Sequence record: PP180003
Origin: Escherichia phage mEp515
Length of the DNA stretch: 53,673 nucleotides
Reading direction: 5' to 3' (one strand)
The notes below the pieces were generated by a model that saw nothing but the letters and a program-made list of their open reading frames with translations, was not told where the DNA came from and made no database searches. Positions 1 to 53,673 of this stretch are shown here, piece by piece. Position 1 is the stretch's first letter. Each line of letters opens with the position of its first letter. The position numbers and the translations under genes are program-made.

Positions 1-149
1 TCCAGACAGTAACGATTCGTAGTGTTTAGTTGCGTTCAGACTGGTTAATGGATGATAGAAAATATCATTTAAATTCACTAAGTTACACATCAATCTTCCG
101 CAGATGTGTTTTAATCCGTTCGATGATGTTAATATCCGTTCAGATAAAA

Positions 150-172
150 TTGTGTACCAAATCGTGACCAAA
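150..172. repeat. Left copy of flanking direct repeat (candidate attL core) TTGTGTACCAAATCGTGACCAAA
   Basis: 13/13 identical core TTGTGTACCAAAT plus GACCAAA shared with 53582-53604 (21/23 overall); lies 14 nt upstream of int start. Confidence 0.45.
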
Positions 173-185
173 AAGAGGTGTCATA

Positions 186-1400
186 ATGCTGACGGATACG
201 AAATTACGCGCAATAGCAAACAAGCCATATGACGGCCCGAACGAGATAGCAGATCGCGACGGCTTGTCTGCAAGGGTAAGCCCGAAAGGGAAAATAACTT
301 TCCAGTTCAGGTACAGGTTCAACGGTAAGCCTGTAAGGATGAAGATCGGCGATTACGGCAGCATGACGTTAAAAGATGCACGCTACGCGGTTGCAGAATA
401 CAAAGAGCTATTAGCGAAGGGGAAGAACCCAACTGTTTCAGTAAAGCAAGCGATAAGTTTTGAGCGTGGCAAATTAACGATAAGCGCCATTGTGAGCGAC
501 TATTTATCTCTGCCAAACGTTATTAAGCTGGTTGCATATAATGACGTCAGGAGCGCGCTTAAGCGTCATGTTGTCGATAAATTCGGTGAGTATATTGCCG
601 ATGATGTCAGCACGAAACAATGGATGGATATGTTTGGTGAGATCACTGCGGCGGGCCACGCGGTTACGGCTGGCCTAATACTTAAGCGAATGAAGATTGT
701 TGTGAACAGTGCTATCCGGCGCGGGCTAATGACCAGTACGGCGATAAACAACATCAGGGTTATTGACGTTGGCGAAAATTATGCGGTTGGCGAACGTTAT
801 TTATCATGCGATGAAATAGGCCATTTCTGGCGAACGGTGGATGATTCGCAGATCTACCGTCAGAACAAGATAGCATTAAAGCTATTGTTGCTCACCGGGT
901 GCAGGGTGGGAGAATTGCAGAAAATGCGGAGGGAACACCTCGACCTGGATAACGGTGTGTGGACCGTTCCGGCAGCGGTGGCGAAGACAAGGAGTGAAAT
1001 CAGGCGTGGATTATCTGATCTGTCAATAGAAATGCTCAGGGAGGTATTAGCCTCCCATGAGTATGATTATGTGTTCCCGCCAGTGATTAACGGCGGTAAC
1101 AGGCCAGTAAACGCATCAGTGATAAAAGTAGCTGCAATCTTCGTGCGTAAAAGAATGGGCGGTAAGTCGTGGTCCTGTCACGACCTCCGCCGGACGTGCA
1201 GGACGCACCTGTCAGCCATAGGTGTTCCGGTACATATCGCGGAAAAGATTTTAGGCCACTCACTAAGGGGAATTCTGGCGGTGTACGACAAATATGATTA
1301 TCTTGATGAACAAAAGGATGCGCTAAATAAGTTTGCGGATTATGTATTATCTTTGGCTGACGTCAAACCAATCTCATCAAAGAACCGCATTACATCCTGA
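186..1400 (+). CDS. int: Tyrosine recombinase / phage integrase (P4-type, N-terminal DUF4102-like arm-binding region)
   Basis: 404 aa; N-terminus LRAIANKPYDGPNEIADRDGLSARVSPKGKITFQFRYRFNGK typical of P4-family integrases; C-terminal HDLRRT box and catalytic Tyr region; SD AAGAGGTG upstream of ATG. Confidence 0.9.
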   Translation: MLTDTKLRAIANKPYDGPNEIADRDGLSARVSPKGKITFQFRYRFNGKPVRMKIGDYGSMTLKDARYAVAEYKELLAKGKNPTVSVKQAISFERGKLTISAIVSDYLSLPNVIKLVAYNDVRSALKRHVVDKFGEYIADDVSTKQWMDMFGEITAAGHAVTAGLILKRMKIVVNSAIRRGLMTSTAINNIRVIDVGENYAVGERYLSCDEIGHFWRTVDDSQIYRQNKIALKLLLLTGCRVGELQKMRREHLDLDNGVWTVPAAVAKTRSEIRRGLSDLSIEMLREVLASHEYDYVFPPVINGGNRPVNASVIKVAAIFVRKRMGGKSWSCHDLRRTCRTHLSAIGVPVHIAEKILGHSLRGILAVYDKYDYLDEQKDALNKFADYVLSLADVKPISSKNRITS

Positions 1401-1570
1401 TAGCGATACATGACGCCACGCCCGGTCCCCAACACATCAACCGGGTCCGGGAATGGAGTTCCGTTTTCCTCCCACTTTTTACGCCATGAATAAAACGTTC
1501 CCCTGCTAATTCCGCCCAGCATACGGCAGATGGCAGGGCGACTAAGAAGAATTGTTGCCGTCTTATCCAT
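1340..1570 (-). CDS. AlpA-like excisionase / small DNA-binding regulator
   Basis: 76 aa; HTH segment LSRPAICRMLGGISRGTFYSWRKK resembles AlpA/Xis family; last gene of leftward operon, convergent with and overlapping int 3' end. Confidence 0.6.
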   Translation of the reverse strand: MDKTATILLSRPAICRMLGGISRGTFYSWRKKWEENGTPFPDPVDVLGTGRGVMYRYQDVMRFFDEIGLTSAKDNT

Positions 1571-2229
1571 TATTTACCCCCCCCCGTGTATTCAACGTGT
1601 GCGATACAGCCATCAATAATTGCTTGTGCCATGTTGCGATAATCGCACGAAAAATCATTGTCATGGTTAAAGTCAATCTCTTTTGCCGCGTCTTCACCAA
1701 TCACCTTAGTAGCCAGCGCAAACGCAATTTGTGACAGTGCTTTTTCTTTTGGATCTATCCATCTGCGATATTTAAACCCATTCCATCTGGCTGTTTCTTC
1801 GTGTTTACCATCCTTTCTAACAAAGATCCCTAACTCATCGCCAGTAAAAATATATTTAGCTACGCAGTACATAGGGGCAAATTCCCCTGGGTAAAATTCT
1901 AGCCATACATTTAACGGCGGTCTTTCTCCTGGCTGCCATTCCTCGACTTTCTGCTTATCGCAATCATGGCGCTCATCTTCGATTAATTCATCAATGATTT
2001 CACTTTCTTTATTCATGCCGTCATCATCCTTATTCGATAAATCATCGTATTTTTCAAATTTCCAGCCTGAAGCCATAGCCGAATAAGTGCTGCCATTGTC
2101 AGCACGGATACCTAATAAATAGTATGTTCCGAAATTATATTCTGTGCGGCATGTTGCCACCTCAAACGATGGGTAACACTCAGGGTTAGCGCGATGACTA
2201 ATCACGCCAATTGCTTTAAGTTTATTCAT
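1570..2229 (-). CDS. Hypothetical protein (acidic, 219 aa)
   Basis: Long ORF with GAGGA SD; stop overlaps downstream start (TAATG coupling); no recognisable motif. Confidence 0.5.
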   Translation of the reverse strand: MNKLKAIGVISHRANPECYPSFEVATCRTEYNFGTYYLLGIRADNGSTYSAMASGWKFEKYDDLSNKDDDGMNKESEIIDELIEDERHDCDKQKVEEWQPGERPPLNVWLEFYPGEFAPMYCVAKYIFTGDELGIFVRKDGKHEETARWNGFKYRRWIDPKEKALSQIAFALATKVIGEDAAKEIDFNHDNDFSCDYRNMAQAIIDGCIAHVEYTGGGK

Positions 2230-2243
2230 TTGCTTATCCTCAA

Positions 2244-2419
2244 TTACGCCACAGCTACATTGTCAACTTTGATAAAATATTCAGGGTGATTTTCTATTTC
2301 GTGCTGAAAGTGAGCGTGACATAATCGCCAATCACGCGCCTGGTTGTGAAAGTAATAAACGTATTCGCCATCAACCTTATACAAAATGCCTGTAGGTTTA
2401 GCCATGTAATAACTAACCA
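2244..2419 (-). CDS. Hypothetical small protein (58 aa)
   Basis: Not in ORF track (under 60 aa); GGGGG SD 6 nt before ATG; start abuts ninB stop. Confidence 0.35.
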
Positions 2420-2851
2420 TTATTGCCCCCAGCGTTTTATAAATTCCTCGTTCAACTTAGTGTCACCAGACCATTGAACATTATGTTCAGCGCCGAACGA
2501 GTAGATCAGTTCGATTAGTTCGCTAAATTCTGCTTTACTCATCCGGCTGGTTGACGTACCCAGCACAACAAAACCTGATTTATCCAGGTTAGGGACAACG
2601 CCATATTTCTTAAGTCCGGCAGTAAATACCGCCTTCCAGTCTTCCGGCGACAGCTTTTTTCCGTACCAATTAACCTGATCGCTAATGTCGGTTAACAGCG
2701 CCCATAAAAGGCTATTTTGACTAAGCGAGCGGGTTTTCTCCTGGATGGTAATTATCAGCGGGCTTTTGCTATCAGACTGGATCTCTCTTATCTGCCTGAT
2801 AGCGTTTTCTTTTACGGCGTCGTTTACTATTTCAAATCTAATTTGCCTCAT
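2420..2851 (-). CDS. ninB: NinB (Orf-family recombination mediator)
   Basis: 143 aa; strong similarity to lambda NinB in my recollection (LIITIQEKTRSLSQNSLLWALLTDISDQVNWYGKKL, GVVPNLDKSGFVVLGTSTSRMSKAEFSELIELIYSFGAEHNVQWS). Confidence 0.85.
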   Translation of the reverse strand: MRQIRFEIVNDAVKENAIRQIREIQSDSKSPLIITIQEKTRSLSQNSLLWALLTDISDQVNWYGKKLSPEDWKAVFTAGLKKYGVVPNLDKSGFVVLGTSTSRMSKAEFSELIELIYSFGAEHNVQWSGDTKLNEEFIKRWGQ

Positions 2852-3569
2852 GGTTAGATAACGCCTCGTTTATTCTATTTGATGCAATTTCGAAATATTT
2901 TTCATCCTTTTCTATGCCGATAAAACGTCGGTTAGTATTCATGCAGGCAACGCCAGTAGTTCCGCTCCCCATACAGTTATCAAGAACTAAATCACATTCG
3001 TTTGTATATGTTTTAATTAAATATTCCATAAGCGCAACAGGCTTCTGTGTTGGGTGCAGCTTCGCACTATCTCGCGGAAACTCTAGTACCGTAACTGGAT
3101 AGCGTTTTGCGCCACTCACCGTAGTTACAATACCCGATGGATTGTAATTAGTAGATGTTTCCCTCCCTTTTTTGCGTTTATACGGCTTAAATCCCTCCCT
3201 CATTTGAGGGTTGTAAGTTGGCCGCTTGTCATAGAACACCAACACGTTTTCATGATTCTTAAGCGGAACGCGTTTCGCGTTAAGAAACCCCGTTCCTGCC
3301 TCTTTGCGCCAGATCCACTCATACCGAAGCATACCAATATTTGACGCGCCTAAAACTTTATCAAACGGAGTCTGTGCAGTCAGCACGATTGCCCCACAGT
3401 TTATGCGCTTGTATTCATTCCATAAAGACGTCAAATCAATAACGCTATCCCATTTGTTCCGCGTAGTCCCATACGGCAAATCACACAAAATCAAATTAAC
3501 GCTACGATCTGGAATAGACTTCATCAACTCCAGGCAATCGCCTGGCAATAATGTAACATCTTTATTCAT
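2838..3569 (-). CDS. DNA methyltransferase, beta-class (N6-adenine or N4-cytosine)
   Basis: 243 aa; motif IV DLPY (ILCDLPYGTT) near N-terminus and AdoMet motif LDNCMGSGTTGVA near C-terminus; no partner restriction enzyme seen. Confidence 0.8.
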   Translation of the reverse strand: MNKDVTLLPGDCLELMKSIPDRSVNLILCDLPYGTTRNKWDSVIDLTSLWNEYKRINCGAIVLTAQTPFDKVLGASNIGMLRYEWIWRKEAGTGFLNAKRVPLKNHENVLVFYDKRPTYNPQMREGFKPYKRKKGRETSTNYNPSGIVTTVSGAKRYPVTVLEFPRDSAKLHPTQKPVALMEYLIKTYTNECDLVLDNCMGSGTTGVACMNTNRRFIGIEKDEKYFEIASNRINEALSNHEAN

Positions 3570-3578
3570 GTTATAGCC

Positions 3579-3776
3579 TCATGACACACCGTTACTATTT
3601 TTCCATTGTGCCCGCGCATACATGATCGCCCGCAAAGAAATTAGACGAGAGCTTGTCATAAAAGCGCTTCTTAAGTACCTCATATCAACAACAACAGGCT
3701 TATCAGGATCGTCGCCGCGCATGTATTCAGCAATTGTGCTTAAGTCTTCCACGGTCAAATCTAATTCCCTATTCAT
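3579..3776 (-). CDS. Hypothetical protein (65 aa)
   Basis: ORF with AGGGGGG SD; within leftward operon. Confidence 0.4.
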   Translation of the reverse strand: MNRELDLTVEDLSTIAEYMRGDDPDKPVVVDMRYLRSAFMTSSRLISLRAIMYARAQWKNSNGVS

Positions 3777-3791
3777 GATCCAACCCCCCCC

Positions 3792-3998
3792 TTACACAAT
3801 CCGCATTGTGTTCCGTAATTCACCGCGCAACGCCTGCAAAGCGTAATGAATCGGCACAAAAGCCCGGTTAAATTTTACGTGCTTATACTTGCGCATTAGT
3901 GGCGGCGTATAAACCATCGTGCCGCAAGGATCGCATGTGAATTTAAAGTGAGATTCGTCAATAAACGTTTCTACTGAATAAAAAATTACCCGTCTCAT
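3792..3998 (-). CDS. Hypothetical protein (68 aa)
   Basis: ORF whose ATG overlaps upstream stop (ATGA). Confidence 0.4.
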   Translation of the reverse strand: MRRVIFYSVETFIDESHFKFTCDPCGTMVYTPPLMRKYKHVKFNRAFVPIHYALQALRGELRNTMRIV

Positions 3999-4552
3999 AA
4001 TTCCAACCCCGTTTCGCCGTTAAGTTTTTCAATCTCAAATATTGGTTTATCCGGTAGCAGGCCGTTATTTTTCCGGTATTCGTTCAGGAGGCTGTCAAAG
4101 TCAAACGCTAAATCATTAGCGTGACCGAATCGCCCTGGTTTAAACAGTGAGTAAAAATTAACCCCGTGCCTGTTTGGATCAACGCAAAGCGTTTCATCAA
4201 TCACCATTAAACGCAGAGTACGAGAAAGGTAATTCCACGGTATTCCCGTCTCAGCGCTAATGTCGCGCATACGCTTTTTAACGCTGTAGTCACTAAATAA
4301 CGACGCAACACGCTCACGACGTTCAGCATATAACTGTTTAATACGATAGCCCAGCAGACGGCGGCGGCGTCCAAAACATGTATATACGCGCTCGACGATA
4401 CCGTTTTTTATTAAGTGTTTAATTGTCTCAGGAAGTAACCCATCTTTATCATATCCAGCTAATAACCCCGTTTTATTGCGCAACTGGTGCATTGTTGCGA
4501 TGCCATCAAGTTCAAGGATATTGATAACTTTTGTTTCAAGTTCAGCGCTCAT
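3995..4552 (-). CDS. Hypothetical protein, possible winged-helix DNA-binding (185 aa)
   Basis: Start chosen at internal Met (MSAELETKV) preceded by GAGG SD; no catalytic motif. Confidence 0.45.
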   Translation of the reverse strand: MSAELETKVINILELDGIATMHQLRNKTGLLAGYDKDGLLPETIKHLIKNGIVERVYTCFGRRRRLLGYRIKQLYAERRERVASLFSDYSVKKRMRDISAETGIPWNYLSRTLRLMVIDETLCVDPNRHGVNFYSLFKPGRFGHANDLAFDFDSLLNEYRKNNGLLPDKPIFEIEKLNGETGLEL

Positions 4553-4631
4553 TGTTTTTAGCCTCGTTTTAAACGCGATAACAGCCACCAGAAAGCGGTA
4601 AACTTTCCGGTAAGCCGTTTGCTCATATTGA

Positions 4632-6047
4632 TTAAAAAGATGCGTTATTCTGGTTGTTTCGTTGGTTAAATCTGCCTGTGCGGTGATTCATAGACTGAAT
4701 ACACGCAGCAGCCGCGCGTGCCTGGTCGCATGGTAAAATGTTGCCGTTATCATCAAACCGCTGGTAAACAGTGCCAGATTTACCATGACGGTTTTTCGAT
4801 ACAATGATTTCCATATATTCGCGGGCTACAGACTGCTCATCGTAATATCCATCGCGGTAAACCATGATGATCCTGTCGGCATCTTGTTCAAGGTTCCCGG
4901 AATCGCGCAGATCTGAATTGTTAGGACGCTTGTTCGGTCGCTCCTCAACGCGGCGGGACAACTGCGCCAGCGCTAACACTGGAACGCGCAATTCTTTCGC
5001 CATCATCTTCAACGACCATGACAATTGCCCAACAGCGAGATCATGACGTTCGGCCTTAGCCAGTTTCATTAACCCGATGTAGTCAATCATTACCATACCC
5101 AGGTTTGGATGTTCCTGTTTCATCCGTTCCGTTGTGGCGCGTATTTCCTCAACCGTTAACTGCGACGCGTCAACGATCCACACATCAAGATTAGCAAGTG
5201 CGCTCATACCCTTGCCGACATGCGCCCACCCCTCATCATCAAGTTTTACCGGATTACGCAGGCAGTCTGTTGATAAATTACCAGCGCCAGCTATAGCGCG
5301 TTCAGTCATCTGATCGAGTGACATTTCAAGCGTGAAGAACAAAACGCCAACCCGCTGATCTTTACTGCCAGGGTAAGGGCGCTCAGCGGCAGCGCGGGCA
5401 ATTGTCAGCGCCAACGCAGATTTACCAGACCCAGGGCGTCCAGCTAAAAGCACCAAATCAGTAGCGTTAATGCCTCCCAACATCTCATCGAGTGGATCTA
5501 TCCCTGTTTTGATGTTGTCAGAATTAACACCGCATTCCATGCGCTTGCTTAAAACGTCCGTATATTCCTGTACCGCATCACGCAACAGAACAGGAATGAT
5601 CTTATCTTTCGTTACCTTTAATTTTGAATACCGGGAATCAAAATCTTTCATCGTCTCTTTGACGACCTCAAGCGTCCCCGTCTCCAGTTTGTAGCGCATA
5701 TCGTCGATGAGTTCCAACATCTGCCGCCGCTGGTGCTCTTCACGTAGTAGCTGTGCGTATCCCTTCAGGTTGGCAGCAGACGGGCACGATCTCGCCGTTT
5801 GCATTAGCGGTACAAAGTTTTCGTTGCCAATCTCATCGCCAACCAATAACGCGTCAATAAGATTCCTGTTTCTGGCTTGCGCCCTGATAATTTCAAACGC
5901 ACGTTTATACAGCGGAATCGTGAACACTTCAGGATCAAGAGTGGCGAGAACATCTTGCGCGTTAGGAGTAAGGCCGCCCAACAGCAGCCCACCGATAACT
6001 GACGCCTCACGTTCCTGCCGTAGTGAGTTTATTTGCTCAGTTACCAT
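4632..6047 (-). CDS. Replicative DNA helicase, DnaB family
   Basis: 471 aa; Walker A GRPGSGKSALALTIA, Walker B region VMIDYIGLM, DnaB-like N-terminal domain; strong GGAGGT SD. Confidence 0.85.
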   Translation of the reverse strand: MVTEQINSLRQEREASVIGGLLLGGLTPNAQDVLATLDPEVFTIPLYKRAFEIIRAQARNRNLIDALLVGDEIGNENFVPLMQTARSCPSAANLKGYAQLLREEHQRRQMLELIDDMRYKLETGTLEVVKETMKDFDSRYSKLKVTKDKIIPVLLRDAVQEYTDVLSKRMECGVNSDNIKTGIDPLDEMLGGINATDLVLLAGRPGSGKSALALTIARAAAERPYPGSKDQRVGVLFFTLEMSLDQMTERAIAGAGNLSTDCLRNPVKLDDEGWAHVGKGMSALANLDVWIVDASQLTVEEIRATTERMKQEHPNLGMVMIDYIGLMKLAKAERHDLAVGQLSWSLKMMAKELRVPVLALAQLSRRVEERPNKRPNNSDLRDSGNLEQDADRIIMVYRDGYYDEQSVAREYMEIIVSKNRHGKSGTVYQRFDDNGNILPCDQARAAAACIQSMNHRTGRFNQRNNQNNASF

Positions 6048-6081
6048 TATGTTATTACCTCCGGTTTACAAAATGGAAAAT

Positions 6082-6588
6082 TCAGGGTAAAGAAATACCG
6101 TGATTGCTATGAAAGTTATACATTCTTTCAGCTTCTTTTCTTGCTTTTACGGCATCATCAAATGAGTCACCGTAATAAACGTACATTGTTTTCTTTTTCC
6201 CATCAGACCCCCTTATACCTATTTGCGCCCGCCATTTATGGGTTTTCTTGTTCCACGTAACGCCAACGCATCCGCTAGTATTACTTGATGGCATTGTTTT
6301 GTTTCTGTTATTCTCCTTCCTTGTCACTATCCTTAAGTTTTCGATTCTATCGTCACCAGGTACATGATTTATGTGATCTATTTCCATTCCATCAGGAATA
6401 GGGCCGTTAAACATTTCCCAGATAATGCGGTGACGCCATGTGCAACAAATACCATTAACGCGTATAGTCCAATATCCGCGATAATGTTTACATCCAGCCA
6501 CGCTACCTGCTTTTATTTTGTTATTTGCACGGTTACAAGACCAATATAGAACGCCGTCGCTATATGTAAATAAATCATCCCACATCAT
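6082..6588 (-). CDS. HNH homing endonuclease with AP2-like DNA-binding domain (copy 1 of 4)
   Basis: RIIWEMFNGPIPDGMEIDHINH...NRIENLRIVTRKENN HNH motif then AP2-like C-terminus; start set at internal Met matching paralog N-termini (MMWDDLFTYSDG); ORF-track extension to 6690 overlaps upstream gene. Confidence 0.75.
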   Translation of the reverse strand: MMWDDLFTYSDGVLYWSCNRANNKIKAGSVAGCKHYRGYWTIRVNGICCTWRHRIIWEMFNGPIPDGMEIDHINHVPGDDRIENLRIVTRKENNRNKTMPSSNTSGCVGVTWNKKTHKWRAQIGIRGSDGKKKTMYVYYGDSFDDAVKARKEAERMYNFHSNHGISLP

Positions 6589-7705
6589 GACACCCAACCA
6601 TTTCAGGCCTATATACAAAGCGACCAATTTCGCCATAATCAGGGCTGTAAATGATAACCGCCGCGCAACGTTGCGATCTCCAGCCTCCATTAGTTGAATA
6701 AGCGTCTTTTCCCGCTAACGTGCCGTGGTGTTCAACTATGCCTATAGATGATTCTGTTACTGATTTATGGTGCAAATGTCCGACATGGACGTAAACATAT
6801 TTCGACTTGCCAAAATCCTCACGCCAGTCAGCTACGCAAGCAGACAATAAATTTTCAGGCTTTTTGATAGTGTGCCCGTGGTGGTAAGCAAGGAATGTTT
6901 TTCCGTACTGTGTGTGGTGGACGATGGCAGGGGACACATCAACCGTCACGCGCGGTTCATCTTCGTAAAAAGCCGCCAGCGCCGCACGTAGCCAGATCAT
7001 TCCTGACTGGTCGTGATTGCCGGATAACACCTGGATTTCAACATCCTTATGATTTAATAACATCTTCCCTACCGCCCGCCGGACAGACCGGATCGCTACA
7101 TAAACAAGTTTTGCGTAGCGACTATCTTGATCAAGAATGTGCCCGCTTGTTGGTGTCACCGGGACCATACCGTCAGAATGAAGTAGATCGCCACCGAGGA
7201 GCAGTACTGCTTTTTCAGACATAGGAGCAGCGCCAACCGCGTAGTCAAAGAAGTCATTCAACACGCGCTCAGCGATCCCAGTATCGTAGCTCTCACCGCA
7301 TTCAGCTTTATGAGCAAGTGCCCCGATATGCAGGTCAAACACCGGATAAAGAGCCAGGCTTTTTTGAAAATCAATTTCCGGCACTGGCACAGCCTCCGCG
7401 CGTGGTATTTCATCCGTGAAAGCGTCGCGGGCCGCTTCCATTAACTGTTCCATTTCGTCGCGGTCACGGGCTGTTTTAATCCAGCGCATGATCACATTGC
7501 CATCCTTATCGACTAGCAACGACTCGCCATTAACACCAAAACCAGGAGCGCGGCGCGTTGATAATAAACCGCGTTTTGCCAGTTTTGCTCCCAGGCGTTC
7601 GACATTGCGTTTAGACATGCCGTACTTTTCAGCGATCTGTTTGTACGTTAATCCGTTGTTATATTCAGCGATCAATTGCTCATCACTGATTTTTCTTTGC
7701 GACAT
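6575..7705 (-). CDS. HTH domain fused to calcineurin-like metallophosphoesterase
   Basis: N-terminal HTH (LTYKQIAEKYGMSKRNVERLGAKLAKRGLL); phosphoesterase motifs DLHIG, GDLLHSDG, GNHD, GHLHH; ATG at 7705 preceded by GGAGGG. Confidence 0.6.
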   Translation of the reverse strand: MSQRKISDEQLIAEYNNGLTYKQIAEKYGMSKRNVERLGAKLAKRGLLSTRRAPGFGVNGESLLVDKDGNVIMRWIKTARDRDEMEQLMEAARDAFTDEIPRAEAVPVPEIDFQKSLALYPVFDLHIGALAHKAECGESYDTGIAERVLNDFFDYAVGAAPMSEKAVLLLGGDLLHSDGMVPVTPTSGHILDQDSRYAKLVYVAIRSVRRAVGKMLLNHKDVEIQVLSGNHDQSGMIWLRAALAAFYEDEPRVTVDVSPAIVHHTQYGKTFLAYHHGHTIKKPENLLSACVADWREDFGKSKYVYVHVGHLHHKSVTESSIGIVEHHGTLAGKDAYSTNGGWRSQRCAAVIIYSPDYGEIGRFVYRPEMVGCHDVG

Positions 7706-7738
7706 AATGTTAATCCCTCCAGTCAACAAAATGTATAC

Positions 7739-8482
7739 CTACTTACACGCGAAAAGTTCAGACACCCAAAGTTGACCCTTAGCAGTAAATAGTGATTGGA
7801 CGTAACCTTCAGTCGAACATTTTACCACTCCATAGCCTTTGTCTACGAACCACTGTTTGAACATACGCCCGCCTCGCTTAATTCGCGTATCGTACACGTC
7901 AACCTGTTCAAGTTTTTTGTTGAGTTGCGTAGCAGTCATACCCAAAGGCTTGGCAACCTGTGTAGCGTTGCGATGCTGTTCGTTTTTTGCAATAGCATTA
8001 TAAACAGCCGCTTTCGGTGCTAATTCCTTATTTTCCAGCGCCAGACGATCAACTTCTTTCTGTGCTAATAGTTTTTGCTCTACCTCATCAGCCCATGCGC
8101 GAGCCGCCGCCACCGGATCAGTGAAATCCGGCAAAGCTGGTCTAAAACCGTAATGTCCATTTTCACGCAAAGCAGGGAGAACATCCTCGCACACCCAATC
8201 CTGGAAGCGCTCAGCTAATTCTACTTTTGATCGCATCACCAGACGGTAAACATCTGATTCATGAATTAGCGTTACGCCTTGCGGAATTGGTTCAAAACCC
8301 AAACGCCCCATTTCAGGGCATTTAATTTTAATCAATGACTTACAGTGTTCCCTTATAGCGTTTTGCGGCTTTGCGTACCCAAGCGCCCGCGCCACATCCA
8401 TTGCAACAAAAGCAGGTTTACCATCATAAATTACAGCAGTGATTTTATTGTCATCAAAATTAAAGCACATCAACTCAGACAT
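7739..8482 (-). CDS. Phage antirepressor (Bro-N domain plus KilA-C-like domain)
   Basis: N-terminus MSELMCFNFDDNKITAVIYDGKPAFVAMDVARALGY is Bro-N-like; start at internal ATG 8482 with GGAG SD. Confidence 0.7.
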   Translation of the reverse strand: MSELMCFNFDDNKITAVIYDGKPAFVAMDVARALGYAKPQNAIREHCKSLIKIKCPEMGRLGFEPIPQGVTLIHESDVYRLVMRSKVELAERFQDWVCEDVLPALRENGHYGFRPALPDFTDPVAAARAWADEVEQKLLAQKEVDRLALENKELAPKAAVYNAIAKNEQHRNATQVAKPLGMTATQLNKKLEQVDVYDTRIKRGGRMFKQWFVDKGYGVVKCSTEGYVQSLFTAKGQLWVSELFACK

Positions 8483-8613
8483 TGTAATTTCTCCGTAAAA
8501 CGCTCTACAACGCAAAAATCCCACCGCGTAACACGTTTGCACATGTTGCAGTGTCTTATTGCGCCAGAGGCGCTATCAGGTGGCTAATTTTTATTTACAG
8601 ACTGGTAGGTAGG

Positions 8614-8715
8614 TTATGGATTGACAAGAAGGAACAAACCGCCGAACAACGCTACGTTAACAGCGATTGCCGCAGCGATAGCAAATGCCAGGGCGAAAAC
8701 GTGTTTACCGTCCAT
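8614..8715 (-). CDS. Small hydrophobic peptide (33 aa, MDGKHVFALAFAIAAAIAVNVALFGGLFLLVNP)
   Basis: Single predicted TM helix; AGAGGA SD; preceded by the same 22-nt element found upstream of the antirepressor. Confidence 0.3.
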   Translation of the reverse strand: MDGKHVFALAFAIAAAIAVNVALFGGLFLLVNP

Positions 8716-8848
8716 TTTAAAATCCTCTCTAAAACGCTCTATAACGAGCTAAATAGCTAAAGGTATGCAAGTGTAGCACCCAATGCTTTTTAGCTCGCTG
8801 GTGAGCTTGTTTTGCGGGTAATTTTGTGTTTTTGCGGATCGTGGTTGG

Positions 8849-9904
8849 TCAAAGAGCGCCACATCGTGTATCACGTAGCGTTTTTGGTTTAAGCAGGAAA
8901 TCAAGTGTCGCTGTGAAGCCATTGCCGAAGTAAAAATCTGAAGCCGTGTTTTTGAACGCTTCAAAGTAGGCAACAAAGCCGTTGATGCTTTTGTCTTTCA
9001 GGTAGTCAGTGAACGCATAAATCTTGCGTTCAAGATCCCGATCAAGTTCGGCATGTGGCAACAGGCCATCAAACGCGCTGTTAAATGCCTCCACTACGTC
9101 GGCAGCGTTTGCAGTGGCTGACAGATTGCGCCATTTTTCAGCATCAGCCAGATACCCATCGAATTTAGTTACCCGGCAAATGTTAATAGGCTTAGGTGTT
9201 CCGCCACGGCTACGCCATTGCGTTAAAGCCCACTCAATCACTAATGTGATCTCATCCTCCGTATATGCTTTACGTGTTTTTGTTTCTGTCAGTAGTTCAA
9301 TGAATGGCTTGGTATCACGACATTTGCATCCAGCCTTGTCGTTGTAGAATGCCAGACAACGCAATGCAGCTTCGTTCACACCATCATGACTGACTGTTTT
9401 TTGTTCACTTTCGACAATACACGTAGTGTATATATCTTTTTCTCTTTCTTCTTCTTCTAATTCTAATTCTAATTCATGACCCTTTCTTGACCCGGTCATG
9501 ACCCTATCATGACCTTTTTGTGTTGGATTGATTAATTTTTCTAATTTTAATTGTTCCTTCGCTGTGTTTATGGCGGCCCTGTACGCGCTTTTAGAAGTCA
9601 TTGATTGGTCCAGCCTTTTCAATAACTTTAAACAAGTTATGTGGCCTTGAGAACATTCAAACAAACCAATTTCGATGAAGTATTTCATCATTTCTTCTAT
9701 GCGTTTTTCAGTAGATCCGACGTTTCTCGCAATGATTCTCGCGTCATGTCGTAGGTCGAATGTTAGATTGTGCTGATCCACGTCATAAGTTATCAGTTCT
9801 AGGCAATACCAATAAAGCCCGTAACCTTCCAGGCCATAATCTAACAAAACGTTTTGAAGTTTTTCATCGCGGTTAGCATCGCTATCGTGCTTGAACCACT
9901 TCAT
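8849..9904 (-). CDS. Replisome organizer / replication initiation protein (DUF4373-like N-terminus)
   Basis: 351 aa; N-terminus MKWFKHDSDANRDEKLQ typical of phage replisome organizers; central acidic linker; contains iteron-like repeats; GGAGG SD. Confidence 0.5.
   Translation of the reverse strand: MKWFKHDSDANRDEKLQNVLLDYGLEGYGLYWYCLELITYDVDQHNLTFDLRHDARIIARNVGSTEKRIEEMMKYFIEIGLFECSQGHITCLKLLKRLDQSMTSKSAYRAAINTAKEQLKLEKLINPTQKGHDRVMTGSRKGHELELELEEEEREKDIYTTCIVESEQKTVSHDGVNEAALRCLAFYNDKAGCKCRDTKPFIELLTETKTRKAYTEDEITLVIEWALTQWRSRGGTPKPINICRVTKFDGYLADAEKWRNLSATANAADVVEAFNSAFDGLLPHAELDRDLERKIYAFTDYLKDKSINGFVAYFEAFKNTASDFYFGNGFTATLDFLLKPKTLRDTRCGAL
9474..9514. repeat. Iteron-like direct repeats: four copies of TCATGACC(C) at 10-12 bp spacing, flanked by AT-rich tracts (candidate ori)
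   Basis: Copies at 9474, 9486 (one mismatch), 9496, 9507; adjacent (TTCTAA)3 and AT-rich 9515-9560; located inside the initiator gene as in lambda ori. Confidence 0.4.
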
Positions 9905-9907
9905 AGA

Positions 9908-10162
9908 TCATTCCTCCGGCAATGCAATATCATAAATTTCGCCGTATTCGTCAGCGCGTTTAATGAATCCTTTGCGGATTAATGAGTTTAATGCGTCAAC
10001 AGTAGTATGCAGTGGCAGTTCGCACACTTTTGCGATCTCTTCGCGTGAAGTGTGTGCGCGGCCTTTGTTGTCTGCCTTTTCTGCAATCGCCATTAAGACA
10101 AGTTTTTGAATCGGGCTGTTAAGTTTTACGCTCCATGCTTTGCTAATTATGTTCATGCTCAT
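9908..10162 (-). CDS. Small HTH DNA-binding protein (HTH_36-like), first gene of leftward early operon
   Basis: 84 aa from ATG 10162 (AGGAG SD); LVLMAIAEKADNKGRAHTSREEIAKVCELPLHTTVDALNSLIRKGFI; alternative start at 10276 lacks SD. Confidence 0.5.
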   Translation of the reverse strand: MSMNIISKAWSVKLNSPIQKLVLMAIAEKADNKGRAHTSREEIAKVCELPLHTTVDALNSLIRKGFIKRADEYGEIYDIALPEE

Positions 10163-10467
10163 CGTGTTTTCTCCTATGGTTAGAGTGAACGCGCGGGCGG
10201 GTATCCCATTAGCATTAGATAGCAGTGACTGACCGCTCAACAGATCCCGCCATTGCGTGATATTTGTTTTTCGCATCGCAGCGACACCGGGTTTTTAAAG
10301 AGCTTAAGGCGTCGGCCTTTTTGTGCTTTCCCTTATCTTTTTCCTTGCGTCATTGCAAGTATGGCTTTACCTTGTCAGCAAGTTTACAGAATGGCGCTAA
10401 CAGGTCAAGGCTTGAAAAACACGTTTTGTGACTTGCATCAAACTTTTTTAGGTTATAGGGTAGCGAC
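10163..10467. promoter_or_regulatory. Immunity-region intergenic switch: divergent promoters/operators between cI-like repressor and leftward early operon
   Basis: 305-bp non-coding interval between divergent genes; TTGCAAG-type half-sites; candidate -35 TGACTT at 10429-10434. Confidence 0.4.
10272..10303 (-). promoter_or_regulatory. nutR-like element (boxA-like GCTCTTTAAAAA plus short hairpin) on leftward transcript
   Basis: Minus-strand reading AGCTCTTTAAAAACCCGGTGTCGCTGCGATGCG; 26/33 identical to plus-strand copy at 19470-19502. Confidence 0.3.
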
Positions 10468-11115
10468 ATGAAAACAAAATGGTATGACTTAGCAAAGCAG
10501 CTCATGCGGGCGCAGGGCATGAGTCAGGATTCATTGGCTGATCTCATGGGGATAACCAAAGGTGGCCTTTCGCACTGGCTGAACGGTCGCCGTGAGCCAA
10601 ATCTTGAAGATATTGCGCGGATCATGCGGGCGCTTGGGCGTCGGCAGTTTACTGTCACACATGACGGGATGGTTATCGATGATTCTGTTTCTAACACGTT
10701 ACCGGGAGCGCCACCGCGTGATTTAGGCAGTTACCCGGTTGTTGACTGGAAGGATGTAGCAAACAATATGGAAGGCACATGCCGATCAACATTGCCACAC
10801 ATTACTACTAGCGTTATTTGTTCGGATGATAGTTATTGGCTGGTTGCTAAAGGTGAATCAATGAACGCACCGCAGGGGTTAAGCATCCCGGCGGGGACTA
10901 TGATACTCGTTGACCCGCACGCGCCAGCTATTGACGGAAAACTTGTTATAGCACAACTGGAGGAAGGGCAGATACCTACGTTTAAACAGTTGATTATTGA
11001 TGGAGGCCGAAAACTTTTGCGTTCACTGAATCCGTTGTATCCGCCGATCCCTATGAATCCAGAATCAAAAATCATAGGCGTGGTGGTTGATGCGAAGATC
11101 GTAAACCTGCCATAA
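10468..11115 (+). CDS. cI-like repressor (HTH_XRE N-terminus, S24 LexA-like autopeptidase C-terminus)
   Basis: 215 aa; HTH MSQDSLADLMGITKGGLSHWLNGRREP; C-terminal GESM serine motif and downstream Lys. Confidence 0.8.
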   Translation: MKTKWYDLAKQLMRAQGMSQDSLADLMGITKGGLSHWLNGRREPNLEDIARIMRALGRRQFTVTHDGMVIDDSVSNTLPGAPPRDLGSYPVVDWKDVANNMEGTCRSTLPHITTSVICSDDSYWLVAKGESMNAPQGLSIPAGTMILVDPHAPAIDGKLVIAQLEEGQIPTFKQLIIDGGRKLLRSLNPLYPPIPMNPESKIIGVVVDAKIVNLP

Positions 11116-11120
11116 ACACT

Positions 11121-11146
11121 AGCCGCCGGATGGCGGCTTTTCTTTG
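11121..11146 (+). terminator. Rho-independent terminator after repressor gene
   Basis: AGCCGCC-GGAT-GGCGGCT hairpin followed by TTTCTTTG. Confidence 0.7.
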
Positions 11147-11238
11147 TCTGAAAAAACACCAAAACGTAAACAGAAAACGCTATTTATTGTTTAAATATCA
11201 ATAGCATATAAAATATTTTAAAAAAGTATACAAAATGG

Positions 11239-11267
11239 ATTGACTCGGTGTTTTACGGGGCGTATAT
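11239..11267 (+). promoter_or_regulatory. Strong sigma70-type promoter (pL-like) for rightward early operon
   Basis: -35 TTGACT (11239-11244), 17-bp spacer, -10 TATATT (11262-11267); TACAAAATGG motif abuts the -35. Confidence 0.6.
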
Positions 11268-11522
11268 TGCGAATCAAAGGAAGGGCGTAGGTAACAAAAG
11301 CAGCTTCCTGGCACTTTAAAAATCAGGCTTAACACCTTGTCAACCGTGGAGTAACTCCCCGATGGGGGACCGAAAGCGGCACTGATAACAAGGCGCATGG
11401 GGTGTTTAAAGCGTTACATCCCCCACGAAACCGCACGCAGGGCGACGAGTCAGCTTGCTTGGAGTGAGCAAGGTCACGCCGGGAACGGCGATGATTGCGG
11501 GATTAGTTGAAAGATGTTAAGC

Positions 11523-11560
11523 CGCTCATTAAAAATCTGGTCAGCCGCTGGAAGTGCGGC
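11523..11560 (+). promoter_or_regulatory. nutL-like site: boxA-like CGCTCATTAAAAA plus boxB-like hairpin GCCGC-TGGAAGT-GCGGC
   Basis: boxA differs by one base from lambda boxA CGCTCTTAAAAA (from memory); hairpin 9 nt downstream; sits between promoter and N-like gene. Confidence 0.4.
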
Positions 11561-11617
11561 AATTAACGAAGATGATTTTTTTATTAAGTATCATCAAGGA
11601 TATACGGAGATCAGATC

Positions 11618-11908
11618 ATGACAGTTACAATCATGTATGGCAAATGTGACAGTAAACTGAATGCCAGGGAACGCAGAAGAATAAAAAGAGAAAACGAAAG
11701 AAAATCATCACCTGCAATTAATAAAACGGACAATGTGGATAAAGCCATTCGCTTTGCAAACGAGGAAAGATGCAAACCCAATGGCATTAAAGAACGTCGC
11801 AAAGGAGCGGTAAAATGGTATACGGAAAATGAAAGCGGCAACTACTACCACGCAACGCAACCACGCCAGTTAGGGGAAAAACCCCTTGATAAAGTCCGCT
11901 ACCATTAA
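11618..11908 (+). CDS. N-like transcription antiterminator candidate (arginine-rich motif protein)
   Basis: 96 aa; N-terminal ARM NARERRRIKRENERK resembles lambda/P22 N RNA-binding motifs; first gene after pL-like promoter and nut-like site. Confidence 0.45.
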   Translation: MTVTIMYGKCDSKLNARERRRIKRENERKSSPAINKTDNVDKAIRFANEERCKPNGIKERRKGAVKWYTENESGNYYHATQPRQLGEKPLDKVRYH

Positions 11909-11938
11909 TACAAAATGTAAATAATCGGAGGTGACATT

Positions 11939-12061
11939 ATGGTTATCGAGGCGCTCAAATTCAAACTTGCGGTAGCGGAAATGCTTCATGATGCCGAAAT
12001 GTGGAGCGCCGCGAATAAAGCCTTATACGTAGTGTTAACAGCGAAGGAGATCAAAGAGTGA
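11939..12061 (+). CDS. Hypothetical small protein (40 aa)
   Basis: GGAGGTG SD; stop overlaps GTG start of erf. Confidence 0.3.
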   Translation: MVIEALKFKLAVAEMLHDAEMWSAANKALYVVLTAKEIKE

Positions 12062-12699
12062 AAACAGAGTTACACAAAAAGCTGTGGACGATTCAACAAA
12101 CGTTGAATGCGCCGAAAAATCAGCGTAATAATTTCGGTGGGTACAATTACAGGTCGGCGGAGGATATTTTAGAGGCGGTTAAGCCACTGCTTCAAAATAT
12201 CACGCTGACTGTTAGCGATGAAATCGTCCTGATCGGCAATCGCTATTATGTGAAGGCCACAGCTACGCTAAGCGACGGTGAAGATGAAATTGCGGTAACT
12301 GCTTACGCCAGGGAAGAAGAAAGCAAGAAGGGAATGGACGCAAGCCAGTTAACTGGCGCGACATCAAGTTATGCGCGGAAATACGCGTTGAACGGATTGT
12401 TCTGTATTGATGATGCGCGAGATCCTGATACTGACGCATACGCGAAGCAGACTGGCCAGCAGCCTCGCCAGCAGAAAAACACACCAAAACAACAACCACA
12501 GCAGCAGAAAGCGCCGCCAAATCCTGACGAGGTGTTAGCGCGTTTCTGTGATGCAGCAGCGAAAGCGCCTGACGCTAACAAGTTGCGCGAGATATTCGGG
12601 AAGTGCTGGAAGCTACTTCCTAAAGATTCAGAACAGCAACAGAAAGCTAAAGACGTTTATGATATTCGCTTAAAAGAGCTTAACGGGGAGATCGGTTAA
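12058..12699 (+). CDS. Erf-family single-strand annealing protein
   Basis: 213 aa; NFGGYNYRSAEDILEAVKPLLQNITL and low-complexity Q/P-rich linker typical of ERF; GTG start with AAGGAG SD. Confidence 0.7.
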   Translation: MKTELHKKLWTIQQTLNAPKNQRNNFGGYNYRSAEDILEAVKPLLQNITLTVSDEIVLIGNRYYVKATATLSDGEDEIAVTAYAREEESKKGMDASQLTGATSSYARKYALNGLFCIDDARDPDTDAYAKQTGQQPRQQKNTPKQQPQQQKAPPNPDEVLARFCDAAAKAPDANKLREIFGKCWKLLPKDSEQQQKAKDVYDIRLKELNGEIG

Positions 12700-13109
12700 T
12701 GAGCTTAAATTCAATTACGCTGGGCGGTAACGTTGGGAATGATTGCGAAACGAGATTTACATCAAACGGGAAAGCAATCGGTAGTTTCTCACTTGCTGTA
12801 CAACAAGGTTACGGTGATAACAAACGTGCAATGTGGGTAACGTGTTTAATATTAGGTGATAGAGCAACAAAATTAGCCGAACATATTAGGAAGGGGGATC
12901 ACCTGGTTGTAAGTGGTCGGTTGGATGTTAGGGATTGGGAAGGGCAGGACGGAAGAAAAAACAAATCAGTTGAGGTTATCGTGTCAGATATTGAATTTAT
13001 GAGCGGAAATAAACGCAGCGACCAAAACCAAAACAGACAACGCGAACAGCAACAACAATATAACCAGGATAACGGCGGGCAGGACTGCGACCAAGATATC
13101 CCATTTTAG
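12699..13109 (+). CDS. ssb: Single-stranded DNA-binding protein
   Basis: 136 aa; OB-fold N-terminus, Gln-rich tail ending in acidic DIPF motif. Confidence 0.85.
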   Translation: MSLNSITLGGNVGNDCETRFTSNGKAIGSFSLAVQQGYGDNKRAMWVTCLILGDRATKLAEHIRKGDHLVVSGRLDVRDWEGQDGRKNKSVEVIVSDIEFMSGNKRSDQNQNRQREQQQQYNQDNGGQDCDQDIPF

Positions 13110-13138
13110 CGAATATAATCAATTAGTTAGGTGTTATT

Positions 13139-13663
13139 ATGAGTAATGCCGAACCATTGAAAATATGTTGTACTTGCGGGGCACTATTGCCCCTTTCTTG
13201 TTTTCATAACGATAAGGGCAAGAAAGACGGCAAATCATGTAGATGTAAAGAGTGCGCCAAAAAAGCCACTAGAGAATGGAGTGAAGCGAATAAAGAAAGA
13301 AAAAAGAAAAATGATAGCGAATACGCAAAAACAGATAAAGCCAAAAAGAAAAGGGAAGAATACAGAAAATCGCAAAGAGGTAAAGAGATCGCGGCTGAAT
13401 CAAGAAAAAAATGGAATGAGAAAAACCCTAAAAAATACCACGCCCAAGTGATGGCACATAACGCTATCCGCGACGGCAAATTAATTAAACAACCTTGCGA
13501 AGTATGCGGCAGAGATGACCGCGTACACGCGCACCATTGCGATTATGATAAGCCGCTCGATGTTATGTGGCTTTGCCCGATATGCCATCGAGAGTGGCAC
13601 AACGAACACGGTGAAGGAGCTAATGCACACGACGAGGTATTAAGTGGTGAGCGAATATCTTAA
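13139..13663 (+). CDS. HNH endonuclease-like zinc-finger protein with lysine-rich region
   Basis: C-terminal CEVCGRDDRVHAHHCDYDKPLDVMWLCPICHREWH is an HNH signature; N-terminal CxxC pair. Confidence 0.5.
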   Translation: MSNAEPLKICCTCGALLPLSCFHNDKGKKDGKSCRCKECAKKATREWSEANKERKKKNDSEYAKTDKAKKKREEYRKSQRGKEIAAESRKKWNEKNPKKYHAQVMAHNAIRDGKLIKQPCEVCGRDDRVHAHHCDYDKPLDVMWLCPICHREWHNEHGEGANAHDEVLSGERIS

Positions 13664-13928
13664 AGCACCGCCACCGCCACCGCGAACAAAAGAACAAGTA
13701 TTAAAAGAAGCCCGTGATCATATCGATCATGGGCTTTTTTTATGCGGAACGGCGGCGGATCGAATGGCGAAAAGATTTAGTGACCTGTACGCAAAACAAA
13801 TATGGTTCGACAACTGGCAGGCAAGTTTTTACCCACTGCAAAGAAAACCGGATATGCATTGGCCTGAATATGTCGATCCACGTATGCGCAAATATCGCGG
13901 GCGTATGGGCCAGGTTATTAACGATTAA
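13644..13928 (+). CDS. Hypothetical protein (94 aa)
   Basis: GTG-start ORF overlapping upstream gene end. Confidence 0.4.
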   Translation: MVSEYLKAPPPPPRTKEQVLKEARDHIDHGLFLCGTAADRMAKRFSDLYAKQIWFDNWQASFYPLQRKPDMHWPEYVDPRMRKYRGRMGQVIND

Positions 13929-13942
13929 TGAGGTATTAAATC

Positions 13943-14167
13943 ATGATCGAAGATAAAGAAGTTGACGTAGAAATTCCTGACAGCGCTGATGAGCTTATCA
14001 CTTTCGGCGGCGGCCTGTATGAGTTCGATACATCGGCTGGGTGGGTTGATAAGTGGCCTCAGCCTACTCGCCAGGAATTAATTAACCGCAAATCATTCGG
14101 CGAAGATGCAGAACGCCTTGCTAATAACAAGTGGCTTAACAAGTTCATTGCGGAGGGTGATAAATGA
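13943..14167 (+). CDS. Hypothetical protein (74 aa)
   Basis: ORF in early operon. Confidence 0.45.
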   Translation: MIEDKEVDVEIPDSADELITFGGGLYEFDTSAGWVDKWPQPTRQELINRKSFGEDAERLANNKWLNKFIAEGDK

Positions 14168-14277
14168 ACCTTGCAAAAATTGCCGCATTGCTTGCGGCTT
14201 TGTCTATCGCTGTGCTGTATCTCAGCGTATCGCTTTATATAACGGTAGCGATCATTAAACTCATTGCTAACATGTGA
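14164..14277 (+). CDS. Small membrane peptide (37 aa, MNLAKIAALLAALSIAVLYLSVSLYITVAIIKLIANM)
   Basis: ATGA overlap with upstream stop; single TM helix. Confidence 0.3.
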   Translation: MNLAKIAALLAALSIAVLYLSVSLYITVAIIKLIANM

Positions 14278-14285
14278 GGTTAATC

Positions 14286-14405
14286 ATGAAAGTCGGTAAG
14301 GATATTGTGACGGTCGCGTTTTGCATTATTTGCTTCCTATTTGTGGTTGTGTTTTGTGGCGGATTTGCAGCGCTGGTTAGCTTTATTTTCAGGGGATTGT
14401 TGTGA
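14286..14405 (+). CDS. Small membrane peptide (39 aa, MKVGKDIVTVAFCIICFLFVVVFCGGFAALVSFIFRGLL)
   Basis: GAGG SD; hydrophobic; stop overlaps next start. Confidence 0.3.
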   Translation: MKVGKDIVTVAFCIICFLFVVVFCGGFAALVSFIFRGLL

Positions 14406-14677
14406 TGAAAACATGGGATGCAAAGACTGGTGATCTTGTTGTATTGCCTGAATATCGTGATGACCCTGGCCTGGTTGTACTGAATAAGATGTATAACGAT
14501 CTAGATCGCCCGCTAGTGGTTAAATACCTGGACGGAACAATCATAGAACCGCGCTACTTTGATGATATTGAACTGAAGGCCCGCAACGTTCGCGTTAAGC
14601 CGTTCCGGGCTTATGTTGAGGACCACTGGCGGAAATTGTTCGCCGGACTGAATGGGATGTACGGCGTATGGCTATAA
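14405..14677 (+). CDS. Hypothetical protein (90 aa)
   Basis: ORF, translationally coupled. Confidence 0.45.
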   Translation: MKTWDAKTGDLVVLPEYRDDPGLVVLNKMYNDLDRPLVVKYLDGTIIEPRYFDDIELKARNVRVKPFRAYVEDHWRKLFAGLNGMYGVWL

Positions 14678-14859
14678 AGGAAGTAAAGGTCAAAGACCTG
14701 AAAGGCGGTGAGCGATTAAAGGCGTGGTGGGGTCGCGAGTTTACAGCCGCTGCCTTCATGATCATGCAGGGCGGGGAGGTCGTTATATACGATGAAGACC
14801 TGAAGGAAGTCGGCAGGTGGCATCTTGAGCAATATATCGAGGTGTTAGATGAAAATTAA
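14668..14859 (+). CDS. Hypothetical protein (63 aa)
   Basis: ORF. Confidence 0.4.
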   Translation: MAIKEVKVKDLKGGERLKAWWGREFTAAAFMIMQGGEVVIYDEDLKEVGRWHLEQYIEVLDEN

Positions 14860-15181
14860 ATTCCATAAAGGTTATGATTCGGTCACTAACAAGTTATCGC
14901 TATTTATTGAGTTCGAGCGCCGGATCGTGGTTGTTCCTTATTCTCGGCGCTTTAATGATGCGGCAGGGCGGCGGCAATTCGCGTTAGACATGTTGTTACG
15001 TGGCTGCGGCCTTATGCGCCCGCTATCTGATTTGAAACGGATGATGCCGGGATCGTTCGGTCAGGTTGATGAAATAGAAATAAGCCCGGAAGAACTGAAG
15101 CGGGAGCGTGATTTATTCCTTTCAAGCGAAGGAAACCCGTTTAATTCAGAAACAGAAATGAAATGGCATCACCCACTATAA
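14849..15181 (+). CDS. Hypothetical protein (110 aa)
   Basis: ORF. Confidence 0.45.
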   Translation: MKIKFHKGYDSVTNKLSLFIEFERRIVVVPYSRRFNDAAGRRQFALDMLLRGCGLMRPLSDLKRMMPGSFGQVDEIEISPEELKRERDLFLSSEGNPFNSETEMKWHHPL

Positions 15182-15194
15182 AAGGATAAATATC

Positions 15195-15815
15195 ATGAAC
15201 GACATTAAAACAGCTTATTCACTAGGCAGCGATGGCATGTTAATCACTCGCTACACTGAAGACGCAAGTTTTCATGAAGTGGAAACGAAGGATTATCACG
15301 AAGTATTAAAAGATATGGAAGCTGGCGCGTATGACGCAGATTTGAATCTGGCTTTACAGATTGTTGATATTATGATGGACGCGTCGATCCGCGATTATGT
15401 GTCTTTAAACGCTGAAGAAAAAACGGCTGTGGCTCGTTATGTCTTCTGCCTAACTTTCGTGAAACGAATGGAAGAGGAATATGGGCGCGTGCCAGTGCCG
15501 GAAGAAATTGACCCGCTGGCGTTCGGAAGCGCTGTTATTTTCCCGTTAGATGAAAATCATACTGGTAGCGTTGCGCTGCATTCTATGCGCGGCGTAATGA
15601 AATGCATCTTTGAGGCTAAAGCGCTACAGAAGTGCATTGATGAAGGGCATGACGAAGAAGACGTAAAAGCGATCATGCCGTTGTTTTATGGCGAAATGGT
15701 TGGGAACAACATGCGCGCAAATGATTTAGGTGTGCAGGCTGCCATAACTGTACTTAACGAAGCGCGGAAAATGTCGCAGCCAATGCCGGAACCTGAAAAA
15801 CGTGTACTGCATTAA
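15195..15815 (+). CDS. Hypothetical acidic protein (206 aa)
   Basis: ORF; acidic composition; no motif recognised. Confidence 0.5.
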   Translation: MNDIKTAYSLGSDGMLITRYTEDASFHEVETKDYHEVLKDMEAGAYDADLNLALQIVDIMMDASIRDYVSLNAEEKTAVARYVFCLTFVKRMEEEYGRVPVPEEIDPLAFGSAVIFPLDENHTGSVALHSMRGVMKCIFEAKALQKCIDEGHDEEDVKAIMPLFYGEMVGNNMRANDLGVQAAITVLNEARKMSQPMPEPEKRVLH

Positions 15816-15820
15816 CATCG

Positions 15821-15880
15821 TGATTGCGATCACATAAATATACATTTTGTGTTGTGATCGCATATCCGTTTTGTAAACTG
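15821..15880. promoter_or_regulatory. Intergenic inverted repeat TGCGATCACA / TGTGATCGCA flanking a TACATTTTGT motif (candidate operator or internal promoter)
   Basis: 10-bp arms separated by about 18 bp containing TATACATTTTGT; lies upstream of ORF 15915. Confidence 0.35.
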
Positions 15881-15914
15881 AAATCAAAAGGTTTACGGCA
15901 CGGAGGAAAACAAG

Positions 15915-16133
15915 ATGGCAAGCGAATTAATGCTTTATTGTGTTGAAGGTGGCGTGGGACATGATGCCTACGTCGCCGGGAAAAGCTATCCAGCAGATGA
16001 AGTGCTTTCTAATATGCACTTCCGGGAAAATGAAAACCAGGTGTCTGTGTGGAAGCGATGCGTTGATGGCATTGAGGTAGTTAGCCTCGAAAGATATTTG
16101 GGTAAATTTGACTACGCATTGATCGAGGCTTAA
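15915..16133 (+). CDS. Hypothetical protein (72 aa)
   Basis: ORF with GGAGG SD. Confidence 0.45.
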   Translation: MASELMLYCVEGGVGHDAYVAGKSYPADEVLSNMHFRENENQVSVWKRCVDGIEVVSLERYLGKFDYALIEA

Positions 16134-16231
16134 CTATGGACGAAACATTGCTATTCATGTGCATTTGCTGGGGTTTTATTGCCTTATGCCTGTTTATCAG
16201 GTGGTTTATTGAATACCATATGAGGTGATAT

Positions 16232-16426
16232 ATGGAACAGAAAACTGATTATAGAATACCTGACAACCTGAAGTTAGTTGGCATTGGTTTTGGTTGTCGT
16301 TTTGTATCTGACGCAAACGGGGCGATTTATTTAGTGCGCATCATTGATGGCGTTCAACATATAAGAAGGCTAGGACTTTACATCAAAGCATTTAGAAGAG
16401 GTTATTTGAAAACTCATGAAATTTAA
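16232..16426 (+). CDS. Hypothetical protein (64 aa)
   Basis: ORF. Confidence 0.4.
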   Translation: MEQKTDYRIPDNLKLVGIGFGCRFVSDANGAIYLVRIIDGVQHIRRLGLYIKAFRRGYLKTHEI

Positions 16427-16619
16427 ACAGTATAAAGAATGGAAGATTCCAGAAGAAGCGACAAAGGCAGCGCCCGGAATTTTTTCGGGCGTTTATTTTT
16501 ATATGGGCGGTAAATGGTATTTCGGCAGCAGGCCGGATCACTATTATCAAGAATTATGCAAATCTCACACATGGGACATTAATGAACGCGTGCAAGGCGG
16601 TGTAATAGACGAGGTTTAA
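16416..16619 (+). CDS. Hypothetical protein (67 aa)
   Basis: ORF. Confidence 0.4.
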   Translation: MKFKQYKEWKIPEEATKAAPGIFSGVYFYMGGKWYFGSRPDHYYQELCKSHTWDINERVQGGVIDEV

Positions 16620-16620
16620 A

Positions 16621-16857
16621 ATGATTAATGGTTTTTTAAGCTGGTTAAGAGTGTGGTTTTTTGCCACGCTTTTCGTTTTTTTGGCGTTCAGCGGTGTCAT
16701 TGTCATATTTACGCTGGCGATGATGTTCATTACATGGTCAGTACCTGAATTTAACAATCTTGGAAGTATTTTTGCTGTCGCCCGCGCCATGTTTGCTTGT
16801 AGCGCATTTGTTGGTTTTTGTTGGAGTGTTTCGCCTGATTGGGATGATGAATGGTGA
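16621..16857 (+). CDS. Small membrane protein (two predicted TM helices)
   Basis: 78 aa; hydrophobic segments WFFATLFVFLAFSGVIVIFTLAMMFI and AMFACSAFVGFCW. Confidence 0.45.
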   Translation: MINGFLSWLRVWFFATLFVFLAFSGVIVIFTLAMMFITWSVPEFNNLGSIFAVARAMFACSAFVGFCWSVSPDWDDEW

Positions 16858-16861
16858 TCCT

Positions 16862-17095
16862 ATGGCCTTGTTCAATATGTCAGAACTGCAATTCAACGCC
16901 GTAAAAGCTGCCGCCCGCGCTGCACTTTCTGCTTGCAAAGCGGAGGTAGAGAAAAACGGCTACAGCGATAAAGCCACGCGGCTGATATTAGAAAAGCATT
17001 ATCGCAAGGTCGCCCCACTAATCAGCATTGAGCGCTTTGTGTGGTTGGTGGGGTATTTAAACAACCGTTGGGGGACGGAACAAGATTATTTCTAA
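16862..17095 (+). CDS. Hypothetical protein
   Basis: Start set at internal Met (MALFNMSELQ) to avoid overlap with preceding gene. Confidence 0.4.
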   Translation: MALFNMSELQFNAVKAAARAALSACKAEVEKNGYSDKATRLILEKHYRKVAPLISIERFVWLVGYLNNRWGTEQDYF

Positions 17096-17104
17096 GGGGG
17101 CGTA

Positions 17105-17644
17105 ATGAAAAATGATTTTGGAGGCAGCCACACTCCTAAGGAAATTAAAGATCTATGGCAGACGCCTAAACCAGTTTTCAGAGGAATGGACCGCGAATTT
17201 GAATTTGTCGCTGACGTGGCGGCAAACAAGGAAAATGCGCTAGTTCCTCGGTATATAACCGAAGAAATGGACACGTTGCATTATCCGTGGGGAGCTGTGG
17301 CAATGCCTGGTGAGTATGTCTGGCTTAATCCGCCATATTCTAAACCGGGGCCATTCGTTGAGAAGGCGGCATTAGAACATCAACGAAATCACATTGGCTG
17401 TGTAATGCTGTTGCCCGCTGACATTTCTGTTAGCTGGTTTATGAACGGCGTGGATACGGCAAACGAATGCCGATTAATCACGCGCGGGCGGCTGGCGTTT
17501 ATCAATGCTGCGACTGGTAAGCCAGTAAGCGGAAACAATAAAGGGAGCTTGTTTTTGATCTGGCATCCACGGTGCAGACATGAATGTATTTTTACACACA
17601 TAACACGTAAAGAGCTATACGCAAGAGGTGCAGATAATGACTAG
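17105..17644 (+). CDS. Phage N6-adenine DNA methyltransferase (Dam-like)
   Basis: 179 aa; catalytic NPPY motif (VWLNPPYSKPG); size and layout typical of phage orphan Dam methylases. Confidence 0.8.
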   Translation: MKNDFGGSHTPKEIKDLWQTPKPVFRGMDREFEFVADVAANKENALVPRYITEEMDTLHYPWGAVAMPGEYVWLNPPYSKPGPFVEKAALEHQRNHIGCVMLLPADISVSWFMNGVDTANECRLITRGRLAFINAATGKPVSGNNKGSLFLIWHPRCRHECIFTHITRKELYARGADND

Positions 17645-18134
17645 TGCAGCAGATTTACTACGAATCGCAGCGGAAACAATTGAGCAAAGAGGTAAACAAA
17701 ACGGCTACGACAGAAAAGAGGAAAAATCAGCGCCAAAAATAGCCACTATATACAACGCTAAGAAGGGCGCAAATTTAACCCCACTTGATGTATGGGATCT
17801 GATGATTTGTCTTAAGGAGGCGCGTTTAGAGGCTATTTTGGTTAATGGCAGCGATCCCACTGACACTTTGGTTGACCTAATCAGCTACAGCGCACTAAAA
17901 GCTGAGCAAATATTGAATGATCTGGATGAAGAGTTAAAGAAAAATCAGTTCACTGCCGCCAATATTAATGATGGAATAATAAATGACGCAGCAATAACAA
18001 GCTGTAAGGGATTGCCGCCTTCAATGCTTAAACCTCAGTGTGGCTGTATTTCAAATCGGCTTGATTTGAGTTTTGACAGATCTGAAGCTATTCGCGACAA
18101 GAGGTATGACCCAAATGAAAAAGGTGACAATTGA
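17637..18134 (+). CDS. Hypothetical protein (possible nucleotide pyrophosphohydrolase-like domain)
   Basis: ORF with AGAGGTG SD; functional guess is weak. Confidence 0.4.
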   Translation: MTSAADLLRIAAETIEQRGKQNGYDRKEEKSAPKIATIYNAKKGANLTPLDVWDLMICLKEARLEAILVNGSDPTDTLVDLISYSALKAEQILNDLDEELKKNQFTAANINDGIINDAAITSCKGLPPSMLKPQCGCISNRLDLSFDRSEAIRDKRYDPNEKGDN

Positions 18135-18618
18135 CAGGTTATTGGCCTGCGTTTATGTCGCCGTTTTCGTGATCATCAACCTAATTGTTAACCATTGCGG
18201 CCCGTGGGTGATTCCTATCACTACGGTAGCCGCTGTGTGTGTCAATATGATGATCCGCGACTTCCTGTTATATGACGGCGGTATCAAGTGGTCGGCGACA
18301 ACATGCGCCGCCGCTGGCGCAATCACTGTGCTGATAAATTACGACGCCGGAATGGTAGCGATCGCGTCATTTGTTGCGGTTGTTTCCGGTGCACTTATTT
18401 CTGGCGGCGTTTACCGGGTTTTACCTGGTGACTTTGATTCAAAACGATGGCCTGCAAATATAGCGTCAGCAATAGGCGATGCGTTGATTTTCCCTACGCT
18501 ATCGTTTATGGCATTCATGCCGGAAATATCAGCAATGCAATTCATATCCAAAATGGCGGCGGTAACGGTGATCACTATCATCATGCGCCGCTATTTTACG
18601 TTTGAGGGTAGAAAATGA
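18115..18618 (+). CDS. Integral membrane protein (4-5 predicted TM helices)
   Basis: Strongly hydrophobic segments throughout; start uncertain (18106 or 18115). Confidence 0.5.
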   Translation: MKKVTIDRLLACVYVAVFVIINLIVNHCGPWVIPITTVAAVCVNMMIRDFLLYDGGIKWSATTCAAAGAITVLINYDAGMVAIASFVAVVSGALISGGVYRVLPGDFDSKRWPANIASAIGDALIFPTLSFMAFMPEISAMQFISKMAAVTVITIIMRRYFTFEGRK

Positions 18619-19373
18619 GCAGGGGTAAACATTGGTTTAATAATTGGCTTAGAAATTGGGTCGTTTGGTCGTTGTACGACGGCAGCGGGTACGCCGTCAA
18701 AGATTGGGCGGAAGCAGGATATAAGTGCTATTGCTTCAACTATGACGGCGCAAATCACGGCGATTATGAAGGCGTTAAAATCATTCATCCAAATATTGAA
18801 TACGTTAACGTATGGATTGACAGTCACTTCCTGGTGATGTTCTCGCCTGAACTGTCAGTTTACCCAGATCCTGATATTATCCTGGGCTTCCCGCCGTGCG
18901 ACGATCTCGCCGTGTCTGGCGCTCGCTGGTTCGCTGATAAACGGAAAAAAGATCCTGACTTCCAGGTGAAGGCGGCGAATAGCGCAAAACTGGTAGAAAA
19001 ACTGGCGGATATGCACAACGTGCCGTGGATGGTGGAAAATCCGGTGGGAGCACTGTCAACGCTATGGCGCAAACCTGATTTTATTTTCAACCCTTGCGCT
19101 TACGGTGGCTACCTGCCGGAAGACGACAAACATCCTGCTTTCCCTGATGTTTACCCTGCGCGCGACGCGTATACAAAGAAAACTTGCATATGGTGCGGCA
19201 ACGGATTCAAACAGCCGCTTTTTAGACCTGTAGATCTTAACTCTGGCGATAACCCTGGGTGGGCGAAAACCGGAGGCAGGACGAAACGAACAAAGATGAT
19301 CCGCTCACTAACTCCGCGTGGCTTTGCCCGTGCTGTATTCCTGGCTAACCATAACAGCGCTTTACCGGACTGA
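18615..19373 (+). CDS. DNA (cytosine-5) methyltransferase-like protein, short and atypical
   Basis: 252 aa; motif-IV-like GFPPCDD (Pro-Cys) and motif-VI-like WMVENPVG (ENV); no target-recognition domain at this length. Confidence 0.4.
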   Translation: MSRGKHWFNNWLRNWVVWSLYDGSGYAVKDWAEAGYKCYCFNYDGANHGDYEGVKIIHPNIEYVNVWIDSHFLVMFSPELSVYPDPDIILGFPPCDDLAVSGARWFADKRKKDPDFQVKAANSAKLVEKLADMHNVPWMVENPVGALSTLWRKPDFIFNPCAYGGYLPEDDKHPAFPDVYPARDAYTKKTCIWCGNGFKQPLFRPVDLNSGDNPGWAKTGGRTKRTKMIRSLTPRGFARAVFLANHNSALPD

Positions 19374-19470
19374 AATTTACAAAATGGCGTCATTGCGTGA
19401 TATGGATCACATAATGGCGCTTTTCACCTTGTTATGACGTATCCATTTTGTATACTTCAAACAAGCAAAA

Positions 19471-19503
19471 TGCTCTTTAAAAATCCGGCAGCGCTGAAAT
19501 GCG
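19471..19503 (+). promoter_or_regulatory. Second plus-strand nut-like element (boxA-like GCTCTTTAAAAA plus hairpin GCGC-TGAAAT-GCGT)
   Basis: 26/33 identical to the minus-strand element at 10272-10304; hairpin start resembles P22 boxB GCGCUGA (from memory). Confidence 0.3.
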
Positions 19504-19532
19504 TAGAAATCACCTGAAAAGGAGAGAGCATT

Positions 19533-19709
19533 ATGCCTTTTGATAATTACCAATGGCATGACGACTATGAACGAGAAAGCGTCATGCGTGCAATGTGCAA
19601 TGTATGCAGCACGAAGAAAGGAGACTGCAACGAGTGCAACGAATGTTTAGATCATTGGCTAAGGGCCGGACACGCCGAAAGGCTGAACGAAACAGAGAAT
19701 CAAAAATAA
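19533..19709 (+). CDS. Small Cys-rich protein (58 aa)
   Basis: Strong AAGGAG SD; CNVC...CNECNEC putative zinc ligands. Confidence 0.35.
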   Translation: MPFDNYQWHDDYERESVMRAMCNVCSTKKGDCNECNECLDHWLRAGHAERLNETENQK

Positions 19710-19723
19710 TCGGGGTGGTTTTT

Positions 19724-20329
19724 ATGCAAAACCCTAAAAAACCCATACGACGCCGTTGCAAATGCTGCGGCGTTTTTTTTGAGCCTAAATATCACAATCA
19801 AACGTGGTGCAGTGATGAATGTCTGGAAGAACTGAAGTTTGACCAGCTATGCCGCGACCGAGAAAAGGCTATGAAGGCTATGGAACGGAAGAAACGCCGC
19901 GACAGCCAGCGTGAGGAACGCAACCGGAAACGTAAACAGTTAAATCCGCGCAGCTACTGGATTAAACAGGCGCAAAACGTGTTTAACGCATATATTCGCG
20001 AACGTGACGCAGGACAGCCGTGTATATCTTGCGGGACTTATTATTACGAACAATGCGGCGCTGATGCTGGACACTGGCGCACAGTAGCGGCAGCCGGACA
20101 CCTTCGCTTTAACGAGGATAACGTAAACCTACAATGCCGACATTGCAATCAGGTATTAGACGGCAATGTAGAGTTATACAGAATAAATTTAATAAAAAAA
20201 ATAGGATTAGAAAGGGTGGAGGCATTAGAAAATAATAACGAGACTCACAAATGGACGATAGAAGAATGTAAGGAAATCATAAAAGTCTATCAGGCTAAAT
20301 TGGACGCCTTAAGGAGAAAGGCGGCATGA
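19724..20329 (+). CDS. ninG: NinG / Rap-like recombination endonuclease
   Basis: Start at internal ATG (MQNPKK); PRSYWIKQAQNVFNAYIRERD, PCISCG, GHWRTVAAAGHLRFNE, HKWTIEECKEI closely track lambda NinG as I recall it. Confidence 0.85.
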   Translation: MQNPKKPIRRRCKCCGVFFEPKYHNQTWCSDECLEELKFDQLCRDREKAMKAMERKKRRDSQREERNRKRKQLNPRSYWIKQAQNVFNAYIRERDAGQPCISCGTYYYEQCGADAGHWRTVAAAGHLRFNEDNVNLQCRHCNQVLDGNVELYRINLIKKIGLERVEALENNNETHKWTIEECKEIIKVYQAKLDALRRKAA

Positions 20330-20733
20330 ATGAATATTCTTTTAGCCTGCCTTACCCGCCATCGAACAATCGCTATTACCGACATTCTCGCGGTTTTCAC
20401 TATATTAGCAAAGTGGGGAAGGAATACAGGGAACAAGTAAGAGACATCATCGAGCTATTAAATTTAAACATCAACCTATCTTGCCGACTGGCAATAACTA
20501 TTCATGCCGCGCCGCCTGATAACCGGATCAGAGATCTGGATAATATCCCAAAATGCCTTTTTGATAGCCTTACTTACGCCGGATTCTGGACCGACGACGG
20601 ACAAATCGATTCTATAAAAATTGTTCGCTGCCGGAAGGTGAAAGGCGGGCGATTGTTTATTAAGGTGCGCGAGCGCGGCGACCTGTTACCGGATATTGGC
20701 GAATACGAAACTAATATATGGGGTGAGAAATGA
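20326..20733 (+). CDS. rusA: RusA-family Holliday junction resolvase
   Basis: 135 aa; LPYPPSNNRYYRH, RDLDNIPKCLFDSLTYAGFWTDDGQI, GGRLFIKV match the RusA signature. Confidence 0.9.
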   Translation: MNEYSFSLPYPPSNNRYYRHSRGFHYISKVGKEYREQVRDIIELLNLNINLSCRLAITIHAAPPDNRIRDLDNIPKCLFDSLTYAGFWTDDGQIDSIKIVRCRKVKGGRLFIKVRERGDLLPDIGEYETNIWGEK

Positions 20734-20912
20734 AAAACGAAATTAAAGATCTGCAAATAGATATTCAGCGCGACGAGCTTGATTTAGCTACAGTCAGGCA
20801 AATCCAGGCTTTCCACATGAGAGAATTGCTTGCGCTGAAAGAGCTTGAAAGAAAGTTGGTCCAGTCAATATCTGATCGCAAAAGACTGGTTGCGCGTTAC
20901 GGGGGTAAATAA
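20730..20912 (+). CDS. Hypothetical protein (60 aa)
   Basis: ORF, coupled. Confidence 0.4.
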   Translation: MKNEIKDLQIDIQRDELDLATVRQIQAFHMRELLALKELERKLVQSISDRKRLVARYGGK

Positions 20913-21634
20913 TGAATTTGGAATCTATTCTTAAATTCCATTTCCCAAAGTCACCGCGTTTGTCAGATGAAAGCCGTGGAACATCACCTGATGCACTTAA
21001 TACTACTGATGCACTAACCGCCGCAGGTATGGCGCAATCTCGCGTAGAGCTTGGATATAGCGCTTTTTTAGGGAAGATGGAACTATCACAAGCCGAAAAA
21101 CATAAGGCCGTAGTTTTGCTTATAGAGCGTTTAAAGGCTATGGCAAAAGATTATAAATACGTTATGGAACTGGACGAGGCACAACGCAATGATCTCATTA
21201 TTCTTGTTGCCGTTTTTGCGTTTCGGGATTATTGCCAGAGTGCCGCGACGGAAAAAACTTGCATGGAGTGCGGCGGATATAAATTTACGTTTGACGAATA
21301 CGGTGAAAAACACCTTTGTAAAAAATGCAAGGGGCATGGGACAGTTCGCAATCATTGTAAACAATGCAAGGGCCGTGGCGAAGTACCGGACAAAGCAGCC
21401 AGCGAAGCGACGGAAATGCCAGTATTCAAAACGTGCCAGCATTGCGGCGGGCGCGGTTACTCGCGTTTCCCAGTAGATCTTGTTCGGCAGGCGGTTAATC
21501 AGCTTGTTTTCCCTGTAAGCCGATCAACATGGTGGAAGAAATACAGGGTTTTCTATGAAGACGCCATAGTGGAGCTATTCAAAGAAGAATCTCGCGCGGA
21601 AAGCGAAATCAAACGAGTGACACGGGGTGAATAA
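20912..21634 (+). CDS. Q-like late antiterminator candidate with DnaJ-type zinc finger
   Basis: 240 aa; four CxxCxGxG repeats (CMECGGYK, CKKCKGHG, CKQCKGRG, CQHCGGRG); follows ninG/rusA as Q does in lambdoid phages, but 1.9 kb from the lysis cassette. Confidence 0.4.
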   Translation: MNLESILKFHFPKSPRLSDESRGTSPDALNTTDALTAAGMAQSRVELGYSAFLGKMELSQAEKHKAVVLLIERLKAMAKDYKYVMELDEAQRNDLIILVAVFAFRDYCQSAATEKTCMECGGYKFTFDEYGEKHLCKKCKGHGTVRNHCKQCKGRGEVPDKAASEATEMPVFKTCQHCGGRGYSRFPVDLVRQAVNQLVFPVSRSTWWKKYRVFYEDAIVELFKEESRAESEIKRVTRGE

Positions 21635-21864
21635 TGGAGCTAAAAATCTGGCAGGCTATCGACGTTGTTGATAATGAATTGTCTATGTTCGCCACTAACG
21701 GGAAACGCGTTGTGATCGCTACATGGACTCGTAACCATGATGATATTGCTTTTCGTCGCGCGGCGGCGGAATTGCTTTTCTCTGATGGCGGCTACACGAT
21801 GAACATCGACCAGCTTGCAAGAATGAAAGATGAAAAACTGGTTGATAGCTACACAACTGCTTAA
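21634..21864 (+). CDS. Hypothetical protein (76 aa)
   Basis: ORF. Confidence 0.4.
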   Translation: MELKIWQAIDVVDNELSMFATNGKRVVIATWTRNHDDIAFRRAAAELLFSDGGYTMNIDQLARMKDEKLVDSYTTA

Positions 21865-21874
21865 CGGGGTGAAT

Positions 21875-22108
21875 ATGCGTATCTATGAACACAAGCGGGA
21901 TAAAACCCGCTTTTTTGTTCGTGCTGGAGTGGCGTACCAGTATCACGAATGCGGTTACATTGAGGAGCTTGCTTACGATCTGGACTTCGAGCAAGAAAAG
22001 GAATGGTTCGATTTTAAAATTTACCGGAAGCGCAAACCAACGCGCGACGAGCGACACGCTATCCGTGACTTTTTAATCAGCATTGAACGTTGGGAGACAG
22101 AGGAATGA
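21875..22108 (+). CDS. Hypothetical protein
   Basis: Internal ATG with GGGGTGA SD. Confidence 0.4.
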   Translation: MRIYEHKRDKTRFFVRAGVAYQYHECGYIEELAYDLDFEQEKEWFDFKIYRKRKPTRDERHAIRDFLISIERWETEE

Positions 22109-22332
22109 AGGTAAAATTCTTGCACGATCACGGTTATCCGTCATTGAAACAGGTTGTTGGTAAGGTCGTTGATGTCGTTCATAGCGATGATGTCACTTGC
22201 ATGATTAACGGTGCTGATCTAATTGCCGCTGGTGCTGATGACCATTACATAAATCCAGCGTGGTCGTATACGTTTAGCCTGGGCGACTTCGTTGGCGACA
22301 AGGGGCGCGGGCTGGAAGTGGTCGAGGGTTAA
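22105..22332 (+). CDS. Hypothetical protein
   Basis: ATG 22105; GGGAG upstream. Confidence 0.4.
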   Translation: MKVKFLHDHGYPSLKQVVGKVVDVVHSDDVTCMINGADLIAAGADDHYINPAWSYTFSLGDFVGDKGRGLEVVEG

Positions 22333-22336
22333 CATC

Positions 22337-22585
22337 ATGGACGTTTACGAAGATCTATACCTCCAGACAAACACCAACACTTTTTATTTTCTTAAAAACG
22401 GCGTCGTGTATCGCAGTGACGACGGGGTGATAATGAAAGAGTGGTTATTTAAGCGTGAAGACCTACTCGACGATCTGGTTTTTGCCGGTGTATTTCGTAA
22501 ACGTCCGGCTAACCTGGAAGAAGAAATGTTGATTGAGGTTATTAAAAATGAAAATCAGGGTAAGTTATTTCCGGGCGAAAGATAA
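22337..22585 (+). CDS. Hypothetical protein
   Basis: ATG with GAGGG SD. Confidence 0.4.
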   Translation: MDVYEDLYLQTNTNTFYFLKNGVVYRSDDGVIMKEWLFKREDLLDDLVFAGVFRKRPANLEEEMLIEVIKNENQGKLFPGER

Positions 22586-22799
22586 GGCAACAGGAAAGCA
22601 GGTGGCGATCCTGGTTAACGAGGCGCAGTACATGTTTGTCCTTCAGCCGTGGTGTATGGCTGACTATAGCAGTGATTATCGCCGTCATGCTGCGCGGAGT
22701 GCGGTAGGGATGAAGGGATGGCAACCGCGCGACATGGAAAACTATTGTGAATGGAAATTAGTAGCAAAATACACGGTCGATTATAAAGGGGTTTTCTGA
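22548..22799 (+). CDS. Hypothetical protein
   Basis: ATG with GAGGT SD. Confidence 0.4.
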   Translation: MKIRVSYFRAKDKATGKQVAILVNEAQYMFVLQPWCMADYSSDYRRHAARSAVGMKGWQPRDMENYCEWKLVAKYTVDYKGVF

Positions 22800-22871
22800 T
22801 TAATGTCACTTTCCTGGACGATGCGCGAAACAGGGGCCAAATGGCCCCATTAAACCAGAAGGGGTGGGATC

Positions 22872-23171
22872 ATGAAAAGCGATAAATTCATTGCGTGCTG
22901 TTTTGTCGAAGTTCCTAATGATGATGTTTTCTACAATTATGAATTTAAAGACAGTTGGGGCGGATCTCATGTTGTAGTTGGCAAGCGCGGCGACTGGTTA
23001 TATATCACTGATGGTGACAGGATCTTCACTAAAAACCAGTTGTTAAGAATAAAGGCAGAAAATAATGAAATACCAGTTGGTAATATGGGGATTATGAACT
23101 ACCACGCCTGCCTATGTTTAAAGCAAGATGCGGTAAATAAAGCGCGTAGCTTACCTGGTGCGGAGTTTTAA
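22872..23171 (+). CDS. Hypothetical protein (99 aa)
   Basis: ORF. Confidence 0.4.
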   Translation: MKSDKFIACCFVEVPNDDVFYNYEFKDSWGGSHVVVGKRGDWLYITDGDRIFTKNQLLRIKAENNEIPVGNMGIMNYHACLCLKQDAVNKARSLPGAEF

Positions 23172-23173
23172 TT

Positions 23174-23347
23174 ATGGTTGTGTTCAGGCTATGGCGCGGT
23201 GTTAGTCGTACCGATGGCACGTACAGCCGCGTGATTGAAGATGTAAATCGTGGGCGTTTTTATGAACTGGCATACAATGAGGGAATGGGAAATACATATT
23301 TTGATGAATCTATCCATATGTGGCGGAAGATGGCTGGTGAAGGTTAG
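23174..23347 (+). CDS. Hypothetical small protein (57 aa)
   Basis: GGAG SD; not in ORF track. Confidence 0.3.
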   Translation: MVVFRLWRGVSRTDGTYSRVIEDVNRGRFYELAYNEGMGNTYFDESIHMWRKMAGEG

Positions 23348-23538
23348 CGACCTATGAACGAGATTGAAGACGGTATCTATTTACACAAGGTATTTAACAT
23401 CACCTATTTACTTAGAGGTGAATCGGTGATGATAAGACCTGATGATGATCCGCATTGGGAATCAAGCGACATGGATCGGTGGCATATGCAAACATTACTA
23501 AATAATGGCCTGATATATAGAAAGCCGTAAAGCCGTAT

Positions 23539-23567
23539 TTGTAGAGCGTAAACAAACAGATTAAAAT
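23539..23567 (+). promoter_or_regulatory. Candidate late promoter (pR'-like) just upstream of terminator and lysis genes
   Basis: -35 TTGTAG (23539-23544), 17-bp spacer, -10 TAAAAT (23562-23567). Confidence 0.3.
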
Positions 23568-23594
23568 ATTACCTAACAATGCGAAATTGTAATT

Positions 23595-23620
23595 ACCCGG
23601 CCCCGCGCCGGGTTTTTGCT
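23595..23620 (+). terminator. Rho-independent terminator (tR'-like) preceding holin
   Basis: ACCCGGC-CCCGC-GCCGGGT hairpin followed by TTTTTG. Confidence 0.7.
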
Positions 23621-23637
23621 TTGTTGGAGGTAAATCT

Positions 23638-23838
23638 ATGTTCGACAGAATACGGGAGGCGTGTGCGTATGTGACTGGGGCCGTAACTGCTTTTTTCGGC
23701 GCTATAACCATCAATGACGTCGCTGTTTTCGTTGGTATCTTATCAACCATAGGCACATTTGCCGTTAATTATTACTTCAAATCACAGGAGAACAAGCGGG
23801 CGCAAGAGGAACACGACGCGCGAATGGGGAATAAGTAA
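23638..23838 (+). CDS. Holin, probable pinholin (two TM helices)
   Basis: 66 aa; two hydrophobic helices and basic C-terminus; GGAGG SD; directly precedes SAR endolysin. Confidence 0.65.
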   Translation: MFDRIREACAYVTGAVTAFFGAITINDVAVFVGILSTIGTFAVNYYFKSQENKRAQEEHDARMGNK

Positions 23839-24330
23839 ATGATTAGCCAATCGCTGAAAAACAAGATTGTTGCGGCGGCGGCTGGTGGGGCGATCGCTAT
23901 TGCGGCGGTGATGATTAAGCCATTAGAGGGCGTGGAATACGATCCTTATCGTGATGTTGTTGGCGTATGGACTGTTTGCTACGGTCACACCGGAAAAGAC
24001 ATCATGCTTGGGAAGACTTACACGCAATCAGAATGCGATGCTTTGTTGAACAAAGATCTACATAAGACCGCAAAAGCGATTGACCCATATATCAAAGTCG
24101 AAATATCAGATTTTACCCGCGCTGCACTTTATTCATTCGCCTATAACGTAGGCGCAACCAACTTCAAAACATCAACCTTATTAAAGCTACTCAATGACGG
24201 CAAGAAATCAGAGGCGTGCGCACAGCTTAAGCGCTGGGTATACGCTGGCGGTAAGAAGTGGCAAGGCCTGGTTAACCGCCGCGAGGTTGAATATGCCGTT
24301 TGCGAATGGGGTGAGAAATGGACAAGGTGA
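23839..24330 (+). CDS. SAR endolysin (T4-lysozyme-like, GH24)
   Basis: N-terminal signal-anchor-release segment [17 protein letters not shown]; catalytic E-x8-D-x5-T pattern ([23 protein letters not shown]). Confidence 0.85.
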
Positions 24331-24788
24331 AGACGTTAATCATCGCCGTTGTTGTTTGCATTATTGCCGGACTGATCGCCGTAACGTGTTATTACCAGGG
24401 TGAAACGGCAAGGTTACAGGAAGAAGTCACGGTGACGAAAGGCGCACTGAAGACAGCAAGTAACACTATTCAGCAGATGAAGGAGCGAAACGCCGAACTG
24501 TCAAAACTTGATAAGAGGTATCACGATGAGATTAAAGCTATCAGATCTGACATTGCCGATCTGCGCACTGGCATTGATAACGGTACTATCAGGCTGCGCG
24601 TCAACGCCGTGCCAATGCGAACAGACAGTAATACCGGAACCTCCAGCCGCATTGATGGAGCCACCTGCGAACCTACTGCCGACGCTAAATCGGCTTATCT
24701 ATCCCTCAGAGAACAACTAAAAATAAAAGACGCACAGATCACTGGCCTACAGGACTACATCAAAACGCAGTGCTTACGCAAAGAATAA
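24318..24788 (+). CDS. Rz-like i-spanin
   Basis: 156 aa; N-terminal TM helix then coiled-coil periplasmic domain. Confidence 0.7.
24526..24720 (+). CDS. Rz1-like o-spanin lipoprotein embedded in +1 frame of Rz
   Basis: Signal peptide with lipobox VLSGC, Pro-rich mature part ([16 protein letters not shown]); GAGGT SD. Confidence 0.55.
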   Translation: MRLKLSDLTLPICALALITVLSGCASTPCQCEQTVIPEPPAALMEPPANLLPTLNRLIYPSENN

Positions 24789-25124
24789 CAGCGCGTGGAC
24801 GTGTCGCCGTTTCCGCCAGCCAGCCATAACCGGGCCAATCCTTCCCGCGAGCGACGGCAGAAATTCAAAAACACGTAATACCGGATCAACAGTCCCATTA
24901 ACAGGTCAGGCGCTACCTGGGTAGAAGAAAGCGTCATTACTCACCTGCCATGCGTAGGACGAGCGCCCGGATCTGTTTATCAGAGATGTTAAGCAGGTCC
25001 AGATTTATAAAATTCTGGAAACGGTACTCATGCAGCGCCGTTTTCAGTGTTTTATAGCTGTTTTCACTCCCTGCGGTGTCCAGTTTTGCGGGGGTTATAT
25101 TTTTCAGGATAGAGGAATATTCTG

Positions 25125-25709
25125 ATGGCTAAGGGTAAAGGCATTAAGTTGCCTCAATTCAAAGTTCCGCTCTTTGAGCATACAACAGTTTTCTTCTGCC
25201 CGACCCGCGACATGTTTTATGAATTTTGCGAAAGGGCCGGAATACCAATCGAACCTGATTTCGAACTGGCAGGAGGATTAACGCTTACTTGTACTGGTGA
25301 GAAAGGCGGTAATTTCTATGTGATCGCAGTATTCGACAATGAGTTAGGTACGCTGGTACACGAATGCGCTCACACTACATTCCACGTTCTAAGCGATGTA
25401 GGTGTCGTGGCAACCACTGATCCAACTCATCCGGCAAACGAGACATATGCTTACATGGTAGGCCGTATCTTTGACGCATTCTTCCCAATCCTGGCAGAGT
25501 CAAACGAAGCACAGATTGCAGCAATGCAGGCGGCTGAAGTTGTCGAGAAGGCATTAGATCAGGCAGAAAAGGCGACTGATGCAGCAGAGCAAGCAGTAAA
25601 ACAGGCAGAGGAACCGAAAGAAGAGAAAAAACCAGTTAAGAAAGGCAAACGTAAGCCTAAAGCAAAAGAGGCGCTTGTGCCGCGTGTTATGAGATTTAAA
25701 CGGGGGTGA
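25125..25709 (+). CDS. Hypothetical protein with HExxH motif and polybasic C-terminal tail
   Basis: 194 aa; HECAH zincin-like motif; C-terminus KKPVKKGKRKPKAKEALVPRVMRFKRG. Confidence 0.5.
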   Translation: MAKGKGIKLPQFKVPLFEHTTVFFCPTRDMFYEFCERAGIPIEPDFELAGGLTLTCTGEKGGNFYVIAVFDNELGTLVHECAHTTFHVLSDVGVVATTDPTHPANETYAYMVGRIFDAFFPILAESNEAQIAAMQAAEVVEKALDQAEKATDAAEQAVKQAEEPKEEKKPVKKGKRKPKAKEALVPRVMRFKRG

Positions 25710-25711
25710 TT

Positions 25712-25786
25712 ATGATTGACCCGCTCATTATCCTTTCTGCCTGTGTCGCTGTATGGCTGGCGATCATGATATTCATCGAAAGCTGA
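25712..25786 (+). CDS. Mini-ORF 1, hydrophobic peptide (24 aa, MIDPLIILSACVAVWLAIMIFIES)
   Basis: ATG 3 nt after upstream stop; GGGGG upstream. Confidence 0.3.
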   Translation: MIDPLIILSACVAVWLAIMIFIES

Positions 25787-25796
25787 AGGTGTTCAC

Positions 25797-25877
25797 ATGA
25801 ACGCATACGAAATGCTATTGCTGGTGGCTGTAGTTGTAGTCATTGCCGTTGATTTCTATCGAGGGTTTAAAAGATGA
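25797..25877 (+). CDS. Mini-ORF 2, hydrophobic peptide (26 aa, MNAYEMLLLVAVVVVIAVDFYRGFKR)
   Basis: GAAGGTG SD at 5-nt spacing. Confidence 0.3.
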   Translation: MNAYEMLLLVAVVVVIAVDFYRGFKR

Positions 25878-25945
25878 AAGAAGCAGACTTCTTTTGCATG
25901 ATTGTAGTGATCGTCATCATTGCGGTGATTTTAAACCTTAGTTGA
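25874..25945 (+). CDS. Mini-ORF 3, hydrophobic peptide (23 aa, MKEADFFCMIVVIVIIAVILNLS)
   Basis: ATGA overlap with mini-ORF 2; GAGGG SD. Confidence 0.3.
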   Translation: MKEADFFCMIVVIVIIAVILNLS

Positions 25946-25962
25946 ATCGCAGGGGGTTGAAA

Positions 25963-26031
25963 ATGAAATGGCTTGATTTCTTTTTCCTGATTGTTGCGAT
26001 TGTTCTAACCATGACCGCGCTTGCTCAATAG
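25963..26031 (+). CDS. Mini-ORF 4, hydrophobic peptide (22 aa, MKWLDFFFLIVAIVLTMTALAQ)
   Basis: AGGGGG SD at 6-nt spacing; paralogous to mini-ORF 3. Confidence 0.3.
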   Translation: MKWLDFFFLIVAIVLTMTALAQ

Positions 26032-26194
26032 GTTATGGCTTGGACGCGCATTTTATGCGCTTCCTAAACTTAGTAAGCCAAAGAAAGAGAATGGCAAACA
26101 ATGAAATATCTATCCAGTTGGTTTGGTGTATCAATATACTTCGCAACATTAATCGAGTGTTTATATATAGTGAATAAATTTTAAGAGGTGAATT

Positions 26195-26680
26195 ATGGCC
26201 CGCACTAAAAAGGCAAAGGCTGACGATAAAAAGACAGCCGCAAAAAGGGTGGGCCGTCCGCATGGTTATACCGAAGAAAAGGCATTAGAGATCTGTGAGC
26301 TGGTGGCGGACGGTCAAAGTATTAACAAGATTTCGAAGATGCCTGATATGCCTGCGCGTTCAACAATCCTTAAATGGTTCAGAGACGTGCCAGAGTTCTC
26401 GGACATGTACATACGCGCGAAGGAGATCGGTTTTGAGGTATTGGCTGATGAGATCATAGATATAGCAGATGCAGCGGAGAACATTGATAAAGACGAATGC
26501 CGCCGCCATCAACTGATGATTGAAACGCGTAAATGGCTATTGGCAAAACTGCAACCGCGTAAATATGGTGAACGCGTCACGCAGGAAATCGTTGGTAACA
26601 GGGAGGAAGCACCCGTCCAGGTAGAAGTCACGAAAGAAGAGATCGCCCGCATCGTCCAGGAAGTAGAAGACGAGGTGTGA
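26195..26680 (+). CDS. Terminase small subunit
   Basis: 161 aa; N-terminal HTH (GRPHGYTEEKALEICELVADGQSINKISKM), acidic C-terminus; immediately upstream of large terminase. Confidence 0.7.
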   Translation: MARTKKAKADDKKTAAKRVGRPHGYTEEKALEICELVADGQSINKISKMPDMPARSTILKWFRDVPEFSDMYIRAKEIGFEVLADEIIDIADAAENIDKDECRRHQLMIETRKWLLAKLQPRKYGERVTQEIVGNREEAPVQVEVTKEEIARIVQEVEDEV

Positions 26681-28161
26681 TTATGTTGACAATCAAAGAA
26701 CGAGTTATTCAGTCCAAATGTGAAAACGATGGCCTGTTTTTCAATCGCTATTTCTATAAACAAGCGAATGGAACGAAGATGTTAATCTCAGGCCATCATT
26801 TAGCTATCCGTGATGCACTACAACGCGTTATTAATGGTGAGATAACCCGCCTCATCATTAACATTCCCCCAGGGTACGGTAAAACTATGATCGCGACTAT
26901 CAACATGATGGCACGGTCCCTCGCAATAAATCCCCGCACAAGATTCCTTCACGTTTCCTATTCCAACAACCTGGCGCTACTCAATTCCTCTACTGTAAGA
27001 AACATGATCTGTACGCCTGAATATCAGGCAATGTGGCCCATGAAGATCCGCAACGATGCAAACTCAAAATCGATGTGGTGGACCGAATACGGTGGCGGCG
27101 TGTATGCAACGTCATCGCTTGGCCAGGTAACTGGGTTCCGTGCAGGATACATGGAATCAGGATTTAACGGCGCGTTAATCATCGACGACCCATTAAAACC
27201 CGCTGACGCTTACTCTGACGTGGTGAGAAAGCAGGTTAACACCAACTATAACGACACGCTTGCTTCACGTCTGGCTGTGCAAACAACGCCTGTCATAGTC
27301 ATCATGCAGCGCATCCACTACGATGATTTGTCCGGCTACCTGTTACGAGGTGGGAGCGGTGAAAAGTGGTATCACCTGAACCTGCCAGTGAAGATCGACA
27401 ACAGCATCGACTACTGGGATCTGTACCCTGAAAACGAGTTCGCAATCCCTATCGCTCACAACCTGCATGACGGCTGGCTATGGCCTAAAAAGCACAATGA
27501 CGCCCATGAAGCTGGACTGAAAGCACACAGGAGGTCATTCGAGGCCCAGTACATGCAGCGCCCGCGTAAATTCGACGAAGAGGGTGCATTGTGGACTGAA
27601 GCCATGATAACCGCTGCGCACCGGATGCAGATAACGCAGGACAAGATCCGCACGGTGATAGCCATCGACCCGGCGACAACATCATCTGATGAGTCGGACG
27701 AAACCGGGATTGTGGCATGTTCCGCTTATGGTGGCGGCAAGTACGCACAGTATTCTGTAGACGGTGACTATTCAGGCCGCATGTCGCCTAACGACTGGGC
27801 GCAAGCAGCAATGAGCGCATACGACATTCATGAGGCTGACGCGATGGTTATCGAAACCAACCAGGGCGGTGAAATGGCAGAGGCCACGCTACGCAATGCC
27901 GGATTTAAAGGCCGCATTGTTAAGGTGCACGCAAGCAAGGGTAAATTTGCCCGCGCCGAACCAATATCTGCATTGTATGCACAGGGTAGGGTAGTCCACA
28001 CTGGCAGCCTGTACACACTGGAAAATCAAATGATGGAATATGTGCCAGCTACCGCCAAAAAATCCCCTGACCGTATGGACGCTATGGTATGGGGTATCAC
28101 TGAATTAAGCCAGCCACAGGCAATGGGCCTCATGTTACCGAAGCGCCTGCGCGGATTTTAA
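26677..28161 (+). CDS. Terminase large subunit
   Basis: 494 aa; ATPase Walker A-like PPGYGKT and C-terminal nuclease domain; GTG start overlapping terS stop (or ATG 26683). Confidence 0.85.
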   Translation: MIMLTIKERVIQSKCENDGLFFNRYFYKQANGTKMLISGHHLAIRDALQRVINGEITRLIINIPPGYGKTMIATINMMARSLAINPRTRFLHVSYSNNLALLNSSTVRNMICTPEYQAMWPMKIRNDANSKSMWWTEYGGGVYATSSLGQVTGFRAGYMESGFNGALIIDDPLKPADAYSDVVRKQVNTNYNDTLASRLAVQTTPVIVIMQRIHYDDLSGYLLRGGSGEKWYHLNLPVKIDNSIDYWDLYPENEFAIPIAHNLHDGWLWPKKHNDAHEAGLKAHRRSFEAQYMQRPRKFDEEGALWTEAMITAAHRMQITQDKIRTVIAIDPATTSSDESDETGIVACSAYGGGKYAQYSVDGDYSGRMSPNDWAQAAMSAYDIHEADAMVIETNQGGEMAEATLRNAGFKGRIVKVHASKGKFARAEPISALYAQGRVVHTGSLYTLENQMMEYVPATAKKSPDRMDAMVWGITELSQPQAMGLMLPKRLRGF

Positions 28162-28239
28162 AATCTGACTCACAATCCCCCACAAGTTTTTCTATTTTTC
28201 GCGTAGCAACGCGTAAACATGTATTCAGGAGTAAACATT

Positions 28240-29610
28240 ATGCCATCCAATTTAGAATTGGCGGTTAATGCTGCCTTGTCTCAACGCCAGGCGGCATATG
28301 CCCGCTATGCCGCAGCCAACCCATTCACTATGGGGATAGATGCCAAACGAGATACTGCGTGGAGTGAATACGGATTCAAAGAAGAGATCACGTATGACGA
28401 TTTATACAAACTGTATCGTCGCGGCGGTATAGCTCACGGTGCTGTGGAAAAGATTGTTACAACTTGCTGGCGCACCATGCCGACGCTGATAGAAGGTACT
28501 AAAGACGAGAAAGCCGAAAAGGAAACACCCTGGGAAAGAGAAATAAAGAAACAATTCGACAACAGATTTTGGCGCGTCATTGCCGAATGCGATCGCCGAC
28601 GCCTCATTGGTCGTTATGCTGGCCTGTTGATTCACGTCAGAGATAACCAGCCGTGGGATCAGCCAGTAACAAAAGGCGTTGGCATTGCCAAATTTACCCC
28701 GGCATGGGCTGGTGCACTAACGCCGAAGGAGTTCGAAGAAGACCCGGATAATGAAAATTATGGCCTGCCGACGTGGTGGGAATACAAAGAACGCATTAAC
28801 AGTAAGACCATTGCCAGAAGAATCCACCCTGATCGCATATTCATATTTGGTGACTATTCTGATGATGCCATCGCCTTCCTTGAGCCGTCCTATAACGCCT
28901 TTGTGTCACTGGAAAAAGTGGAAGGTGGTAGTGGTGAATCATTCCTGAAAAACGCTGCCCGTCAGCTTGCTATCTCATTCGATAAAGAGATCGACTTCCG
29001 GTCACTGGCAGCCACATACGGATGCGACGTCACAGAGCTGCGCGAGAAATTCAACGAGGCAGCGGCTGAAATGAATAAGGGTAATGATGTGATGATGGCA
29101 TTACAAGGTGCAACAGTAAGCCCGCTGGTGACTGCCGTATCTGACCCGTCAGCAACCTATGATGTCAACCTGCAAACCGCAGCCGCTGGTATTGATATTC
29201 CAACCCGCATCCTGGTTGGGAACCAGCAGGGCGAACGCGCATCAACCGAAGACCTCCGCTACTTCAACAGCCGCTGTATGACCCGCAGGGAGGAAATCGG
29301 CGGCGAGCTTGAGGATTTATTCCGCAAGATGGCAGATCTCCGCCTTATCAGTATGCCAATTGACGTATCAGTAATATGGGACGACCTGAACGCCATGACC
29401 AAAGCCGAACTACTGGAAGCGGCACACAAAATGGCGCAAATCAATCAGGCTTGCCTGGCTACTGGTGAAGAAATATTTAGCGGTGACGAGATCCGAGAGG
29501 CTGCCGGATACGATGGCCCTGCCAGTGTAGTAGAAATGGAAGAGGAAAACGATGATGAAGGTGAAGAAGATAATCAGGCGAATACCTCCAGCCGCGATAA
29601 TGCCATCTAA
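28240..29610 (+). CDS. Portal protein
   Basis: About 456 aa; position after terminase; acidic C-terminal tail; start at second ATG with AGGAG SD (first ATG 28219 lacks SD). Confidence 0.8.
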   Translation: MPSNLELAVNAALSQRQAAYARYAAANPFTMGIDAKRDTAWSEYGFKEEITYDDLYKLYRRGGIAHGAVEKIVTTCWRTMPTLIEGTKDEKAEKETPWEREIKKQFDNRFWRVIAECDRRRLIGRYAGLLIHVRDNQPWDQPVTKGVGIAKFTPAWAGALTPKEFEEDPDNENYGLPTWWEYKERINSKTIARRIHPDRIFIFGDYSDDAIAFLEPSYNAFVSLEKVEGGSGESFLKNAARQLAISFDKEIDFRSLAATYGCDVTELREKFNEAAAEMNKGNDVMMALQGATVSPLVTAVSDPSATYDVNLQTAAAGIDIPTRILVGNQQGERASTEDLRYFNSRCMTRREEIGGELEDLFRKMADLRLISMPIDVSVIWDDLNAMTKAELLEAAHKMAQINQACLATGEEIFSGDEIREAAGYDGPASVVEMEEENDDEGEEDNQANTSSRDNAI

Positions 29611-30496
29611 CACCGAAGACCCGACCATGACAGGTAAGTTCCGGTCGGGCGCTATCAAGCGTTTTAAAGCCTGCCTGAAGAAAGTTGCGGATCCGTATAT
29701 TGCCATACTGGACAGAATACAATACAGCCTGGCTGTTAATAAGAAATACACTTTCCAGATCTACATTGACGAATTACATGATTTGCTGGAAGACGCCAGC
29801 GACATGATTGATGAAATATTCGAGTTAACAGACCCGGAAAACTTCTGGTTCTGGCAGGAATACGTGAAAGTGGCATATCAGCGCGGCACTTCTCAGGAAT
29901 ATGCCAACCTCGCTAACCAGTCAGTCACATATTCCAGGGCTTACCCTGAAGTGTCGTCGGTATTAACCAGTCAGACCTATCGCACACGCCTCGCCCTGGT
30001 TCGAACCCGTGTATTTGAAGAGATGCGCGGGCTGACCGCACAGATCAAGAAGGATATGGCCCGGCGATTAACTGAAGGGATGGCCCGTGGCTTAAACCCA
30101 CTGGAAATAGCACGCACATTGCAGCAGGAAACGCAATTACCGCTATACAGGTGCAAACGTATTGCTCGTACTGAAATATGCACAGCGTTGCGCACAGCGC
30201 GTATGGATGAGGCGGAAGCGGCGACGGAAGAGCTTAACTTGCGCACTATGCAAATGCACATTTCGGCATTGTCACCGACTACCAGGCTATCACACGCACA
30301 GCGACACGGGAAAACATACACCATAGAAGAGCAGCGCGAATGGTGGAGTAGATCCCCTAATTCAATTAACTGCAAATGCAGCACTATTACCGTGATGGTT
30401 GATGAGTCTGGTAATATATTAAACAAACGAATATTAGATCGGGCGCAAGAAAACTATAAGGTTGCGCACGCTAAATATGGCGAAGATTGGGAGTAA
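29552..30496 (+). CDS. Head morphogenesis protein (Mu F-like minor head protein)
   Basis: 314 aa; position after portal, overlapping its 3' end; start uncertain. Confidence 0.7.
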   Translation: MMKVKKIIRRIPPAAIMPSNTEDPTMTGKFRSGAIKRFKACLKKVADPYIAILDRIQYSLAVNKKYTFQIYIDELHDLLEDASDMIDEIFELTDPENFWFWQEYVKVAYQRGTSQEYANLANQSVTYSRAYPEVSSVLTSQTYRTRLALVRTRVFEEMRGLTAQIKKDMARRLTEGMARGLNPLEIARTLQQETQLPLYRCKRIARTEICTALRTARMDEAEAATEELNLRTMQMHISALSPTTRLSHAQRHGKTYTIEEQREWWSRSPNSINCKCSTITVMVDESGNILNKRILDRAQENYKVAHAKYGEDWE

Positions 30497-30501
30497 TAAC
30501 C

Positions 30502-30999
30502 GTGAATGAAATGATTAACTGGCATGATTATTTCACGTATAAATCCGGGCGTCTTTATTGGAAAGTAAAACCAAAACACGGAAGGGTTTGTGTTGGTGAT
30601 CTTGCTGGTTGTGTGTGCGGTACGACATCATACAGGGTAATACGCTACAAACAAAACCGGTATTTGGAACATCGTATCATATGGGAGATGCACAACGGCC
30701 CGATCCCTGAAGGTTACGAGATAGATCACATTGACCATAACACGCTAAATAACGATATAACGAATCTAAGAATGGTAACCCATCACGAAAACACACTAAA
30801 TGCGTCAATGCGGAAGGATAATAAAAGCGGTTGCGTCGGTGTTATTTGGCACAAGGCGCGCCGTAAATGGATGGCGTACATAGCTGTGAATAAGAAGCCA
30901 AAATATTTAGGTTTATTTGACAGCATAGATGAGGCCGTAGCTGCCCGCCGACAGGCTGAAAAAGAGAACAATTATCACCAAAATCACGGGAGTGTTTAA
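30502..30999 (+). CDS. HNH homing endonuclease with AP2-like domain (copy 2 of 4)
   Basis: HRIIWEMHNGPIPEGYEIDHIDHNTLNNDITNLRMVTHHENT plus AP2-like C-terminus; GTG start with GGGAG SD; inserted between head genes. Confidence 0.8.
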   Translation: MNEMINWHDYFTYKSGRLYWKVKPKHGRVCVGDLAGCVCGTTSYRVIRYKQNRYLEHRIIWEMHNGPIPEGYEIDHIDHNTLNNDITNLRMVTHHENTLNASMRKDNKSGCVGVIWHKARRKWMAYIAVNKKPKYLGLFDSIDEAVAARRQAEKENNYHQNHGSV

Positions 31000-31000
31000 G

Positions 31001-32266
31001 ATGTCAGATTTAATTCAAGTAAACACAAAAATTTCATGTAATAAAATCCGCAGGGAAACATACAACGGGCGGGAACATATTGTTGTCCCGTCCTACACAT
31101 TACCCTTTGGTATCGTTATGAATCGTGAATATTACCCTGAAGCTGAAATTATCGCTAATTATCAGTCACTGGAAGGCACACTTGCACCGCTGGGCCATCC
31201 TACGGTTGACGGCGAATTTGTTTCCGCATTTAGCCCGGAAGGTCTGAATATTGGCTTTTGTGGTGCGTGGAACAGAAATGTTGAATTACGCGGCAATCGT
31301 GTTTATGTGGAAAAATGGGTTGATGTTGAAACAGCAAGCCATTCAGAACAAGGGCGCGAATTATTAAGCCGACTCGAAGCGCTGGAAAAAGGCGAAAGCA
31401 AGGATCCTATCTGGTCATCCGTAGCCGTATATCGTCAGCGTATGCCAGCCACCGAAGAAATGAAAGCCCAGGGTGCTGACAGCGTTGTCAAAATTATGTC
31501 GATTGACCATGACGCTATCTTACTGCATGAACCGCCAGCCGCATCGCCTGAACAGGGCGTTGGCCTGATGGTTAACACTGACCAGGCCAAGCCGTTAATG
31601 GCGGTGGCAATGAAAGAAAACAGCTATCGCACGCTTGAAAAACAATTGGAAGAAGCGGCGCGTGAACTGTTCAAGGATGCGGATTATGTCTACGTCGTGG
31701 ACTTCACAGACAAAGAAGTGACCATTGCTACTAATGCCGAAAGTGCTCAAGTTTGCACGTATGAAAAACAGGCTGATAAAATAATTCTCAATAATGGCGA
31801 GCTTGCAACCAATGAGGAAAGTAAATCCTGGTTCGCTCAGTTCGCTGAACACCTATCCAATCTTTTCTCACTAAGTGAAAAAATTAAGGCCAATAAATCG
31901 GAGGACGATCCCATGCCTTTGACCAAAGAAGAACGCGCCGAACTGGTGAAAGAAATTAACGAAAGCATCACCGCAAATATGGCTAATGCAATCGCTGAAG
32001 CGCTTAAACCAGTACAGGCAAGCGTTGAAGAATTACAGACCAATCAGAAAGCGATTAAAGAAGAGATCGCAGCAAACGCAGATAAAGAAGTAGCAGAAAA
32101 ACGCGCCGCAGTAGCAAAAGTGCACGGCGAAATTGTTGCTAACGCATTAAGTGGTGAAGCGTTAGAAGCAATGTTTAAATCCCTGGGAAAAGCGTCGCCG
32201 ATGGCAACCAATGCAGCAAGCGAAGGTAAAAAAGGCGAAGTACCAGACTTTAACACTTATTTCTAA
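31001..32266 (+). CDS. Putative scaffolding / prohead core protein (DUF2213-like)
   Basis: About 421 aa; position between MuF-like and capsid genes; coiled-coil-rich C-terminal half. Confidence 0.45.
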   Translation: MSDLIQVNTKISCNKIRRETYNGREHIVVPSYTLPFGIVMNREYYPEAEIIANYQSLEGTLAPLGHPTVDGEFVSAFSPEGLNIGFCGAWNRNVELRGNRVYVEKWVDVETASHSEQGRELLSRLEALEKGESKDPIWSSVAVYRQRMPATEEMKAQGADSVVKIMSIDHDAILLHEPPAASPEQGVGLMVNTDQAKPLMAVAMKENSYRTLEKQLEEAARELFKDADYVYVVDFTDKEVTIATNAESAQVCTYEKQADKIILNNGELATNEESKSWFAQFAEHLSNLFSLSEKIKANKSEDDPMPLTKEERAELVKEINESITANMANAIAEALKPVQASVEELQTNQKAIKEEIAANADKEVAEKRAAVAKVHGEIVANALSGEALEAMFKSLGKASPMATNAASEGKKGEVPDFNTYF

Positions 32267-32282
32267 TTAAAAGGGGATCACA

Positions 32283-32711
32283 ATGTTTCGTTTTCGTCGT
32301 GTAAATATTGATGGTAAATCTATTACCGAAACCTACGCCGCCGCCGCAGCGGTGAAGCCCGGTGAACTGGTTAAACGGGCGAACGGCAAATTCGCTAAAG
32401 TAGCACTTGCTGACGTTGGTAAGGAACAACTTTTCATCGTTAACCCGGCGTTCCATGAAGGCAAAACCATTGCTGATGAAATTGCTGAAGGTGAAACCGT
32501 TGTTGCTGATTATGTGGAGCAGGGTCGTGAGTTTGCTCTTCGTGTTCCTGCCGCAACATACAAAAAGGGGGCGGCTATCGCTTTCACGGCTACTGGCGTC
32601 AAGCTGTTTACCGAGCCGCTTGAGTCAGCACCCGCAGATCCGATTGTCGCATACTGCCAGGAAGACGTAACCCTGGAAGCGGAAGACTTCATTCGCGTTC
32701 GCGTAGCTTAA
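32283..32711 (+). CDS. Putative head decoration / structural protein (DUF2190-like)
   Basis: 142 aa directly upstream of major capsid gene. Confidence 0.45.
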   Translation: MFRFRRVNIDGKSITETYAAAAAVKPGELVKRANGKFAKVALADVGKEQLFIVNPAFHEGKTIADEIAEGETVVADYVEQGREFALRVPAATYKKGAAIAFTATGVKLFTEPLESAPADPIVAYCQEDVTLEAEDFIRVRVA

Positions 32712-32728
32712 TTTAAAAGGGGAAAAAC

Positions 32729-33778
32729 ATGTACTTTACTAAAGAAAACCTCGCTACCAACGCCCGTATGCAGGGCCATTGGAAAGAACTGTGGGCGCAA
32801 CGCAACATCTTCAACGATCAGCATGACGCCATGATTGCAGCAAACAAGGCGAACATGACCGCTGAAATGATTGCCTGTAACGCCGTTGGCGGCTTTGCAA
32901 AAGAGTTCTGGAAAGAAATCGACAACCAGATTATCGAACTGAACACCGAAGAAATCGGTATTGAAATCGTCAACGACCTGATGGGTGTGCAAACCGTACT
33001 GCCTATCGGTAAAACGCTGAAAATGTACAGCGTATCCGGCGACATCAACGATGAAGTCGTAATGTCTATGGATGGTCAGGCGCCTCACGGCTATGATCAC
33101 ACCGAATACGGCAGCGATGGCGACCCGATCCCGATGTTCGCAGCGGGTTACGGTGTTAACTGGCGTTTAGCCCAGGGCTTAAATACTGTAGGCATCGACC
33201 TTGCCCTGGACAGCCAGCGCCTGAAACTGAAAAAATTCAACAAAGCACGCGTTAAATTCTACCTTGAAGGTAACGAAAACATCGTGGTTGATGGTCATAA
33301 AGCTATGGGTATTAAAAAACACACAAACACCCAGCAACTGACCTTGACCACTGACCTTGCCACTGCAAAATTTGACGCACTGATCGACTTCTTCACCGTT
33401 GGCGAATTTGGTGTTCTGGCCCGCAATAACTTCGTTGCAAAATATGATGTGATGTGGGTATCACCTGAAATCATGGCTAACCTGGCACGTCCGCACATCG
33501 TTAACGGTGCTGTCGTTGGCAGCGTACTCAACACGGTTATGCCGTTCGCCCCTGTTGGTGAAATCCGTCAGACCTTTGCACTGAAAGGCAACGAAATCAT
33601 TGCTTATCAGCGCCGCCGTGACGTTATCACCCCGCTGATCGGTATGACTACTGGTGTAGTACCTGTTCCGCGCTCTATGCCTACTGATAACTACAACTTC
33701 AAAATCATGTCTGCCGAAGGTTTACAGATCACCCGCGACATGCTGGGCCGTTCCGGTGTTGTTTACGGTCACAAATAA
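32729..33778 (+). CDS. Major capsid protein
   Basis: 349 aa; position and size; followed by a strong terminator. Confidence 0.65.
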   Translation: MYFTKENLATNARMQGHWKELWAQRNIFNDQHDAMIAANKANMTAEMIACNAVGGFAKEFWKEIDNQIIELNTEEIGIEIVNDLMGVQTVLPIGKTLKMYSVSGDINDEVVMSMDGQAPHGYDHTEYGSDGDPIPMFAAGYGVNWRLAQGLNTVGIDLALDSQRLKLKKFNKARVKFYLEGNENIVVDGHKAMGIKKHTNTQQLTLTTDLATAKFDALIDFFTVGEFGVLARNNFVAKYDVMWVSPEIMANLARPHIVNGAVVGSVLNTVMPFAPVGEIRQTFALKGNEIIAYQRRRDVITPLIGMTTGVVPVPRSMPTDNYNFKIMSAEGLQITRDMLGRSGVVYGHK

Positions 33779-33797
33779 TTTCCTTATTTCCTGTAAC

Positions 33798-33828
33798 TCC
33801 CCGGCGCGATGCCGGGGATTTTTTTTGT
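33798..33828 (+). terminator. Rho-independent terminator after capsid gene
   Basis: TCCCCGGC-GCGAT-GCCGGGGA hairpin plus TTTTTTTT. Confidence 0.75.
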
Positions 33829-33844
33829 ATGTGGAGCAAACAAA

Positions 33845-34231
33845 ATGGTCACTACAGAACAGGCGCGGGAATATCTTGAAAGCCAGGGTATTGACCTGCC
33901 AGACATTATCTTATCCTTGCTGGTGGAGCAGGCAAACAGCGTTAATGAATGCCTTGATGCCAACTATCCGGCCTCCACTGCAACATTGATTCAACTTTAT
34001 CTGATTGGCCTGTTAGGACTCACTCAGGCTAACAAGTACGTTTCCTCGCAAACTGGTCCGAACGGTGCAAGCCAGTCATACCGCTATGTCGATTTCAATA
34101 AAAAATGGAAGGCGGCCTGCTCGTTGCTTTACTCCCTTGATAAACATCACTGTACAGCCGAACTGATTCCACCAGATCCAGAAAACACCGCGCACGCTGG
34201 GCTTTGGATAGGTAAAAGCGGGAGGATGTAA
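33845..34231 (+). CDS. Putative head-tail connector / adaptor protein
   Basis: ATG with GGAG SD; position in head-tail joining block. Confidence 0.45.
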   Translation: MVTTEQAREYLESQGIDLPDIILSLLVEQANSVNECLDANYPASTATLIQLYLIGLLGLTQANKYVSSQTGPNGASQSYRYVDFNKKWKAACSLLYSLDKHHCTAELIPPDPENTAHAGLWIGKSGRM

Positions 34232-34233
34232 CA

Positions 34234-34419
34234 ATGTGGAACGACCTGACATTACCGGATCCGCTATTGCCGAAGCTGTTTACCCGCGTGTGGGTGAAGA
34301 CAGACACCGGGCGACAGGTGGCGGCCTATCTTAATGATGCTGGTGAATGGGTAATTCTGTGCCCGCGCGTGGCGAAAACCCATCCGAAAATTGTTAAATG
34401 GAGCTATGGCTATGAGTAA
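34234..34419 (+). CDS. Hypothetical head-tail joining protein (61 aa)
   Basis: ORF in structural block. Confidence 0.4.
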   Translation: MWNDLTLPDPLLPKLFTRVWVKTDTGRQVAAYLNDAGEWVILCPRVAKTHPKIVKWSYGYE

Positions 34420-34798
34420 GATCGCGAGATTCAGTTACAAGGCATTAGCCACCATTTACCCCGTAACGCGTGACGACTGGAATAATTCGAAGGTATACGG
34501 GCAACCTTACCTGATTGATTGCGCCTGGACGTCGACGGAAGGTAAAGACGAAGACGAGCGCGGGAGTGAAACCGATGTTAGTTACGTCATATTTACCGAA
34601 CTGCTTTACAACCTGCAACCAGTGGAGCGCCCCCGGAAAGGGTGGATGATTGCACCAGGTGACACCACGGCTTTTTCTGATCCGCTTGAAGCTGGCGCGA
34701 ATGAGATCTCCGGCGTGGTTGAATGGGATATGAGCATGTTTAACGACACACCGGATTATAAAATCATTACAGGTAACAGCGTGCGAAGTAAATATTAA
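34406..34798 (+). CDS. Putative head closure / connector protein
   Basis: ORF; start uncertain (34406-34415). Confidence 0.45.
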   Translation: MAMSKIARFSYKALATIYPVTRDDWNNSKVYGQPYLIDCAWTSTEGKDEDERGSETDVSYVIFTELLYNLQPVERPRKGWMIAPGDTTAFSDPLEAGANEISGVVEWDMSMFNDTPDYKIITGNSVRSKY

Positions 34799-34809
34799 AG
34801 GGGTTTTCT

Positions 34810-35250
34810 ATGCCTATTAAGGGTGTTAAACGCGTCAGGGAGCGATTGAAGCAGGAACTAAAGGAAATTACAGACAGAAAAACGCACGATGTATTATGGC
34901 GAGTGGGGCTTGTTGCTGGTGGATTCGCCGCAAATATGACGCCGATCGATACTGGTTTTTTAATTAACAGTCAATTCCAGTATATAGGTGACACTCCCGA
35001 GGGTATGCAATTACGTCTGGGTTACACCGCCCGCTACGCTGAATGGGTGCATGACATGCCAGGCACATTAAAAGGCCAGCCGCGCGAACATTTCGGTAAA
35101 ACAAGAGAAGGCGTCGAATTTGGCGGCGGTACTGGTAAGGGTGATTACTGGGATCCAAACGCGGAACCGGAATTTTTGCGCAAAGCATTCGAAGAACCAG
35201 ATAACGCCGACGATATTTATAAAACGATTATAGAAGGTTACAAAACATGA
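34810..35250 (+). CDS. Putative tail completion / head-tail joining protein
   Basis: 146 aa; position. Confidence 0.45.
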   Translation: MPIKGVKRVRERLKQELKEITDRKTHDVLWRVGLVAGGFAANMTPIDTGFLINSQFQYIGDTPEGMQLRLGYTARYAEWVHDMPGTLKGQPREHFGKTREGVEFGGGTGKGDYWDPNAEPEFLRKAFEEPDNADDIYKTIIEGYKT

Positions 35251-35633
35251 AACGCAGCGAGGTTTACGACGAAATAAGGGATTGGATTAAATCCCACGGG
35301 TACGACGAAGGTTATATTTTGCAGGCCCGTTTCTGGAATGAGCGATCCAATTCGAATAACAGCAGATATATTGTCATACAGCAAAACGGCGGAGCGGCGG
35401 GAGAAGAGGCGATAACCCGCGACTATTTCCGCATCCTGGTTATTTCGGCGCGTAATGACGCAAATATCAGTGAAGTGGAAGATCTCGCCGATGCAATACG
35501 GCAAAGTATGATAACAGAGTATAAAACTGATAAAATTACATACATGAAGCCAGTAGGCGCTATTCCTGCAATGCAGACAAGAGAAGGGCGCTTTATTTTT
35601 ACCGTAGCTTTTCAAACTACCATATCAAGATAA
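35247..35633 (+). CDS. Putative tail terminator / tail component
   Basis: 128 aa; position before major tail protein. Confidence 0.45.
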   Translation: MKRSEVYDEIRDWIKSHGYDEGYILQARFWNERSNSNNSRYIVIQQNGGAAGEEAITRDYFRILVISARNDANISEVEDLADAIRQSMITEYKTDKITYMKPVGAIPAMQTREGRFIFTVAFQTTISR

Positions 35634-35646
35634 GAGGTAATAAGAC

Positions 35647-36123
35647 ATGTCTGAGACTTGCAAAAATGGCTCATTTACAGGCCGTGACGTTGCTGTATTC
35701 TTTGCTATCGCTTGCCCTAACGCCAAACCGGAAACTGGAGCGTACAAGGCGTTAGGCATGATGCGCGGCAAAACACTTTCCGTAGAATGGGAAACCGCAG
35801 ACGCCACCGCTGATAAATCCGCCGACTATACCAAAGAATCCCTGGTCACTTACAAATCTGTTTCTTTCTCCGGCGACGGCGTATCACGTAGTGATGCTCT
35901 ACACAACCAGAAAGAACTAAAGCGGCATGTAATGTCACCGGGCACTGCTACCGGAAATCAGCCGTACGTGTGGCTAAAAATCGTCACCCCCACCGATGTG
36001 ACTGAGGGTCCATTCCTTTGCACATCTTTCGAAGAAGAAGCGCCGCACGATGATGTGACAACCTGGTCCATTGAGTGCGAAAGCGCGGGCCAGGTAACTG
36101 TAACCGATCCAGTTGTCGCATAA
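35647..36123 (+). CDS. Putative major tail tube protein
   Basis: 158 aa; AAGAGGT SD; followed by terminator then chaperone and tape measure. Confidence 0.5.
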   Translation: MSETCKNGSFTGRDVAVFFAIACPNAKPETGAYKALGMMRGKTLSVEWETADATADKSADYTKESLVTYKSVSFSGDGVSRSDALHNQKELKRHVMSPGTATGNQPYVWLKIVTPTDVTEGPFLCTSFEEEAPHDDVTTWSIECESAGQVTVTDPVVA

Positions 36124-36129
36124 ACAATA

Positions 36130-36156
36130 AAGGGGCTATTTAGCCCCTTCCTTTTA
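36130..36156 (+). terminator. Rho-independent terminator after major tail gene
   Basis: AAGGGGCT-ATTT-AGCCCCTT hairpin plus CCTTTT. Confidence 0.6.
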
Positions 36157-36167
36157 GGGTGAATACT

Positions 36168-36848
36168 ATGATCCATGTTCGTACAGGACAATTTGCGGCT
36201 GTGGTGAACGGTAAGCGCTATAAATTTAACCCGTGTTTCGCTGCGATGGCTAAAATCGGTAATGACAGGGAGCTTGTGGAATGTTTCGCAACCATCCACG
36301 GTAGCAAATACCCTTCACGATTACCTACAGATCCAGACCTCCGCAATCGCATTATGGCGCGGTGTTATGGTGAGATAGTACAAACGTCAATGCGCATCCT
36401 GAAATGTTGCTCAGACGACGAAACAGGCCCGTTATTAGGCGAATGCTGGTTCACTCCTTCGGGTAAATTGAGATTAAAACCGGGAATAATGCCAGTTGAT
36501 GATGTTATCACGCTGGCGCAACACTGCATGTACCACGGTTTAATTGGTGACGGCCCTGAAGAGGTCGCAAGCGATAGACGGGAAGGTGAATACAAACCAA
36601 CGTTCGACATACTGGAGTTTGTTTATTCTGCCGTTGCTCACCTGGGGTTATCAGAATCAGAAGCGTGGAATATGACAATGACCGGATATAGGGCCGCTGT
36701 GCGTGCTAAAACGCCGTCAGAAGCAAGAAACAAACAAAAACGACCAGATGTATTACTGGATAAAAAGGCTTATGACGATGGAATGAGGGAGGCTATGGAG
36801 ATATTAAAAAGAATGGAAAATAGCGAGCAAGAAAAAGCCCGGGATTAG
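36168..36848 (+). CDS. Putative tail assembly chaperone
   Basis: Position immediately upstream of tape measure; no frameshift site identified. Confidence 0.4.
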   Translation: MIHVRTGQFAAVVNGKRYKFNPCFAAMAKIGNDRELVECFATIHGSKYPSRLPTDPDLRNRIMARCYGEIVQTSMRILKCCSDDETGPLLGECWFTPSGKLRLKPGIMPVDDVITLAQHCMYHGLIGDGPEEVASDRREGEYKPTFDILEFVYSAVAHLGLSESEAWNMTMTGYRAAVRAKTPSEARNKQKRPDVLLDKKAYDDGMREAMEILKRMENSEQEKARD

Positions 36849-36869
36849 CCGGGCCTCTAAAATTCTGTG

Positions 36870-37229
36870 TTAGTTGAAATACGCATCAACTCTGTGGGCC
36901 ACGTTTACACCATAAGACTCGCCATCCTTAAACGCATTTAGTGACGCTTTATTATTTTTTGCCGCCTCTTTTAATCCATTGTACTTGCTATTAAGATCTT
37001 TCCATTCAGCGGTTTTTTCTAATACTGGCTTCATTGCGTAATGAATACAGCCAACGTTAAATGGCATTTCCAGATCACCATTACCGTCACCATGCTTTAT
37101 ATCGTACAACTGAGCATTATGCGCACATTCACGAAGTATGTATTTTGCAGACGGAGAGTGCTCAGCATTAGCATTAAGCGCAACCCCTGCAAGTACCGCC
37201 ACGATTAAGATTTTTGCCAGACTTTTCAT
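36870..37229 (-). CDS. Secreted/periplasmic protein of unknown function (opposite-strand moron in tail operon)
   Basis: 119 aa; signal peptide MKSLAKILIVAVLAGVALNANA with AxA cleavage site; two Cys in mature part; minus-strand terminator hairpin at 36837-36856. Confidence 0.6.
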   Translation of the reverse strand: MKSLAKILIVAVLAGVALNANAEHSPSAKYILRECAHNAQLYDIKHGDGNGDLEMPFNVGCIHYAMKPVLEKTAEWKDLNSKYNGLKEAAKNNKASLNAFKDGESYGVNVAHRVDAYFN

Positions 37230-37241
37230 ATTTCACCCCGC

Positions 37242-37331
37242 TTAGTTTTTGTTTTTCAGTGCTTTTAACATTTCTTCGATGAAGTCAGCATAGCGCTCAT
37301 GTTCGCTGGGGTGGTAGTTTACGTTTTTCAT
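37242..37331 (-). CDS. Small ORF (29 aa) upstream of secreted moron
   Basis: AAGAGGA SD; MKNVNYHPSEHERYADFIEEMLKALKNKN. Confidence 0.3.
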   Translation of the reverse strand: MKNVNYHPSEHERYADFIEEMLKALKNKN

Positions 37332-37488
37332 TTTCTTATCCTCTTTTGCTTCCTCCGGTCAATCCGGTCTTTTAAATCCCTTTGCTCTATCCCTTTCCTT
37401 TATCTTCTTTATACAAAATGTACTCGTTGAAGTGAAGCCATTTTGTATAAAATAGAGACATAGATCACATTTTGTATGAGGTTAAATC
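37332..37488. promoter_or_regulatory. Divergent regulatory region with three TACAAAATGTA-family motifs and TAGATCACA
   Basis: Motif copies at 37412-37422 (perfect palindrome), 37439-37449, 37468-37477. Confidence 0.4.
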
Positions 37489-40400
37489 ATGTCAACAAAT
37501 TTAGGCACAATTTATTACGAGGTTGATGCAAAAACGGGTCAGCTTCTGACTGTTCAACGCGAGGTAGATCGCGCAACTGGCAAAATGGAAAAGGATTTGG
37601 AGCGCGTGGATAGTGCCGCTACCCAGGCAAGCAAGTCACTGTCAAAGCTATCCTCGATTGCCAGCGCCCTGGGTGCTGCAATGGCAGCGAAAAAAATCAT
37701 TGAGTATGCAAACGCCTGGCAGGAGGTGAATAACAGGCTAATCAATAGCGTTCGTGCTGGTGAATCACTGGCAGACGTTAATCAGCGTGTATTTCAGATC
37801 GCGCAAAATTCACGAAGCGACCTTGATGCTACAGCAGATCTTTACGGTAAATTAGAGCGCTCGACGCGCGACGCTGGTTTATCGACGAAAGCACTTGGTG
37901 ATATGGTTGAAACCATTAACAAAACATTCCGCATTTCTGGCGCTTCTGCCGCTGAAGCAGAAGGCGGGATCCGTCAGTTGGGTCAATCCCTCGCCAAAGG
38001 TGTTTTGAATGGCGATGAATTTAACTCCGTTACAGAAAACGCCACCAGGCTGTCAGAGGGTTTGGCTAAATCACTGGGCGTATCGTCAGCAGAAATGCGC
38101 AAGATGGCAGCAGAAGGGAAAATCACCCGTGAAGCTATCATTAAAGCCCTTAAGGAAATGAAGGCGGAGGTTGATGCTGAGTTTTCTAAACTCACCCCAA
38201 CTATGCAGGAGGCTTTCACTGTTGCAGGCAACAACGCAGCTAAATTTTTCGGCAGCAATTCGTCAATTATGGGCGGGATTGGTGCTTTTAATTCGGCAGT
38301 TGTAACCCTGTCAGAAAACCTTAACGAAATAGCTACTGCATTTATTGGCCTTGCCACTGTGATGGGTGGCAGAGTGGTAAATAAATTCGTAGCTGCAACA
38401 GCAGAGGCATTAACTAACGCTCAGGCAACCAGGGCACAAACGGCAGCGGCACGGCAGGCCGCTCAGAGTGAATTGGCGCTAGCTAACGCTCAGGTGGTAT
38501 CAGCACGGCAATCAGCAGCGGCGGCGGCGGCAAGGCTGAGAGAGGCGCAGGCTTATGCTGCGGCAAATGCCGGAACAAAATTCGAAGTTCAGACGCTGAA
38601 AGAACTGGCTGTAGCCAAAGCACAGAACACAGCGGCATCAAACTCCCTTACTGCGGCAGAGCAGCGCCTTGCTGCGGCCCACACTGCGGCGGCAGCTAAT
38701 GCAGGACTACTAAAAACAGCATTTAGCGCTACTTTAGGCGCAATAGGCGGTATACCCGGCGCGTTAATGCTTGCTGTTTACGGATTGACATCATATGTAG
38801 ATCACGTAGATCAAACGGCAGAGGCAAATCGCAACCTTGCCGATTCAGTGGACGTTAGCACCGAATCACTGGAGCGAATGAGTAAGGCGGCTAAACTGGC
38901 TGGCGCAGATAAGCTACAAATATCAATGGGTCAGTTAGAGGAAGACATTGCCAGTCTTAACAAACAGATTGACCAGGACACACAGGCGCTAGAACTGAAT
39001 AAACAGGCACTGGAGAAAGCAGAGGAGGGGTCACGCGCTTACGCTAATCTATCGAAAGCTAATCAGGAAATAACGGCCCGTCTAACCAGGGAAGAAGCGC
39101 AGCGTGAAGATATTCTCGACCGCCTTAATCAAATGCAGCGCAAATATATTTTGCTTATGCAGGATACAGATCCTCTAATGAAGACCCTTGCCACTTCGTT
39201 GGGGTTGGTAGCAGACGCATACGGAAGAATCACCACAGAAGCAGAACGCGCAGCAGCAGCAACGCAACACGCTTCAGCAGCGCTTAACGCAGATCAACAA
39301 GAACTAATGAATCTGGCAAACCGCCGCCTGGAGCTGGCAAAACTCGACTCCAAAACAGCCAGCAGGGAAAAGGCGATTGATGGGTTTAAGCGTGAGGCTG
39401 AGAAAGCAAACCTGACCGGGGAAGCGTATGAAAAATACATGGCTACAATGACCAAAGCGTACGACACCGAGCAGAAACGCGCCGAAGCTGAAAGAAAGGC
39501 CAGTCATGGGAAAAAAACTGGCGAAAGCGAGGAGAAAAAACATCTAAAAGAGGCTGAACGCCTGCGCAAAGAGCTTGAGAAGCGGGGCCAGAATGTTGCA
39601 GACAAATACAACGTAGAAGCCGCAGCACAACGGAAATTAAAAGAGGATCAGGATGCGCTAAACGCCGCACTTAAAAGCGGGAAAATAAGCGCGGAACAAT
39701 ACAATAAGGCATGGAAAGAATTAATTGGAACCGAGGAACAACGCAAACGTCAGGCTGGTTGGGATAATCTGGTAAACAATGAGCTACAACTACGCGGGCA
39801 ACTAGACCCAATTCAGCAGGCGATGAATGAATGGGCGGTTCGCAAGCAGATGCTCACAGATTTAGGCGCTACAGAGCAATATATGAGGGAGCAAGAAAAA
39901 GCGCATGAGAGGGAAATGCTATCACTTCAGTGGGAGAGGTATAAGGCGCAGTCATTGACCAACCAACTGTTAGGCGATGCTGTTGATGCAATGAGCGGAT
40001 CTGCAACTAACGCGCTTGTCGGCCTGATTAACGGTACTCAAAATTGGCAACAGGCGATCGCTAACATTGGCAATACAATCCTTTCCTCCGTGATTGGTAC
40101 GATTGTTCAAATGGGTACTGAGTGGGTCAAGCAGCAATTGATTGGTGATACAGCAAGAACTATGGCAACAACCAAAGCACTGGCAGAGGCGGCAGCGTTA
40201 TCATCAGCGTGGGCTACCCCTGCATACCTGGCAAACGTTGCCACGATGGGCGGCGCTGGGGCCACTGGACTTACTGGGCTTACTACTGGCGTCGCTGCCG
40301 CCAAAACGCTTGGACTGGCTGGCGCTCGTTATAACGGCGGTGCGGTTAACGGTGGTAGCCTGTATCGCGTAGGGGAACACGGTAAGCCAGAGATCTTCCA

Positions 40401-40644
40401 ATCTCGAAACGGTGAACAGTATATGATTCCTGGTGACAACGGCAGGGTAATACCAAATCGCGACATTGGTGGTGCGGGTGGTGGTAACGTTAGTATAAAC
40501 GCACCGATTAGTGTTTACCCACAAAATGGATGGAGTGATGAGGACGCCAAAAAACTACAGCAGGATATGGAAAAGATCTGCATGGGCCTGATACACCGCG
40601 AATCATCCAGACCGGGCGGAATGCTGCAACCGCGCCGCAAATAA
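37489..40644 (+). CDS. Tail tape measure protein
   Basis: 1051 aa; long coiled-coil/Ala-rich protein with Gly-rich C-terminus. Confidence 0.85.
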   Translation: MSTNLGTIYYEVDAKTGQLLTVQREVDRATGKMEKDLERVDSAATQASKSLSKLSSIASALGAAMAAKKIIEYANAWQEVNNRLINSVRAGESLADVNQRVFQIAQNSRSDLDATADLYGKLERSTRDAGLSTKALGDMVETINKTFRISGASAAEAEGGIRQLGQSLAKGVLNGDEFNSVTENATRLSEGLAKSLGVSSAEMRKMAAEGKITREAIIKALKEMKAEVDAEFSKLTPTMQEAFTVAGNNAAKFFGSNSSIMGGIGAFNSAVVTLSENLNEIATAFIGLATVMGGRVVNKFVAATAEALTNAQATRAQTAAARQAAQSELALANAQVVSARQSAAAAAARLREAQAYAAANAGTKFEVQTLKELAVAKAQNTAASNSLTAAEQRLAAAHTAAAANAGLLKTAFSATLGAIGGIPGALMLAVYGLTSYVDHVDQTAEANRNLADSVDVSTESLERMSKAAKLAGADKLQISMGQLEEDIASLNKQIDQDTQALELNKQALEKAEEGSRAYANLSKANQEITARLTREEAQREDILDRLNQMQRKYILLMQDTDPLMKTLATSLGLVADAYGRITTEAERAAAATQHASAALNADQQELMNLANRRLELAKLDSKTASREKAIDGFKREAEKANLTGEAYEKYMATMTKAYDTEQKRAEAERKASHGKKTGESEEKKHLKEAERLRKELEKRGQNVADKYNVEAAAQRKLKEDQDALNAALKSGKISAEQYNKAWKELIGTEEQRKRQAGWDNLVNNELQLRGQLDPIQQAMNEWAVRKQMLTDLGATEQYMREQEKAHEREMLSLQWERYKAQSLTNQLLGDAVDAMSGSATNALVGLINGTQNWQQAIANIGNTILSSVIGTIVQMGTEWVKQQLIGDTARTMATTKALAEAAALSSAWATPAYLANVATMGGAGATGLTGLTTGVAAAKTLGLAGARYNGGAVNGGSLYRVGEHGKPEIFQSRNGEQYMIPGDNGRVIPNRDIGGAGGGNVSINAPISVYPQNGWSDEDAKKLQQDMEKICMGLIHRESSRPGGMLQPRRK

Positions 40645-40648
40645 TCAA

Positions 40649-40680
40649 AACCCCGGCGCAATGCCGGGGTTATTTTTATT
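40649..40680 (+). terminator. Rho-independent terminator after tape measure gene
   Basis: AACCCCGGC-GCAAT-GCCGGGGTT hairpin plus ATTTTTATT; near-identical stem to terminator at 33798. Confidence 0.75.
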
Positions 40681-40855
40681 CAATTTCATCATTTTTAAAT
40701 TCGCCGTTTGCATAAAGCTGTAATGCTCTTATCAGTTCGTCAGCTTGCTTTTTGTCTATTACAATCATCTCGCAGTCGCTAACGATCCATAATCTTCCGT
40801 CATCTTCAATACTAAGATCAATCCTTCTACATTCTTCAGTATCATGAATAATCAT
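40676..40855 (-). CDS. Small ORF (59 aa, acidic)
   Basis: Not in ORF track; weak SD. Confidence 0.25.
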   Translation of the reverse strand: MIIHDTEECRRIDLSIEDDGRLWIVSDCEMIVIDKKQADELIRALQLYANGEFKNDEIE

Positions 40856-40893
40856 TATAAACCTTCATCATGTTATTGATTTCGTGAATAAAT

Positions 40894-41064
40894 TTACTCA
40901 AATCTTGTATATCCTCTCTCAATTTTCCCTCCGTGTACACTTCTGGCAAATACCGCGTCAGTATACCTAAAAAATGGGCATGTATATGTATCCCCTTTAC
41001 TATCCATATATTTTAGCACCCATGCTATGCGTTTTACGTTGCTTTTATTTGCCGGATTTTTCAT
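40894..41064 (-). CDS. Hypothetical small protein (56 aa)
   Basis: Internal ATG with GGAGG SD. Confidence 0.35.
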   Translation of the reverse strand: MKNPANKSNVKRIAWVLKYMDSKGDTYTCPFFRYTDAVFARSVHGGKIERGYTRFE

Positions 41065-41327
41065 TTTATTTTTCCTCCGCAAATCACAACCTGCCGTTTC
41101 TTGCTATGTAGCTGCGAGCAAACATCACCTGCCAGATGTTCCAAATCTCACGCCACGTAAATTTATCATCTTCCATATCTCACCCCGTCGCGCTTGTATG
41201 GTTCGCCATCAGCAAACGGGATTAACTCATCGTTTGCCACCATTCGATTAAACCAGTCTTTAAGAATAACCAGGGAGAACCGGATCCCGTAACTGTGCAA
41301 TTCGCGCCACCTCATTTATGTGCCACC

Positions 41328-41834
41328 CTATTTACCGTGATTTGGATGAAAACCGTATTTAATTTCGGCTTCTTGCCTTGCCTTGATTGCATCATCTTTG
41401 CTTTTGAATACCCCTAAATGTTTTAATTTTCCGTTGATTCTGATAACTGCGCACCATTTACGCAATCTTTCAAGCCAATAAACACCAGCACAGCCGGATT
41501 TATTATTATGGTTGCGACTTCTGTTGTGGTTATTGTCTTTGCAGGTAACTAGCCGCAAATTTTCTATATGGTTGTTTACCTTATTGTGATCGATATGATC
41601 TATTTCCATTCCTTCCGGGATTGGTCCGTTGTGCATTTCCCATATAATTCTATGCTCTTGGTATATCCTCCTGTTAAACCCTACATGTATATACCCACTT
41701 CGTTTATGAAGGCACCCGGCTCGCTTTCCCGCATATCTTGAATTCCAGGTTTTGGAAACGCCATTTCTTGGCTTCCATAATATAGCGCCGTCACTGTATA
41801 TAAAATAATCATTCCAGTTAATTACTTGTGACAT
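41328..41834 (-). CDS. HNH homing endonuclease with AP2-like domain (copy 3 of 4)
   Basis: HRIIWEMHNGPIPEGMEIDHIDHNKVNNHIENLRLVTCKDNN plus AP2-like C-terminus. Confidence 0.8.
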   Translation of the reverse strand: MSQVINWNDYFIYSDGAILWKPRNGVSKTWNSRYAGKRAGCLHKRSGYIHVGFNRRIYQEHRIIWEMHNGPIPEGMEIDHIDHNKVNNHIENLRLVTCKDNNHNRSRNHNNKSGCAGVYWLERLRKWCAVIRINGKLKHLGVFKSKDDAIKARQEAEIKYGFHPNHGK

Positions 41835-42076
41835 CCGCGCACCCCTGACAATTCATTAAATTTGTGATGCTCGACGATTACCCATGCTTTCAAGTCCTGG
41901 CTATAAACACGCCAATCTAAATTGGCGCGGAAGGCGTAGCCGTAGCCGTCCTTTAATTTTTTGGGTGCAACATCCTTGTTTAAAAACGCGTTCAGAAGTG
42001 CTTTTGCTTTTTTGATTACGTGTCCAGGTGCGTTTTTCTGTGCTTTCAGGTTTTTACCAATCGCCACCAATTTCAT
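41822..42076 (-). CDS. Hypothetical basic protein (84 aa)
   Basis: Lys-rich; start MKLVAIGKNLK. Confidence 0.45.
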   Translation of the reverse strand: MKLVAIGKNLKAQKNAPGHVIKKAKALLNAFLNKDVAPKKLKDGYGYAFRANLDWRVYSQDLKAWVIVEHHKFNELSGVRGCHK

Positions 42077-42093
42077 AACACACCCCACAATCC

Positions 42094-42249
42094 ATTAGCT
42101 GACCACTTTCAGGAAGAAATCACGGTACTCATTTTCCTTCGCATTCATCATGAATTGACCGTATTTGAATGCGTCATCAAAGCCTTTAACTATCGCCACT
42201 TCCACCTGTTCGAATGCGTTGTTCAGCATTACCACTACATAACGCTTCA
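42094..42249 (-). CDS. Hypothetical small protein (51 aa)
   Basis: Not in ORF track; AAGGGGG SD. Confidence 0.35.
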
Positions 42250-42419
42250 TGTTGGCCCCCTTTGTCGGTACTGCTTTTTCTTCTTGCTTACTATATACAT
42301 CTTGTCACGCCTTATGTGAAGCCATTTTGTAAACTGGTTATAATTCTTGTGATGAATTTCTCATTTTTCGCGTAGAAGCGCGTAAAGATGTATGCAATAT
42401 GTAACTTATAGGGGGAATC

Positions 42420-42773
42420 ATGCCAGAAGTTTTCAGATGGACGCCGCAAAGAAGCTACAGCGTGACCAGGGAACCAAATGTGTCTGTCATTAAACTTGGT
42501 GATGGGTATGAACAGCGCCAGGCGAAAGGGATTAACACATTGCTTGACAGCTACACCCTGGTCTTTAAAGGCAGTAGCGCAGGATGCGGTGATGGTGGGA
42601 ACGTGGCGATCCAGGCAGAAGCATTCTTGAGGGCGCGCGGCGCTGTCGATGCTTTCTACTGGACGCCTTCGATGGATGGGGTGCAAAGGCTTTTCGTTTG
42701 CCGTAGCTGGAGCATGACCAAAGACGGGCCTGTGTACACGCTAAACGCAACGTTTGAACAAGTTGTTGGCTAA
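42420..42773 (+). CDS. Minor tail protein M (lambda gpM-like)
   Basis: 117 aa; FRWTP...GDGYEQRQ...FYWTP...ATFEQVVG matches lambda gpM landmarks as I recall them. Confidence 0.85.
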   Translation: MPEVFRWTPQRSYSVTREPNVSVIKLGDGYEQRQAKGINTLLDSYTLVFKGSSAGCGDGGNVAIQAEAFLRARGAVDAFYWTPSMDGVQRLFVCRSWSMTKDGPVYTLNATFEQVVG

Positions 42774-42784
42774 TGGGGGTTGTT

Positions 42785-42970
42785 ATGTACGGGACTTGTG
42801 TAGTTGACAAAACTTACGCTTTTACATTGTTTGACGACTATGAGATCAACGACCTTACTGTAAAGGCTGACAATGGCGATACATGGTATCTTCATGATGT
42901 TGGTGATGGTTATGTGGGATGCAGATCCAGAGAAGGCAAGGAGGTTTTATTTTTGGTTGATGGCGTATAA
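42785..42970 (+). CDS. Hypothetical small protein (61 aa)
   Basis: ATG with GGGGG SD. Confidence 0.35.
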   Translation: MYGTCVVDKTYAFTLFDDYEINDLTVKADNGDTWYLHDVGDGYVGCRSREGKEVLFLVDGV

Positions 42971-42974
42971 TAAC

Positions 42975-43000
42975 AACCCCGCTTCGCGCGGGGTTTTCTT
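42975..43000 (+). terminator. Rho-independent terminator
   Basis: AACCCCGC-TTCGC-GCGGGGTT hairpin plus TTTCTT. Confidence 0.7.
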
Positions 43001-43001
43001 G

Positions 43002-43139
43002 TCAGTAGTTAATGTGCATCAAACTCATTGGGTGAGCGTGCGCCATGTTGTTTGCTATTGCCGCCCAGTCCCAACCAGCAGCGTGAACACCAAATACGAT
43101 CAAGCCCATTATTATTAGCGCCAAAACTTCTATTTTCAT
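43002..43139 (-). CDS. Small membrane peptide (45 aa)
   Basis: AGGTGA SD; MKIEVLALIIMGLIVFGVHAAG TM segment. Confidence 0.3.
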   Translation of the reverse strand: MKIEVLALIIMGLIVFGVHAAGWDWAAIANNMAHAHPMSLMHINY

Positions 43140-43149
43140 AATCTGTCAC

Positions 43150-43398
43150 CTATAAGTTATCACGCAGATAATTAACGCCCTTATCAGTAACGAATGAATG
43201 GTTGACCTGGTTTTCATCCGTCATGATGATGAATAACTTTTCCTGTAGGTATTTCGCTTTCGGGTACAGTGTTAAACAGACCTGGTACAGTATCCCGCGC
43301 TCAATCAGCAAATGAATAAATTCGTGTTCATGATAACCGATAAGGCGGGCGGCCTGTTTCAACGTGTACACATAATCCCCGTGATTACGCCGCGCCAT
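43150..43398 (-). CDS. Small HTH DNA-binding protein (82 aa)
   Basis: HTH-like YTLKQAARLIGYHEHEFIHLLIERGIL. Confidence 0.5.
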   Translation of the reverse strand: MARRNHGDYVYTLKQAARLIGYHEHEFIHLLIERGILYQVCLTLYPKAKYLQEKLFIIMTDENQVNHSFVTDKGVNYLRDNL

Positions 43399-43407
43399 AC
43401 TCCCACC

Positions 43408-43758
43408 CTATTTATTGAACGCAGACAAATTGTCGATACAGAAATCTTTAGCCGCTTTTTCGTATTCACGTTTTGCTTCAGGATCGTCAGCCGGGAAACC
43501 TTTTGCGTGTATTTCGCCAGGGCAAGACTGATCCATAGAATCAGCAAATTCAACATTGACGTTAAAGTTAATATCTTTCGGGTTCATCTCTTCCACCTTA
43601 TCCGGTACTTGGACCGGAGTAATATCAAAATCACGATAGTTAAACCCACAGCGAAGTAATTCACGACCTTCATCACGCGCCGCAGCATATGTGTCAAATA
43701 GGCCCATGCGTTCCCATCCGCATTTATTGGTAAACACGTCTAAACTGTATTTTTGCAT
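43408..43758 (-). CDS. Hypothetical protein (116 aa)
   Basis: ORF; no motif recognised. Confidence 0.5.
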   Translation of the reverse strand: MQKYSLDVFTNKCGWERMGLFDTYAAARDEGRELLRCGFNYRDFDITPVQVPDKVEEMNPKDINFNVNVEFADSMDQSCPGEIHAKGFPADDPEAKREYEKAAKDFCIDNLSAFNK

Positions 43759-43770
43759 TTTGTTAACCTC

Positions 43771-43926
43771 TCATTTGACGGGTTCGATCTCGTACCCCAA
43801 AACGCGTTCGTCTTCAGCAAGTAAAAGCGCGTCAACCAGCGCATCGCCTTCATCTTTATACAGGGCCACAAGCATTTCCCTGCCATCAGCCAGGAACACC
43901 GTCAACCTCCACACCTTATCATCCAT
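43771..43926 (-). CDS. Small acidic protein (51 aa)
   Basis: Internal ATG with strong GGAGGTG SD; first gene of minus-strand island. Confidence 0.4.
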   Translation of the reverse strand: MDDKVWRLTVFLADGREMLVALYKDEGDALVDALLLAEDERVLGYEIEPVK

Positions 43927-44053
43927 CGCACACCTCCGCGCCATTTTGTTAACCCTGCTTCCTTTTGAGTACAATATACATATTGTAAAAAGCGCTATCA
44001 ACCGTTTTGGTATGATTTAGCGTGACGTAGATCACAAATTGCAAGGTGATAAA

Positions 44054-44758
44054 ATGCGCAGCATACCTACAGAAATGATTATTGATTCCGTGGATGCCGG
44101 AGTCGGCGCGGTAATTGACTTGTTTGAATTAGACCTCACGCCCCTGGGTGGCGAGGTTATCCGCTTCCATTCCGGCGCGAATGGCTATTACGGCCCGGTT
44201 ATCTGGAAGGGGGTGGCCTACAACAGCTACCCAATCGAGGCGACTGGCTTCGAAATGAAAAACGAAGGCGTTTACTCACGCCCACAAATGGTAGTAGCCA
44301 ACATCGGCGGGCTAATCACCGGGATGAATAACGATTTTAACGACCTGCGAGGAATGAAGGTTACGCGCCGCCAGGTGGAGGTAAAATACCTGGACGCCGT
44401 TAATTTCCCCAACGGCAACCCGGATGCAGATCCATCTATTGAGGCTGTGTCTTTTTACGTCGTTGAAGCGATGAGTGAAGAAACAGCCGACCAGGTGCAA
44501 TATGAACTGTCAACGCCAATTGATGCTGATAAGGCGGTTATCCCTGGGCGCACAATTCTCGCTGACGTTTGCCAGTGGCAATATCGCGGCGACGGTTGCG
44601 GATACAGTGGCGGCCCTGTAGCTACAGATAAAGACGAATCGACCAGCGATCCAAAACTGGATAGATGCAGCCACCGCCTGAGCGGTTGCCGTTTGCGTTT
44701 TCCGCGCCCCAACCCGTTACCAATTTCCTGTTTCCCGGGATCAAGCAAGGTGGGTTGA
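44054..44758 (+). CDS. Minor tail protein L (lambda gpL-like)
   Basis: YLDAVNFPNGNPDADP, ADVCQWQYRGDGCGYSG and Cys cluster CSHRLSGCRLRF parallel lambda gpL. Confidence 0.9.
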   Translation: MRSIPTEMIIDSVDAGVGAVIDLFELDLTPLGGEVIRFHSGANGYYGPVIWKGVAYNSYPIEATGFEMKNEGVYSRPQMVVANIGGLITGMNNDFNDLRGMKVTRRQVEVKYLDAVNFPNGNPDADPSIEAVSFYVVEAMSEETADQVQYELSTPIDADKAVIPGRTILADVCQWQYRGDGCGYSGGPVATDKDESTSDPKLDRCSHRLSGCRLRFPRPNPLPISCFPGSSKVG

Positions 44759-44760
44759 TT

Positions 44761-45492
44761 ATGGCGCTTGAAGATAAAATGATTCGCTATGCCGCAGCAC
44801 ACCCGGAAGAGGAGGTGTGCGGGCTGGTGATAGATAACGATTATTTTTACCCGTGCTTAAACGTGTCTGAAACGCCGCACAACAGCTTTAAAATATCGCC
44901 TGACGATTATATCAAAGCTGACGAATTAGGCGTTATAACCGCCGTTTTTCACTCCCATACTGACAATTCGTTGATATTGTCAGCACGGGATCGACAACAG
45001 CAGGTTATTTCCGGCCTGCCGTGGTATTTGTGTTCCGGCGGCAGGGTTAGAAAGTTCCGCCCGGTGGCGCACCTGTTGGGCCGTAAATTTGAACACGGTA
45101 AAACAGATTGTTACTCGCTTTTCCGTGACGCATATCACCTATGCGGCGTGGATCTGCCCGACTTTGAGCGCCACGATGGGTGGTGGCTGCGTGGGGAAAA
45201 CCTGTACATAAAAAACCTGCCATTGAACGGGTTTTTCATGGTTGACGCGCAAAGCATTCAGCCAGGTGATGTGATTATTCGCCAGCCTTTTAAAGGCGCT
45301 GACCCATGTCACGCGATGATTTACCTGGGCGATAACACCGTTTTGCATCATGACAATGCCGGACTGTTAAGCCGCCGCGAGCAAATGCGGCCAGCTTATG
45401 TTAGGCAAACGCATTCAATATGGAGATCTGACAAATGCTCAAATTTAGATTTACGGGCAATCTTCGAAGATATTACGGCAAGGTGTGTTTAA
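44761..45492 (+). CDS. Tail assembly protein K (lambda gpK-like; MPN/JAMM plus NlpC/P60-like)
   Basis: VFHSHTDNS (HxH) and later Cys/His pair; position after L. Confidence 0.8.
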   Translation: MALEDKMIRYAAAHPEEEVCGLVIDNDYFYPCLNVSETPHNSFKISPDDYIKADELGVITAVFHSHTDNSLILSARDRQQQVISGLPWYLCSGGRVRKFRPVAHLLGRKFEHGKTDCYSLFRDAYHLCGVDLPDFERHDGWWLRGENLYIKNLPLNGFFMVDAQSIQPGDVIIRQPFKGADPCHAMIYLGDNTVLHHDNAGLLSRREQMRPAYVRQTHSIWRSDKCSNLDLRAIFEDITARCV

Positions 45493-45965
45493 ACGTTGAT
45501 ACGCCAGCGCAGGGACTTCGCTTATTGACCGCACAGAATCAGGAGTTCAAGAAGGCTTTTTTAAACACCCCATTGCGCTTGCGAATTGCCGGAAAAGATT
45601 ACGACGAAAAGACCGCACCCGCAGCGGTTAACAGTAAATACCAGGATGGTACTACCGTCATTGTTGCGCCAGTGGTGGAAGGCGGTATTGCAGGGATTGG
45701 CGTTGTAGGCTGGATTTTGATCGGTGTTTCGGTTGTTAGCGTTGCGTTCTCGATCTTCATGTCACGCAACATGAAGATAAAAACATCAGCAGAAAGCGCA
45801 CAAGATAACACCATATCTAACAACACATACACCAGCGTTGAAAACAAGGTTGGCCAGGGTAGACCAGTGCCGATCCTGTTGGGTGAAATGAAAATAGGTT
45901 CAAACGTCGGATCGTTAGGCATAGACACAAGTAATAACAAAGACGCCTTAGACGTTGTAAGTTAA
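45435..45965 (+). CDS. Tail assembly protein I (lambda gpI-like)
   Basis: 176 aa; internal hydrophobic segment; position between K and J. Confidence 0.75.
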   Translation: MLKFRFTGNLRRYYGKVCLNVDTPAQGLRLLTAQNQEFKKAFLNTPLRLRIAGKDYDEKTAPAAVNSKYQDGTTVIVAPVVEGGIAGIGVVGWILIGVSVVSVAFSIFMSRNMKIKTSAESAQDNTISNNTYTSVENKVGQGRPVPILLGEMKIGSNVGSLGIDTSNNKDALDVVS

Positions 45966-45977
45966 TAGGGGGTTACA

Positions 45978-46544
45978 GTGAACTGGTCTGAATTGTTTGT
46001 TTATGATGAAGATTCTCCTTCATGTTTAAGGTGGAAAGTCACCGCTAACAGCAGAACGGCGAGGACTGGCGATGCGGCAGGAAAAATAGTAGCGGCAAAA
46101 AGCGGCAATAAGTACTGGAAAATCACATGGAAGGGCCGTCGCTATTATGCTCACCGGATTGTTTACGAATTATGCAGTGGCAGAAAATTAAAACGCAGTG
46201 AGATCATCGATCACATTGATGGTAATGGGCTTAATAATAAATTCAATAACATACGCGTAACAGATAAAAAAGGTAACGCCAGAAATATGACCATAGGTCG
46301 CGCGACAAGGGAGAGCGGATTGCCATTTGGGATATGTTGGCACGCAGAAGGGAGATCTATTAGAGCACGTATCACCGCTGATAACGACAAAAGAGTTAGT
46401 AAATCATTTAGCGTTATAGCGTGCGGTGGACTTGAAATGGCTATTAATGCCGCCGTCGCGTGGCGGTCATTCATGATTGAAGAGCTAAATAAAGCTGGCG
46501 CAGGATACACGAAATTACACGAAACAGGGGGTTTATATGTCTAG
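45978..46544 (+). CDS. HNH homing endonuclease with AP2-like domain (copy 4 of 4)
   Basis: AHRIVYELCSGRKLKRSEIIDHIDGNGLNNKFNNIRV; GTG start with GGGGG SD; inserted between tail genes I and J. Confidence 0.75.
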   Translation: MNWSELFVYDEDSPSCLRWKVTANSRTARTGDAAGKIVAAKSGNKYWKITWKGRRYYAHRIVYELCSGRKLKRSEIIDHIDGNGLNNKFNNIRVTDKKGNARNMTIGRATRESGLPFGICWHAEGRSIRARITADNDKRVSKSFSVIACGGLEMAINAAVAWRSFMIEELNKAGAGYTKLHETGGLYV

Positions 46545-49500
46545 TGGCGGCGGTAAAGCAAAAACGCCAACTTTGCTTAATGATAATTTGTTTCATAAAC
46601 AATTTTATCGGGTTTTAGATATTCTAAGTGAAGGACCAATTTTTGGAGTAGTTAACCAAACAGCGCCATTAAACAGCGTAATGCTTAATGACACGCCTAT
46701 CACTGACGCAAGCGGAAACACATCAGTCCCTGGCGTTAGCTTAGCGTGGCGTAATGGTACGGCTGACCAGTCACCAATCAACGGCTTCAACGCTATTGAG
46801 TCAACCGTTATTGTCAACGCAAAAGTAACTCACGACACACCAATAATCAGGACCATTTCAGATCCCAACGTTAACCGCGTAAGGCTGAATCTTGGCGTTG
46901 ACTCTTTGGTAAGGTCAGATGACAAGGGCAATCAATACAATACATCCGTTATGTTGATGGTTGATGTCAAACCTTCATCGTCATCAACGTGGTCACTGGT
47001 TAAAGATATTACTATTGGCCCAGGCAAACAAAGCGGTGAGTATCTAGAAGCCCACATTATCAACGCGCCGGATGAAAAACCGTTTGATATTCGCGTTCGT
47101 CGCGTAACGCCAGACAGCACGGGAGATCTTCTTCACAATGATACCAGGTGGAGCAGTTACAGCGAGATAATCGATGATAATTTGTCTTATCCCCATACCG
47201 CTGTTGCTGGCGCGGTAATTGACCACGATCAGTATACTGATACGCCTACCCGCACCTATCATCTGCGTGGGCTGATTGTTGATGTTCCTGATAACTACGA
47301 CCCGGAAACGCGCACGTATTCAGGATTATGGCTTGGTGGCTTTAAAAAGGCGTATACCAATAACCCTGCATGGCTTTTCCGGTATCTGGTTAAAAATGAA
47401 CGTTTCGGGCTTGCCCGTCATGCTGGTTACATTGATGTTGACGACGGCGCATTATATACGCTTTCTCAATACTGCGACCAGTTGGTTAGCGACGGATACG
47501 GCGGCTTTGAACCTCGCATGACGCTTAATGCTTACATCACGGAGCAAATGAGCGCACGCGACTTACTTGATAACATTGCAGGCATGTTCCGTGGTATCGC
47601 GTTATGGGACGGGCAACGCCTTACCGTGATGATTGATGCACCACAAGATCCGATCGCCACCATTACAAATGCAAACGTCGTTGATGGCGCGTTTACTCGT
47701 TCAAGTATTGCCCGCGCAGAATCTTACAACGCCGTGATTGTGTCATGGACTGACCCAGAAAACGGCTGGGAGCAATCAAAAGAATACGTGGCAGATGATG
47801 AATTGATCGCCCGCGACGGTTATAACGAAACAACGCTAGAGGCGTTCGGTTGCACGTCACGCGGGCAAGCGTACCGCGCTGGCAAATGGCTGATAGAAAC
47901 GGCAAAACGCGAGCCATCAAAATTCACGTTTAAAATGGCCCGTGACGCAATTCACTTCACCCCCGGGGATATTATCGAGATACTCGACAATAACCGCGCT
48001 GGCGCTCGTTTAGGCGGCCGCATCGTGGCGAACAGTGGGAAGGTGATAACGGTAGACAAGGTTGATTCTGAATATATCGCGGCTGGTGACACTATCAGTT
48101 TACTTGATAGTGATGGCAAGTTTAAAAAACACCAGATCACCGGAGTTAACGGAAACAACATCACCCTTGCAACCGCCCCCGCATGGATTCGTAACGGGAC
48201 CGTATTCGCTGTGTCAACTGAAGCGGCAAAACCTGTTCTGTGTCGAATTATCAGCGTAGCAGAAACAGAAAATAACAGCGTGTACACCATCGAGGCAGCA
48301 CAACATGACCCACACAAACAGGCTGTAGTTGATGAAGGCGCAATCTTCGAGGTAAACAACGACACGCTTAATCACTTCCGCGTGCCGAACATTGAAAATC
48401 TGAAGGTGTTAAACGTTGGTTCTGAAACTGTTCAATGTCGCGCTACATGGGAAACACAGACGACAACGCATCGCCTGACCTTTGAAATACGCGTATATAA
48501 CGCCGAAGGCCGCGTGGTGGCAGCTTATGAAACAACGAATTACCGCTATGATTTTTATGGCCTCGATGCTGGCAGCTACACACTTGGTATTCGCGGTCGT
48601 AATGACACTGGCATGAAGGGGGCGGAAAGTATTGTTGACCTGGTTATTGGCGCGCCAGCGGCCCCAATTGGAGTTAATTGGGTTCCCGGCGTTTTCCAGG
48701 CAACAGTATACCCGATCAGCAAAACAACACTGACAACTGATACAGCATACGAGTTCTATTTCTCAGGTGAAAATCAGATCACTGACCCATCAAAAGTAAC
48801 AACTTTGGCGCAGTTTACCGGGCGCGGCTATCAGTGGACTTTTGGCGGAATGAACACGGGCCATACCTATTACGTTTATGTCCGCACACGTAACGCTTTT
48901 GGTGTGTCAGATTTCGTTGAGTCATCAGGAAAACCAACTGAAAACTTCGATGAAATTAGCGACTACGTCACCAAAGACGTGATTAACTCAGAACAGTTTA
49001 AAGGGATGATTAGCGACATTAAAGATCTTGGCGACCGCGCCGACCTTATCGAAAGCGCTACAAATGACCTTAAAACTGCTACCGACAACCTCAAAACTGC
49101 AACTGATAACCTGACAAACATCACTGACGATTTAATGGTTGACACTGACAACCTGACAAACATCACTGACGAATTGAGGACTGATACGGACGGCTTAATC
49201 ACAGAAACAGGGGCCATAAAAGCTGATACGGACACACTGAAAAAACAAACGGAAGATCTTTATAAAAAGGTTGGGGAAAACGCCGATGATATTGGACAGC
49301 ATGAGGCAAGAATAGATTCACTGGAGGTATCTAGCGAAAAAGTTGGCAGTGAACTTGCGCAAGCAAAAGCAAGCCTGCAAAACGCGTCATTGGCGCTTAT
49401 CAATAACTCACTTGCACAGACTAACACTCGCGTAACTCTTACCGCTCAGTATAAGAAAGGCAGGACAGAGACGAAGGCTGAAATTGACCGTATTGACAAC

Positions 49501-50718
49501 GTTATTGCTGAAGAGAAAAAGGCAACGGCTGAATCACTGGAAACCATCACGGCAGAAATGAACACGATGGATTCTAACCTTAAAGGTCAGATCTCAAGCG
49601 TGGAACGCGCAGTGGCTGACGAGGCCAGCGCACGCGCAGAAGCCATTAACGGTGTGAACGCATCAATAAGCAATCTAGACAAGAAAACAGACGCCAGCAT
49701 CAATAGACTTGATCAAGCTATTGCAGACGAAACGAACGCCCGCACACAGGCAGTCAGTGACGTTAACGCGAGTATCTCATCGCTAGACAAGAAAACTGAC
49801 GCCAGCGTTAAACGCTTGGATCAAGCAATTGCAGACGAAACCAGTGCAAGAACTGAAGCTATCAGCGGCGTGAACGCATCAATTTCCACTCTTGATAGCA
49901 AGGTAACAAGCAATGTAACGCGCATAGATAAGGCTATTGCAGACGAAACGAAGGCACGCACTGACGCGATAAGTAGCCTTAATTCATCGCTTACCAGTAC
50001 GATTAATTCGAAAGTGTCTGAAGTATCAACGGCACTTTCTACGCATGAAGCATCAAGCGCTGAAAAATTTAGCCAGATCTCTGCGTCTTTCGAATCTGTA
50101 AACTCAAGTATTACAGAATGGTCACAATCTATGGCAACGGCTGACGAGGCATTGTCAACCAAAATTGATCAGTTAACAGTAACCGTTAACGGTAACAAAA
50201 CGGCGATCGAGACGACATCGAATGCGCTAACCGATTTCAAGGGTAACGTTGATGCGTCATATTCAATCAAGCTCGCCACCGATAACAACGGCATGAAGTA
50301 CGCGACAGGTATGTCGCTTGGCCTGACTGGTAACGGCACAAACTTTCAATCGCAGTGTATTTTCCTCGTTGACCGCTTCGTGTTAATGACCTCAGCAAAC
50401 GGCACATATACAACACCTTTCTATGTCACCAATGGTGCGATGTATGTGAAAGAAGCGTTTATTAAAGACGGATCGATCGATACTGCAAAAATAGCGCAGC
50501 AAATCCAGTCAACTGTATTTGTTCAAGACTCAAAAGGTTGGATGATTAACAAAGATGGATGGGCGCAATTCAACGAAGTTACTGTAAGGGGTAACGTCAT
50601 TGTTAAAGGCAATCAAAATTTCGATGTACGCAATAGTGACGGACGGGTAATTATTAACAATAATGGCATTACAGTAAATCTTCCTAGTGGTGGTAAAATT
50701 ATTATCGGTGTTTGGTAA
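46537..50718 (+). CDS. Host specificity / central tail fibre protein J (lambda gpJ-like)
   Basis: 1393 aa; conserved gpJ N-terminal two-thirds; C-terminal region with tandem coiled-coil repeats and a distinct distal domain. Confidence 0.9.
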   Translation: MSSGGGKAKTPTLLNDNLFHKQFYRVLDILSEGPIFGVVNQTAPLNSVMLNDTPITDASGNTSVPGVSLAWRNGTADQSPINGFNAIESTVIVNAKVTHDTPIIRTISDPNVNRVRLNLGVDSLVRSDDKGNQYNTSVMLMVDVKPSSSSTWSLVKDITIGPGKQSGEYLEAHIINAPDEKPFDIRVRRVTPDSTGDLLHNDTRWSSYSEIIDDNLSYPHTAVAGAVIDHDQYTDTPTRTYHLRGLIVDVPDNYDPETRTYSGLWLGGFKKAYTNNPAWLFRYLVKNERFGLARHAGYIDVDDGALYTLSQYCDQLVSDGYGGFEPRMTLNAYITEQMSARDLLDNIAGMFRGIALWDGQRLTVMIDAPQDPIATITNANVVDGAFTRSSIARAESYNAVIVSWTDPENGWEQSKEYVADDELIARDGYNETTLEAFGCTSRGQAYRAGKWLIETAKREPSKFTFKMARDAIHFTPGDIIEILDNNRAGARLGGRIVANSGKVITVDKVDSEYIAAGDTISLLDSDGKFKKHQITGVNGNNITLATAPAWIRNGTVFAVSTEAAKPVLCRIISVAETENNSVYTIEAAQHDPHKQAVVDEGAIFEVNNDTLNHFRVPNIENLKVLNVGSETVQCRATWETQTTTHRLTFEIRVYNAEGRVVAAYETTNYRYDFYGLDAGSYTLGIRGRNDTGMKGAESIVDLVIGAPAAPIGVNWVPGVFQATVYPISKTTLTTDTAYEFYFSGENQITDPSKVTTLAQFTGRGYQWTFGGMNTGHTYYVYVRTRNAFGVSDFVESSGKPTENFDEISDYVTKDVINSEQFKGMISDIKDLGDRADLIESATNDLKTATDNLKTATDNLTNITDDLMVDTDNLTNITDELRTDTDGLITETGAIKADTDTLKKQTEDLYKKVGENADDIGQHEARIDSLEVSSEKVGSELAQAKASLQNASLALINNSLAQTNTRVTLTAQYKKGRTETKAEIDRIDNVIAEEKKATAESLETITAEMNTMDSNLKGQISSVERAVADEASARAEAINGVNASISNLDKKTDASINRLDQAIADETNARTQAVSDVNASISSLDKKTDASVKRLDQAIADETSARTEAISGVNASISTLDSKVTSNVTRIDKAIADETKARTDAISSLNSSLTSTINSKVSEVSTALSTHEASSAEKFSQISASFESVNSSITEWSQSMATADEALSTKIDQLTVTVNGNKTAIETTSNALTDFKGNVDASYSIKLATDNNGMKYATGMSLGLTGNGTNFQSQCIFLVDRFVLMTSANGTYTTPFYVTNGAMYVKEAFIKDGSIDTAKIAQQIQSTVFVQDSKGWMINKDGWAQFNEVTVRGNVIVKGNQNFDVRNSDGRVIINNNGITVNLPSGGKIIIGVW
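49654..49977 (+). repeat. Three in-frame 108-bp tandem repeats within J (36-aa units VNASIS.LDKKTDAS..RLDQAIADET.ART.A)
   Basis: Repeat units begin at 49654, 49762 and 49870; shorter DNLTNITD repeats upstream around 49100-49170. Confidence 0.55.
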
Positions 50719-50758
50719 CCACTGTTGCCCCGCCAAATGGTTGGGGCAACTAATTTTA

Positions 50759-51703
50759 TTAATAAATTACTGGCAAATAAGGAAGATTCATACCTATACA
50801 GAAATCCGGCCTGTTACCTATTTCATACCTGACAATCCTTGATCCTGTTCCGCTTTTCACCTGCCCGTTGTACATCATAATGCCTTTGTATCTTAGTTCC
50901 TTGTATGCTGATATAGCTCTAGTATTAAAGCCGCATCTCAATATTGGGAAGAACGCGTCACCTATTGTCTGGTAACTATTCGATAACGCTATAAATCCCT
51001 TAACAACCAATGGCCTTTGTTTTGTTGAAAACACGCATTGATTATTTTTATTAATGATGGTTATTCCGTCGCCAGGTGATGGCGGTGATTTGCTAAAAAT
51101 AGCCAAATTCATCGTTACCGATCCATATGTGTCACCAGTTGCAGAAGTGTTTGTGTTTGTACAGATCAATTTATTGTTTCCGTCAAACTCAACTGAAACA
51201 CCGCTATTGCTCCAGTTACCGAAAGGAACACCGGCAACTGGCATAGTGTAAGAACCATTAAAGCTAACACTCCCAACCCATAAACATGACATCAATGTAT
51301 CGTTAGTCGTTATCGATGCAAAATCTGTGCTATCTGCAACTAATATACCCTCACCAGTAGACGCCTTTGCTATCTCAAACACGCTACCGCTAAAATTAGT
51401 GATCCTATCAGAATATGCGTTCTCACCACTAATTGAAATCCTTGCCGTGCCACCAGAAGCACTAAAGCCTGATATAAAATATGTTTCAACACCCCTGTCA
51501 AGCTCAAACGCGTAAGCGCCTACCTTTGGGATTAGAAACTTATCGCCGCCAGTTAAATCCTTTATGGAAAAACTTTGCGAAAACCCAGCATTTTGAATAT
51601 TGAAATCTCCAGCGTGTGAGAACGCACGCAACCCGCTTGTTATTTCCATTGCAGGGCGTCCGTCATTCAGCCCAATATATATACCCGCCCCCATTAGTAC
51701 CAC
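50759..51703 (-). CDS. Hypothetical beta-rich protein (314 aa), opposite strand between J and side tail fibre
   Basis: Ser/Thr/Gly/Asn-rich; no signal peptide recognised; start overlaps upstream lipoprotein gene. Confidence 0.5.
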   Translation of the reverse strand: MVLMGAGIYIGLNDGRPAMEITSGLRAFSHAGDFNIQNAGFSQSFSIKDLTGGDKFLIPKVGAYAFELDRGVETYFISGFSASGGTARISISGENAYSDRITNFSGSVFEIAKASTGEGILVADSTDFASITTNDTLMSCLWVGSVSFNGSYTMPVAGVPFGNWSNSGVSVEFDGNNKLICTNTNTSATGDTYGSVTMNLAIFSKSPPSPGDGITIINKNNQCVFSTKQRPLVVKGFIALSNSYQTIGDAFFPILRCGFNTRAISAYKELRYKGIMMYNGQVKSGTGSRIVRYEIGNRPDFCIGMNLPYLPVIY

Positions 51704-51912
51704 TCCTTACTTCCGCAATCTCTAGTCTTGCCACTATGACCATCAGTGCCATCATAAACGCGACAGATCTCACCGGACGGAACCTTAGCCCCGTCAACCC
51801 ATCTTTCATAGCAGACACCGTATGCGCTAGTTGCACAATGGCCGTTGTGTCGATTAGTGTCAGCGCAACCAACCAGAATAGCCGCAACAGCGATAATTGT
51901 TACCATTTTCAT
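51694..51912 (-). CDS. Small Cys-rich lipoprotein (candidate Llp/Cor-like superinfection-exclusion lipoprotein)
   Basis: 72 aa from MKMVTIIAVAAILVGC (lipobox LVGC); six further Cys; GGGGTG SD; adjacent to receptor-binding genes. Confidence 0.5.
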   Translation of the reverse strand: MKMVTIIAVAAILVGCADTNRHNGHCATSAYGVCYERWVDGAKVPSGEICRVYDGTDGHSGKTRDCGSKEWY

Positions 51913-52046
51913 TAGTACACCCCACTCAGATTGTGTGTATTTGTTGCTTTGTTTATTATAATATACATTTTGTATAAGCATAAAATGCAACATAGATCAC
52001 AAAATGGTAGAATTATTCCGTTAATTAACATAATGGAGTCATTGCG

Positions 52047-53396
52047 ATGATTTACACAACTGGAACAATTGCCATCAATGGCAACACAGTTACAGGCACG
52101 GGTACAAACTTTTCCGCGCCGCTTTCTCTCATTCGTGTAGGTTGCACGCTCATTACCATCGGCAATCCGGTGCAGATCTTTACCATCACAGAAATTAAAA
52201 GCGGTACTGAACTGTCAGTAACGCCAGCGGCTAACCCTGCGATCCCCGCCGGAACAAAATTTAGCATTCTGCTTTCTGACTCGATCTCAGTAGATGGTCT
52301 TGCTCAGGACGTAGCTGAAACGCTGCGTTACTACCAGGGTAAGGAAACTGAAATTGCAGAAGCAATTGAATTTTTCCATGAATTTGATTTCAATGCACTT
52401 ACAACGCTGGCTAACCAGGTTCACACTGATTCAGCGCAAGTAAGCGCAGATAAAGCGATAGTTCAGCAATATAAAACAGATTCCGAATCAGCCAAATCAG
52501 CAGCAGAAGCTGCAAAAGGTCAGGCGGTGTTAGCTCAAACCGCCGCAGAGACAGCTAATACCAACGCGCAAGCCGCCAGCACTGCAGCGCAGGGATTTTG
52601 CGATCGGGCCGAAGAATGGGCGCAAAGCGTAAACCCCGACAACCTGCTAACTAAAGCCGGCAACCTGGCAGGGTTGACAGATAAATCGGCGGCGAGGTCC
52701 AATCTTGGGGTTGGAGATAATAGTTTAGTTAAGTTAGGTGCGCTGCACCTGAATGGTGGTGAGTCATTAGTGTTAAGGGGCGCAGAGTCTAACGAGTTAA
52801 GGTTGTCAAACTCTTTATACGGGGCTGATAGCTGGGTTGGGATGACGATGCATAAGTGGTACGAGGATTGGACGCGGGCTGGCTTGGTAAGGGGAGGTGG
52901 TACCAAATTATCAGACTACCGCATCCATGTGTGGAAAGATGGTATATCTGATGCTTTATTCCGATTTTTGCCCGACCAAAGGCTTATTAGCGGCAACAGT
53001 GACAACCCGGCGGTTAACGAGTTCCAGAAAGCGCCGCTATCGGACCGCGACCATAAAAAAGAAATCCAATACACGGACGGCGAGGAAAGCTACAACCGCG
53101 TTCGCCAATGGCTTCCGGTAATGTTTAAGTATAAAGAGTCGGATGTACAGCGATACGGCCTTATCGCGCAGGACCTGGTAAGGATTGACCCGGAATACGT
53201 GCATTTGCTGCCGGGCTACGCCATCTATGAGGACGTCAAGGGGGTGGACGAGGAAGGGAACGAGGTAGTAGTAGACCGGAAGGAGATCGGGTATACAGAC
53301 GATGTGCTGTCTCTAGACAGTAATGTGCTGTTGATGGATCTGTGTGCCGCCTTCGTTCATCTGTTGCATAAAGTGGAGAAGCTGGAAGGTAAGTAA
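52047..53396 (+). CDS. Side tail fibre protein with probable C-terminal intramolecular chaperone domain
   Basis: 449 aa; N-terminus MIYTTGTIAINGNTVTGTGTNF typical of stf-family fibres; C-terminal segment consistent with self-cleaving chaperone domain. Confidence 0.75.
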   Translation: MIYTTGTIAINGNTVTGTGTNFSAPLSLIRVGCTLITIGNPVQIFTITEIKSGTELSVTPAANPAIPAGTKFSILLSDSISVDGLAQDVAETLRYYQGKETEIAEAIEFFHEFDFNALTTLANQVHTDSAQVSADKAIVQQYKTDSESAKSAAEAAKGQAVLAQTAAETANTNAQAASTAAQGFCDRAEEWAQSVNPDNLLTKAGNLAGLTDKSAARSNLGVGDNSLVKLGALHLNGGESLVLRGAESNELRLSNSLYGADSWVGMTMHKWYEDWTRAGLVRGGGTKLSDYRIHVWKDGISDALFRFLPDQRLISGNSDNPAVNEFQKAPLSDRDHKKEIQYTDGEESYNRVRQWLPVMFKYKESDVQRYGLIAQDLVRIDPEYVHLLPGYAIYEDVKGVDEEGNEVVVDRKEIGYTDDVLSLDSNVLLMDLCAAFVHLLHKVEKLEGK

Positions 53397-53400
53397 GGAA

Positions 53401-53430
53401 AAGGGGCCATACGGCCCCTTCTTTAGTTTG
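53401..53430 (+). terminator. Hairpin after tail fibre gene (possible bidirectional terminator)
   Basis: AAGGGGCC-ATAC-GGCCCCTT followed by CTTTAGTTT. Confidence 0.4.
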
Positions 53431-53554
53431 AGTTTTCCCAGCCCATTTTACGCCGCACCAACGAGATTTCGTAGTATTCCTTGCCTTCTACCTCCACCAA
53501 CGGCCAATCGTTAATAATCACGTATATCTCCGCTATACCTCAATCACGCCGCGC

Positions 53555-53587
53555 GAAACGAGGCTAACGCCTCGTTTCTTTTTGTGT
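53555..53587 (+). terminator. Rho-independent terminator abutting right-end repeat
   Basis: GAAACGAGGC-TAAC-GCCTCGTTTC hairpin plus TTTTTGTG. Confidence 0.6.
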
Positions 53588-53604
53588 ACCAAATAGAGAC
53601 CAAA
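53582..53604. repeat. Right copy of flanking direct repeat (candidate attR core) TTGTGTACCAAATAGAGACCAAA
   Basis: 21/23 identical to 150-172. Confidence 0.45.
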
Positions 53605-53673
53605 TATCCAAAACAAAAAGCAAAAGCACTGTAACATACTGTTTTATAAATGATTATTCACAACACTAATCAT

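Follow-up and report, generated by a model that had tools for sequence, protein, structure and literature searches.

The DNA analysed here, hereafter the window, comprises 53,673 nucleotides of Escherichia phage mEp515 (sequence record PP180003) and shares 95-97% identity with mEp021 and mEp010. The part considered runs from the repressor gene (10468-11115) through a terminator and a promoter (11240) to gp17 (11618), followed by kil-like, Erf, SSB and Abc2 genes, so ordered that gp17 is the first ORF of the early operon adjoining the immunity region (Table 1). The rightward operon continues from Erf, SSB and Abc2 to NinG, RusA and a Q-like gene, and seven of the terminator-like hairpins on the + strand lie downstream (at 13178, 14182, 16469, 16647, 19754, 21893 and 23595). 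The region is the early promoter, nut site and gp17 of an mEp-immI-group (mEp021-type) E. coli phage.

Table 1. Features of the mEp515 early control region and its nut sites, numbered as in the window
Feature	Position	Strand	Sequence or description
nutL	10304-10271	-	boxA AGCTCTTTAAAAA, spacer CCCGGTG, boxB UCGC-U-GCGA-U-GCGA
Repressor gene (CI/LexA type, HTH + S24 peptidase)	10468-11115	+	Ortholog of Rep021 (gp15)
Intrinsic terminator	11121-11138	+	AGCCGCC-GGAT-GGCGGCT then TTTTCTTTG; from terminator scan
Early sigma-70-type promoter	11240-11268	+	TTGACT-17-TATATT, 10/12 match
Left direct repeat, boxA-like	11311-11325	+	GCACTTTAAAAATCA; imperfect copy of boxA + spacer at 11524-11538
GC-rich structured RNA block, 198 nt	11326-11523	+	Long-leader allele only
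boxA of nutR1	11523-11535	+	CGCTCATTAAAAA
boxB of nutR1	11544-11560	+	5-bp stem GCCGC/GCGGC, flanking U...U, loop GGAAG
Shine-Dalgarno of gp17	11606-11609	+	GGAG, from sequence
gp17, N-like antiterminator, 96 aa	11618-11908	+	100% identical to mEp021 Gp17
nutR2	19471-19504	+	boxA TGCTCTTTAAAAA, spacer TCCGGCA, boxB GCGC-U-GAAA-U-GCGU

The repressor gene product carries Pfam Peptidase_S24 (1.7e-18) and HTH_3 (5e-13) domains and matches phrog_4 (3e-41); in the mEp021 record the gp15 ortholog is labelled "putative repressor". The gene directly adjoins the module on its 5' side and has the same orientation. The intrinsic terminator 3' of the repressor gene, which is also annotated in the mEp021, mEp010 and mEp013 records and is kept in the alignment, shields the early promoter from immunity transcription. 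All features listed in the initial annotation, the promoter among them, are present at the coordinates given, and within 11000-30000 the promoter is the top match on the + strand and the second-best overall. As a class, sites resembling promoters are no more frequent than in shuffled sequences, and support for this one therefore comes from conservation and position: its hexamers differ by at most one substitution in nearly all of about 50 aligned related loci, the spacer being variable, and the distant relative L110 has a related promoter, TTGCAT-17-TATAGT, at the equivalent position. Transcription would start near 11273-11276. An operator search returned one suggestive 16-nt repeat and nothing more.

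The N assignment of the 96-aa ORF had been drawn from its N-terminal ARM and its position, and it proved right, the product being Gp17 itself. The ARM, NARERRRIKRENERK, occupies residues 15-29 of this small, basic protein; across 15 aligned family members N15, A16, R17, R20 and R24 show no variation and R19 and R21 almost none, and R17, R19, R20 and R24 are described as fully conserved in the published account (PMC11893012). The C-terminus is also conserved in the family alignment (KWY..ENESGNY.HA.QPR..GE.PLD.VRYH) and strongly kept within Gp17's own family. Residues 2-95 match phrog_271, "anti-termination protein N-like" (E = 1.1e-10), a profile also matched by lambda N (4e-23) and P22 gp24 (7e-40); judged from these profiles, Gp17 appears to be a very diverged member of PHROG 271, homologous to N at that level. 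On the Pfam N_peptide model (PF25694) it scores 16.6 bits, where the cutoff is 27.9. Comparison with N-protein profiles had been proposed as a check, and beyond PHROG 271 it gave a divided answer: hhalign aligned Gp17 with P22 gp24 over residues 3-49 (E = 4.8e-4, 32% probability), a region that includes MTV.I.YGK and NA.(R/K).RR, but with lambda N over 11 columns at 2% probability, placing RRKGAVKWYTE on lambda ERKNQRTWYSK (residues 75-85). In lambda N, residues 34-47 and 73-107 are the NusA-binding and RNA-polymerase-binding segments, and this short match is all that Gp17 showed against them. A phmmer search of the PDB with Gp17 returned noise matches and no N chain, its family profile recovered from 1.84 billion proteins its own three clusters and no canonical N, and tblastn against 50,697 phages found the mEp group only. 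The protein of L110 (P0053) is far more diverged than any other relative found, in an unchanged gene order.

Gp17 has been described as the N-lambda-like early antiterminator of mEp021, acting at nutR1, nutR2 and nutL, and phages of the mEp group as Nus-dependent (PMC11893012, through whose summary we cite the primary description of the system, Valencia-Toxqui 2023, Arch Virol 168:92). In mEp021, the same account places nutR1 and nutL upstream of gp17 and gp15, respectively, and nutR2 downstream of gp32 (PMC11893012). All three sites were found in the window where this map puts them, at 11523-11560 (+), 19471-19504 (+) and 10304-10271 (-). The first of these comprises the boxA-like element and the hairpin GCCGC-TGGAAGT-GCGGC that had been pointed out at this place, and it is equated with the published nutR1 through its location and description rather than nucleotide by nucleotide; nut sequences were not found in the supplements of the 2025 paper. 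The arrangement of lambda pL-nutL-N that the initial annotation had seen here is thus borne out, except that the site is called nutR1, not nutL, in PMC11893012. The Gp17/nut system is already in the literature, tests included, so the reading is right without being new.

Each of the three nut sites points along its own operon: nutR2 lies just 3' of a DNA methyltransferase gene (18615-19373; phrog_757, 1e-86), and nutL belongs to the early transcript that runs leftward, in the stretch separating the repressor gene from the replication operon. The boxA 13-mer by itself occurs at chance level (four matches with at most two mismatches, 3.0 expected). The composite motif, drawn up with the sites already in view, joins a boxA across 4-11 nt to a 4-bp stem with a U-GNRA(N)-U/A loop; it occurs exactly three times in the 53.7-kb window against 0.03 expected, and none of 300 simulated sequences had three or more. 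The boxA of nutR1 is a degenerate form of the group consensus TGCTCTTTAACAA, which is present in mEp013-type phages, L047 and L110 and from which the window's own copies differ at 1-3 positions. The boxB stems covary across sites and relatives while the GNRA-type loops stay: among 11 distinct sites, pairing holds in 43 of the 44 cells at stem positions 2-5, position 2 showing five pair types, and every 4-nt loop is GNRA, as counted on a manual structural alignment, MAFFT having set the 5' stem halves out of register. The boxB of nutR1 is invariant in about 80 related loci and reads GCUAC-UGAAAU-GUAGC or UGCAC-UGAAAU-GUGCA in phages whose Gp17 is 72-73% identical; that of nutL is UCGCU-GCGA-AGCGA in about 70 relatives, and the L110 sites are GCTCTTTAACAA..CGCU-GAAA-AGCG and CGCTCTTTAACAA..UUGCU-GAAA-AGCAA. 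In the window's boxB elements U.U takes the place of the U-A closing pair found in lambda and most relatives, and as hairpins these elements are thermodynamically unexceptional (z = -0.5 to +0.4). Next to the gp17 Shine-Dalgarno, GAUCAGA (11609-11615) is able to pair with the nut spacer UCUGGUC (11536-11542); the fold of 11536-11620 has z = -2.9, and this pairing is only partly kept in divergent relatives.

Taken together, these observations make it very probable that the locus is an early-operon control module like lambda pL-nutL-N, with Gp17 acting at nutR1, nutR2 and nutL. After infection or induction, host RNA polymerase would initiate at 11240-11268 and transcribe the long leader, which would present the nut site ahead of gp17 as the first gene. 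The N-terminal ARM of Gp17 would then contact the boxB hairpin of the nascent RNA, probably directly, and Gp17, together with host Nus factors on boxA, would turn the polymerase terminator-resistant, in keeping with the antitermination and Nus dependence reported in PMC11893012. The modified polymerase would pass the intrinsic terminators of the rightward operon and reach the recombination genes, the methyltransferase, NinG, RusA and the Q-like gene. Gp17 would also work at nutR2 and, in the leftward direction, at the nutL of the replication operon.

The untranslated leader had been described as 350 nt long, GC-rich, rich in hairpins and free of long ORFs. It is indeed strongly folded (-112 kcal/mol, z = -3.3), and it has no long ORF, those of 37 and 35 aa within it appearing as hypothetical proteins in some phage records; high GC, however, is confined to about 11300-11500 (0.53-0.60), between flanks of 0.24-0.38, and the leader is composite. 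A search for known RNA families, likewise proposed, gave no Rfam family: the whole window had no match at gathering thresholds, and a scan of 11100-12000 at E<=10 returned noise only, none of it within 11300-11520. The GC-rich part coincides with a 198-nt block that is missing in mEp013 and about 11 other loci, roughly a quarter of related phages. The module does not intrinsically include the long leader, 198 nt of which are an insertion/deletion polymorphism. The block is inserted exactly at boxA, so that a boxA-like copy (11311-11325), almost invariant among long-leader phages and 100% identical in three comparisons in which the flanks are 85-91% identical, lies on its 5' side, with the working nut elements, boxA and boxB, on its 3' side. 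Its terminal inverted repeats are GGCTTAACA...TGTTAAGCC, and the flanking direct repeats GCACTTTAAAAATCA and GCTCATTAAAAATCT. In the predicted fold, a closing stem of about 20 bp (GGCUUAACAccuuGUCAAC with GUUGAaagaUGUUAAGCC) bounds two subdomains, with three hairpins apiece (MFE -79 kcal/mol, z = -3.3). ARAGORN found no tRNA or tmRNA, and the cloverleaf-like subdomains are therefore not tRNA genes. RNAalifold predicted 58 pairs, with three compensatory pairs and a U-A to U-G change in the hairpin 11454-11472. Three further candidates within the block were rejected: a hammerhead-like core (CUGAUAA...CGAAAC) and a type I-E CRISPR repeat mimic both lack the defining motif and have no match to their Rfam models, and a second boxB among the block hairpins likewise lacks its defining motif.

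By blastn against 50,697 phage records the block was found in the mEp group only, and among 5426 E. coli genomes 31 carry it, in single copy, always at the gp17-leader site and at no less than 93.6% identity. An 18-mer search of IMG/VR returned the same phages and three chance matches, one of GTDB representative genomes 17 chance matches and nothing else, and a 20-mer search of JGI metagenomes 11 copies that are known variants or single-substitution versions of them. These searches thus brought the covariation analysis no additional divergent copies.

Whether the block acts as RNA at all may be questioned. It could instead be a decayed mobile-element insertion or the carrier of the 37-aa ORF (11397-11510), a reading which we consider unlikely, but not negligibly so. 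Its terminal inverted repeats (9 bp perfect, about 20 bp imperfect), the flanking direct repeat of 15-17 nt and its polymorphic presence would fit a MITE or IS element, with inverted repeats and a target-site duplication, and the ORF is open in 17 of 17 variants and annotated in mEp021 and mEp010. Such elements, however, occupy multiple sites, whereas the block is single-copy, at one site, and has no other location in the phage, IMG/VR, GTDB or JGI collections; moreover, it is better conserved than the flanking genes (93-98% where gp17 is 74%). As for coding, PGAP called no gene at the ORF, the clustered substitutions in the hairpin 11454-11472 preserve pairing yet alter 7 of its 37 residues, and the G-U pairs are consistent with the + strand only. 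A 15-nt duplication would be unusually long for a MITE or IS, and an RNA closing stem explains the inverted repeats equally well. We tentatively regard the block, the one feature of the region that appears to be undescribed, as an accessory structured RNA of the N leader in a subset of mEp-immI phages, with somewhat less than even confidence. Processing at the closing stem might yield a stable RNA; alternatively, the block might modulate Nus-factor loading, Rho sensitivity or the expression of gp17.

A larger role for the leader, namely put-like, RNA-only antitermination of the HK022 type with the ARM protein doing something else, is very improbable. HK022 putL sits directly downstream of an early promoter, and the conserved folded block lies directly 3' of one as well. 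In HK022, though, such an RNA stands just 3' of both early promoters of a phage without an N gene, whereas in mEp515 the block is at one of three nut-bearing leaders only and an N-like gene is present; mEp013, mEp044 and mEp554, which lack the block, are viable and Nus-dependent with gp17 and nut unchanged, and antitermination is attributed to Gp17 in PMC11893012. Least probable of all is that the boxA and hairpin are a chance or purely translational element and the ORF a generic nucleic-acid-binding protein with no antitermination role, since, although boxA alone does not exceed chance, the hairpins are of ordinary stability and the nut spacer can pair beside the Shine-Dalgarno, the excess of the composite motif, the covarying stems with conserved loops, the identical arrangement in L110 beside a far more diverged protein, the place of Gp17 in PHROG 271 with the N proteins of lambda and P22, and the function published for the identical mEp021 protein (PMC11893012) all argue against it.

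A published N-type antitermination system has thus been recognised again from raw sequence, and because the reasoning from ARM and position was correct, the case is useful as a positive control. The three boxB hairpins are further supported, independently, by the comparative data (covarying stems, GNRA loops and the L110 architecture). The block, if functional, would offer a natural on/off variant for studying promoter-nut RNA structure in N-dependent antitermination or N expression.

The closest known system is that of mEp021, which agrees with mEp515 in Gp17, gene order, the three nut map positions and the long-leader allele. It differs in minor details of sequence: in the nutR1 boxA (...TTAACAA in mEp021, ...TTAAAAA in mEp515), in the nutL boxB, which has a U-A closing pair in mEp021 and U.U in mEp515, and in the immunity-side DNA, which is 85-91% identical between the two. 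With lambda, mEp515 shares the order repressor gene, early promoter, boxA, boxB and N as first gene, then recombination and kil-like genes. Lambda nutL, CGCTCTTAAAAA-TTAA-GCCCU-GAAGA-AGGGC, is very similar: its boxA CGCTCTTAAAAA compares with CGCTCATTAAAAA in nutR1, and in both phages boxB has a purine-rich loop (lambda GAAGA, nutR1 GGAAG) on a GC stem of 5 bp. The spacing differs, the nut site lying about 250 nt from the inferred start in mEp515 (about 42 nt in the short allele) and about 32 nt in lambda, but 58 nt from the ATG in mEp515 and about 160 nt in lambda; moreover, lambda has two nut sites, whereas the mEp021-type phage has three (PMC11893012).

At the protein level, lambda N and Gp17, both in PHROG 271, have a common N-terminal ARM form, A-x-x-R-R-R-x-(R/K)-R, and score at an equal level on the P22-type Pfam N_peptide model, below the cutoff in the case of Gp17; pairwise similarity is limited to the 11-residue WY stretch, and Gp17 has no equivalent of W18. 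The N-terminus of P22 gp24 (MTVITYGK...NAKTRRHERRRK) resembles that of Gp17 (MTVTIMYGK...NARERRRIKRE), whereas the C-terminal halves are unrelated. In sequence, the boxA consensus of the group, TGCTCTTTAACAA, is identical to the E. coli rrn boxA, the NusB-S10 antitermination signal; in mEp515, in contrast, boxA is combined with a boxB hairpin and a phage ARM protein. The lambda N leader also has an RNase III-sensitive structure, located between nutL and the N start codon, and both it and the 198-nt block are long structured segments of an untranslated N leader. The size of the block's closing stem would suit RNase III cleavage; unlike the lambda structure, however, the block lies 5' of nut, natural variants can do without it, and it has no sequence in common with lambda. 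Finally, in comparison with lambda, the N operon of mEp515 extends to NinG, RusA and the Q-like gene and the replication genes are on the other arm. Running from Erf, SSB and Abc2 through NinG, RusA and the Q-like gene, the gp17 operon therefore combines the content of lambda pL with the nin-Q end of lambda pR.

The 96-aa product of the open reading frame downstream of the early promoter is 100% identical to mEp021_17 (Gp17), and the 800 bases around the module share 96.9% identity with coliphage mEp010 and 95.8% with mEp021. The antitermination system is thus already known, the protein being identical to an experimentally characterised one. Citing Valencia-Toxqui et al. 2023, a paper on this phage group (PMC11893012, 2025) attributes early antitermination in mEp021 to the lambda-N-like Gp17, reports Nus dependence for the group, describes arginines 17, 19, 20 and 24 of Gp17 as fully conserved across 48 genomes, and names three nut sites as its targets: nutR1 upstream of gp17, nutR2 downstream of gp32, which encodes a methyltransferase, and nutL, located upstream of gp15, the repressor gene. 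The initial annotation had proposed a lambda pL-nutL-N-like arrangement, a reading supported by the identity of Gp17, its cognate nut sites, PHROG-level homology and the published genetics. Its promoter, boxA-like CGCTCATTAAAAA, hairpin GCCGC-TGGAAGT-GCGGC and arginine-rich motif (ARM; residues 15-29, NARERRRIKRENERK) all lie where it had placed them. The leader, described there as hairpin-rich, does fold better than shuffled sequence (z = -3.3); that it is GC-rich holds for about 11300-11500 only (GC 0.53-0.60), and not for the flanks (0.24-0.38).

Positions of the features discussed
Feature	Position	Strand	Details
122-aa ORF	9908-10276		starts inside nutL boxB
nutL boxA	10304	-	between repressor gene and leftward operon
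nutL boxB	10271-10284	-	UCGC-U-GCGA-U-GCGA
CI/LexA-type repressor gene	10468-11115		HTH_3 + Peptidase_S24; directly upstream of module
Direct repeat, 16 nt, copy 1	10474-10489		ACAAAATGGTATGACT; start of repressor gene
Repressor gene intrinsic terminator	11121-11138		upstream of early promoter
Direct repeat, 16 nt, copy 2	11230-11245		ACAAAATGGATTGACT; overlaps -35 hexamer of early promoter
Early promoter	11240-11268		TTGACT-17-TATATT
boxA + spacer repeat, left	11311		GCACTTTAAAAATCA(GG)
Leader block	11326-11523		198 nt, GC-rich
nutR1 boxA	11523-11535	+	
boxA + spacer repeat, right	11524		GCTCATTAAAAATCT(GG)
nutR1 spacer	11536-11542	+	UCUGGUC
nutR1 boxB	11544-11560	+	GCCGC-U-GGAAG-U-GCGGC
GAUCAGA	11609-11615	+	between gp17 Shine-Dalgarno and start codon
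gp17	11618-11908	+	96 aa
Kil-like ORF	11939-12061	+	40 aa; directly 3' of gp17
Endonuclease ORF	13139-13663	+	174 aa, Cys/His-rich
Terminator-like hairpin	13178-13193	+	inside 5' end of endonuclease ORF
Methyltransferase gene	18615-19373	+	phrog_757
Promoter-like element	19429-19456		TTGTTA-16-TATACT (9/12)
nutR2 boxA	19471	+	just 3' of methyltransferase gene
nutR2 boxB		+	GCGC-U-GAAA-U-GCGU
Q-like antiterminator	20912-21634	+	

Searching the window with the boxA of nutR1 (up to 2 mismatches) returned two more copies, exactly at the published positions of nutR2 and nutL, and at all three sites a spacer containing YCYGG leads into a short hairpin. Combined into one motif, boxA (at most 2 mismatches), a 4-11 nt spacer, a 4-bp stem and a loop N-GNRA(N)-N occur 3 times in the window against 0.03 expected under a first-order Markov model, and 3 occurrences were reached in 0 of 300 simulated sequences; the motif was defined after the sites had been seen, so the count shows how specific it is rather than testing it independently. 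The promoter-like element lies directly upstream of nutR2, which might be served by a promoter of its own besides read-through from the early promoter. The nutR1 spacer can pair with GAUCAGA ahead of gp17, in a stem that would enclose boxB (fold z = -2.9) and is weaker in divergent relatives. Translation of gp17 could in this way be linked to the occupancy of nut, a coupling that has been described for lambda N.

Comparison of about 90 related loci, gathered from IMG/VR, E. coli genomes and phage records, shows boxB stems that covary around conserved GNRA-type loops. The nutR1 boxB is invariant in the main clade; where Gp17 identity drops to 72-73%, the phages have GCUAC-UGAAAU-GUAGC or UGCAC-UGAAAU-GUGCA instead. 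The 11 different boxB sequences keep pairing at stem positions 2-5 in 43 of 44 cells, with five pair types at position 2 and two each at positions 3 and 4, and every 4-nt loop is GNRA (GAAA, GCGA, GUGA or GCAA). The nutL boxB of about 70 relatives is UCGCU-GCGA-AGCGA, closed by U-A, whereas the window has U.U: a single A-to-T change breaks the pair. The same change creates an ATG, from which the 122-aa ORF starts in a mechanical ORF list; the gene annotated there in relatives encodes 81 aa. When 1.84 billion proteins were searched with a profile, one more distant relative came up (P0053, 115 aa), in a locus of the same gene order (leftward cro-like gene; rightward repressor, N-like gene, 39-aa ORF, ERF and SSB) with two nut sites, GCTCTTTAACAA-AATGGAA-CGCU-GAAA-AGCG and CGCTCTTTAACAA-TCTGGA-UUGCU-GAAA-AGCAA. 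The lambda nutL, for comparison, is CGCTCTTAAAAA-TTAA-GCCCU-GAAGA-AGGGC. Since the group consensus boxA is TGCTCTTTAACAA, that of nutR1 in the window is a degenerate copy.

Gp17 matches phrog_271 ("anti-termination protein N-like") over residues 2-95 (E = 1.1e-10), a family also matched by lambda N (4e-23) and P22 gp24 (7e-40). Against the P22-type Pfam model N_peptide it scores 16.6 bits, under the 27.9-bit cutoff but level with lambda N, which reaches 16.4 bits. Residues 3-49 align by hhalign with the N-terminus of P22 gp24 (E = 4.8e-4, 32% probability), the alignment with lambda N is confined to an 11-residue WY stretch, and PDB chains gave no sequence match. The family is tiny: clustering at 50% identity leaves three clusters, and nearly all records call the members "hypothetical protein". 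The C-terminal motif KWY..E..NY.H...PR..GE.PLD.(V/I)RY is as strongly conserved as the ARM in comparisons with three related loci (L048, L047 and L110), and is kept even in P0053, encoded at L110. Apart from a WY dipeptide, nothing in the N proteins of lambda or P22 detectably matches this motif, through which the lineage may contact the polymerase or Nus factors. The ARM, the cognate nut sites, the position of the gene, homology at PHROG level and the published genetics together place Gp17 in the N family, best regarded as a very diverged lineage of it.

Outside the known system, a conserved block at a duplicated boxA is a side observation. Aligned relatives carry two leader alleles, with and without this block, and only some three quarters of the related phages have it. 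Its carriers include the window, mEp021, mEp010 and MagusPhagus, as well as most IMG/VR contigs and, among 5426 complete E. coli genomes, 31. In the short allele, that of mEp013 and some 11 further loci, the distance from the inferred start to boxA is about 42 nt, similar to lambda. Phages lacking the block occur naturally, so the antitermination module does not need it. Inverted repeats, GGCTTAACA...TGTTAAGCC, form both of its ends and can be extended to some 20 imperfect pairs; on either side lies one copy of an imperfect direct repeat (15-17 nt) made up of boxA plus spacer. The predicted fold (-79 kcal/mol, z = -3.3) scores similarly on the reverse strand, but many G-U pairs fit the + strand only; RNAalifold predicts two subdomains, each with three hairpins, enclosed by a common stem. 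Variation is scarce. In a divergent clade 8 of about 13 differences fall in the hairpin at 11454-11472 (CUUGCU/AGCAAG to AUCACU/AGUGGU). Three pairs change in a compensatory way and one goes from U-A to U-G, while 7 of 37 residues are altered in a small ORF annotated at this place. In comparisons that give 86-91% identity for the repressor gene, 81-88% for the promoter and as little as 74% for gp17, the block with its left repeat reaches 93-100%, more than the flanking genes. No Rfam family matches it, and no copies outside the leader site of the mEp group were found in phage records, E. coli genomes, IMG/VR, GTDB representative genomes or JGI metagenomes. With limited covariation support, the block is probably a functional accessory leader RNA.

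The 16-nt direct repeat (14 of 16 positions matching) could be a repressor operator, or coincidence with the codons for MKTKW. Downstream of gp17, the + strand carries in order the Kil-like ORF, Erf, SSB, the endonuclease, Abc2, the methyltransferase, nutR2, NinG, RusA and the Q-like antiterminator, and seven of the terminator-like hairpins on this strand interrupt the stretch; the replication genes lie on the leftward operon, behind nutL. The Kil-like ORF shows weak likeness to lambda Kil (PF06301, E = 0.008; phrog_2055, E = 0.006), belongs to its own family (phrog_34942) and has a pL-operon-like position. The endonuclease ORF matches phrog_2340 (3e-41) and, more weakly, endonuclease VII and HNH families; in relatives the genes here and at neighbouring positions differ, one related locus (L053) having an HNH endonuclease ahead of erf. 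The pL likeness noted in the initial annotation is borne out in that the N-proximal part of the operon mirrors the lambda pL operon. In lambda, however, genes of the NinG/RusA/Q type lie at the end of the pR operon, whereas here they are carried on the gp17 transcript, which is presumably why the sites were named "R".

Follow-up and report, generated by a model that had tools for sequence, protein, structure and literature searches.

What do the genes do that Escherichia phage mEp515 carries directly behind its recombination genes? We analysed a window of 53,673 nucleotides (record PP180003), which is 100% identical to the DNA of phage mEp021 (MH706966.1), and studied positions 13139-17095. 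A previous reading of the sequence alone had described this region as about 15 mostly small genes in an early, N-antiterminated operon of a lambdoid phage and had suspected host-takeover and anti-defence functions. Its gene count and coordinates (13139-13663, 14164-14277, 14286-14405 and 15195-15815) were all correct: 15 open reading frames (ORFs), all on the plus strand, fill 96.4% of the 3957 bases. The genes erf (12058-12699) and ssb (12699-13109) lie directly upstream as claimed, and the Dam and cytosine methyltransferase genes follow just downstream. Antitermination of the early operon depends on Gp17, an N-like protein; its nutR1 site precedes gp17, and its nutR2 site follows the gene for the cytosine methyltransferase. 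The same authors class the mEp021 group as non-lambdoid, which contradicts the lambdoid label (PMC11893012).

We compared the region across 61 relatives (phages and prophages), of which 14 are annotated and 47 are IMG/VR contigs. ORF detection recovered 14 of the 15 ORFs in 59-61 of the 61 relatives with the gene order kept. In the 14 annotated relatives the frame and length of every ORF were retained and the pooled dN/dS values (Nei-Gojobori) ranged from 0.05 to 0.49. Most ORFs have a GAGG-type Shine-Dalgarno sequence 7-9 nt 5' of the start, and in several cases the start codon shares bases with the stop codon of the gene before it (ATGA for gp22/mini1, TGATG for mini2/gp23). The ORF set is thus conserved well beyond chance expectation. 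The reality and conservation of the genes, their membership of the operon and its antitermination are established, by this analysis or by published work. The mEp515 record carries annotations for the ORFs that we checked, including the mini-ORFs.

The sequence-only reading had also held that no product except an HNH zinc finger has a recognisable fold. Profiles nevertheless recognise an Abc2 protein, a DUF7274 protein, a DUF2737/P22-orf56-like protein and the Ipe family (phrog_303). The gene gp21 (13644-13928, 93-94 aa, beginning with the GTG at 13644 or at 13647) encodes a divergent protein that matched phrog_656 ('abc2 anti-RecBCD') with E 1.8e-30 and, judged by this profile, belongs to the Abc2 anti-RecBCD family. 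It is 43% identical to HK620 hkaJ and, across the C-terminal 37 residues, 32% identical to P22 Abc2. Its Pro63 pairs with P22 Pro68 and is invariant in 14 sequences, and its dN/dS is 0.18 (14 annotated relatives). A phmmer search with gp21 missed the P22 Abc2 PDB chains even at E<=10. Directly 3' of the abc2 gene, as for P22 orf56 and HK620 hkaI, follows gp22 (13943-14167), an acidic protein of 74 aa that is 45% identical to P22 orf56 over 31 aa. It matched Pfam DUF2737 with E 0.006 and 16.9 bits, under the cut-off of 25, and PGAP names its orthologue in relative L007 'DUF2737 family'.

At the other end of the region lies ipe, 'inducer of pleiotropic effects' (16862-17095, 77 aa, annotated ipe in MH706966). 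Ipe was described by Martinez-Penafiel et al. 2012 (Biochimie). According to the accounts given in PMC11893012 and PMC6379469, which cite that work, it is toxic, and its overexpression leads to vesiculation, HlyE-dependent haemolysis and cell death; the former also reports that mEp021 lysogens are haemolytic via Ipe. The in-frame starts of the ipe frame yield 83, 82, 77 and 72 aa, which matches ORF-4 exactly as it is reported there. With 0.048 the gene shows the lowest dN/dS of the region.

The one sporadic gene is the first (13139-13663). Its product of 174 aa matched phrog_2340 ('endonuclease') over its full length with E 3.4e-41 and phrog_1035 ('endonuclease VII') with E 1.6e-10, and by eye we found the motifs CxxC (120-123), HH (132-133) and CxxCH (146-150). 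The gene is carried by 3 of the 14 annotated relatives and by 9 of all 61; MH706966 has no annotation for it. In relatives that lack it, similarity picks up again at ~13648, and the gp21 start codon is GTG in the three of four carriers where it could be assigned and ATG in nine of ten relatives without the gene. We conclude that a selfish gene has inserted sporadically between ssb and abc2. This distribution, the family of gp21 as its profile indicates it, and the identity and phenotype of Ipe as published can also be regarded as established.

The best explanation, which we consider probable, is that 13139-17095 forms the accessory middle section of the early, Gp17-antiterminated operon in the mEpimmI coliphage mEp021/mEp515. 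The 15 genes would form a translationally coupled array that is expressed soon after infection or induction, with Gp17-modified RNA polymerase reading through internal terminator-like hairpins at ~14182 and ~16469. The array would be a functional mosaic with the selfish HNH/endonuclease-VII-type nuclease between ssb and abc2 as its first part. In the second part the Abc2-like protein and its DUF2737-like partner would round off the recombination module of Erf and SSB: in the manner of P22 Abc2, gp21 may bind RecC and re-programme RecBCD, and the host isomerase PpiB possibly acts on its conserved proline. The limitation of the pairwise likeness to P22 Abc2 to the C-terminal third speaks against this mechanism. 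The third part would comprise 12 small group-specific non-structural proteins, with four membrane proteins (37, 39, 30 and 78 aa), gp24-gp25-gp26, the DUF7274 protein and Ipe among them, which most probably target the host cell and not DNA replication or assembly of the phage. As profile, PDB and structure searches returned no function-bearing homologue or structural neighbour for 11 of the 15 products, we infer the action on the host from where the genes lie, how small the products are and what the two known members do. Classical host-takeover and moron regions are usually variable; this one belongs to the core of the whole phage group, which counts against this reading. Homology or structure assigned none of the genes to a housekeeping phage function, the outcome which the sequence-only reading had named as contrary to its view, so this objection does not arise. 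With two genes understood (the Abc2 homologue and Ipe), one selfish nuclease and the rest conserved without an assigned function, the cluster is an ordinary though poorly understood phage gene set.

It is unlikely that the cluster is instead chiefly an anti-defence island in which the acidic gp25 acts as a DNA mimic, blocking restriction or RecBCD-like enzymes, and its small neighbours inhibit other host immune systems. The suspicion of host takeover holds for at least two products, gp21 by its family and Ipe by the published accounts, and an anti-defence role agrees with the early position, adjoining the anti-RecBCD homologue and just 5' of the two methyltransferases, and with the lack of housekeeping homology for gp25 and its partners. 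The near-orphan gp25 (15195-15815, 206 aa) is indeed acidic, with pI 4.66 and a net charge of -17. However, 18% of its residues are acidic, or about -0.08 net charges per residue, and classical DNA mimics (Ocr and T7 gp5.9, for example) carry a far higher charge. The AF2 model, the check that had been proposed for this protein, consists of a beta-sheet and helices and matched no solved or viral fold, solved DNA mimics included, and the mimic idea thus gained no support. Moreover, anti-defence islands typically turn over fast, whereas the 14 genes other than the HNH gene are core to the group and keep their order. PADLOC and NCBIfam models gave zero matches for any gene of the region, and no link to a defence system was found by homology or experiment. 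What we did find is that gp25 travels as a three-gene cassette with gp24 (14849-15181, 110 aa) and the acidic gp26 (15915-16133, 72 aa), since this order is retained on the divergent contig L024, where a gp24 homologue (52% identical) lies directly upstream and a gp26 homologue (32% identical) downstream of the gp25 homologue. PDB and profile searches with gp24 gave no match; it is intact in all 61 relatives with a dN/dS of 0.11, and the value for gp26 is 0.17.

Another noticeable characteristic is the sole sizeable gap of the region, a conserved non-coding stretch of 99 nt at 15816-15914. Its mean nucleotide diversity is 0.137 compared to 0.25 at the third codon positions of gp25 (38 unique relatives). 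It contains a 10-bp inverted repeat (TGCGATCACA at 15825-15834 and TGTGATCGCA at 15853-15862), a CRP-like palindrome (CGTGA-N6-TCACA, 15819-15834) and a second hairpin ahead of the gp26 Shine-Dalgarno sequence. If an internal promoter lay here, the membrane mini-proteins, gp23 and the block from gp26 to ipe might be morons expressed from the prophage and not lytic early genes, whose roles would be to exclude superinfecting phages, to provide stabilisation of a toxin-antitoxin type or to convert the lysogen (haemolysis). We consider this even more doubtful than the anti-defence island. The conservation of the gap and its palindromes would suit such a promoter, but a consensus scan of the gap found no sigma-70 promoter. 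The reported haemolysis of lysogens implies some expression of ipe in the prophage state, but spontaneously induced cells could explain it. Furthermore, a terminator-like hairpin, the strongest in the region (16469-16493, an 11-bp stem with a T-run, GenBank TERM_3), which is predicted at the equivalent place in mEp554, mEp010 and mEp013, stands between the gap and ipe. It lies within orf67 (16416-16619, 67 aa, dN/dS 0.14, without annotation in MH706966), which matched Pfam DUF7274 with E 3.9e-8 and 33.5 bits (cut-off 24.5). Databases label gp23 (14405-14677, 90 aa, dN/dS 0.19) a 'toxin-antitoxin system toxin subunit'; this label has no HMM support from NCBIfam or Pfam and no PADLOC or PDB backing. 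The protein matched phrog_28396 (unknown function) with E 3e-60. For the exclusion function of the group, PMC11893012 names Lpp lipoproteins from another part of the genome.

The acidic orf63 (14668-14859, 63 aa; phrog_34199, E 5e-28) occurs in 61 of 61 relatives with a dN/dS of 0.16 and is not annotated in MH706966. The basic gp27 (16232-16426, 64 aa, phrog_37004) occupies the most allele-variable position of the array: most relatives no longer match it at the nucleotide level, but 60 of 61 have an ORF of 63-64 aa there with 38-100% amino-acid identity. Two further membrane proteins had not been singled out by the sequence-only reading, the Cys-rich orf30 (16136-16228, 30 aa) and gp28 (16621-16857, 78 aa). 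The latter has two hydrophobic stretches (GRAVY 1.12) and is the least constrained gene (dN/dS 0.49); L003 and L012 carry a truncated version of 42 aa. No HMM backs the name 'cell division protein FtsK' that PGAP gives to gp28.

The two adjacent single-helix membrane peptides of the sequence-only reading proved to be genuine and conserved. For mini1 (14164-14277, 37 aa, GRAVY 1.83) we observed 60 of 61 relatives with 37-39 aa, a dN/dS of 0.16, variable sites of 9/5/21 by codon position and a GGAGGG Shine-Dalgarno sequence. It is annotated in mEp515, mEp554 and others. The Cys-rich mini2 (14286-14405, 39 aa, GRAVY 2.0, maximum KD19 3.04) is present in 59 of 61 relatives with 38-40 aa, a dN/dS of 0.33 and variable sites of 14/8/19. 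For orf30 the values are 60 of 61, 29-30 aa, 0.16 and 5/3/13. These proteins may target the envelope. In one relative (L011) a KilA-N gene lies between mini1 and mini2. The mini1 frame contains a terminator-like hairpin (GCCGCA-TTGCT-TGCGGC followed by TTTGT, 14182-14198, GenBank TERM_2), possibly the 't2' of PMC11893012. That mini1, mini2 and orf30 are not genes but frames open by chance in a non-coding spacer with a terminator is highly improbable: this hairpin, the omission of all three from MH706966 and RefSeq/PGAP and the lack of family matches in profile searches would agree with it, but their lengths are conserved with 74-84% mean amino-acid identity, substitutions gather at third codon positions, neither of the other forward frames is open in any relative, a GAGG Shine-Dalgarno sequence precedes each of the three, and mini1 and mini2 each overlap a neighbour's start or stop.

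Several known systems can be compared with the region. The nuclease shares with free-standing phage HNH/endonuclease-VII homing nucleases the two CxxC pairs around an HH motif, the PHROG endonuclease families and the intergenic presence/absence polymorphism between conserved genes. In contrast to them it gave no Pfam HNH or Endonuclease_7 match, nor any other at E<=1, and an Asp seems to stand at the usual Asn position. With the DNA mimics T7 Ocr, ArdA, T7 gp5.9 (pI ~4.0, PMC9836394) and lambda Gam, gp25 has in common that it is acidic, phage-early and encoded near anti-RecBCD and methyltransferase genes. It differs in its much lower charge density, larger size, predicted mixed beta/alpha fold, lack of sequence or structural similarity and two partner genes. 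P22 Abc2 (PDB 8B1T/8B1U) binds RecC and engages PpiB through Pro68 (PMC9836394). It resembles gp21 in size (97 versus 93 aa), family profile, C-terminal motif with its proline and genomic position, whereas the N-terminal two-thirds of gp21 cannot be aligned pairwise with its RecC-contacting N-terminal helices (residues 3-52).

We also compared the PL regions of P22 (kil-arf-erf-abc1-abc2-orf56-ea genes) and HK620 (kil-hkaM-sak4-ssb-abc2-hkaI-hkaH...). The mEp021 order kil-erf-ssb-abc2-DUF2737 corresponds to their succession of a Kil-like protein, a single-strand annealing protein, SSB, Abc2 and a DUF2737/orf56-like protein, followed by small 'ea'-type genes without an assigned function. N-type antitermination and terminators within coding sequences are also shared (in HK620, tL3 is located within the DUF2737 gene). 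On the other hand, mEp021 has the backbone of a separate, non-lambdoid group (PMC11893012), its Abc2 and orf56 similarity is merely 32-45% over 31-37 residues, it has no Abc1, some group members carry the HNH insertion, and its 12 downstream genes have no counterparts in either phage. The ipe gene of the window and the published mEp021 gene are the same, with identical sequence and 77 aa. New for Ipe are the extent of its family, an invariant core (F..N..K...F.W) and a predicted soluble three-helix bundle, the AF2 model of which (pLDDT 86.4) found no informative structural neighbour. The family has full-length members, 31-49% identical to Ipe, in 204 phage genomes, and most of these (~200) are T1-like virulent phages of the Drexlerviridae.

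The 15 genes downstream of erf and ssb (window 13139-17095) are best read as an accessory part of the early operon. Three ingredients would make up this part: a selfish nuclease, the end of the recombination module (a modulator of RecBCD with its partner) and twelve small proteins, conserved and specific to the group, which probably act on the host. Over its 3957 bases the stretch matches Enterobacteria phage mEp021 (MH706966.1; record coordinate = window + 700) at 100% identity, and phages mEp554, mEp010, mEp044, mEp013 and MagusPhagus at 83-92%. Among 5426 complete E. coli genomes, 35 carried prophages with a similar stretch (83-92% identity). The home of these phages is the mEpimmI group, which is described as Nus-dependent and non-lambdoid (PMC11893012). 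All 15 ORFs lie on the plus strand and cover 96.4% of the stretch, and the sequence-only reading had placed the HNH-like ORF, both mini-ORFs and the 206-aa ORF exactly. The GenBank record of mEp021 annotates only 9 of the 15 ORFs, and the NCBI PGAP annotation of prophages leaves the mini-ORFs out. They are annotated in the PHANOTATE-based records of mEp554, mEp010, mEp044, mEp013 and MagusPhagus and, as far as the ORFs checked there are concerned, in mEp515 too.

Frame and length of every ORF were kept among the orthologues from 14 annotated relatives, and 14 of the 15 ORFs were detected in 59-61 of 61 loci (47 IMG/VR contigs included). Across the 14 relatives the pooled Nei-Gojobori dN/dS ranged from 0.05 (ipe) to 0.49 (gp28), with 0.16 for mini1, 0.33 for mini2 and 0.16 for orf30; these values are not phylogenetically independent and the mini-ORFs offer few sites. 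Most variable sites were third positions of codons, and in all relatives the two remaining forward frames were closed. A GAGG-type Shine-Dalgarno sequence precedes most ORFs, and several starts overlap the preceding stop. When all 15 products were scanned against Pfam, NCBIfam and PADLOC, the only matches were DUF7274 and, below threshold, DUF2737. The PDB was searched by sequence, both with single queries and with profiles (gp25, Ipe, gp23, gp24, gp21 and the HNH product; alignments A3, A5 and A6), and returned nothing significant; Rfam gave nothing above noise over 10-20 kb of the window.

The last gene (16862-17095) is the published ipe, with 100% identity to JQ072023 and to the CDS annotated as ipe in MH706966. 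In-frame starts within its 111-aa frame give products of 83, 82, 77 and 72 aa; the published ORF-4.3 has 77 aa, and nested starts of ORF-4 are described likewise (PMC6379469). According to the published account, overexpression of Ipe leads to HlyE-containing vesicles, haemolysis, altered morphology and death, and Ipe accounts for the haemolytic phenotype of the lysogens. With a dN/dS of 0.048 it is the most constrained gene of the region. Starting from an Ipe homologue of a T1-like phage, a word-index search recovered only 3 proteins; a profile search succeeded. Homologues of 75-77 aa are widespread in the Drexlerviridae, the T1-like virulent phages (204 phage records), with phages herni, Motto, PHB07, KLB26 and 2019SD1 as examples (loci L019-L023). 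There the gene lies in a group of small early genes ahead of the gene for the small terminase, and none of these homologues carries a function annotation. Ipe, hitherto the curiosity of one phage, is a family across T1-like virulent phages, and because of this breadth the Ipe phenotype (vesicles, HlyE release, death) is worth testing as a general phage function.

The operon context is given in the literature, where Gp17 (gene at 11618-11908) is described as an N-like antiterminator acting at nutL, nutR1 and nutR2. In that description nutR1 precedes gp17 and nutR2 follows the cytosine methyltransferase gene; there is experimental evidence for terminators t1, t2 and t5, and t3 and t4 are predictions. 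As our region falls between nutR1 and nutR2, the earlier designation as an early, N-antiterminated operon is correct. Two terminator-like hairpins lie inside coding sequences, one in mini1 (14182-14198) and one in orf67 (16469-16493); the former may be the published t2. In HK620, tL3 is likewise intragenic, inside the DUF2737 gene, and intragenic terminators are normal for such operons. Downstream of ipe follow a Dam-type N6-adenine methyltransferase (17105-17644, immediately adjacent), a DUF6378 protein (17628-18134), a multi-pass membrane protein (18073-18618) and a cytosine methyltransferase (18615-19373), so that the same early operon holds two self-methylation genes. Some PHROG labels call the DUF6378 protein a 'phosphofructokinase', which looks spurious. 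On the other side of the region, the gene for a CI-like repressor (HTH and S24 peptidase; 10468-11115) shares its strand with the early operon under its control and is followed by a strong bidirectional terminator-like hairpin (11121-11138), a layout unlike that of lambda. The best sigma-70-like promoter of this area is at 11240-11268 (10/12 matches).

Between the ORFs of the region there is just one sizeable gap (15816-15914), and its sequence is conserved and palindromic. Its mean diversity was 0.137 compared to 0.25 at neighbouring third codon positions (38 unique relatives). The gap contains a perfect 10-bp inverted repeat (15825-15834/15853-15862) and a CRP-like palindrome CGTGA-N6-TCACA (15819-15834), as well as an invariant TCCGTTTTGT; shortly before the ribosome-binding site of gp26 there is a second hairpin. 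Candidate roles for the gap are those of an attenuator or terminator, or else of a promoter or operator inside the operon serving the genes from gp26 to ipe. Some expression from the prophage, a less likely reading for part of the genes, is favoured by the haemolysis reported for the lysogens and by the conservation and symmetry of this one non-coding gap. We found no consensus promoter in it. The palindrome, in the form CGTGA(T/C)-N4-GATCACA, occurs three times in the window (15819-15834, 19396-19411 and 44021-44036), and a relaxed form has 6 matches where 1.6 are expected by chance. The copy at 19396 lies inside a long hairpin annotated TERM_4, just downstream of the cytosine methyltransferase gene, a neighbourhood that the literature gives as the location of nutR2.

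The acidic 206-aa protein gp25 (15195-15815) had been put forward as a candidate DNA mimic. Its pI is 4.66 and it contains 37 Asp and Glu residues, with a net charge of -17. The negative charge is clearly lower than that of gp5.9, for which a pI of 4.0 is given (PMC9836394), and we detected no structural or sequence similarity between gp25 and the known DNA mimics Ocr, ArdA, gp5.9 and Gam. An exhaustive representative search for distant relatives of gp25 and gp24 yielded one real distant homologue. On the divergent metagenome contig that carries it (L024; ENA ERZ27253218 k141_50865, positions 282-1581) we observed homologues of gp24 (52%), gp25 (28%) and gp26 (32%) in the same order, flanked by genes unrelated to those found here. 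The shared order between different flanks suggests that gp24-gp25-gp26 act as a mobile three-gene cassette. With a gp24 profile, all loci recovered from IMG/VR and metagenomes belonged to the group, and none were found in GTDB genomes; by these searches, which gave one distant homologue in all, the cassette is essentially confined to this phage group. The sequence-only reading had looked here for host-takeover and anti-defence genes. A classical anti-defence island is counted against by the array being core across 61 relatives, by the modest charge of gp25 and by the lack of a tie to any known defence or anti-defence family, with Abc2 as the exception.

Four products are strongly hydrophobic: mini1 (14164-14277, 37 aa), mini2 (14286-14405, 39 aa), orf30 (16136-16228, 30 aa) and gp28 (78 aa). 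Three cysteines are conserved in mini2, orf30 is Cys-rich and gp28 has two hydrophobic stretches; none of the four matched a family in PHROG, NCBIfam or Pfam. The two adjacent membrane mini-proteins proposed from the sequence are real, with strong hydrophobicity and conserved frames. Ribosome-binding sites, the bias in codon position and the conservation of frame jointly favour coding by far as the reading of the mini-ORFs, and we rejected the view that they are mere terminator spacer. The array takes insertions at fixed points. One prophage (strain STEC308; L011, 2127-2840) has a gene with a KilA-N domain between mini1 and mini2, and the two are hence separable. In two further loci (L010 and L012, ∼3995-4180; RM9245 and E21845/O/A) an extra hydrophobic ORF of ∼60 aa follows the conserved gp25-gp26 spacer. 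The least constrained gene is gp28, which is truncated in two relatives. Its database name 'cell division protein FtsK' is unsupported, as is 'toxin-antitoxin system toxin subunit' for gp23: neither has a match in NCBIfam, Pfam, PADLOC or PDB, and both names occur only as propagated labels. For orf67 (16416-16619) we obtained a match to Pfam DUF7274 with 33.5 bits (cut-off 24.5, E 3.9e-8).

For the HNH product, matches in PHROG were to 'endonuclease' (E 3.4e-41), 'endonuclease VII' and 'HNH endonuclease'; Pfam gave no family at E<=1, and NCBIfam gave no match. By eye, the translation contains C120-x2-C123, H130, H132-H133, C146-x2-C149-H150 and H154, with the CxxC pairs around HH and D141 where Asn is usual. 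The gene is present in 3 of the 14 annotated relatives and in 9 of 61 loci overall, and in relatives that lack it the similarity picks up again exactly at the gp21 start. This start is GTG in the three carriers of four with a resolved start (all but L008) and ATG in 9 of 10 relatives without the gene, ∼15 nt after ssb. In three of four carriers the 3' end of the HNH gene overlaps the abc2 start (13644-13663), and the insertion apparently reshaped the translation start of abc2. Because of the sporadic presence, the resumption of similarity at gp21 and the GTG/ATG difference, we take the pattern to be that of a free-standing selfish nuclease and not of a host-takeover gene.

The locus is already known from GenBank and two papers, and two of its genes are understood. 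The remaining genes are phage 'dark matter' of the ordinary kind, and the evidence that they are real genes is good. What is added here is that the mEp021 reference record lacks three conserved membrane mini-proteins and three other ORFs, that the mini-proteins are absent from the RefSeq prophage annotations as well, and that two widely propagated names are unsupported. The sole demonstrated phenotype in the region is the published envelope effect of Ipe, with four membrane proteins encoded nearby. There is an outside chance that the conserved group-specific genes include unrecognised host-takeover effectors, with the Ipe family and gp24-gp25-gp26 as the two candidates. If so, Ipe proteins would be small three-helix proteins common to the temperate mEpimmI phages and ∼200 virulent T1-like phages, which would trigger envelope stress and outer-membrane vesiculation, maybe jointly with the adjacent membrane mini-proteins; gp24-gp25-gp26 would form a cassette of three proteins whose activity against the host or its defences would be new. 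In human stool samples the mEpimmI phages reportedly occur as often as lambdoid phages do, so that a screen by deletion or for toxicity could reasonably be aimed at their conserved early genes. Follow-up work would gain most from the unannotated mini-proteins, the gp24-26 cassette and the T1-like branch of the Ipe family.

At the upstream end, gp21 (13644/13647-13928) matches the Abc2 anti-RecBCD family phrog_656 with an E value of 1.8e-30 (residues 4-94 against 9-98 of the 98 profile positions), and tblastn with gp21 recovered the annotated abc2 genes of HK620, Sf101, mEpX2 and HK629. In the pairwise comparison with P22 Abc2 only the C-terminal 37 residues align (32% identity), and phmmer with gp21 did not recover the PDB chains of P22 Abc2. 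Pro63 of gp21, invariant in 14 sequences, is aligned to P22 Pro68, the residue through which, in cryo-EM work on RecBCD-Abc2, host PpiB is engaged (PMC9836394). Directly after abc2 lies gp22, as does orf56 in P22, to which it is 45% identical over 31 residues. Its match to Pfam DUF2737 (16.9 bits, E 0.006) is under the gathering cut-off of 25; PGAP calls one orthologue DUF2737. The first reading was sound in its observation of the array and its early antiterminated setting, but wrong in holding that nothing except the HNH protein could be recognised, since gp21 and gp22 are recognisable as well. Judged by similarity and gene order, both belong with the Erf/SSB module. Directly upstream of erf, the 40-aa gp18 (11939-12061) holds the kil/arf position of P22; it has a weak match to Pfam Lambda_Kil (E 0.008, below the cut-off) and no similarity to P22 Arf. 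The order erf-ssb-(HNH)-gp21 is that of erf-abc1-abc2 in P22 and sak4-ssb-abc2 in HK620. Both phages share the succession of a Kil-like gene (here gp18), erf, ssb, abc2 and a DUF2737-like gene, and the recombination module reaches through the Abc2/DUF2737 pair, as it does in P22.

Follow-up and report, generated by a model that had tools for sequence, protein, structure and literature searches.

A candidate Q-utilisation module separated from the Q gene by an array of small ORFan genes in phage mEp021 and its relatives

The interval between the Q gene and the lysis genes of phage mEp021 probably consists of two parts, a distal array of accessory genes of the early operon and a separate Q-utilisation module that would be served in trans by the Q-family protein gp37. 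This reading comes from a window of 53,673 nucleotides (the whole stretch of DNA that was analysed, with all features described here on the plus strand), which we compared with the GenBank annotation of mEp021 (MH706966). The layout is an unusual arrangement of the well-known Q switch and not a new type of switch. An initial annotation of this DNA had noted a candidate promoter and a strong terminator just before the holin gene, with a Q-like gene 1.9 kb upstream. All three observations are borne out: TTGTAG and TAAAAT are found 17 nucleotides apart at 23539–23567, a terminator hairpin follows at 23595–23613, and the Q gene ends 1,927 nt before the -10 element.

The gp37 gene (20912..21634) encodes a protein of 240 aa that matches Pfam PF03589, the Q-lambda family (PMC9388147), at 102.9 bits (cutoff 26.7, E 1e-29) and phrog_127 at an E of 2.9e-78. 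The protein is 35% identical to lambda Q over its full length and aligns end to end with the solved Q-lambda (PDB 7UBM chain Q, E 3e-39), residues 1–113 and 148–238 of gp37 corresponding to residues 1–113 and 117–207. Both the N-terminal segment of lambda Q (RNA-exit nozzle) and its C-terminal body are collinear in gp37. G39, T237 (lambda T206), and the zinc-ribbon arm cysteines C149, C152, C175 and C178 are invariant in the Q protein alignment, and the arm contains an extra CxxC...CxxC insertion (residues ~114–147) common to ES18 and SE1. By homology gp37 is a genuine Q-lambda-family antiterminator. Among relatives, Q proteins fall into groups with 84–87% and 91–96% identity to gp37; we looked among the same relatives for covariation of these two groups with the type of -35 element and found none. 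An additional 60-aa ORF (20730..20912) shares 4 nt with rusA and a single nucleotide with Q. It is absent from the MH706966 annotation, and is annotated and conserved in relatives (90–98% aa identity in nine).

The annotation places eight non-overlapping ORFs, all on the same strand, between Q and the holin gene (mEp021_38 to mEp021_45, here gp38–gp45), one fewer than the nine counted initially. Comparisons with 8–11 relatives reveal, for each of the eight, the excess of third-position and silent changes typical of real genes; the remaining ORFs either overlap in alternative frames or, in the case of one of 31 aa, span the terminator. The first five are core genes of the phage family: gp38 (76 aa, 21634..21864), whose start codon shares 1 nt with the stop codon of Q; gp39 (77 aa, 21875..22108), the most conserved of the block (94–99% aa); gp40 (75 aa, 22105..22332), conserved in relatives with an excess of third-position changes; gp41 (82 aa, 22337..22585); and gp42 (83 aa, 22548..22799). 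Relatives annotate gp42 in its 252-nt form, while the GenBank start is later, equivalent to position 22632 of the window. The flexible gene gp43 (99 aa, 22872..23171) is missing in mEp013 and M1/5. It is followed by gp44 (57 aa, 23174..23347), a truncated form of an 84–85 aa protein of relatives that matches positions 1–55 of the 84 in phrog_32200, and by gp45 (58 aa, 23354..23530; 54–90% aa among relatives), the last gene before the promoter module. From Q to gp45 the gene junctions are overlapping stop and start codons or gaps of 2–10 nt, with the exception of one 72-nt gap. Given the shared strand and these overlaps and tiny gaps, gp38–gp45 would belong to one operon with Q. No internal intergenic promoters were found in a scan of the block.

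The small proteins resemble little that has been described. Searches of all eight against Pfam, NCBIfam and PADLOC returned only weak matches far under the curated cutoffs, which we take as chance, and none of the PHROG families matched by gp38–gp45 has an assigned function. An exhaustive HMMER search for gp39 found three clusters among 1.84 billion representatives, and in terms of sequence gp39 is an ORFan restricted to the mEp021 phage family. A word-index search found homologs of gp40 in close relatives only; homologs with 41–43% identity occur in rV5-like lytic coliphages. Homologs of gp41 were found in E. coli prophages only. This protein is annotated as a 'virion structural protein' from mass spectrometry of purified virions, an unexpected location for an early gene product.

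The initial annotation had suggested that one of these small proteins might be the true late activator, with the zinc-finger protein gp37 serving another role; despite the unusual gene order and the report of the family paper (PMC11893012) that a language model finds gp41 similar to the RegA translational repressor, we regard this as the least credible reading and highly improbable, since gp37 is a full-length Q-lambda homolog that leaves no need for a small activator, profile searches matched none of the eight proteins to a regulator family, and the AlphaFold2 model of gp41 (mean pLDDT 64.8) has structural matches in the PDB no better than E 0.3 by Foldseek.

A terminator-like hairpin is located inside gp39 (21893..21917; AAGCGGG-AUAAAA-CCCGCUU followed by UUUUG). 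It folds at -19 kcal/mol (z -5.8), and its stem is invariant in 29 genomes apart from one compensatory change at two synonymous sites. The hairpin is possibly an attenuator or an mRNA-end element of the early operon. It might also interrupt what we suppose to be a single early operon.

A same-strand array of small ORFan genes follows Q in every one of the 26 genomes examined, with a length of 1.9–7.1 kb. The distance from the Q stop codon to the -10 element is 1,927–7,063 nt (median 5.5 kb), and is shortest in mEp021 at 1,927 nt versus 3.0–7.1 kb in the 25 relatives. Because gp44 is truncated, the mEp021 array, the shortest of the 26, appears to have been shortened at least partly by deletion. 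The relatives have 16–28 genes in the array. In the 12 genomes compared gene by gene gp38–gp42 are always present, and the extra genes of other genomes occupy four slots, all at gene boundaries. The array proteins of relatives are similarly obscure: 78 from four relatives yielded a single weak hit in Pfam, and among the PHROG families listed for such proteins only one, a 'membrane protein', has an assigned function.

These features are those of an array like the lambda nin region, with small abutting same-strand genes, mosaic composition, breakpoints at gene boundaries and a place in an N-antiterminated operon. The atypical composition, dedicated promoter and terminator, and patchy presence of a moron or recent cargo are not observed; the G+C content of the block is 0.40–0.49, compared with 0.46 for the genome. 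The earlier suggestion that the block is inserted cargo is therefore only partly retained. It is the local version of a variable array found throughout the family, but the array's presence family-wide, the occurrence of gp38–gp42 in 12 of 12 genomes and the genome-like G+C content show that it is not a recent insertion into mEp021, and the block lies upstream of the promoter-terminator pair, unlike the cargo of Stx phages. Judged from gene content and order, gp38–gp45 are most likely delayed-early accessory genes.

The promoter-terminator module occupies 23539–23622. It begins with a -35-like element, TTGTAG (23539..23544), that matches three of six consensus positions, followed at a 17-nt spacing by a -10 element, TAAAAT (23562..23567). 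The promoter as a whole agrees with 8 of 12 consensus positions, which is below our scan threshold. Seven nucleotides past the -10 is a second -10-like element, AACAAT (23575..23580), in the register of the sigma-dependent pause element of lambda pR'; the resemblance is at the level of sequence. Transcription is predicted to start near 23575. Between the promoter elements lies the near-invariant spacer AAACAAACAGAT (23550..23561; consensus AAACAAAyrGAT), which is unique in the window, resembles no Q-binding element (QBE) of other phages, and is a candidate Q-binding element by position only.

The module ends with an intrinsic terminator (23595..23622) composed of the hairpin ACCCGGC-CCCGC-GCCGGGT (stem ACCCGGC/GCCGGGU) and TTTTTGCTTTG, which includes the U-tract. 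This hairpin is the top terminator-like match in an 8-kb scan, the region folds at -21.7 kcal/mol, and the hairpin coincides with TERM_5 in GenBank (23595–23617, score 100). The family paper names a terminator 't5' as one demonstrated by experiment (PMC11893012, Fig. 7 legend), and from the matching numbering TERM_5 is apparently the published t5. Just beyond it are the lysis cassette and first late genes (23638..24788), which encode the holin gp46 (23638–23838), the endolysin gp47 (23839–24330) and the Rz-like spanin gp48 (24318–24788). A boxB-like hairpin (ACAAU-GCGAA-AUUGU, 23576–23590) was considered and rejected, as a common T-to-C variant breaks a pair and is uncompensated. The sole match in an Rfam search of 20500–25500 was sub-threshold (rnk_pseudo, 26.5 bits versus a cutoff of 55).

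The conservation of the module is distinct from that of its surroundings. The 73-nt segment 23550–23622 keeps 92–100% identity across 25 genomes, in contrast to gp45 beside it, which drops to 54% aa identity. Both the -10 and AACAAT are invariant, and variation in t5 among relatives is confined to the loop, the stem being invariant. The -35 position is more variable: 18 of 25 aligned genomes have TTGTAG, TTGTGG or TTGTAT, and the other seven, which include the viable isolate MagusPhagus, have TCGCGC or TCGCAC. The module persists through replacement of the upstream genes and, in one genome (L035), of the downstream holin gene. Strain M1/5 carries an inserted cassette with a copy of the duplicated GCCGTATTTGT on either side, so that TTGTAG remains beside the module. 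A conserved 18-mer of the module occurs once in the window, even when three mismatches are allowed, and we found neither a second copy of the module nor a Q-proximal one there. The pattern of -10 and pause element is itself not rare, with 7–14 matches expected per shuffled window and 3–7 observed using a regular expression written after the sequences had been inspected, so it gains weight only from position, conservation and comparison across the Q-lambda family. No other match in the window immediately precedes a terminator with late genes behind it.

Comparison with other Q-lambda-family loci indicates how the pair is likely used. In 62 such loci from IMG/VR, a -10 and pause element followed by a terminator was found by regular expression in 44 and by eye in 17 more. 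In 61 of the 62 this layout comes within ~70 nt of the stop codon of Q (the -10 at -14 to +66 nt from it), and L082 is the sole locus without an obvious Q-adjacent module. The stem of the mEp021 terminator starts 33 nt after the -10, a distance shorter than in all 44 comparison loci (38–182 nt). In neither mEp021 nor the 25 relatives is Q immediately upstream of the promoter, as it is in the canonical Q cassette, where the gene leads straight into pR', the QBE, the pause element and a terminator (PMC9388147). On the strength of this comparison, the promoter at 23539–23567 and t5 are the likely Q target.

In the arrangement that we favour, 21634–23530 would be the distal end of a rightward delayed-early operon, co-transcribed with ninF, ninG, rusA and Q, and gp38–gp45 would be the mEp021 version of a cassette-like ORFan array between the Q and lysis genes of every mEpimmI phage. 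The segment 23539–23622 would be a compact lambda-type module consisting of a sigma-70 promoter, a Q-binding spacer, AACAAT at approximately +1 to +6 and t5 at approximately +21 to +45. When Q is absent, polymerase would start near 23575, produce an RNA of ~45 nt and stop at t5, which may also be the end of the early operon. The gp37 protein, made from the early transcript, would act in trans 1.9 kb downstream by loading on the sigma-paused polymerase, which could then proceed past t5 into the holin, endolysin, spanin and structural genes. From sequence we infer that the promoter is active, where transcription starts, that polymerase pauses, that Q binds and that gp38–gp45 are expressed early. 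The analysis shows that gp37 is a Q-lambda homolog, that the small genes are coding and how they are distributed in the family, how the module is laid out and conserved, and what sequence the terminator has.

The variable -35 suggests an alternative, in which there is no dedicated late promoter, at least in the genomes lacking a -35, and polymerase from the early operon is captured at the conserved segment. Sigma-70 might rebind TAAAAT or AACAAT with Q loading adjacent to it, the late operon being a Q-gated continuation past t5. In the seven relatives of 25 homology begins exactly at 23550, which implies that the conserved unit excludes the -35; MagusPhagus, of this type, was isolated and is viable, and the small genes reach the module without a gap. 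Against this, a TTG-containing hexamer stands at the canonical 17-nt spacing in 18 of the 25 genomes, the duplication in M1/5 retained TTGTAG, and a promoter-proximal pause is the Q-loading site in all characterised Q-lambda-family systems (PMC9388147). We consider such capture unlikely. The related claim, that the Q-loading site works without a promoter of its own at least in the ~28% of genomes (7 of 25) lacking the -35, is quite doubtful. If true, it would give a naturally occurring example of Q being loaded at a sigma-dependent pause distal to the promoter, and would explain why Q need not adjoin its site.

A different possibility, which we also rate as unlikely, is that the segment combines the end of the early operon at t5 with translation signals for the holin, perhaps with a constitutive holin promoter, and that Q acts elsewhere or the late genes are controlled by other means. 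The promoter and pause motifs are each weak and not statistically rare, and a literature search on Q function in the mEpimmI family, gp37 included, found no experiments. This explanation leaves unaccounted for the 45 invariant nucleotides upstream of the terminator amid diverging flanks, as well as the match in layout to the Q-adjacent modules of 61 of 62 loci. Additionally, the window contains no other copy of the 18-mer and no competing pattern match before a late-gene terminator.

It is very unlikely that the block is instead Q-dependent late cargo comparable to stx, driven by a pR'-like promoter at or inside the 3' end of Q or gp38. A promoter-like site matching 9 of 12 positions is present at 21648–21675, the conserved hairpin in gp39 is ~220 nt downstream, and gp41 occurs in virions. 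The ~220 nt distance resembles the length of the lambda 6S RNA (194 nt), and the hairpin, at 21893–21912, could be the terminator of that promoter. However, no AAC-type pause element follows the site, and none of the genomes examined has intergenic space behind Q. In relatives Q and gp38 are separated by 1.0–2.4 kb of other genes, which means that no Q-proximal module is conserved.

The favoured arrangement, with gp37 acting on a distant module, bears on how closely a Q gene must be tied to its target. Textbooks and structural studies present the Q switch as one unit, with the Q gene immediately next to pR' (PMC9388147), and a passage of PMC5303824 that cites Echols 1976 and Burt & Brammar 1982 describes lambda Q as preferentially cis-acting. 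With a lambda-type Q 2–7 kb from its likely site, the mEpimmI phages, which reportedly match lambdoid phages in their frequency in human faeces (PMC11893012), provide a natural setting in which to ask whether the timing or cis-preference of Q depends on adjacency. The layout also marks an extensive, rapidly changing set of early ORFan genes; their expression should be Q-independent, making them candidates for host-takeover or anti-defence functions. The mEpimmI late promoter is without description in PMC11893012, and with the present coordinates it can be tested directly.

The module closely recalls lambda. The antiterminators are homologous and keep the N-terminal segment and zinc ribbon, and in both phages a -10 is followed after 6–7 nt by AACnnT, an intrinsic terminator, and the holin, endolysin and spanin genes. 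The lambda layout is TAAATT-TGACTC-AACGAT, with AACGAT at +1 to +6, and that of mEp021 is TAAAAT-ATTACCT-AACAAT, with AACAAT in the matching register; the annotated pR' of phi80 reads TAGATT-CATCTCT-AACGCT. The lambda -35 begins 44 nt past the Q stop codon, whereas in mEp021 eight genes and a distance of 1,927 nt separate the -10 from that codon. The mEp021 -35 is also weak, gp37 has the additional CxxC pair in its arm, and the predicted terminated RNA, at ~45 nt, is shorter than the 194-nt lambda 6S RNA. The closest Q proteins outside the family are those of ES18 and SE1 (38–39% identity), which share the extended arm. ES18 (TAATAT-CGTTTCT-AACAGT) and SE1 (TATCAT-AACCCT-AACAGT) also share the CTAACAnT context of the pause element, and these two and P22 share the short distance from pR' to the terminator (~40–85 nt from the start). 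In these three phages, however, Q is 25–41 nt from the promoter, and their spacer (QBE) sequences are unrelated to that of mEp021.

Kilobases of non-essential genes between Q and holin are also found in Stx-converting and other lambdoid phages. In those phages TAAATT-TGCCCT-AACGAT starts ~35 nt past the Q stop codon, and the promoter and terminator stay by Q, so that the cargo is downstream and should be Q-dependent, whereas in mEp021 the genes precede the module and should not depend on Q. A further parallel for the array is the lambda nin region between P and Q, which likewise consists of small, delayed-early, packed, mosaic and mostly dispensable genes in an N-antiterminated rightward operon. 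Homologs of ninF, ninG and rusA are found just before Q in mEp021, but here the array continues past Q and consists almost entirely of ORFans.

The region from 20900 to 24400 matches Enterobacteria phage mEp021 at 99.9% identity (MH706966; window coordinates equal those of MH706966 minus 700), the archetype of the 'mEpimmI' group of temperate, non-lambdoid, Nus-dependent coliphages from human faeces (PMC11893012). GenBank annotates gp37 (20912-21634) as 'putative late gene regulator Q', followed by eight CDS (gp38 to gp45), the terminator TERM_5 (23596-23612) and a class II holin (23638-23838), with lysozyme and an Rz-like protein downstream. The initial annotation had counted nine small ORFs after gp37, where we find eight, non-overlapping and on the same strand. 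The promoter it proposed is present as placed, with TTGTAG (23539-23544) and TAAAAT (23562-23567) separated by a 17-nt spacer; the match is to 8 of 12 consensus positions and falls below scan calling. Its terminator also stands at the position proposed, as a hairpin (ACCCGGC-CCCGC-GCCGGGT) with a T-run that has a stable predicted fold and is the top terminator-like site in an 8-kb scan. Terminators t1, t2 and t5 are given as experimentally demonstrated (PMC11893012), and by the agreement in numbering t5 probably corresponds to TERM_5.

As far as sequence can show, gp37 is very likely a genuine Q. It scores 102.9 bits (cutoff 26.7) against Pfam PF03589, the Q-lambda family (PMC9388147), and shares 35% identity with lambda Q along its full length and 38–39% with Q of the Salmonella phages ES18 and SE1. 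Against the solved Q-lambda chain 7UBM_Q (E 3e-39), the N-terminal 113 and C-terminal 90 residues align, the former taking in the part whose refolding forms the RNA-exit nozzle. All four zinc-ribbon cysteines are invariant in an alignment with other Q proteins, and an insertion in the zinc-ribbon arm (residues 114–147; 21251-21360), situated between these cysteines and the body and carrying two extra CxxC motifs, is common to gp37 and the ES18 and SE1 proteins. Given these matches, the suggestion of another identity for the zinc-finger protein is not supported. The insertion gives a DnaJ CXXCXGXG-like match (E 9e-6), and no other part of Q varies as much across the family. Between rusA and Q lies a conserved 60-aa ORF (20730-20912, + strand) that shares 4 nt with rusA and 1 nt with Q; it is annotated in nine relatives (90–98% amino acid identity), and GenBank lists no CDS there for mEp021.

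We compared mEp021 with 25 related genomes, consisting of five sequenced relatives (mEp010, mEp013, mEp044, mEp554 and MagusPhagus), the four E. coli prophages with Q in the retrieved stretch, and 16 IMG/VR contigs. Q directly abuts a same-strand array of small genes with zero intergenic gap in all 26, and in all genomes compared the array ends approximately 100 nt 5' of the holin. A conserved -10 element lies 1,927 nt past the Q stop codon in mEp021, compared with 3,027–7,063 nt in the other genomes (median over the 26, 5.5 kb), and the arrays of relatives contain 16–28 genes. Gene-by-gene comparison of 12 genomes places gp38-gp42 in every one (80–99% amino acid identity) and gp43-gp45 in most. 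Material is missing from mEp021 at four sites, all gene boundaries (21622-21638, 22104-22108, 22800-22834 and 23334-23341). The first carries a 12-nt repeat, ACGGGGTGAATA, found again at the next gene junction, and the last cuts gp44 short (57 of ~85 residues). The array in mEp021 is thus reduced rather than added to, and the earlier idea of inserted cargo holds only in that a variable gene array does precede the promoter and terminator. The G+C content of the block (0.40–0.49) is genome-like, and comparison with 8–11 relatives shows third-position and silent substitutions to be in excess in all eight ORFs, as expected of real genes (gp39 has 148 silent and 33 replacement codon changes).

In the E. 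coli M1/5 prophage (L009, 7775-8000) an extra cassette with a 75-aa ORF separates the gp45 homolog from the promoter module and has GCCGTATTTGT as a direct repeat on either side, which suggests that short boundary sequences mediate cassette gain and loss. The sole sizeable gap in the array contains a perfect GC hairpin without a T-run (GGGGCC-AAAT-GGCCCC, 22833-22848, + strand); homology to gp43-carrying relatives restarts at 22828-22834, so the hairpin moves with the gp43 cassette. Bordering this 72-nt gap is the strongest sigma-70 consensus match of the region (GTGACA-18-TATAAT, 11/12, 22809-22780, - strand), which reads leftward, antisense to gp42.

The promoter-terminator module holds its position despite changes in its flanks. 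Positions 23550-23622 are 92–100% identical to mEp021 across 25 aligned genomes, while gp45, directly upstream, falls to 54% amino acid identity. AAACAAA, GATTAAAATA, CTAACAATGCGAAA, both terminator stem arms and the T-run are invariant, and changes in the terminator are limited to its loop. Upstream homology ends at 23469, 23528 or 23550 depending on the prophage, the GCCGTATTTGT duplicated around the M1/5 insertion leaves TTGTAG adjoining the module, and one contig (L035) has a different holin 3' of it. The -35 element is weak. In its place, 7 of the 25 genomes, among them that of the isolated phage MagusPhagus, have TCGCGC or TCGCAC. These genomes point to an arrangement lacking a dedicated promoter, in which Q loads onto polymerases coming from the early operon, a reading we regard as unlikely. 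Equally doubtful is that the conserved segment is a mere operon end with holin expression signals, Q acting elsewhere. The -10/pause pattern alone is not rare (7–14 expected per shuffled window, 3–7 observed); the chance of finding it within 60 nt 5' of t5 is roughly 0.004–0.008, for a pattern devised after viewing the sequences.

A very stable terminator-like hairpin lies within gp39, 18 nt into the gene (AAGCGGG-AUAAAA-CCCGCUU followed by UUUUG, 21893-21917, + strand; -19 kcal/mol, z -5.8), and is not annotated in MH706966. Across 29 genomes the only change in its stem is a single compensatory swap, G-C to C-G, at two synonymous sites, and a role as attenuator or mRNA-end element of the early operon is conceivable. 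The product of gp41 (22337-22585, + strand) is labeled 'virion structural protein' on the strength of mass spectrometry of virions purified in CsCl, yet its gene is in the presumed early array; it has been termed 'mislocated', and RegA-like by language-model search (PMC11893012). The best PDB match to its AlphaFold2 model (pLDDT 64.8, a small beta-sheet) is no better than E 0.3, and its homologs are in E. coli prophages only. Both this conserved hairpin and the occurrence of gp41 in virions would fit a block of late cargo served by a cryptic promoter near Q. However, there is no pause element or conserved module proximal to Q, and in relatives Q does not adjoin gp38, making this reading very improbable.

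For gp38-gp45, Pfam, NCBIfam and PADLOC yield no credible match, only a few far under curated cutoffs. A set of 78 array proteins taken from four relatives gives a single weak Pfam match, and the PHROG families it matches have no functional assignment except for one named 'membrane protein'. gp39 is an ORFan (3 clusters among 1.84 billion representatives). gp40 (22105-22332, + strand) has full-length homologs (41–43% identity) in ~119 records of rV5-like (Vequintavirus-type) lytic coliphages, some carrying Campylobacter phage labels, and looks like a small gene common to unrelated temperate and virulent phages. That one of these small proteins is the activator is the least credible proposal of all.

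Further downstream, gp49 is separated from the small terminase gene by a 485-nt 'empty' gap that contains four unannotated tandem mini-ORFs of 22–26 aa (25706-26031, + strand), each encoding one hydrophobic helix, e.g. MNAYEMLLLVAVVVVIAVDFYRGFKR. In the prophage loci L007, L008, L009 and L013-L015 a portal-sized gene (~1.37 kb) 3' of the large terminase is named 'anti-CBASS protein Acb1 family protein' by NCBI; the matching gene is the portal protein in the mEp021 record, and the name may be a misleading automatic label.

We favor, somewhat beyond even chances as a whole, an early-operon array with Q acting on the module. That the array is part of the early operon is likely; that the module is the Q target is a little less so, though still probable. 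mEp021 has an N-like Gp17 antitermination system (PMC11893012), through which gp38-45 would be co-transcribed with Q as delayed-early genes from the rightward early promoter, to the end of the operon at t5. This terminator would also serve a pR'-like promoter starting near 23575, which in the absence of Q would yield an RNA of ~45 nt. The binding site of gp37 would be the conserved spacer (23550-23561); the protein would load on polymerase paused via sigma-70 at AACAAT (23575-23580) and take it past t5 into the genes for lysis and structure.

The components of this arrangement are already known. Their layout, in which a variable 2–7 kb array parts a Q-lambda-type gene, family-wide, from the site where Q probably loads, is a variant of which we found no description; the family paper does not discuss a late promoter or the position of Q (PMC11893012). 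The separation has some experimental interest given that lambda Q is reported to act preferentially in cis, according to PMC5303824, which refers to Echols 1976 and Burt & Brammar 1982.

The mEp021 module (TTGTAG-17-TAAAAT-ATTACCT-AACAAT) can be set beside those of lambda and P22 (TTGACT-17-TAAATT-TGACTC-AACGAT), the annotated pR' of phi80 (TTGCAT...TAGATT-CATCTCT-AACGCT), ES18 (TTTACA-17-TAATAT-CGTTTCT-AACAGT), SE1 (TTGCAA-17-TATCAT-AACCCT-AACAGT) and a Stx2a phage (TAAATT-TGCCCT-AACGAT). In lambda, Q loads at AACGAT (+1 to +6), which acts as the sigma-dependent pause element (PMC9388147). We surveyed 62 IMG/VR loci with Q-lambda-family proteins (34–41% identity to gp37) for a -10 element, 5–8 nt, AAC[AG]nT and then an intrinsic terminator. 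A regex detects this layout in 44, with the -10 at -14 to +66 nt relative to the Q stop codon and the terminator stem starting 38–182 nt past the -10; in mEp021 it starts at 33 nt, closer than at every comparison locus. By eye, 17 of the other 18 have the layout with minor motif variants, and the last, L082, has no obvious module next to Q. A Q-adjacent module is therefore the rule (61 of 62), and the mEpimmI family appears to retain the module with it, or Q, moved kilobases apart. Stx-type cargo lies 3' of a Q-adjacent pR', whereas the mEp021 accessory genes lie 5' of the module; their expression should therefore be independent of Q, the reverse of the Stx-type arrangement.

Follow-up and report, generated by a model that had tools for sequence, protein, structure and literature searches.

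Five probable membrane microprotein genes in a modular array upstream of the terminase gene of coliphage mEp021

AcrZ, MgrB, KdpF, and CydX are small membrane proteins, or microproteins, and together with the hydrophobic intergenic smORFs of Enterobacteriaceae they resemble the array of mini-genes described here in having fewer than 50 amino acids (aa) and one transmembrane (TM) helix. AcrZ/MgrB-type microproteins also share with the array peptides a nearly absent soluble part, omission from annotation, and purifying selection, and they are presumed to bind larger membrane proteins (PMC12648545 and PMC11188072). However, they are encoded by single genes located beside the gene of the partner, whereas up to 13 array genes are chained in one phage operon with modular copy number, and the array peptides show no sequence match to them. 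Judged by its sequence, the array appears to be a microprotein chain with modular copy number, unlike the known single-gene microproteins. Full-text literature searches returned no description of such mini-ORF arrays.

Type I toxins (IbsA-E, LdrA-D, ShoB, TisB, and Hok) are hydrophobic single-helix peptides of 19-50 aa, some of which are encoded in tandem paralogous copies, and in these features they are similar to the array. They act by membrane depolarisation, according to the review PMC12648545. Each toxin gene has its own promoter, structured leader, and antisense RNA, whereas none of these was found in the array and no toxin family was matched. Holins and antiholins, and the one to four holin-like TM-domain proteins that come after Gordonia and Mycobacterium lysis cassettes, are likewise small late-operon membrane proteins near the endolysin, and the holin-like proteins occur in several copies per phage and in variable number (PMC9671378 and PMC13056207). 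In contrast to the array peptides, which have 22-47 aa and mostly lack a charged tail, the holin-like proteins typically have ~60-130 aa, end in charged C-terminal tails, and are encoded within the cassette, from which the array is separated by a terminator and gp49.

In ssRNA and ssDNA phages that lyse their host with a single gene, the product of this gene, for example the 37-aa protein of phage M or E of phiX174, is likewise a very short single-TM-domain protein with fast and de novo evolution. Such proteins inhibit a specific inner-membrane enzyme; the phage M protein blocks MurJ. However, each is the product of the sole lysis gene of a tiny phage, a gene often embedded in other genes, whereas the lysis genes of mEp021 already include those for a holin, an endolysin, and spanins. 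The psm-alpha operon of Staphylococcus and the aureocin A70 operon, an example of leaderless multi-peptide bacteriocin operons, contain three or four tandem ORFs of 20-35 aa, with their own ribosome-binding sites and leaderless products, as in the array. Their peptides are amphipathic or cationic and are ABC-exported by Gram-positive bacteria, whereas the array peptides are hydrophobic and acidic to neutral, with no transporter nearby.

Position and content of the array

The window, which is the whole stretch of 53,673 nucleotides that was analysed, is 100% identical to MH706966 (phage mEp021), a GenBank record in which the gap at 25712-26184 is left unannotated. mEp021 is a culturable temperate coliphage of E. 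coli K-12, reportedly common in the human gut (PMC11893012). The words "transmembrane" and "terminase" have 0 occurrences each in that paper, and its passages on the phage group do not discuss the array ORFs. The gap very probably contains five translated genes for membrane-spanning microproteins of 22-27 residues, which appear to be specific to the lineage of mEp021-like (mEpimmI) coliphages. The features of the region are as follows.

25125-25709, + strand: gp49 (mEp021_49), hypothetical protein of 194 aa, annotated in MH706966; stop 2 nt before the ATG of mini-gene 1
25712-25786, + strand: mini-gene 1 (family C), 24 aa, MIDPLIILSACVAVWLAIMIFIES; one predicted TM helix; SD GGGGG at 25702-25706
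25797-25877, + strand: mini-gene 2 (family F), 26 aa, MNAYEMLLLVAVVVVIAVDFYRGFKR; SD GAAGGTG at 25785-25791
25874-25945, + strand: mini-gene 3 (family G), 23 aa, MKEADFFCMIVVIVIIAVILNLS; SD GAGGG at 25861-25865
25963-26031, + strand: mini-gene 4 (family H), 22 aa, MKWLDFFFLIVAIVLTMTALAQ; SD AGGGGG at 25951-25956
26032-26100, + strand: non-coding gap of 69 nt, the only one in the array of the window; hairpin GCGCAT-TTT-ATGCGC at 26046-26060
26101-26184, + strand: mini-gene 5 (family M), 27 aa, MKYLSSWFGVSIYFATLIECLYIVNKF; stop 10 nt before the TerS ATG
26195-26680, + strand: terminase small subunit TerS of the Sf6 type (PF20901 Sf6_terminase, E = 2.8e-37), annotated

The five mini-ORFs (24, 26, 23, 22, and 27 aa) occupy 25712-26184 on one strand, and an SD-like site precedes each of them; the coordinates and sequences proposed in the earlier note were all confirmed. 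The start of mini-gene 3 overlaps the stop of mini-gene 2 (ATGA). In 5000 dinucleotide-preserving shuffles of 25712-26184, five such ORFs never appeared (0/5000), and the maximum of four was reached twice. The peptides fall within the definition of small membrane proteins (at most 50 aa, single TM helix). In each peptide, a short N-terminal stretch, with a net acidic character in four cases, precedes a single hydrophobic helix whose best 19-residue Kyte-Doolittle averages are 2.72, 2.24, 2.82, 2.24, and 1.56 for ORF1-5, mini-gene 5 being the least hydrophobic. The sequences give net charges of -2, +1, -1, 0, and +1, with cores that are hydrophobic throughout. The peptide of mini-gene 2 has an acidic N-terminus and a basic C-terminus (…YRGFKR, the sole charged tail), and the other peptides end in …FIES (ORF1), …LNLS (ORF3), …ALAQ (ORF4), and …NKF (ORF5). 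The 69-nt gap is kept in mEp044 and mEp013, where its first 37 nt are identical, and it is unrelated to modules I-L. An RNA element in this gap was considered and rejected, since the conserved hairpin does not give a significant fold score (z = -1.39).

The array lies in the same late-strand block as the lysis cassette. The cassette encodes an endolysin, a 66-aa holin in which two segments are hydrophobic, and Rz, in which a lipoprotein ORF is embedded. The N-terminus of the endolysin is hydrophobic and G/A-rich and resembles a membrane signal-anchor. The mini-ORFs had been placed between the lysis cassette and the terminase. They do adjoin the terminase gene, but they do not abut the cassette; Rz is followed by 336 nt of spacer, in which an intrinsic terminator is annotated near 25015-25047, and then by gp49, and the array starts 924 nt past the Rz stop.

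On the other side of the spacer, gp49 contains an HExxH motif (H79-E80-C-A-H83), of which H79, E80, and H83 are invariant in 14 homologues. It matches phrog_1365 (function unknown) and no Pfam family. The label "PolyVal metallopeptidase" carried by one gp49 homologue found no confirmation, as no PDB sequence match was found and the best Foldseek hit, obtained with a pLDDT-77 model, had E = 0.046. When one genome per species was searched, gp49 had no match. The gp49-array junction (...AAACGGGGGTGATT followed directly by ATG) is kept in relatives whichever module leads the array. In P22-like phages, gp49 homologues occupy the same slot without mini-ORFs, and a functional link between gp49 and the array was rejected on this ground. 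Because the gp49 homologue of ST64T and epsilon34 is followed by a 134-aa ORF instead of mini-ORFs, the link is positional only. Similarly, mini-ORF arrays were found at none of four loci upstream of distant Sf6-type terS genes, where the gaps measure 100-220 bp.

Module architecture and selection among relatives

The array is located between a gp49 homologue and TerS in 5 relatives among phage records, 4 E. coli prophages, and ~47 IMG/VR contigs, and the comparison set consisted of 51 distinct spacer versions from related E. coli phages and prophages. An array contains 3-13 modules (median 10) drawn from ~20 peptide families of 22-47 aa, and modules are present or absent as a whole. MagusPhagus and mEp010 are among the phages with long arrays. 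The module order is fixed as A-B-B2-N-C-D-O-E-F-G-H-I-J-K-L-M, with 37 architectures and 0 order violations in the 51 spacers; the mEp021 array, C-F-G-H-M, is a short version. Coding sequence makes up ~94% of the array span, and spacer length varies from 457 to 1307 bp through gain or loss of whole ORFs in phages that are otherwise 85-97% identical. The minimal array (L045) keeps three modules, A-B-M, which indicates that most modules are dispensable and hypervariable.

Family M is the sole module found in 51/51 arrays and is invariably the last one, with an ATG start in 49/51 and a pN/pS of 0.24. The fifth ORF (26101-26184), which the earlier note had treated as doubtful, belongs to this family and is thus real. 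Its mEp021-type variant also occurs in two relatives (L016 and L035) and is homologous to MKELFDWLEVLTYCASFVACVYIINKY of the relatives. Family C is present in 48/51 arrays and family F in 50/51, with all copies intact (48/48 and 50/50) and a pN/pS of 0.28 for each. Family G occurs in 18/51 arrays (pN/pS 0.24), and family H, found in 47/51, is under the strongest constraint among the well-sampled families (pN/pS 0.12).

Several families are related to one another. Family F is paralogous to N (z = 6.5) and to D, and family G to K (z = 6.2) and H (z = 4.7). The last pair corresponds to ORF3 and ORF4 of mEp021, whose suggested paralogy is supported, as they have 7/21 residues in common when aligned from the N-terminus without gaps (z = 4.7 relative to shuffled sequences). 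The G/H/K/J subgroup has a common start, M-[KRS]-x-x-D-F. When D-E are absent, F bears the upstream junction of D, and when K directly follows F, it bears the upstream junction of G. Junction-plus-start repeats are common to paralogues, e.g., with 78-84% identity over 25-27 nt, and DNA repeats longer than 14 nt were not found in the mEp021 array. From these data we infer that the module families are partly paralogous and that array size changes by whole modules, most simply through unequal recombination, which would act between the similar SD/start regions of paralogues.

In the proposed frames, pN/pS is 0.26 with 0 stops. The ratio is 0.96 and 1.30 in the remaining forward frames and 0.83, 0.37, and 1.71 in the reverse ones, and each of these five frames contains between 152 and 923 stops. 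Variable sites number 149, 101, and 257 at codon positions 1, 2, and 3, respectively. At the same loci, pN/pS is 0.17 for TerS and 0.08 for gp49. The intermodule distance is nearly always -14 to +18 nt, with 85 ATGA overlaps, and an SD-like core precedes 435 of the 476 module instances. The proposal of separately initiated single-helix hydrophobic mini-genes is thus strongly supported: purifying selection is specific to the proposed frames, the ORFs are intact in ~50 relatives, and the spacing is that of an operon. The earlier note had named non-conservation of the reading frames in related phages as evidence that would speak against genes, and the opposite was found. The five genes, very probably translated, would form a polycistronic and translationally coupled block within the late operon.

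Replacements of one hydrophobic residue by another reach 0.28 of the synonymous rate. As selection acts even against these swaps, the data suggest that the peptides act through sequence-specific helix-helix contacts and not as generic grease. A conserved helix face was also considered. Consistent one-sided (100 degree) periodicity of helix variability was absent, p < 0.05 being reached in only 2/15 families; the periodicity is not significant overall and the candidate was rejected, so a defined binding face receives no support.

Scans of up to 10 array peptides against Pfam, NCBIfam, and PHROGs gave no meaningful match, and the toxin families of NCBIfam and Pfam gave none for 10 peptides at E up to 10. 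The five mEp021 peptides did not match holin families in Pfam or PHROGs; the best holin match among the array families belonged to the 47-aa family L (phrog_920, holin, E = 0.04). In a tblastn search with concatenated peptides, the only matches in 50,697 phage records were to the six mEp021-like phages, and 72,556 plasmids gave no match. The relatives of family L are only close E. coli ones with at least 70% identity, and the five mEp021 peptides are absent from a collection of 15 billion predicted proteins.

Possible roles of the array

No promoter or terminator of its own was detected for the array, which is separated by 2 nt from the gp49 stop and by 10 nt from the terS start, and the peptides should thus be made late. 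Promoter-like sites numbered 4 against 2.7 +/- 1.6 expected and none was convincing, in a crude consensus scan that is still compatible with expression in the lysogen. Terminator-like sites were not in excess, and Rfam families were not found in 24700-26700 at E up to 1. The peptides would be produced alongside the lysis and packaging proteins and would insert into the inner membrane. The acidic N-termini, with basic C-termini where present, predict an N-out/C-in orientation. There, the peptides may modulate the membrane events that end infection, for example the trigger timing of the class II holin with two TM domains and of the endolysin, either through contact with these proteins or through a change in membrane energisation. 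Such a tuning of lysis is the likeliest of the roles considered, but as a guess it is somewhat less probable than not. Several findings count against it: a terminator, 336 nt, and a non-lysis gene (gp49) separate the array from the cassette, the cassette already looks complete, and the peptides do not match holin or antiholin families. The whole statement, i.e., translated membrane microprotein genes with a late membrane role, is put forward tentatively, at a little under even chances.

It is possible, though doubtful, that the array is instead an arsenal for conflict, in which each microprotein binds a different inner-membrane protein of the host or of a competing phage, and the locus, an accessory one that is quickly reshuffled, serves superinfection exclusion, counter-defence, or host takeover. 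Candidate targets would be DNA-entry channels and transporters used in superinfection, membrane-acting abortive-infection or defence effectors, and membrane proteases. The array content is highly variable (37 architectures in 51 arrays, 3-13 modules, in phages otherwise 85-97% identical), and dispensable, hypervariable modules fit conflict genes no less well than lysis regulators. In addition, the many diverged paralogues are each under sequence-specific constraint, the slot between lysis genes and terS holds other non-core genes in P22-like phages, and the array is lineage-restricted, with no homologues among the other phages and plasmids searched. Single-helix small proteins are able to inhibit specific membrane proteins, as MgrB does PhoQ and AcrZ does AcrB, and the phage M lysis protein is a further case. 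Such inhibition by small single-helix proteins is also described in the review PMC12648545. However, no moron-type promoter or terminator was found around or inside the array, and expression with the late operon would be ill-timed for exclusion or counter-defence, barring additional expression from the prophage. Moreover, the neighbouring genes carry no defence or anti-defence annotation. A narrower form, rather unlikely as it stands, is a "cassette library" of minimal intramembrane binders, in which each helix of 22-47 aa would neutralise a different inner-membrane protein, e.g., a membrane-acting defence effector, the DNA-entry channel of rivals, or a membrane protease. Unequal recombination at the near-identical SD/start junctions would then shuffle, duplicate, and delete cassettes. 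If true, it would constitute a combinatorial and fast-evolving repertoire for counter-defence or exclusion built from the smallest possible proteins.

Translation of the array could instead keep ribosomes on the gp49-terS spacer, averting Rho-dependent polarity and feeding terS, with the peptides as by-products. The tight coupling at both ends (2 nt to gp49, 10 nt to terS), the ATGA and -8 overlaps, the coding share of 94%, and the universal presence of module M next to terS agree with such a relay. It is nevertheless very unlikely: a pure relay needs neither the amino-acid constraint observed (pN/pS 0.12-0.36) nor selection against conservative hydrophobic swaps, and the spacer appears deletable, as distant Sf6-type terS loci have gaps of 100-220 bp. 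Toxins of the Ibs/Ldr/Hok type, curbed by antisense RNAs and stabilising the prophage, are highly improbable. Paralogous copies in tandem are also a feature of the ibs and ldr repeats. The size and hydrophobicity resemble those of the 19-aa IbsC and related toxins (PMC12648545). However, toxin families in NCBIfam and Pfam were not matched at E up to 10, an Rfam antitoxin sRNA was not found in 24700-26700, and promoter-like sites were not in excess on either strand in the crude scan. The units of 70-100 bp with gaps of -14 to +18 nt are too tightly packed to accommodate antisense genes, structured 5' UTRs, or a promoter for each unit. This version was rejected, as the defining features (antisense RNA, own promoter, and family match) were not found. 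Equally slim is the chance that the ORFs are not genes, i.e., that they are chance ORFs of a T-rich or repeat-structured pac region or that the real gene lies on the opposite strand. The region is unannotated in MH706966 and by RefSeq/PGAP, one minus-strand frame has a pN/pS of 0.37, and PGAP calls a minus-strand ORF in one prophage (L009, 2290-2679, 129 aa). The low antisense ratio is expected, as it echoes the third positions that the two frames share, and the best antisense frame has 152 stops against 0 in the proposed frame. Five ORFs arose in none of the 5000 shuffles, and the length of the region varies nearly three-fold in whole-ORF units (457-1307 bp). The pac site of P22-type headful phages is located inside the terS gene itself. 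Repeats in the mEp021 array do not exceed 14 nt and the frames are conserved, so the suggestion of an artefact of a repeat-structured cos/pac region is contradicted and the non-gene explanation is close to refuted. Finally, products resembling phenol-soluble modulins or leaderless bacteriocins, freed at lysis to act on neighbouring cells, are extremely improbable. Tandem ORFs of ~20-30 aa with their own SDs reproduce the layout of the psm-alpha and aureocin A70 operons, but the peptides are uniformly hydrophobic with a net charge of -2 to +1, neither amphipathic nor cationic, as read from their sequences. No exporter or immunity gene adjoins the array, whose neighbours are gp49 and terS, and the outer membrane of a Gram-negative host would block such peptides.

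Annotation and value of the locus

Transmembrane microproteins form a large and mostly uncharacterised part of the coding capacity of bacteria and phages, and peptides of fewer than 30 aa are invisible to standard gene callers. The 37 architectures constitute a natural series of one array, available in a temperate coliphage that can be cultured, with ~20 related but distinct helices of 22-47 aa under measurable selection, and micro-gene birth, duplication, fusion, and loss are visible in it. The array is therefore a tractable system for peptide roles, for the specificity of a bare transmembrane helix, and for the evolution of micro-gene families. For annotation, the gain is five genes at this locus in MH706966 and up to 13 in RefSeq prophages. 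Elsewhere in the genome, two more genes should be added to the mEp021 annotation at 14164-14405.

Anatomy of the gap between gp49 and terS

Window positions 25100-26700 are 100% identical to MH706966.1, the record of phage mEp021, and the window coordinate equals the record coordinate minus 700. The annotation of MH706966 runs in the order class II holin, lysozyme, Rz-type lysis protein, intrinsic terminator, gp49 (mEp021_49), a gap, and the terminase subunits. The gap holds the array, in which each mini-gene is one module and a letter denotes its peptide family.

25125-25709, +: gp49, hypothetical protein, annotated in MH706966
Between gp49 and terS: 485-nt gap without annotation in MH706966, holding the array
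25712-25786, +: ORF1 (family C), ATG start, 24 aa
25797-25877, +: ORF2 (family F), ATG start, 26 aa
25874-25945, +: ORF3 (family G), ATG start, 23 aa
25963-26031, +: ORF4 (family H), ATG start, 22 aa
26032-26100, +: sole non-coding gap of the array, 69 nt
26101-26184, +: ORF5 (family M), ATG start, 27 aa
26195-26680: terminase small subunit (terS), annotated in MH706966, followed by the large subunit

SD-like purine-rich motifs lie 5-8 nt 5' of ORF1 to ORF4, and an ATGA overlap joins ORF2 and ORF3. Only 2 nt separate the gp49 stop from the ORF1 start, and 10 nt lie between the end of ORF5 and the terS ATG. Reading of the sequence bore out all coordinates and sequence details of the earlier note, which had proposed four, possibly five, hydrophobic mini-ORFs. 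The best 19-residue Kyte-Doolittle means of ORF1-5 are 2.72, 2.24, 2.82, 2.24, and 1.56, and every mini-gene peptide is essentially a single hydrophobic helix. Of the 20 family consensus sequences, 15 carry a net acidic charge over their first seven residues, and several end in a basic C-terminus.

mEp044 and mEp013 share the first 37 nt of the non-coding gap at 26032-26100 without a mismatch, and this stretch includes the hairpin GCGCAT-TTT-ATGCGC (26046-26060). The fold of the gap scored a non-significant z of -1.39, and an origin of the gap as a remnant of modules I-L was rejected. Across 24700-26700, neither promoter-like sites (in a crude scan) nor terminator-like sites were more frequent than expected, and Rfam gave no match at E up to 1.

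Modular variation and coding constraint among relatives

A comparable array lies between the gp49 homologue and terS in five phages (mEp044, mEp010, mEp554, mEp013, and MagusPhagus), in four E. coli prophages among 35 megablast-positive complete genomes, in about 47 IMG/VR contigs, and in two further contigs. It is longer than that of mEp021 in nearly all of these relatives. Removal of duplicates left 51 distinct spacers of 457-1307 bp, and every hydrophobic ORF in them was placed in one of about 20 peptide families. Module order is A(/A2-A5)-B-B2-N-C-D-O-E-F-G-H-I-J-K-L-M, with no violation in the 51 spacers. These arrays form 37 architectures with 3-13 modules each (median 10), and coding sequence fills a median of 94% of their span. 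The mEp021 array, C-F-G-H-M, is the second-shortest. Its fifth ORF, which the earlier note had doubted, is real: family M is the only module present in 51/51 arrays and is always the last before terS.

Across 5000 dinucleotide-preserving shuffles of 25712-26184, five hydrophobic ORFs of 20-50 aa never arose, and four were seen twice. The array is thus beyond chance, and the comparative data are much stronger than the shuffles. Nei-Gojobori comparisons were pooled across unique sequences within each family. In the proposed frames, pN/pS, which is approximate because pairwise counts carry no phylogeny correction, was 0.26 (0.12-0.36 in families with at least four unique sequences), with no stop codons. 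The remaining forward frames gave 0.96 and 1.30, and the reverse frames gave 0.83, 0.37, and 1.71 with 152-923 stops each. The low antisense value does not belong to an open frame and is an expected echo, because third positions are shared. Although the numbers are approximate, the frame-to-frame contrast is unambiguous. Variable sites at codon positions 1/2/3 number 149/101/257. At the same loci, pN/pS is 0.17 for terS and 0.08 for gp49; therefore, the micro-genes are constrained almost like their neighbours. Replacements within the hydrophobic class occur at 0.28 of the synonymous rate, which points to selection on side-chain identity beyond mere greasiness. These comparisons show that the single-helix peptides are encoded by genuine, tightly packed genes on the same strand, on which purifying selection acts frame-specifically, and we hold the coding claim with strong confidence.

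Modules are separated by -14 to +18 nt at almost all of about 425 junctions, 85 of which are ATGA overlaps, and 435/476 module instances have an SD-like tetramer at positions -18 to -4. The families appear to be paralogous in part, with z values from N-anchored ungapped comparisons of 6.5 for N-F, 6.2 for G-K, and 4.7 for both G-H and H-K; the G-H value supports the proposed paralogy of ORF3 and ORF4. Junction sequences follow position rather than module: where D-E is absent, the junction upstream of D precedes F, and where K directly follows F, the junction of G precedes K. The mEp021 array holds no DNA repeats above 14 nt, and longer arrays carry 25-27-nt junction-plus-start repeats shared by paralogues at 78-84% identity. 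The simplest reading is that arrays may grow and shrink through unequal recombination at the similar start regions of paralogues. In two IMG/VR relatives, B and C are fused in frame as one two-helix ORF (L012) and module E is extended (L037). Such in-frame fusion of adjacent modules hints that multi-helix proteins could arise from one-helix ones in this way.

Some longer array ORFs of relatives entered the records as 'hypothetical protein', called by PHANOTATE or by the pipeline of the submitter. The RefSeq prophage LSU61 carries a 129-aa minus-strand ORF annotated over modules A-D (L009 2290-2679, -), which is probably an artefact because antisense frames hold many stops in other copies.

Distribution and possible function

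None of the peptides scanned matched PHROGs, Pfam, or NCBIfam, with every type I toxin and small-protein model covered. A collection of 15 billion proteins lacks the five mEp021 peptides, whose short length keeps them from being called as genes. Of 50,697 phage records, tblastn with the concatenated families matched only those of the six mEp021-like phages, and it matched none of 72,556 plasmids. Family L (47 aa) has only close relatives, in E. coli. Distant Sf6-type terS genes have no upstream space for an array, and in P22-like phages (ST64T Orf129, epsilon34 gp70) gp49 homologues of 35-45% identity occupy the same lysis-terS slot and are followed by a 134-aa ORF. Therefore, the array is specific to the mEpimmI lineage of mEp021-like coliphages. 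The paper on this lineage (PMC11893012) never uses the words 'transmembrane' and 'terminase', and none of its available passages takes up the array ORFs. A literature search with incomplete coverage turned up no modularly varying chain of 3-13 genes for 22-47-aa transmembrane peptides. The observation holds up and goes well beyond what the earlier note reported: lineage-specific, quickly reshuffled transmembrane micro-genes in a prevalent gut coliphage group.

What the peptides do, we infer throughout. Their translation would be coupled on a late transcript extending from the lysis genes across gp49 into the terminase genes; the peptides would insert in the inner membrane and may act via specific helix-helix contacts. 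The lysis cassette encodes a 66-aa two-TMD holin, an endolysin, and Rz/Rz1, and looks like pinholin/SAR-endolysin systems, in which membrane energisation governs firing. Because of this resemblance, our tentative best guess is that the peptides may tune the timing or robustness of the terminal membrane (lysis) event. The terminator and gp49 standing between the array and the cassette count against it, as do the dispensability of most modules and their extreme presence/absence variation. Conflict genes show such variation at least as typically; hence the main rival, which we consider rather unlikely, holds that the peptides form a set of intramembrane binders serving exclusion, counter-defence, or host takeover. 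Such binders would need prophage or earlier expression, for which the crude promoter scan leaves room.

Among known systems, bacterial small membrane proteins would be closest to the array peptides in mode of action. In physical terms they are similar to type I toxins and to single-TMD lysis proteins from small phages, and their gene layout is like that of the psm-alpha and aureocin A70 operons. Membership among type I toxins, holins, or bacteriocins fails on defining features that were tested. Action as type I toxins or as released bacteriocin- or PSM-like peptides is a minor alternative contradicted by specific results, and so are a translational relay for terS and a non-coding pac region.

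Other genes of mEp021 and its relatives

gp49 carries H79-E80-x-x-H83 as an invariant motif, together with H87 and E106, and its disordered tail is rich in Lys. The nr entry of one homologue bears the label 'PolyVal metallopeptidase'; searches gave no Pfam family, PDB sequence match, or significant fold match. Some P22-like records, P22 among them, carry a 36%-identical copy near sieA. In the lysis region, 23638-24330 (+) encodes a holin with two hydrophobic segments and an endolysin with a hydrophobic, G/A-rich N-terminus, and an Rz1-like lipoprotein ORF (…LSGCAS) without annotation in MH706966 lies inside Rz at 24508-24720.

Further small membrane genes and hydrophobic mini-ORFs were noticed, the first two without annotation in mEp021:

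14164-14277, +: small membrane gene, 37 aa, MNLAKIAALLAALSIAVLYLSVSLYITVAIIKLIANM
14286-14405, +: small membrane gene, 39 aa, MKVGKDIVTVAFCIICFLFVVVFCGGFAALVSFIFRGLL
43002-43139 and 43146-43217, -: two consecutive hydrophobic mini-ORFs, 45 aa and 23 aa, in the tail-gene region

The pair at 14164-14405 belongs to the early region, where it fills the space separating mEp021_22 from mEp021_23 ('putative toxin-antitoxin subunit'). It is conserved at the protein level in mEp013 and in MagusPhagus, the latter only 70% identical in DNA, and annotated in both. An ORF at 14418-14483 that overlaps mEp021_23 in a different frame is unlikely to be genuine.

Relatives differ in where HNH endonuclease genes have inserted into this late region: between gp49 and the array in mEp013 (L005 846-1331), and between endolysin and Rz in two metagenomic relatives (L104 2752-3273, L105 1437-1955). 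In the prophage of E. coli MFDS1019527 (L007 5198-5319), the portal-position gene downstream of the large terminase is named 'anti-CBASS protein Acb1 family protein' in RefSeq; its mEp021 equivalent is annotated as portal protein, and the Acb1 name may be a naming artefact or reflect a fused domain.
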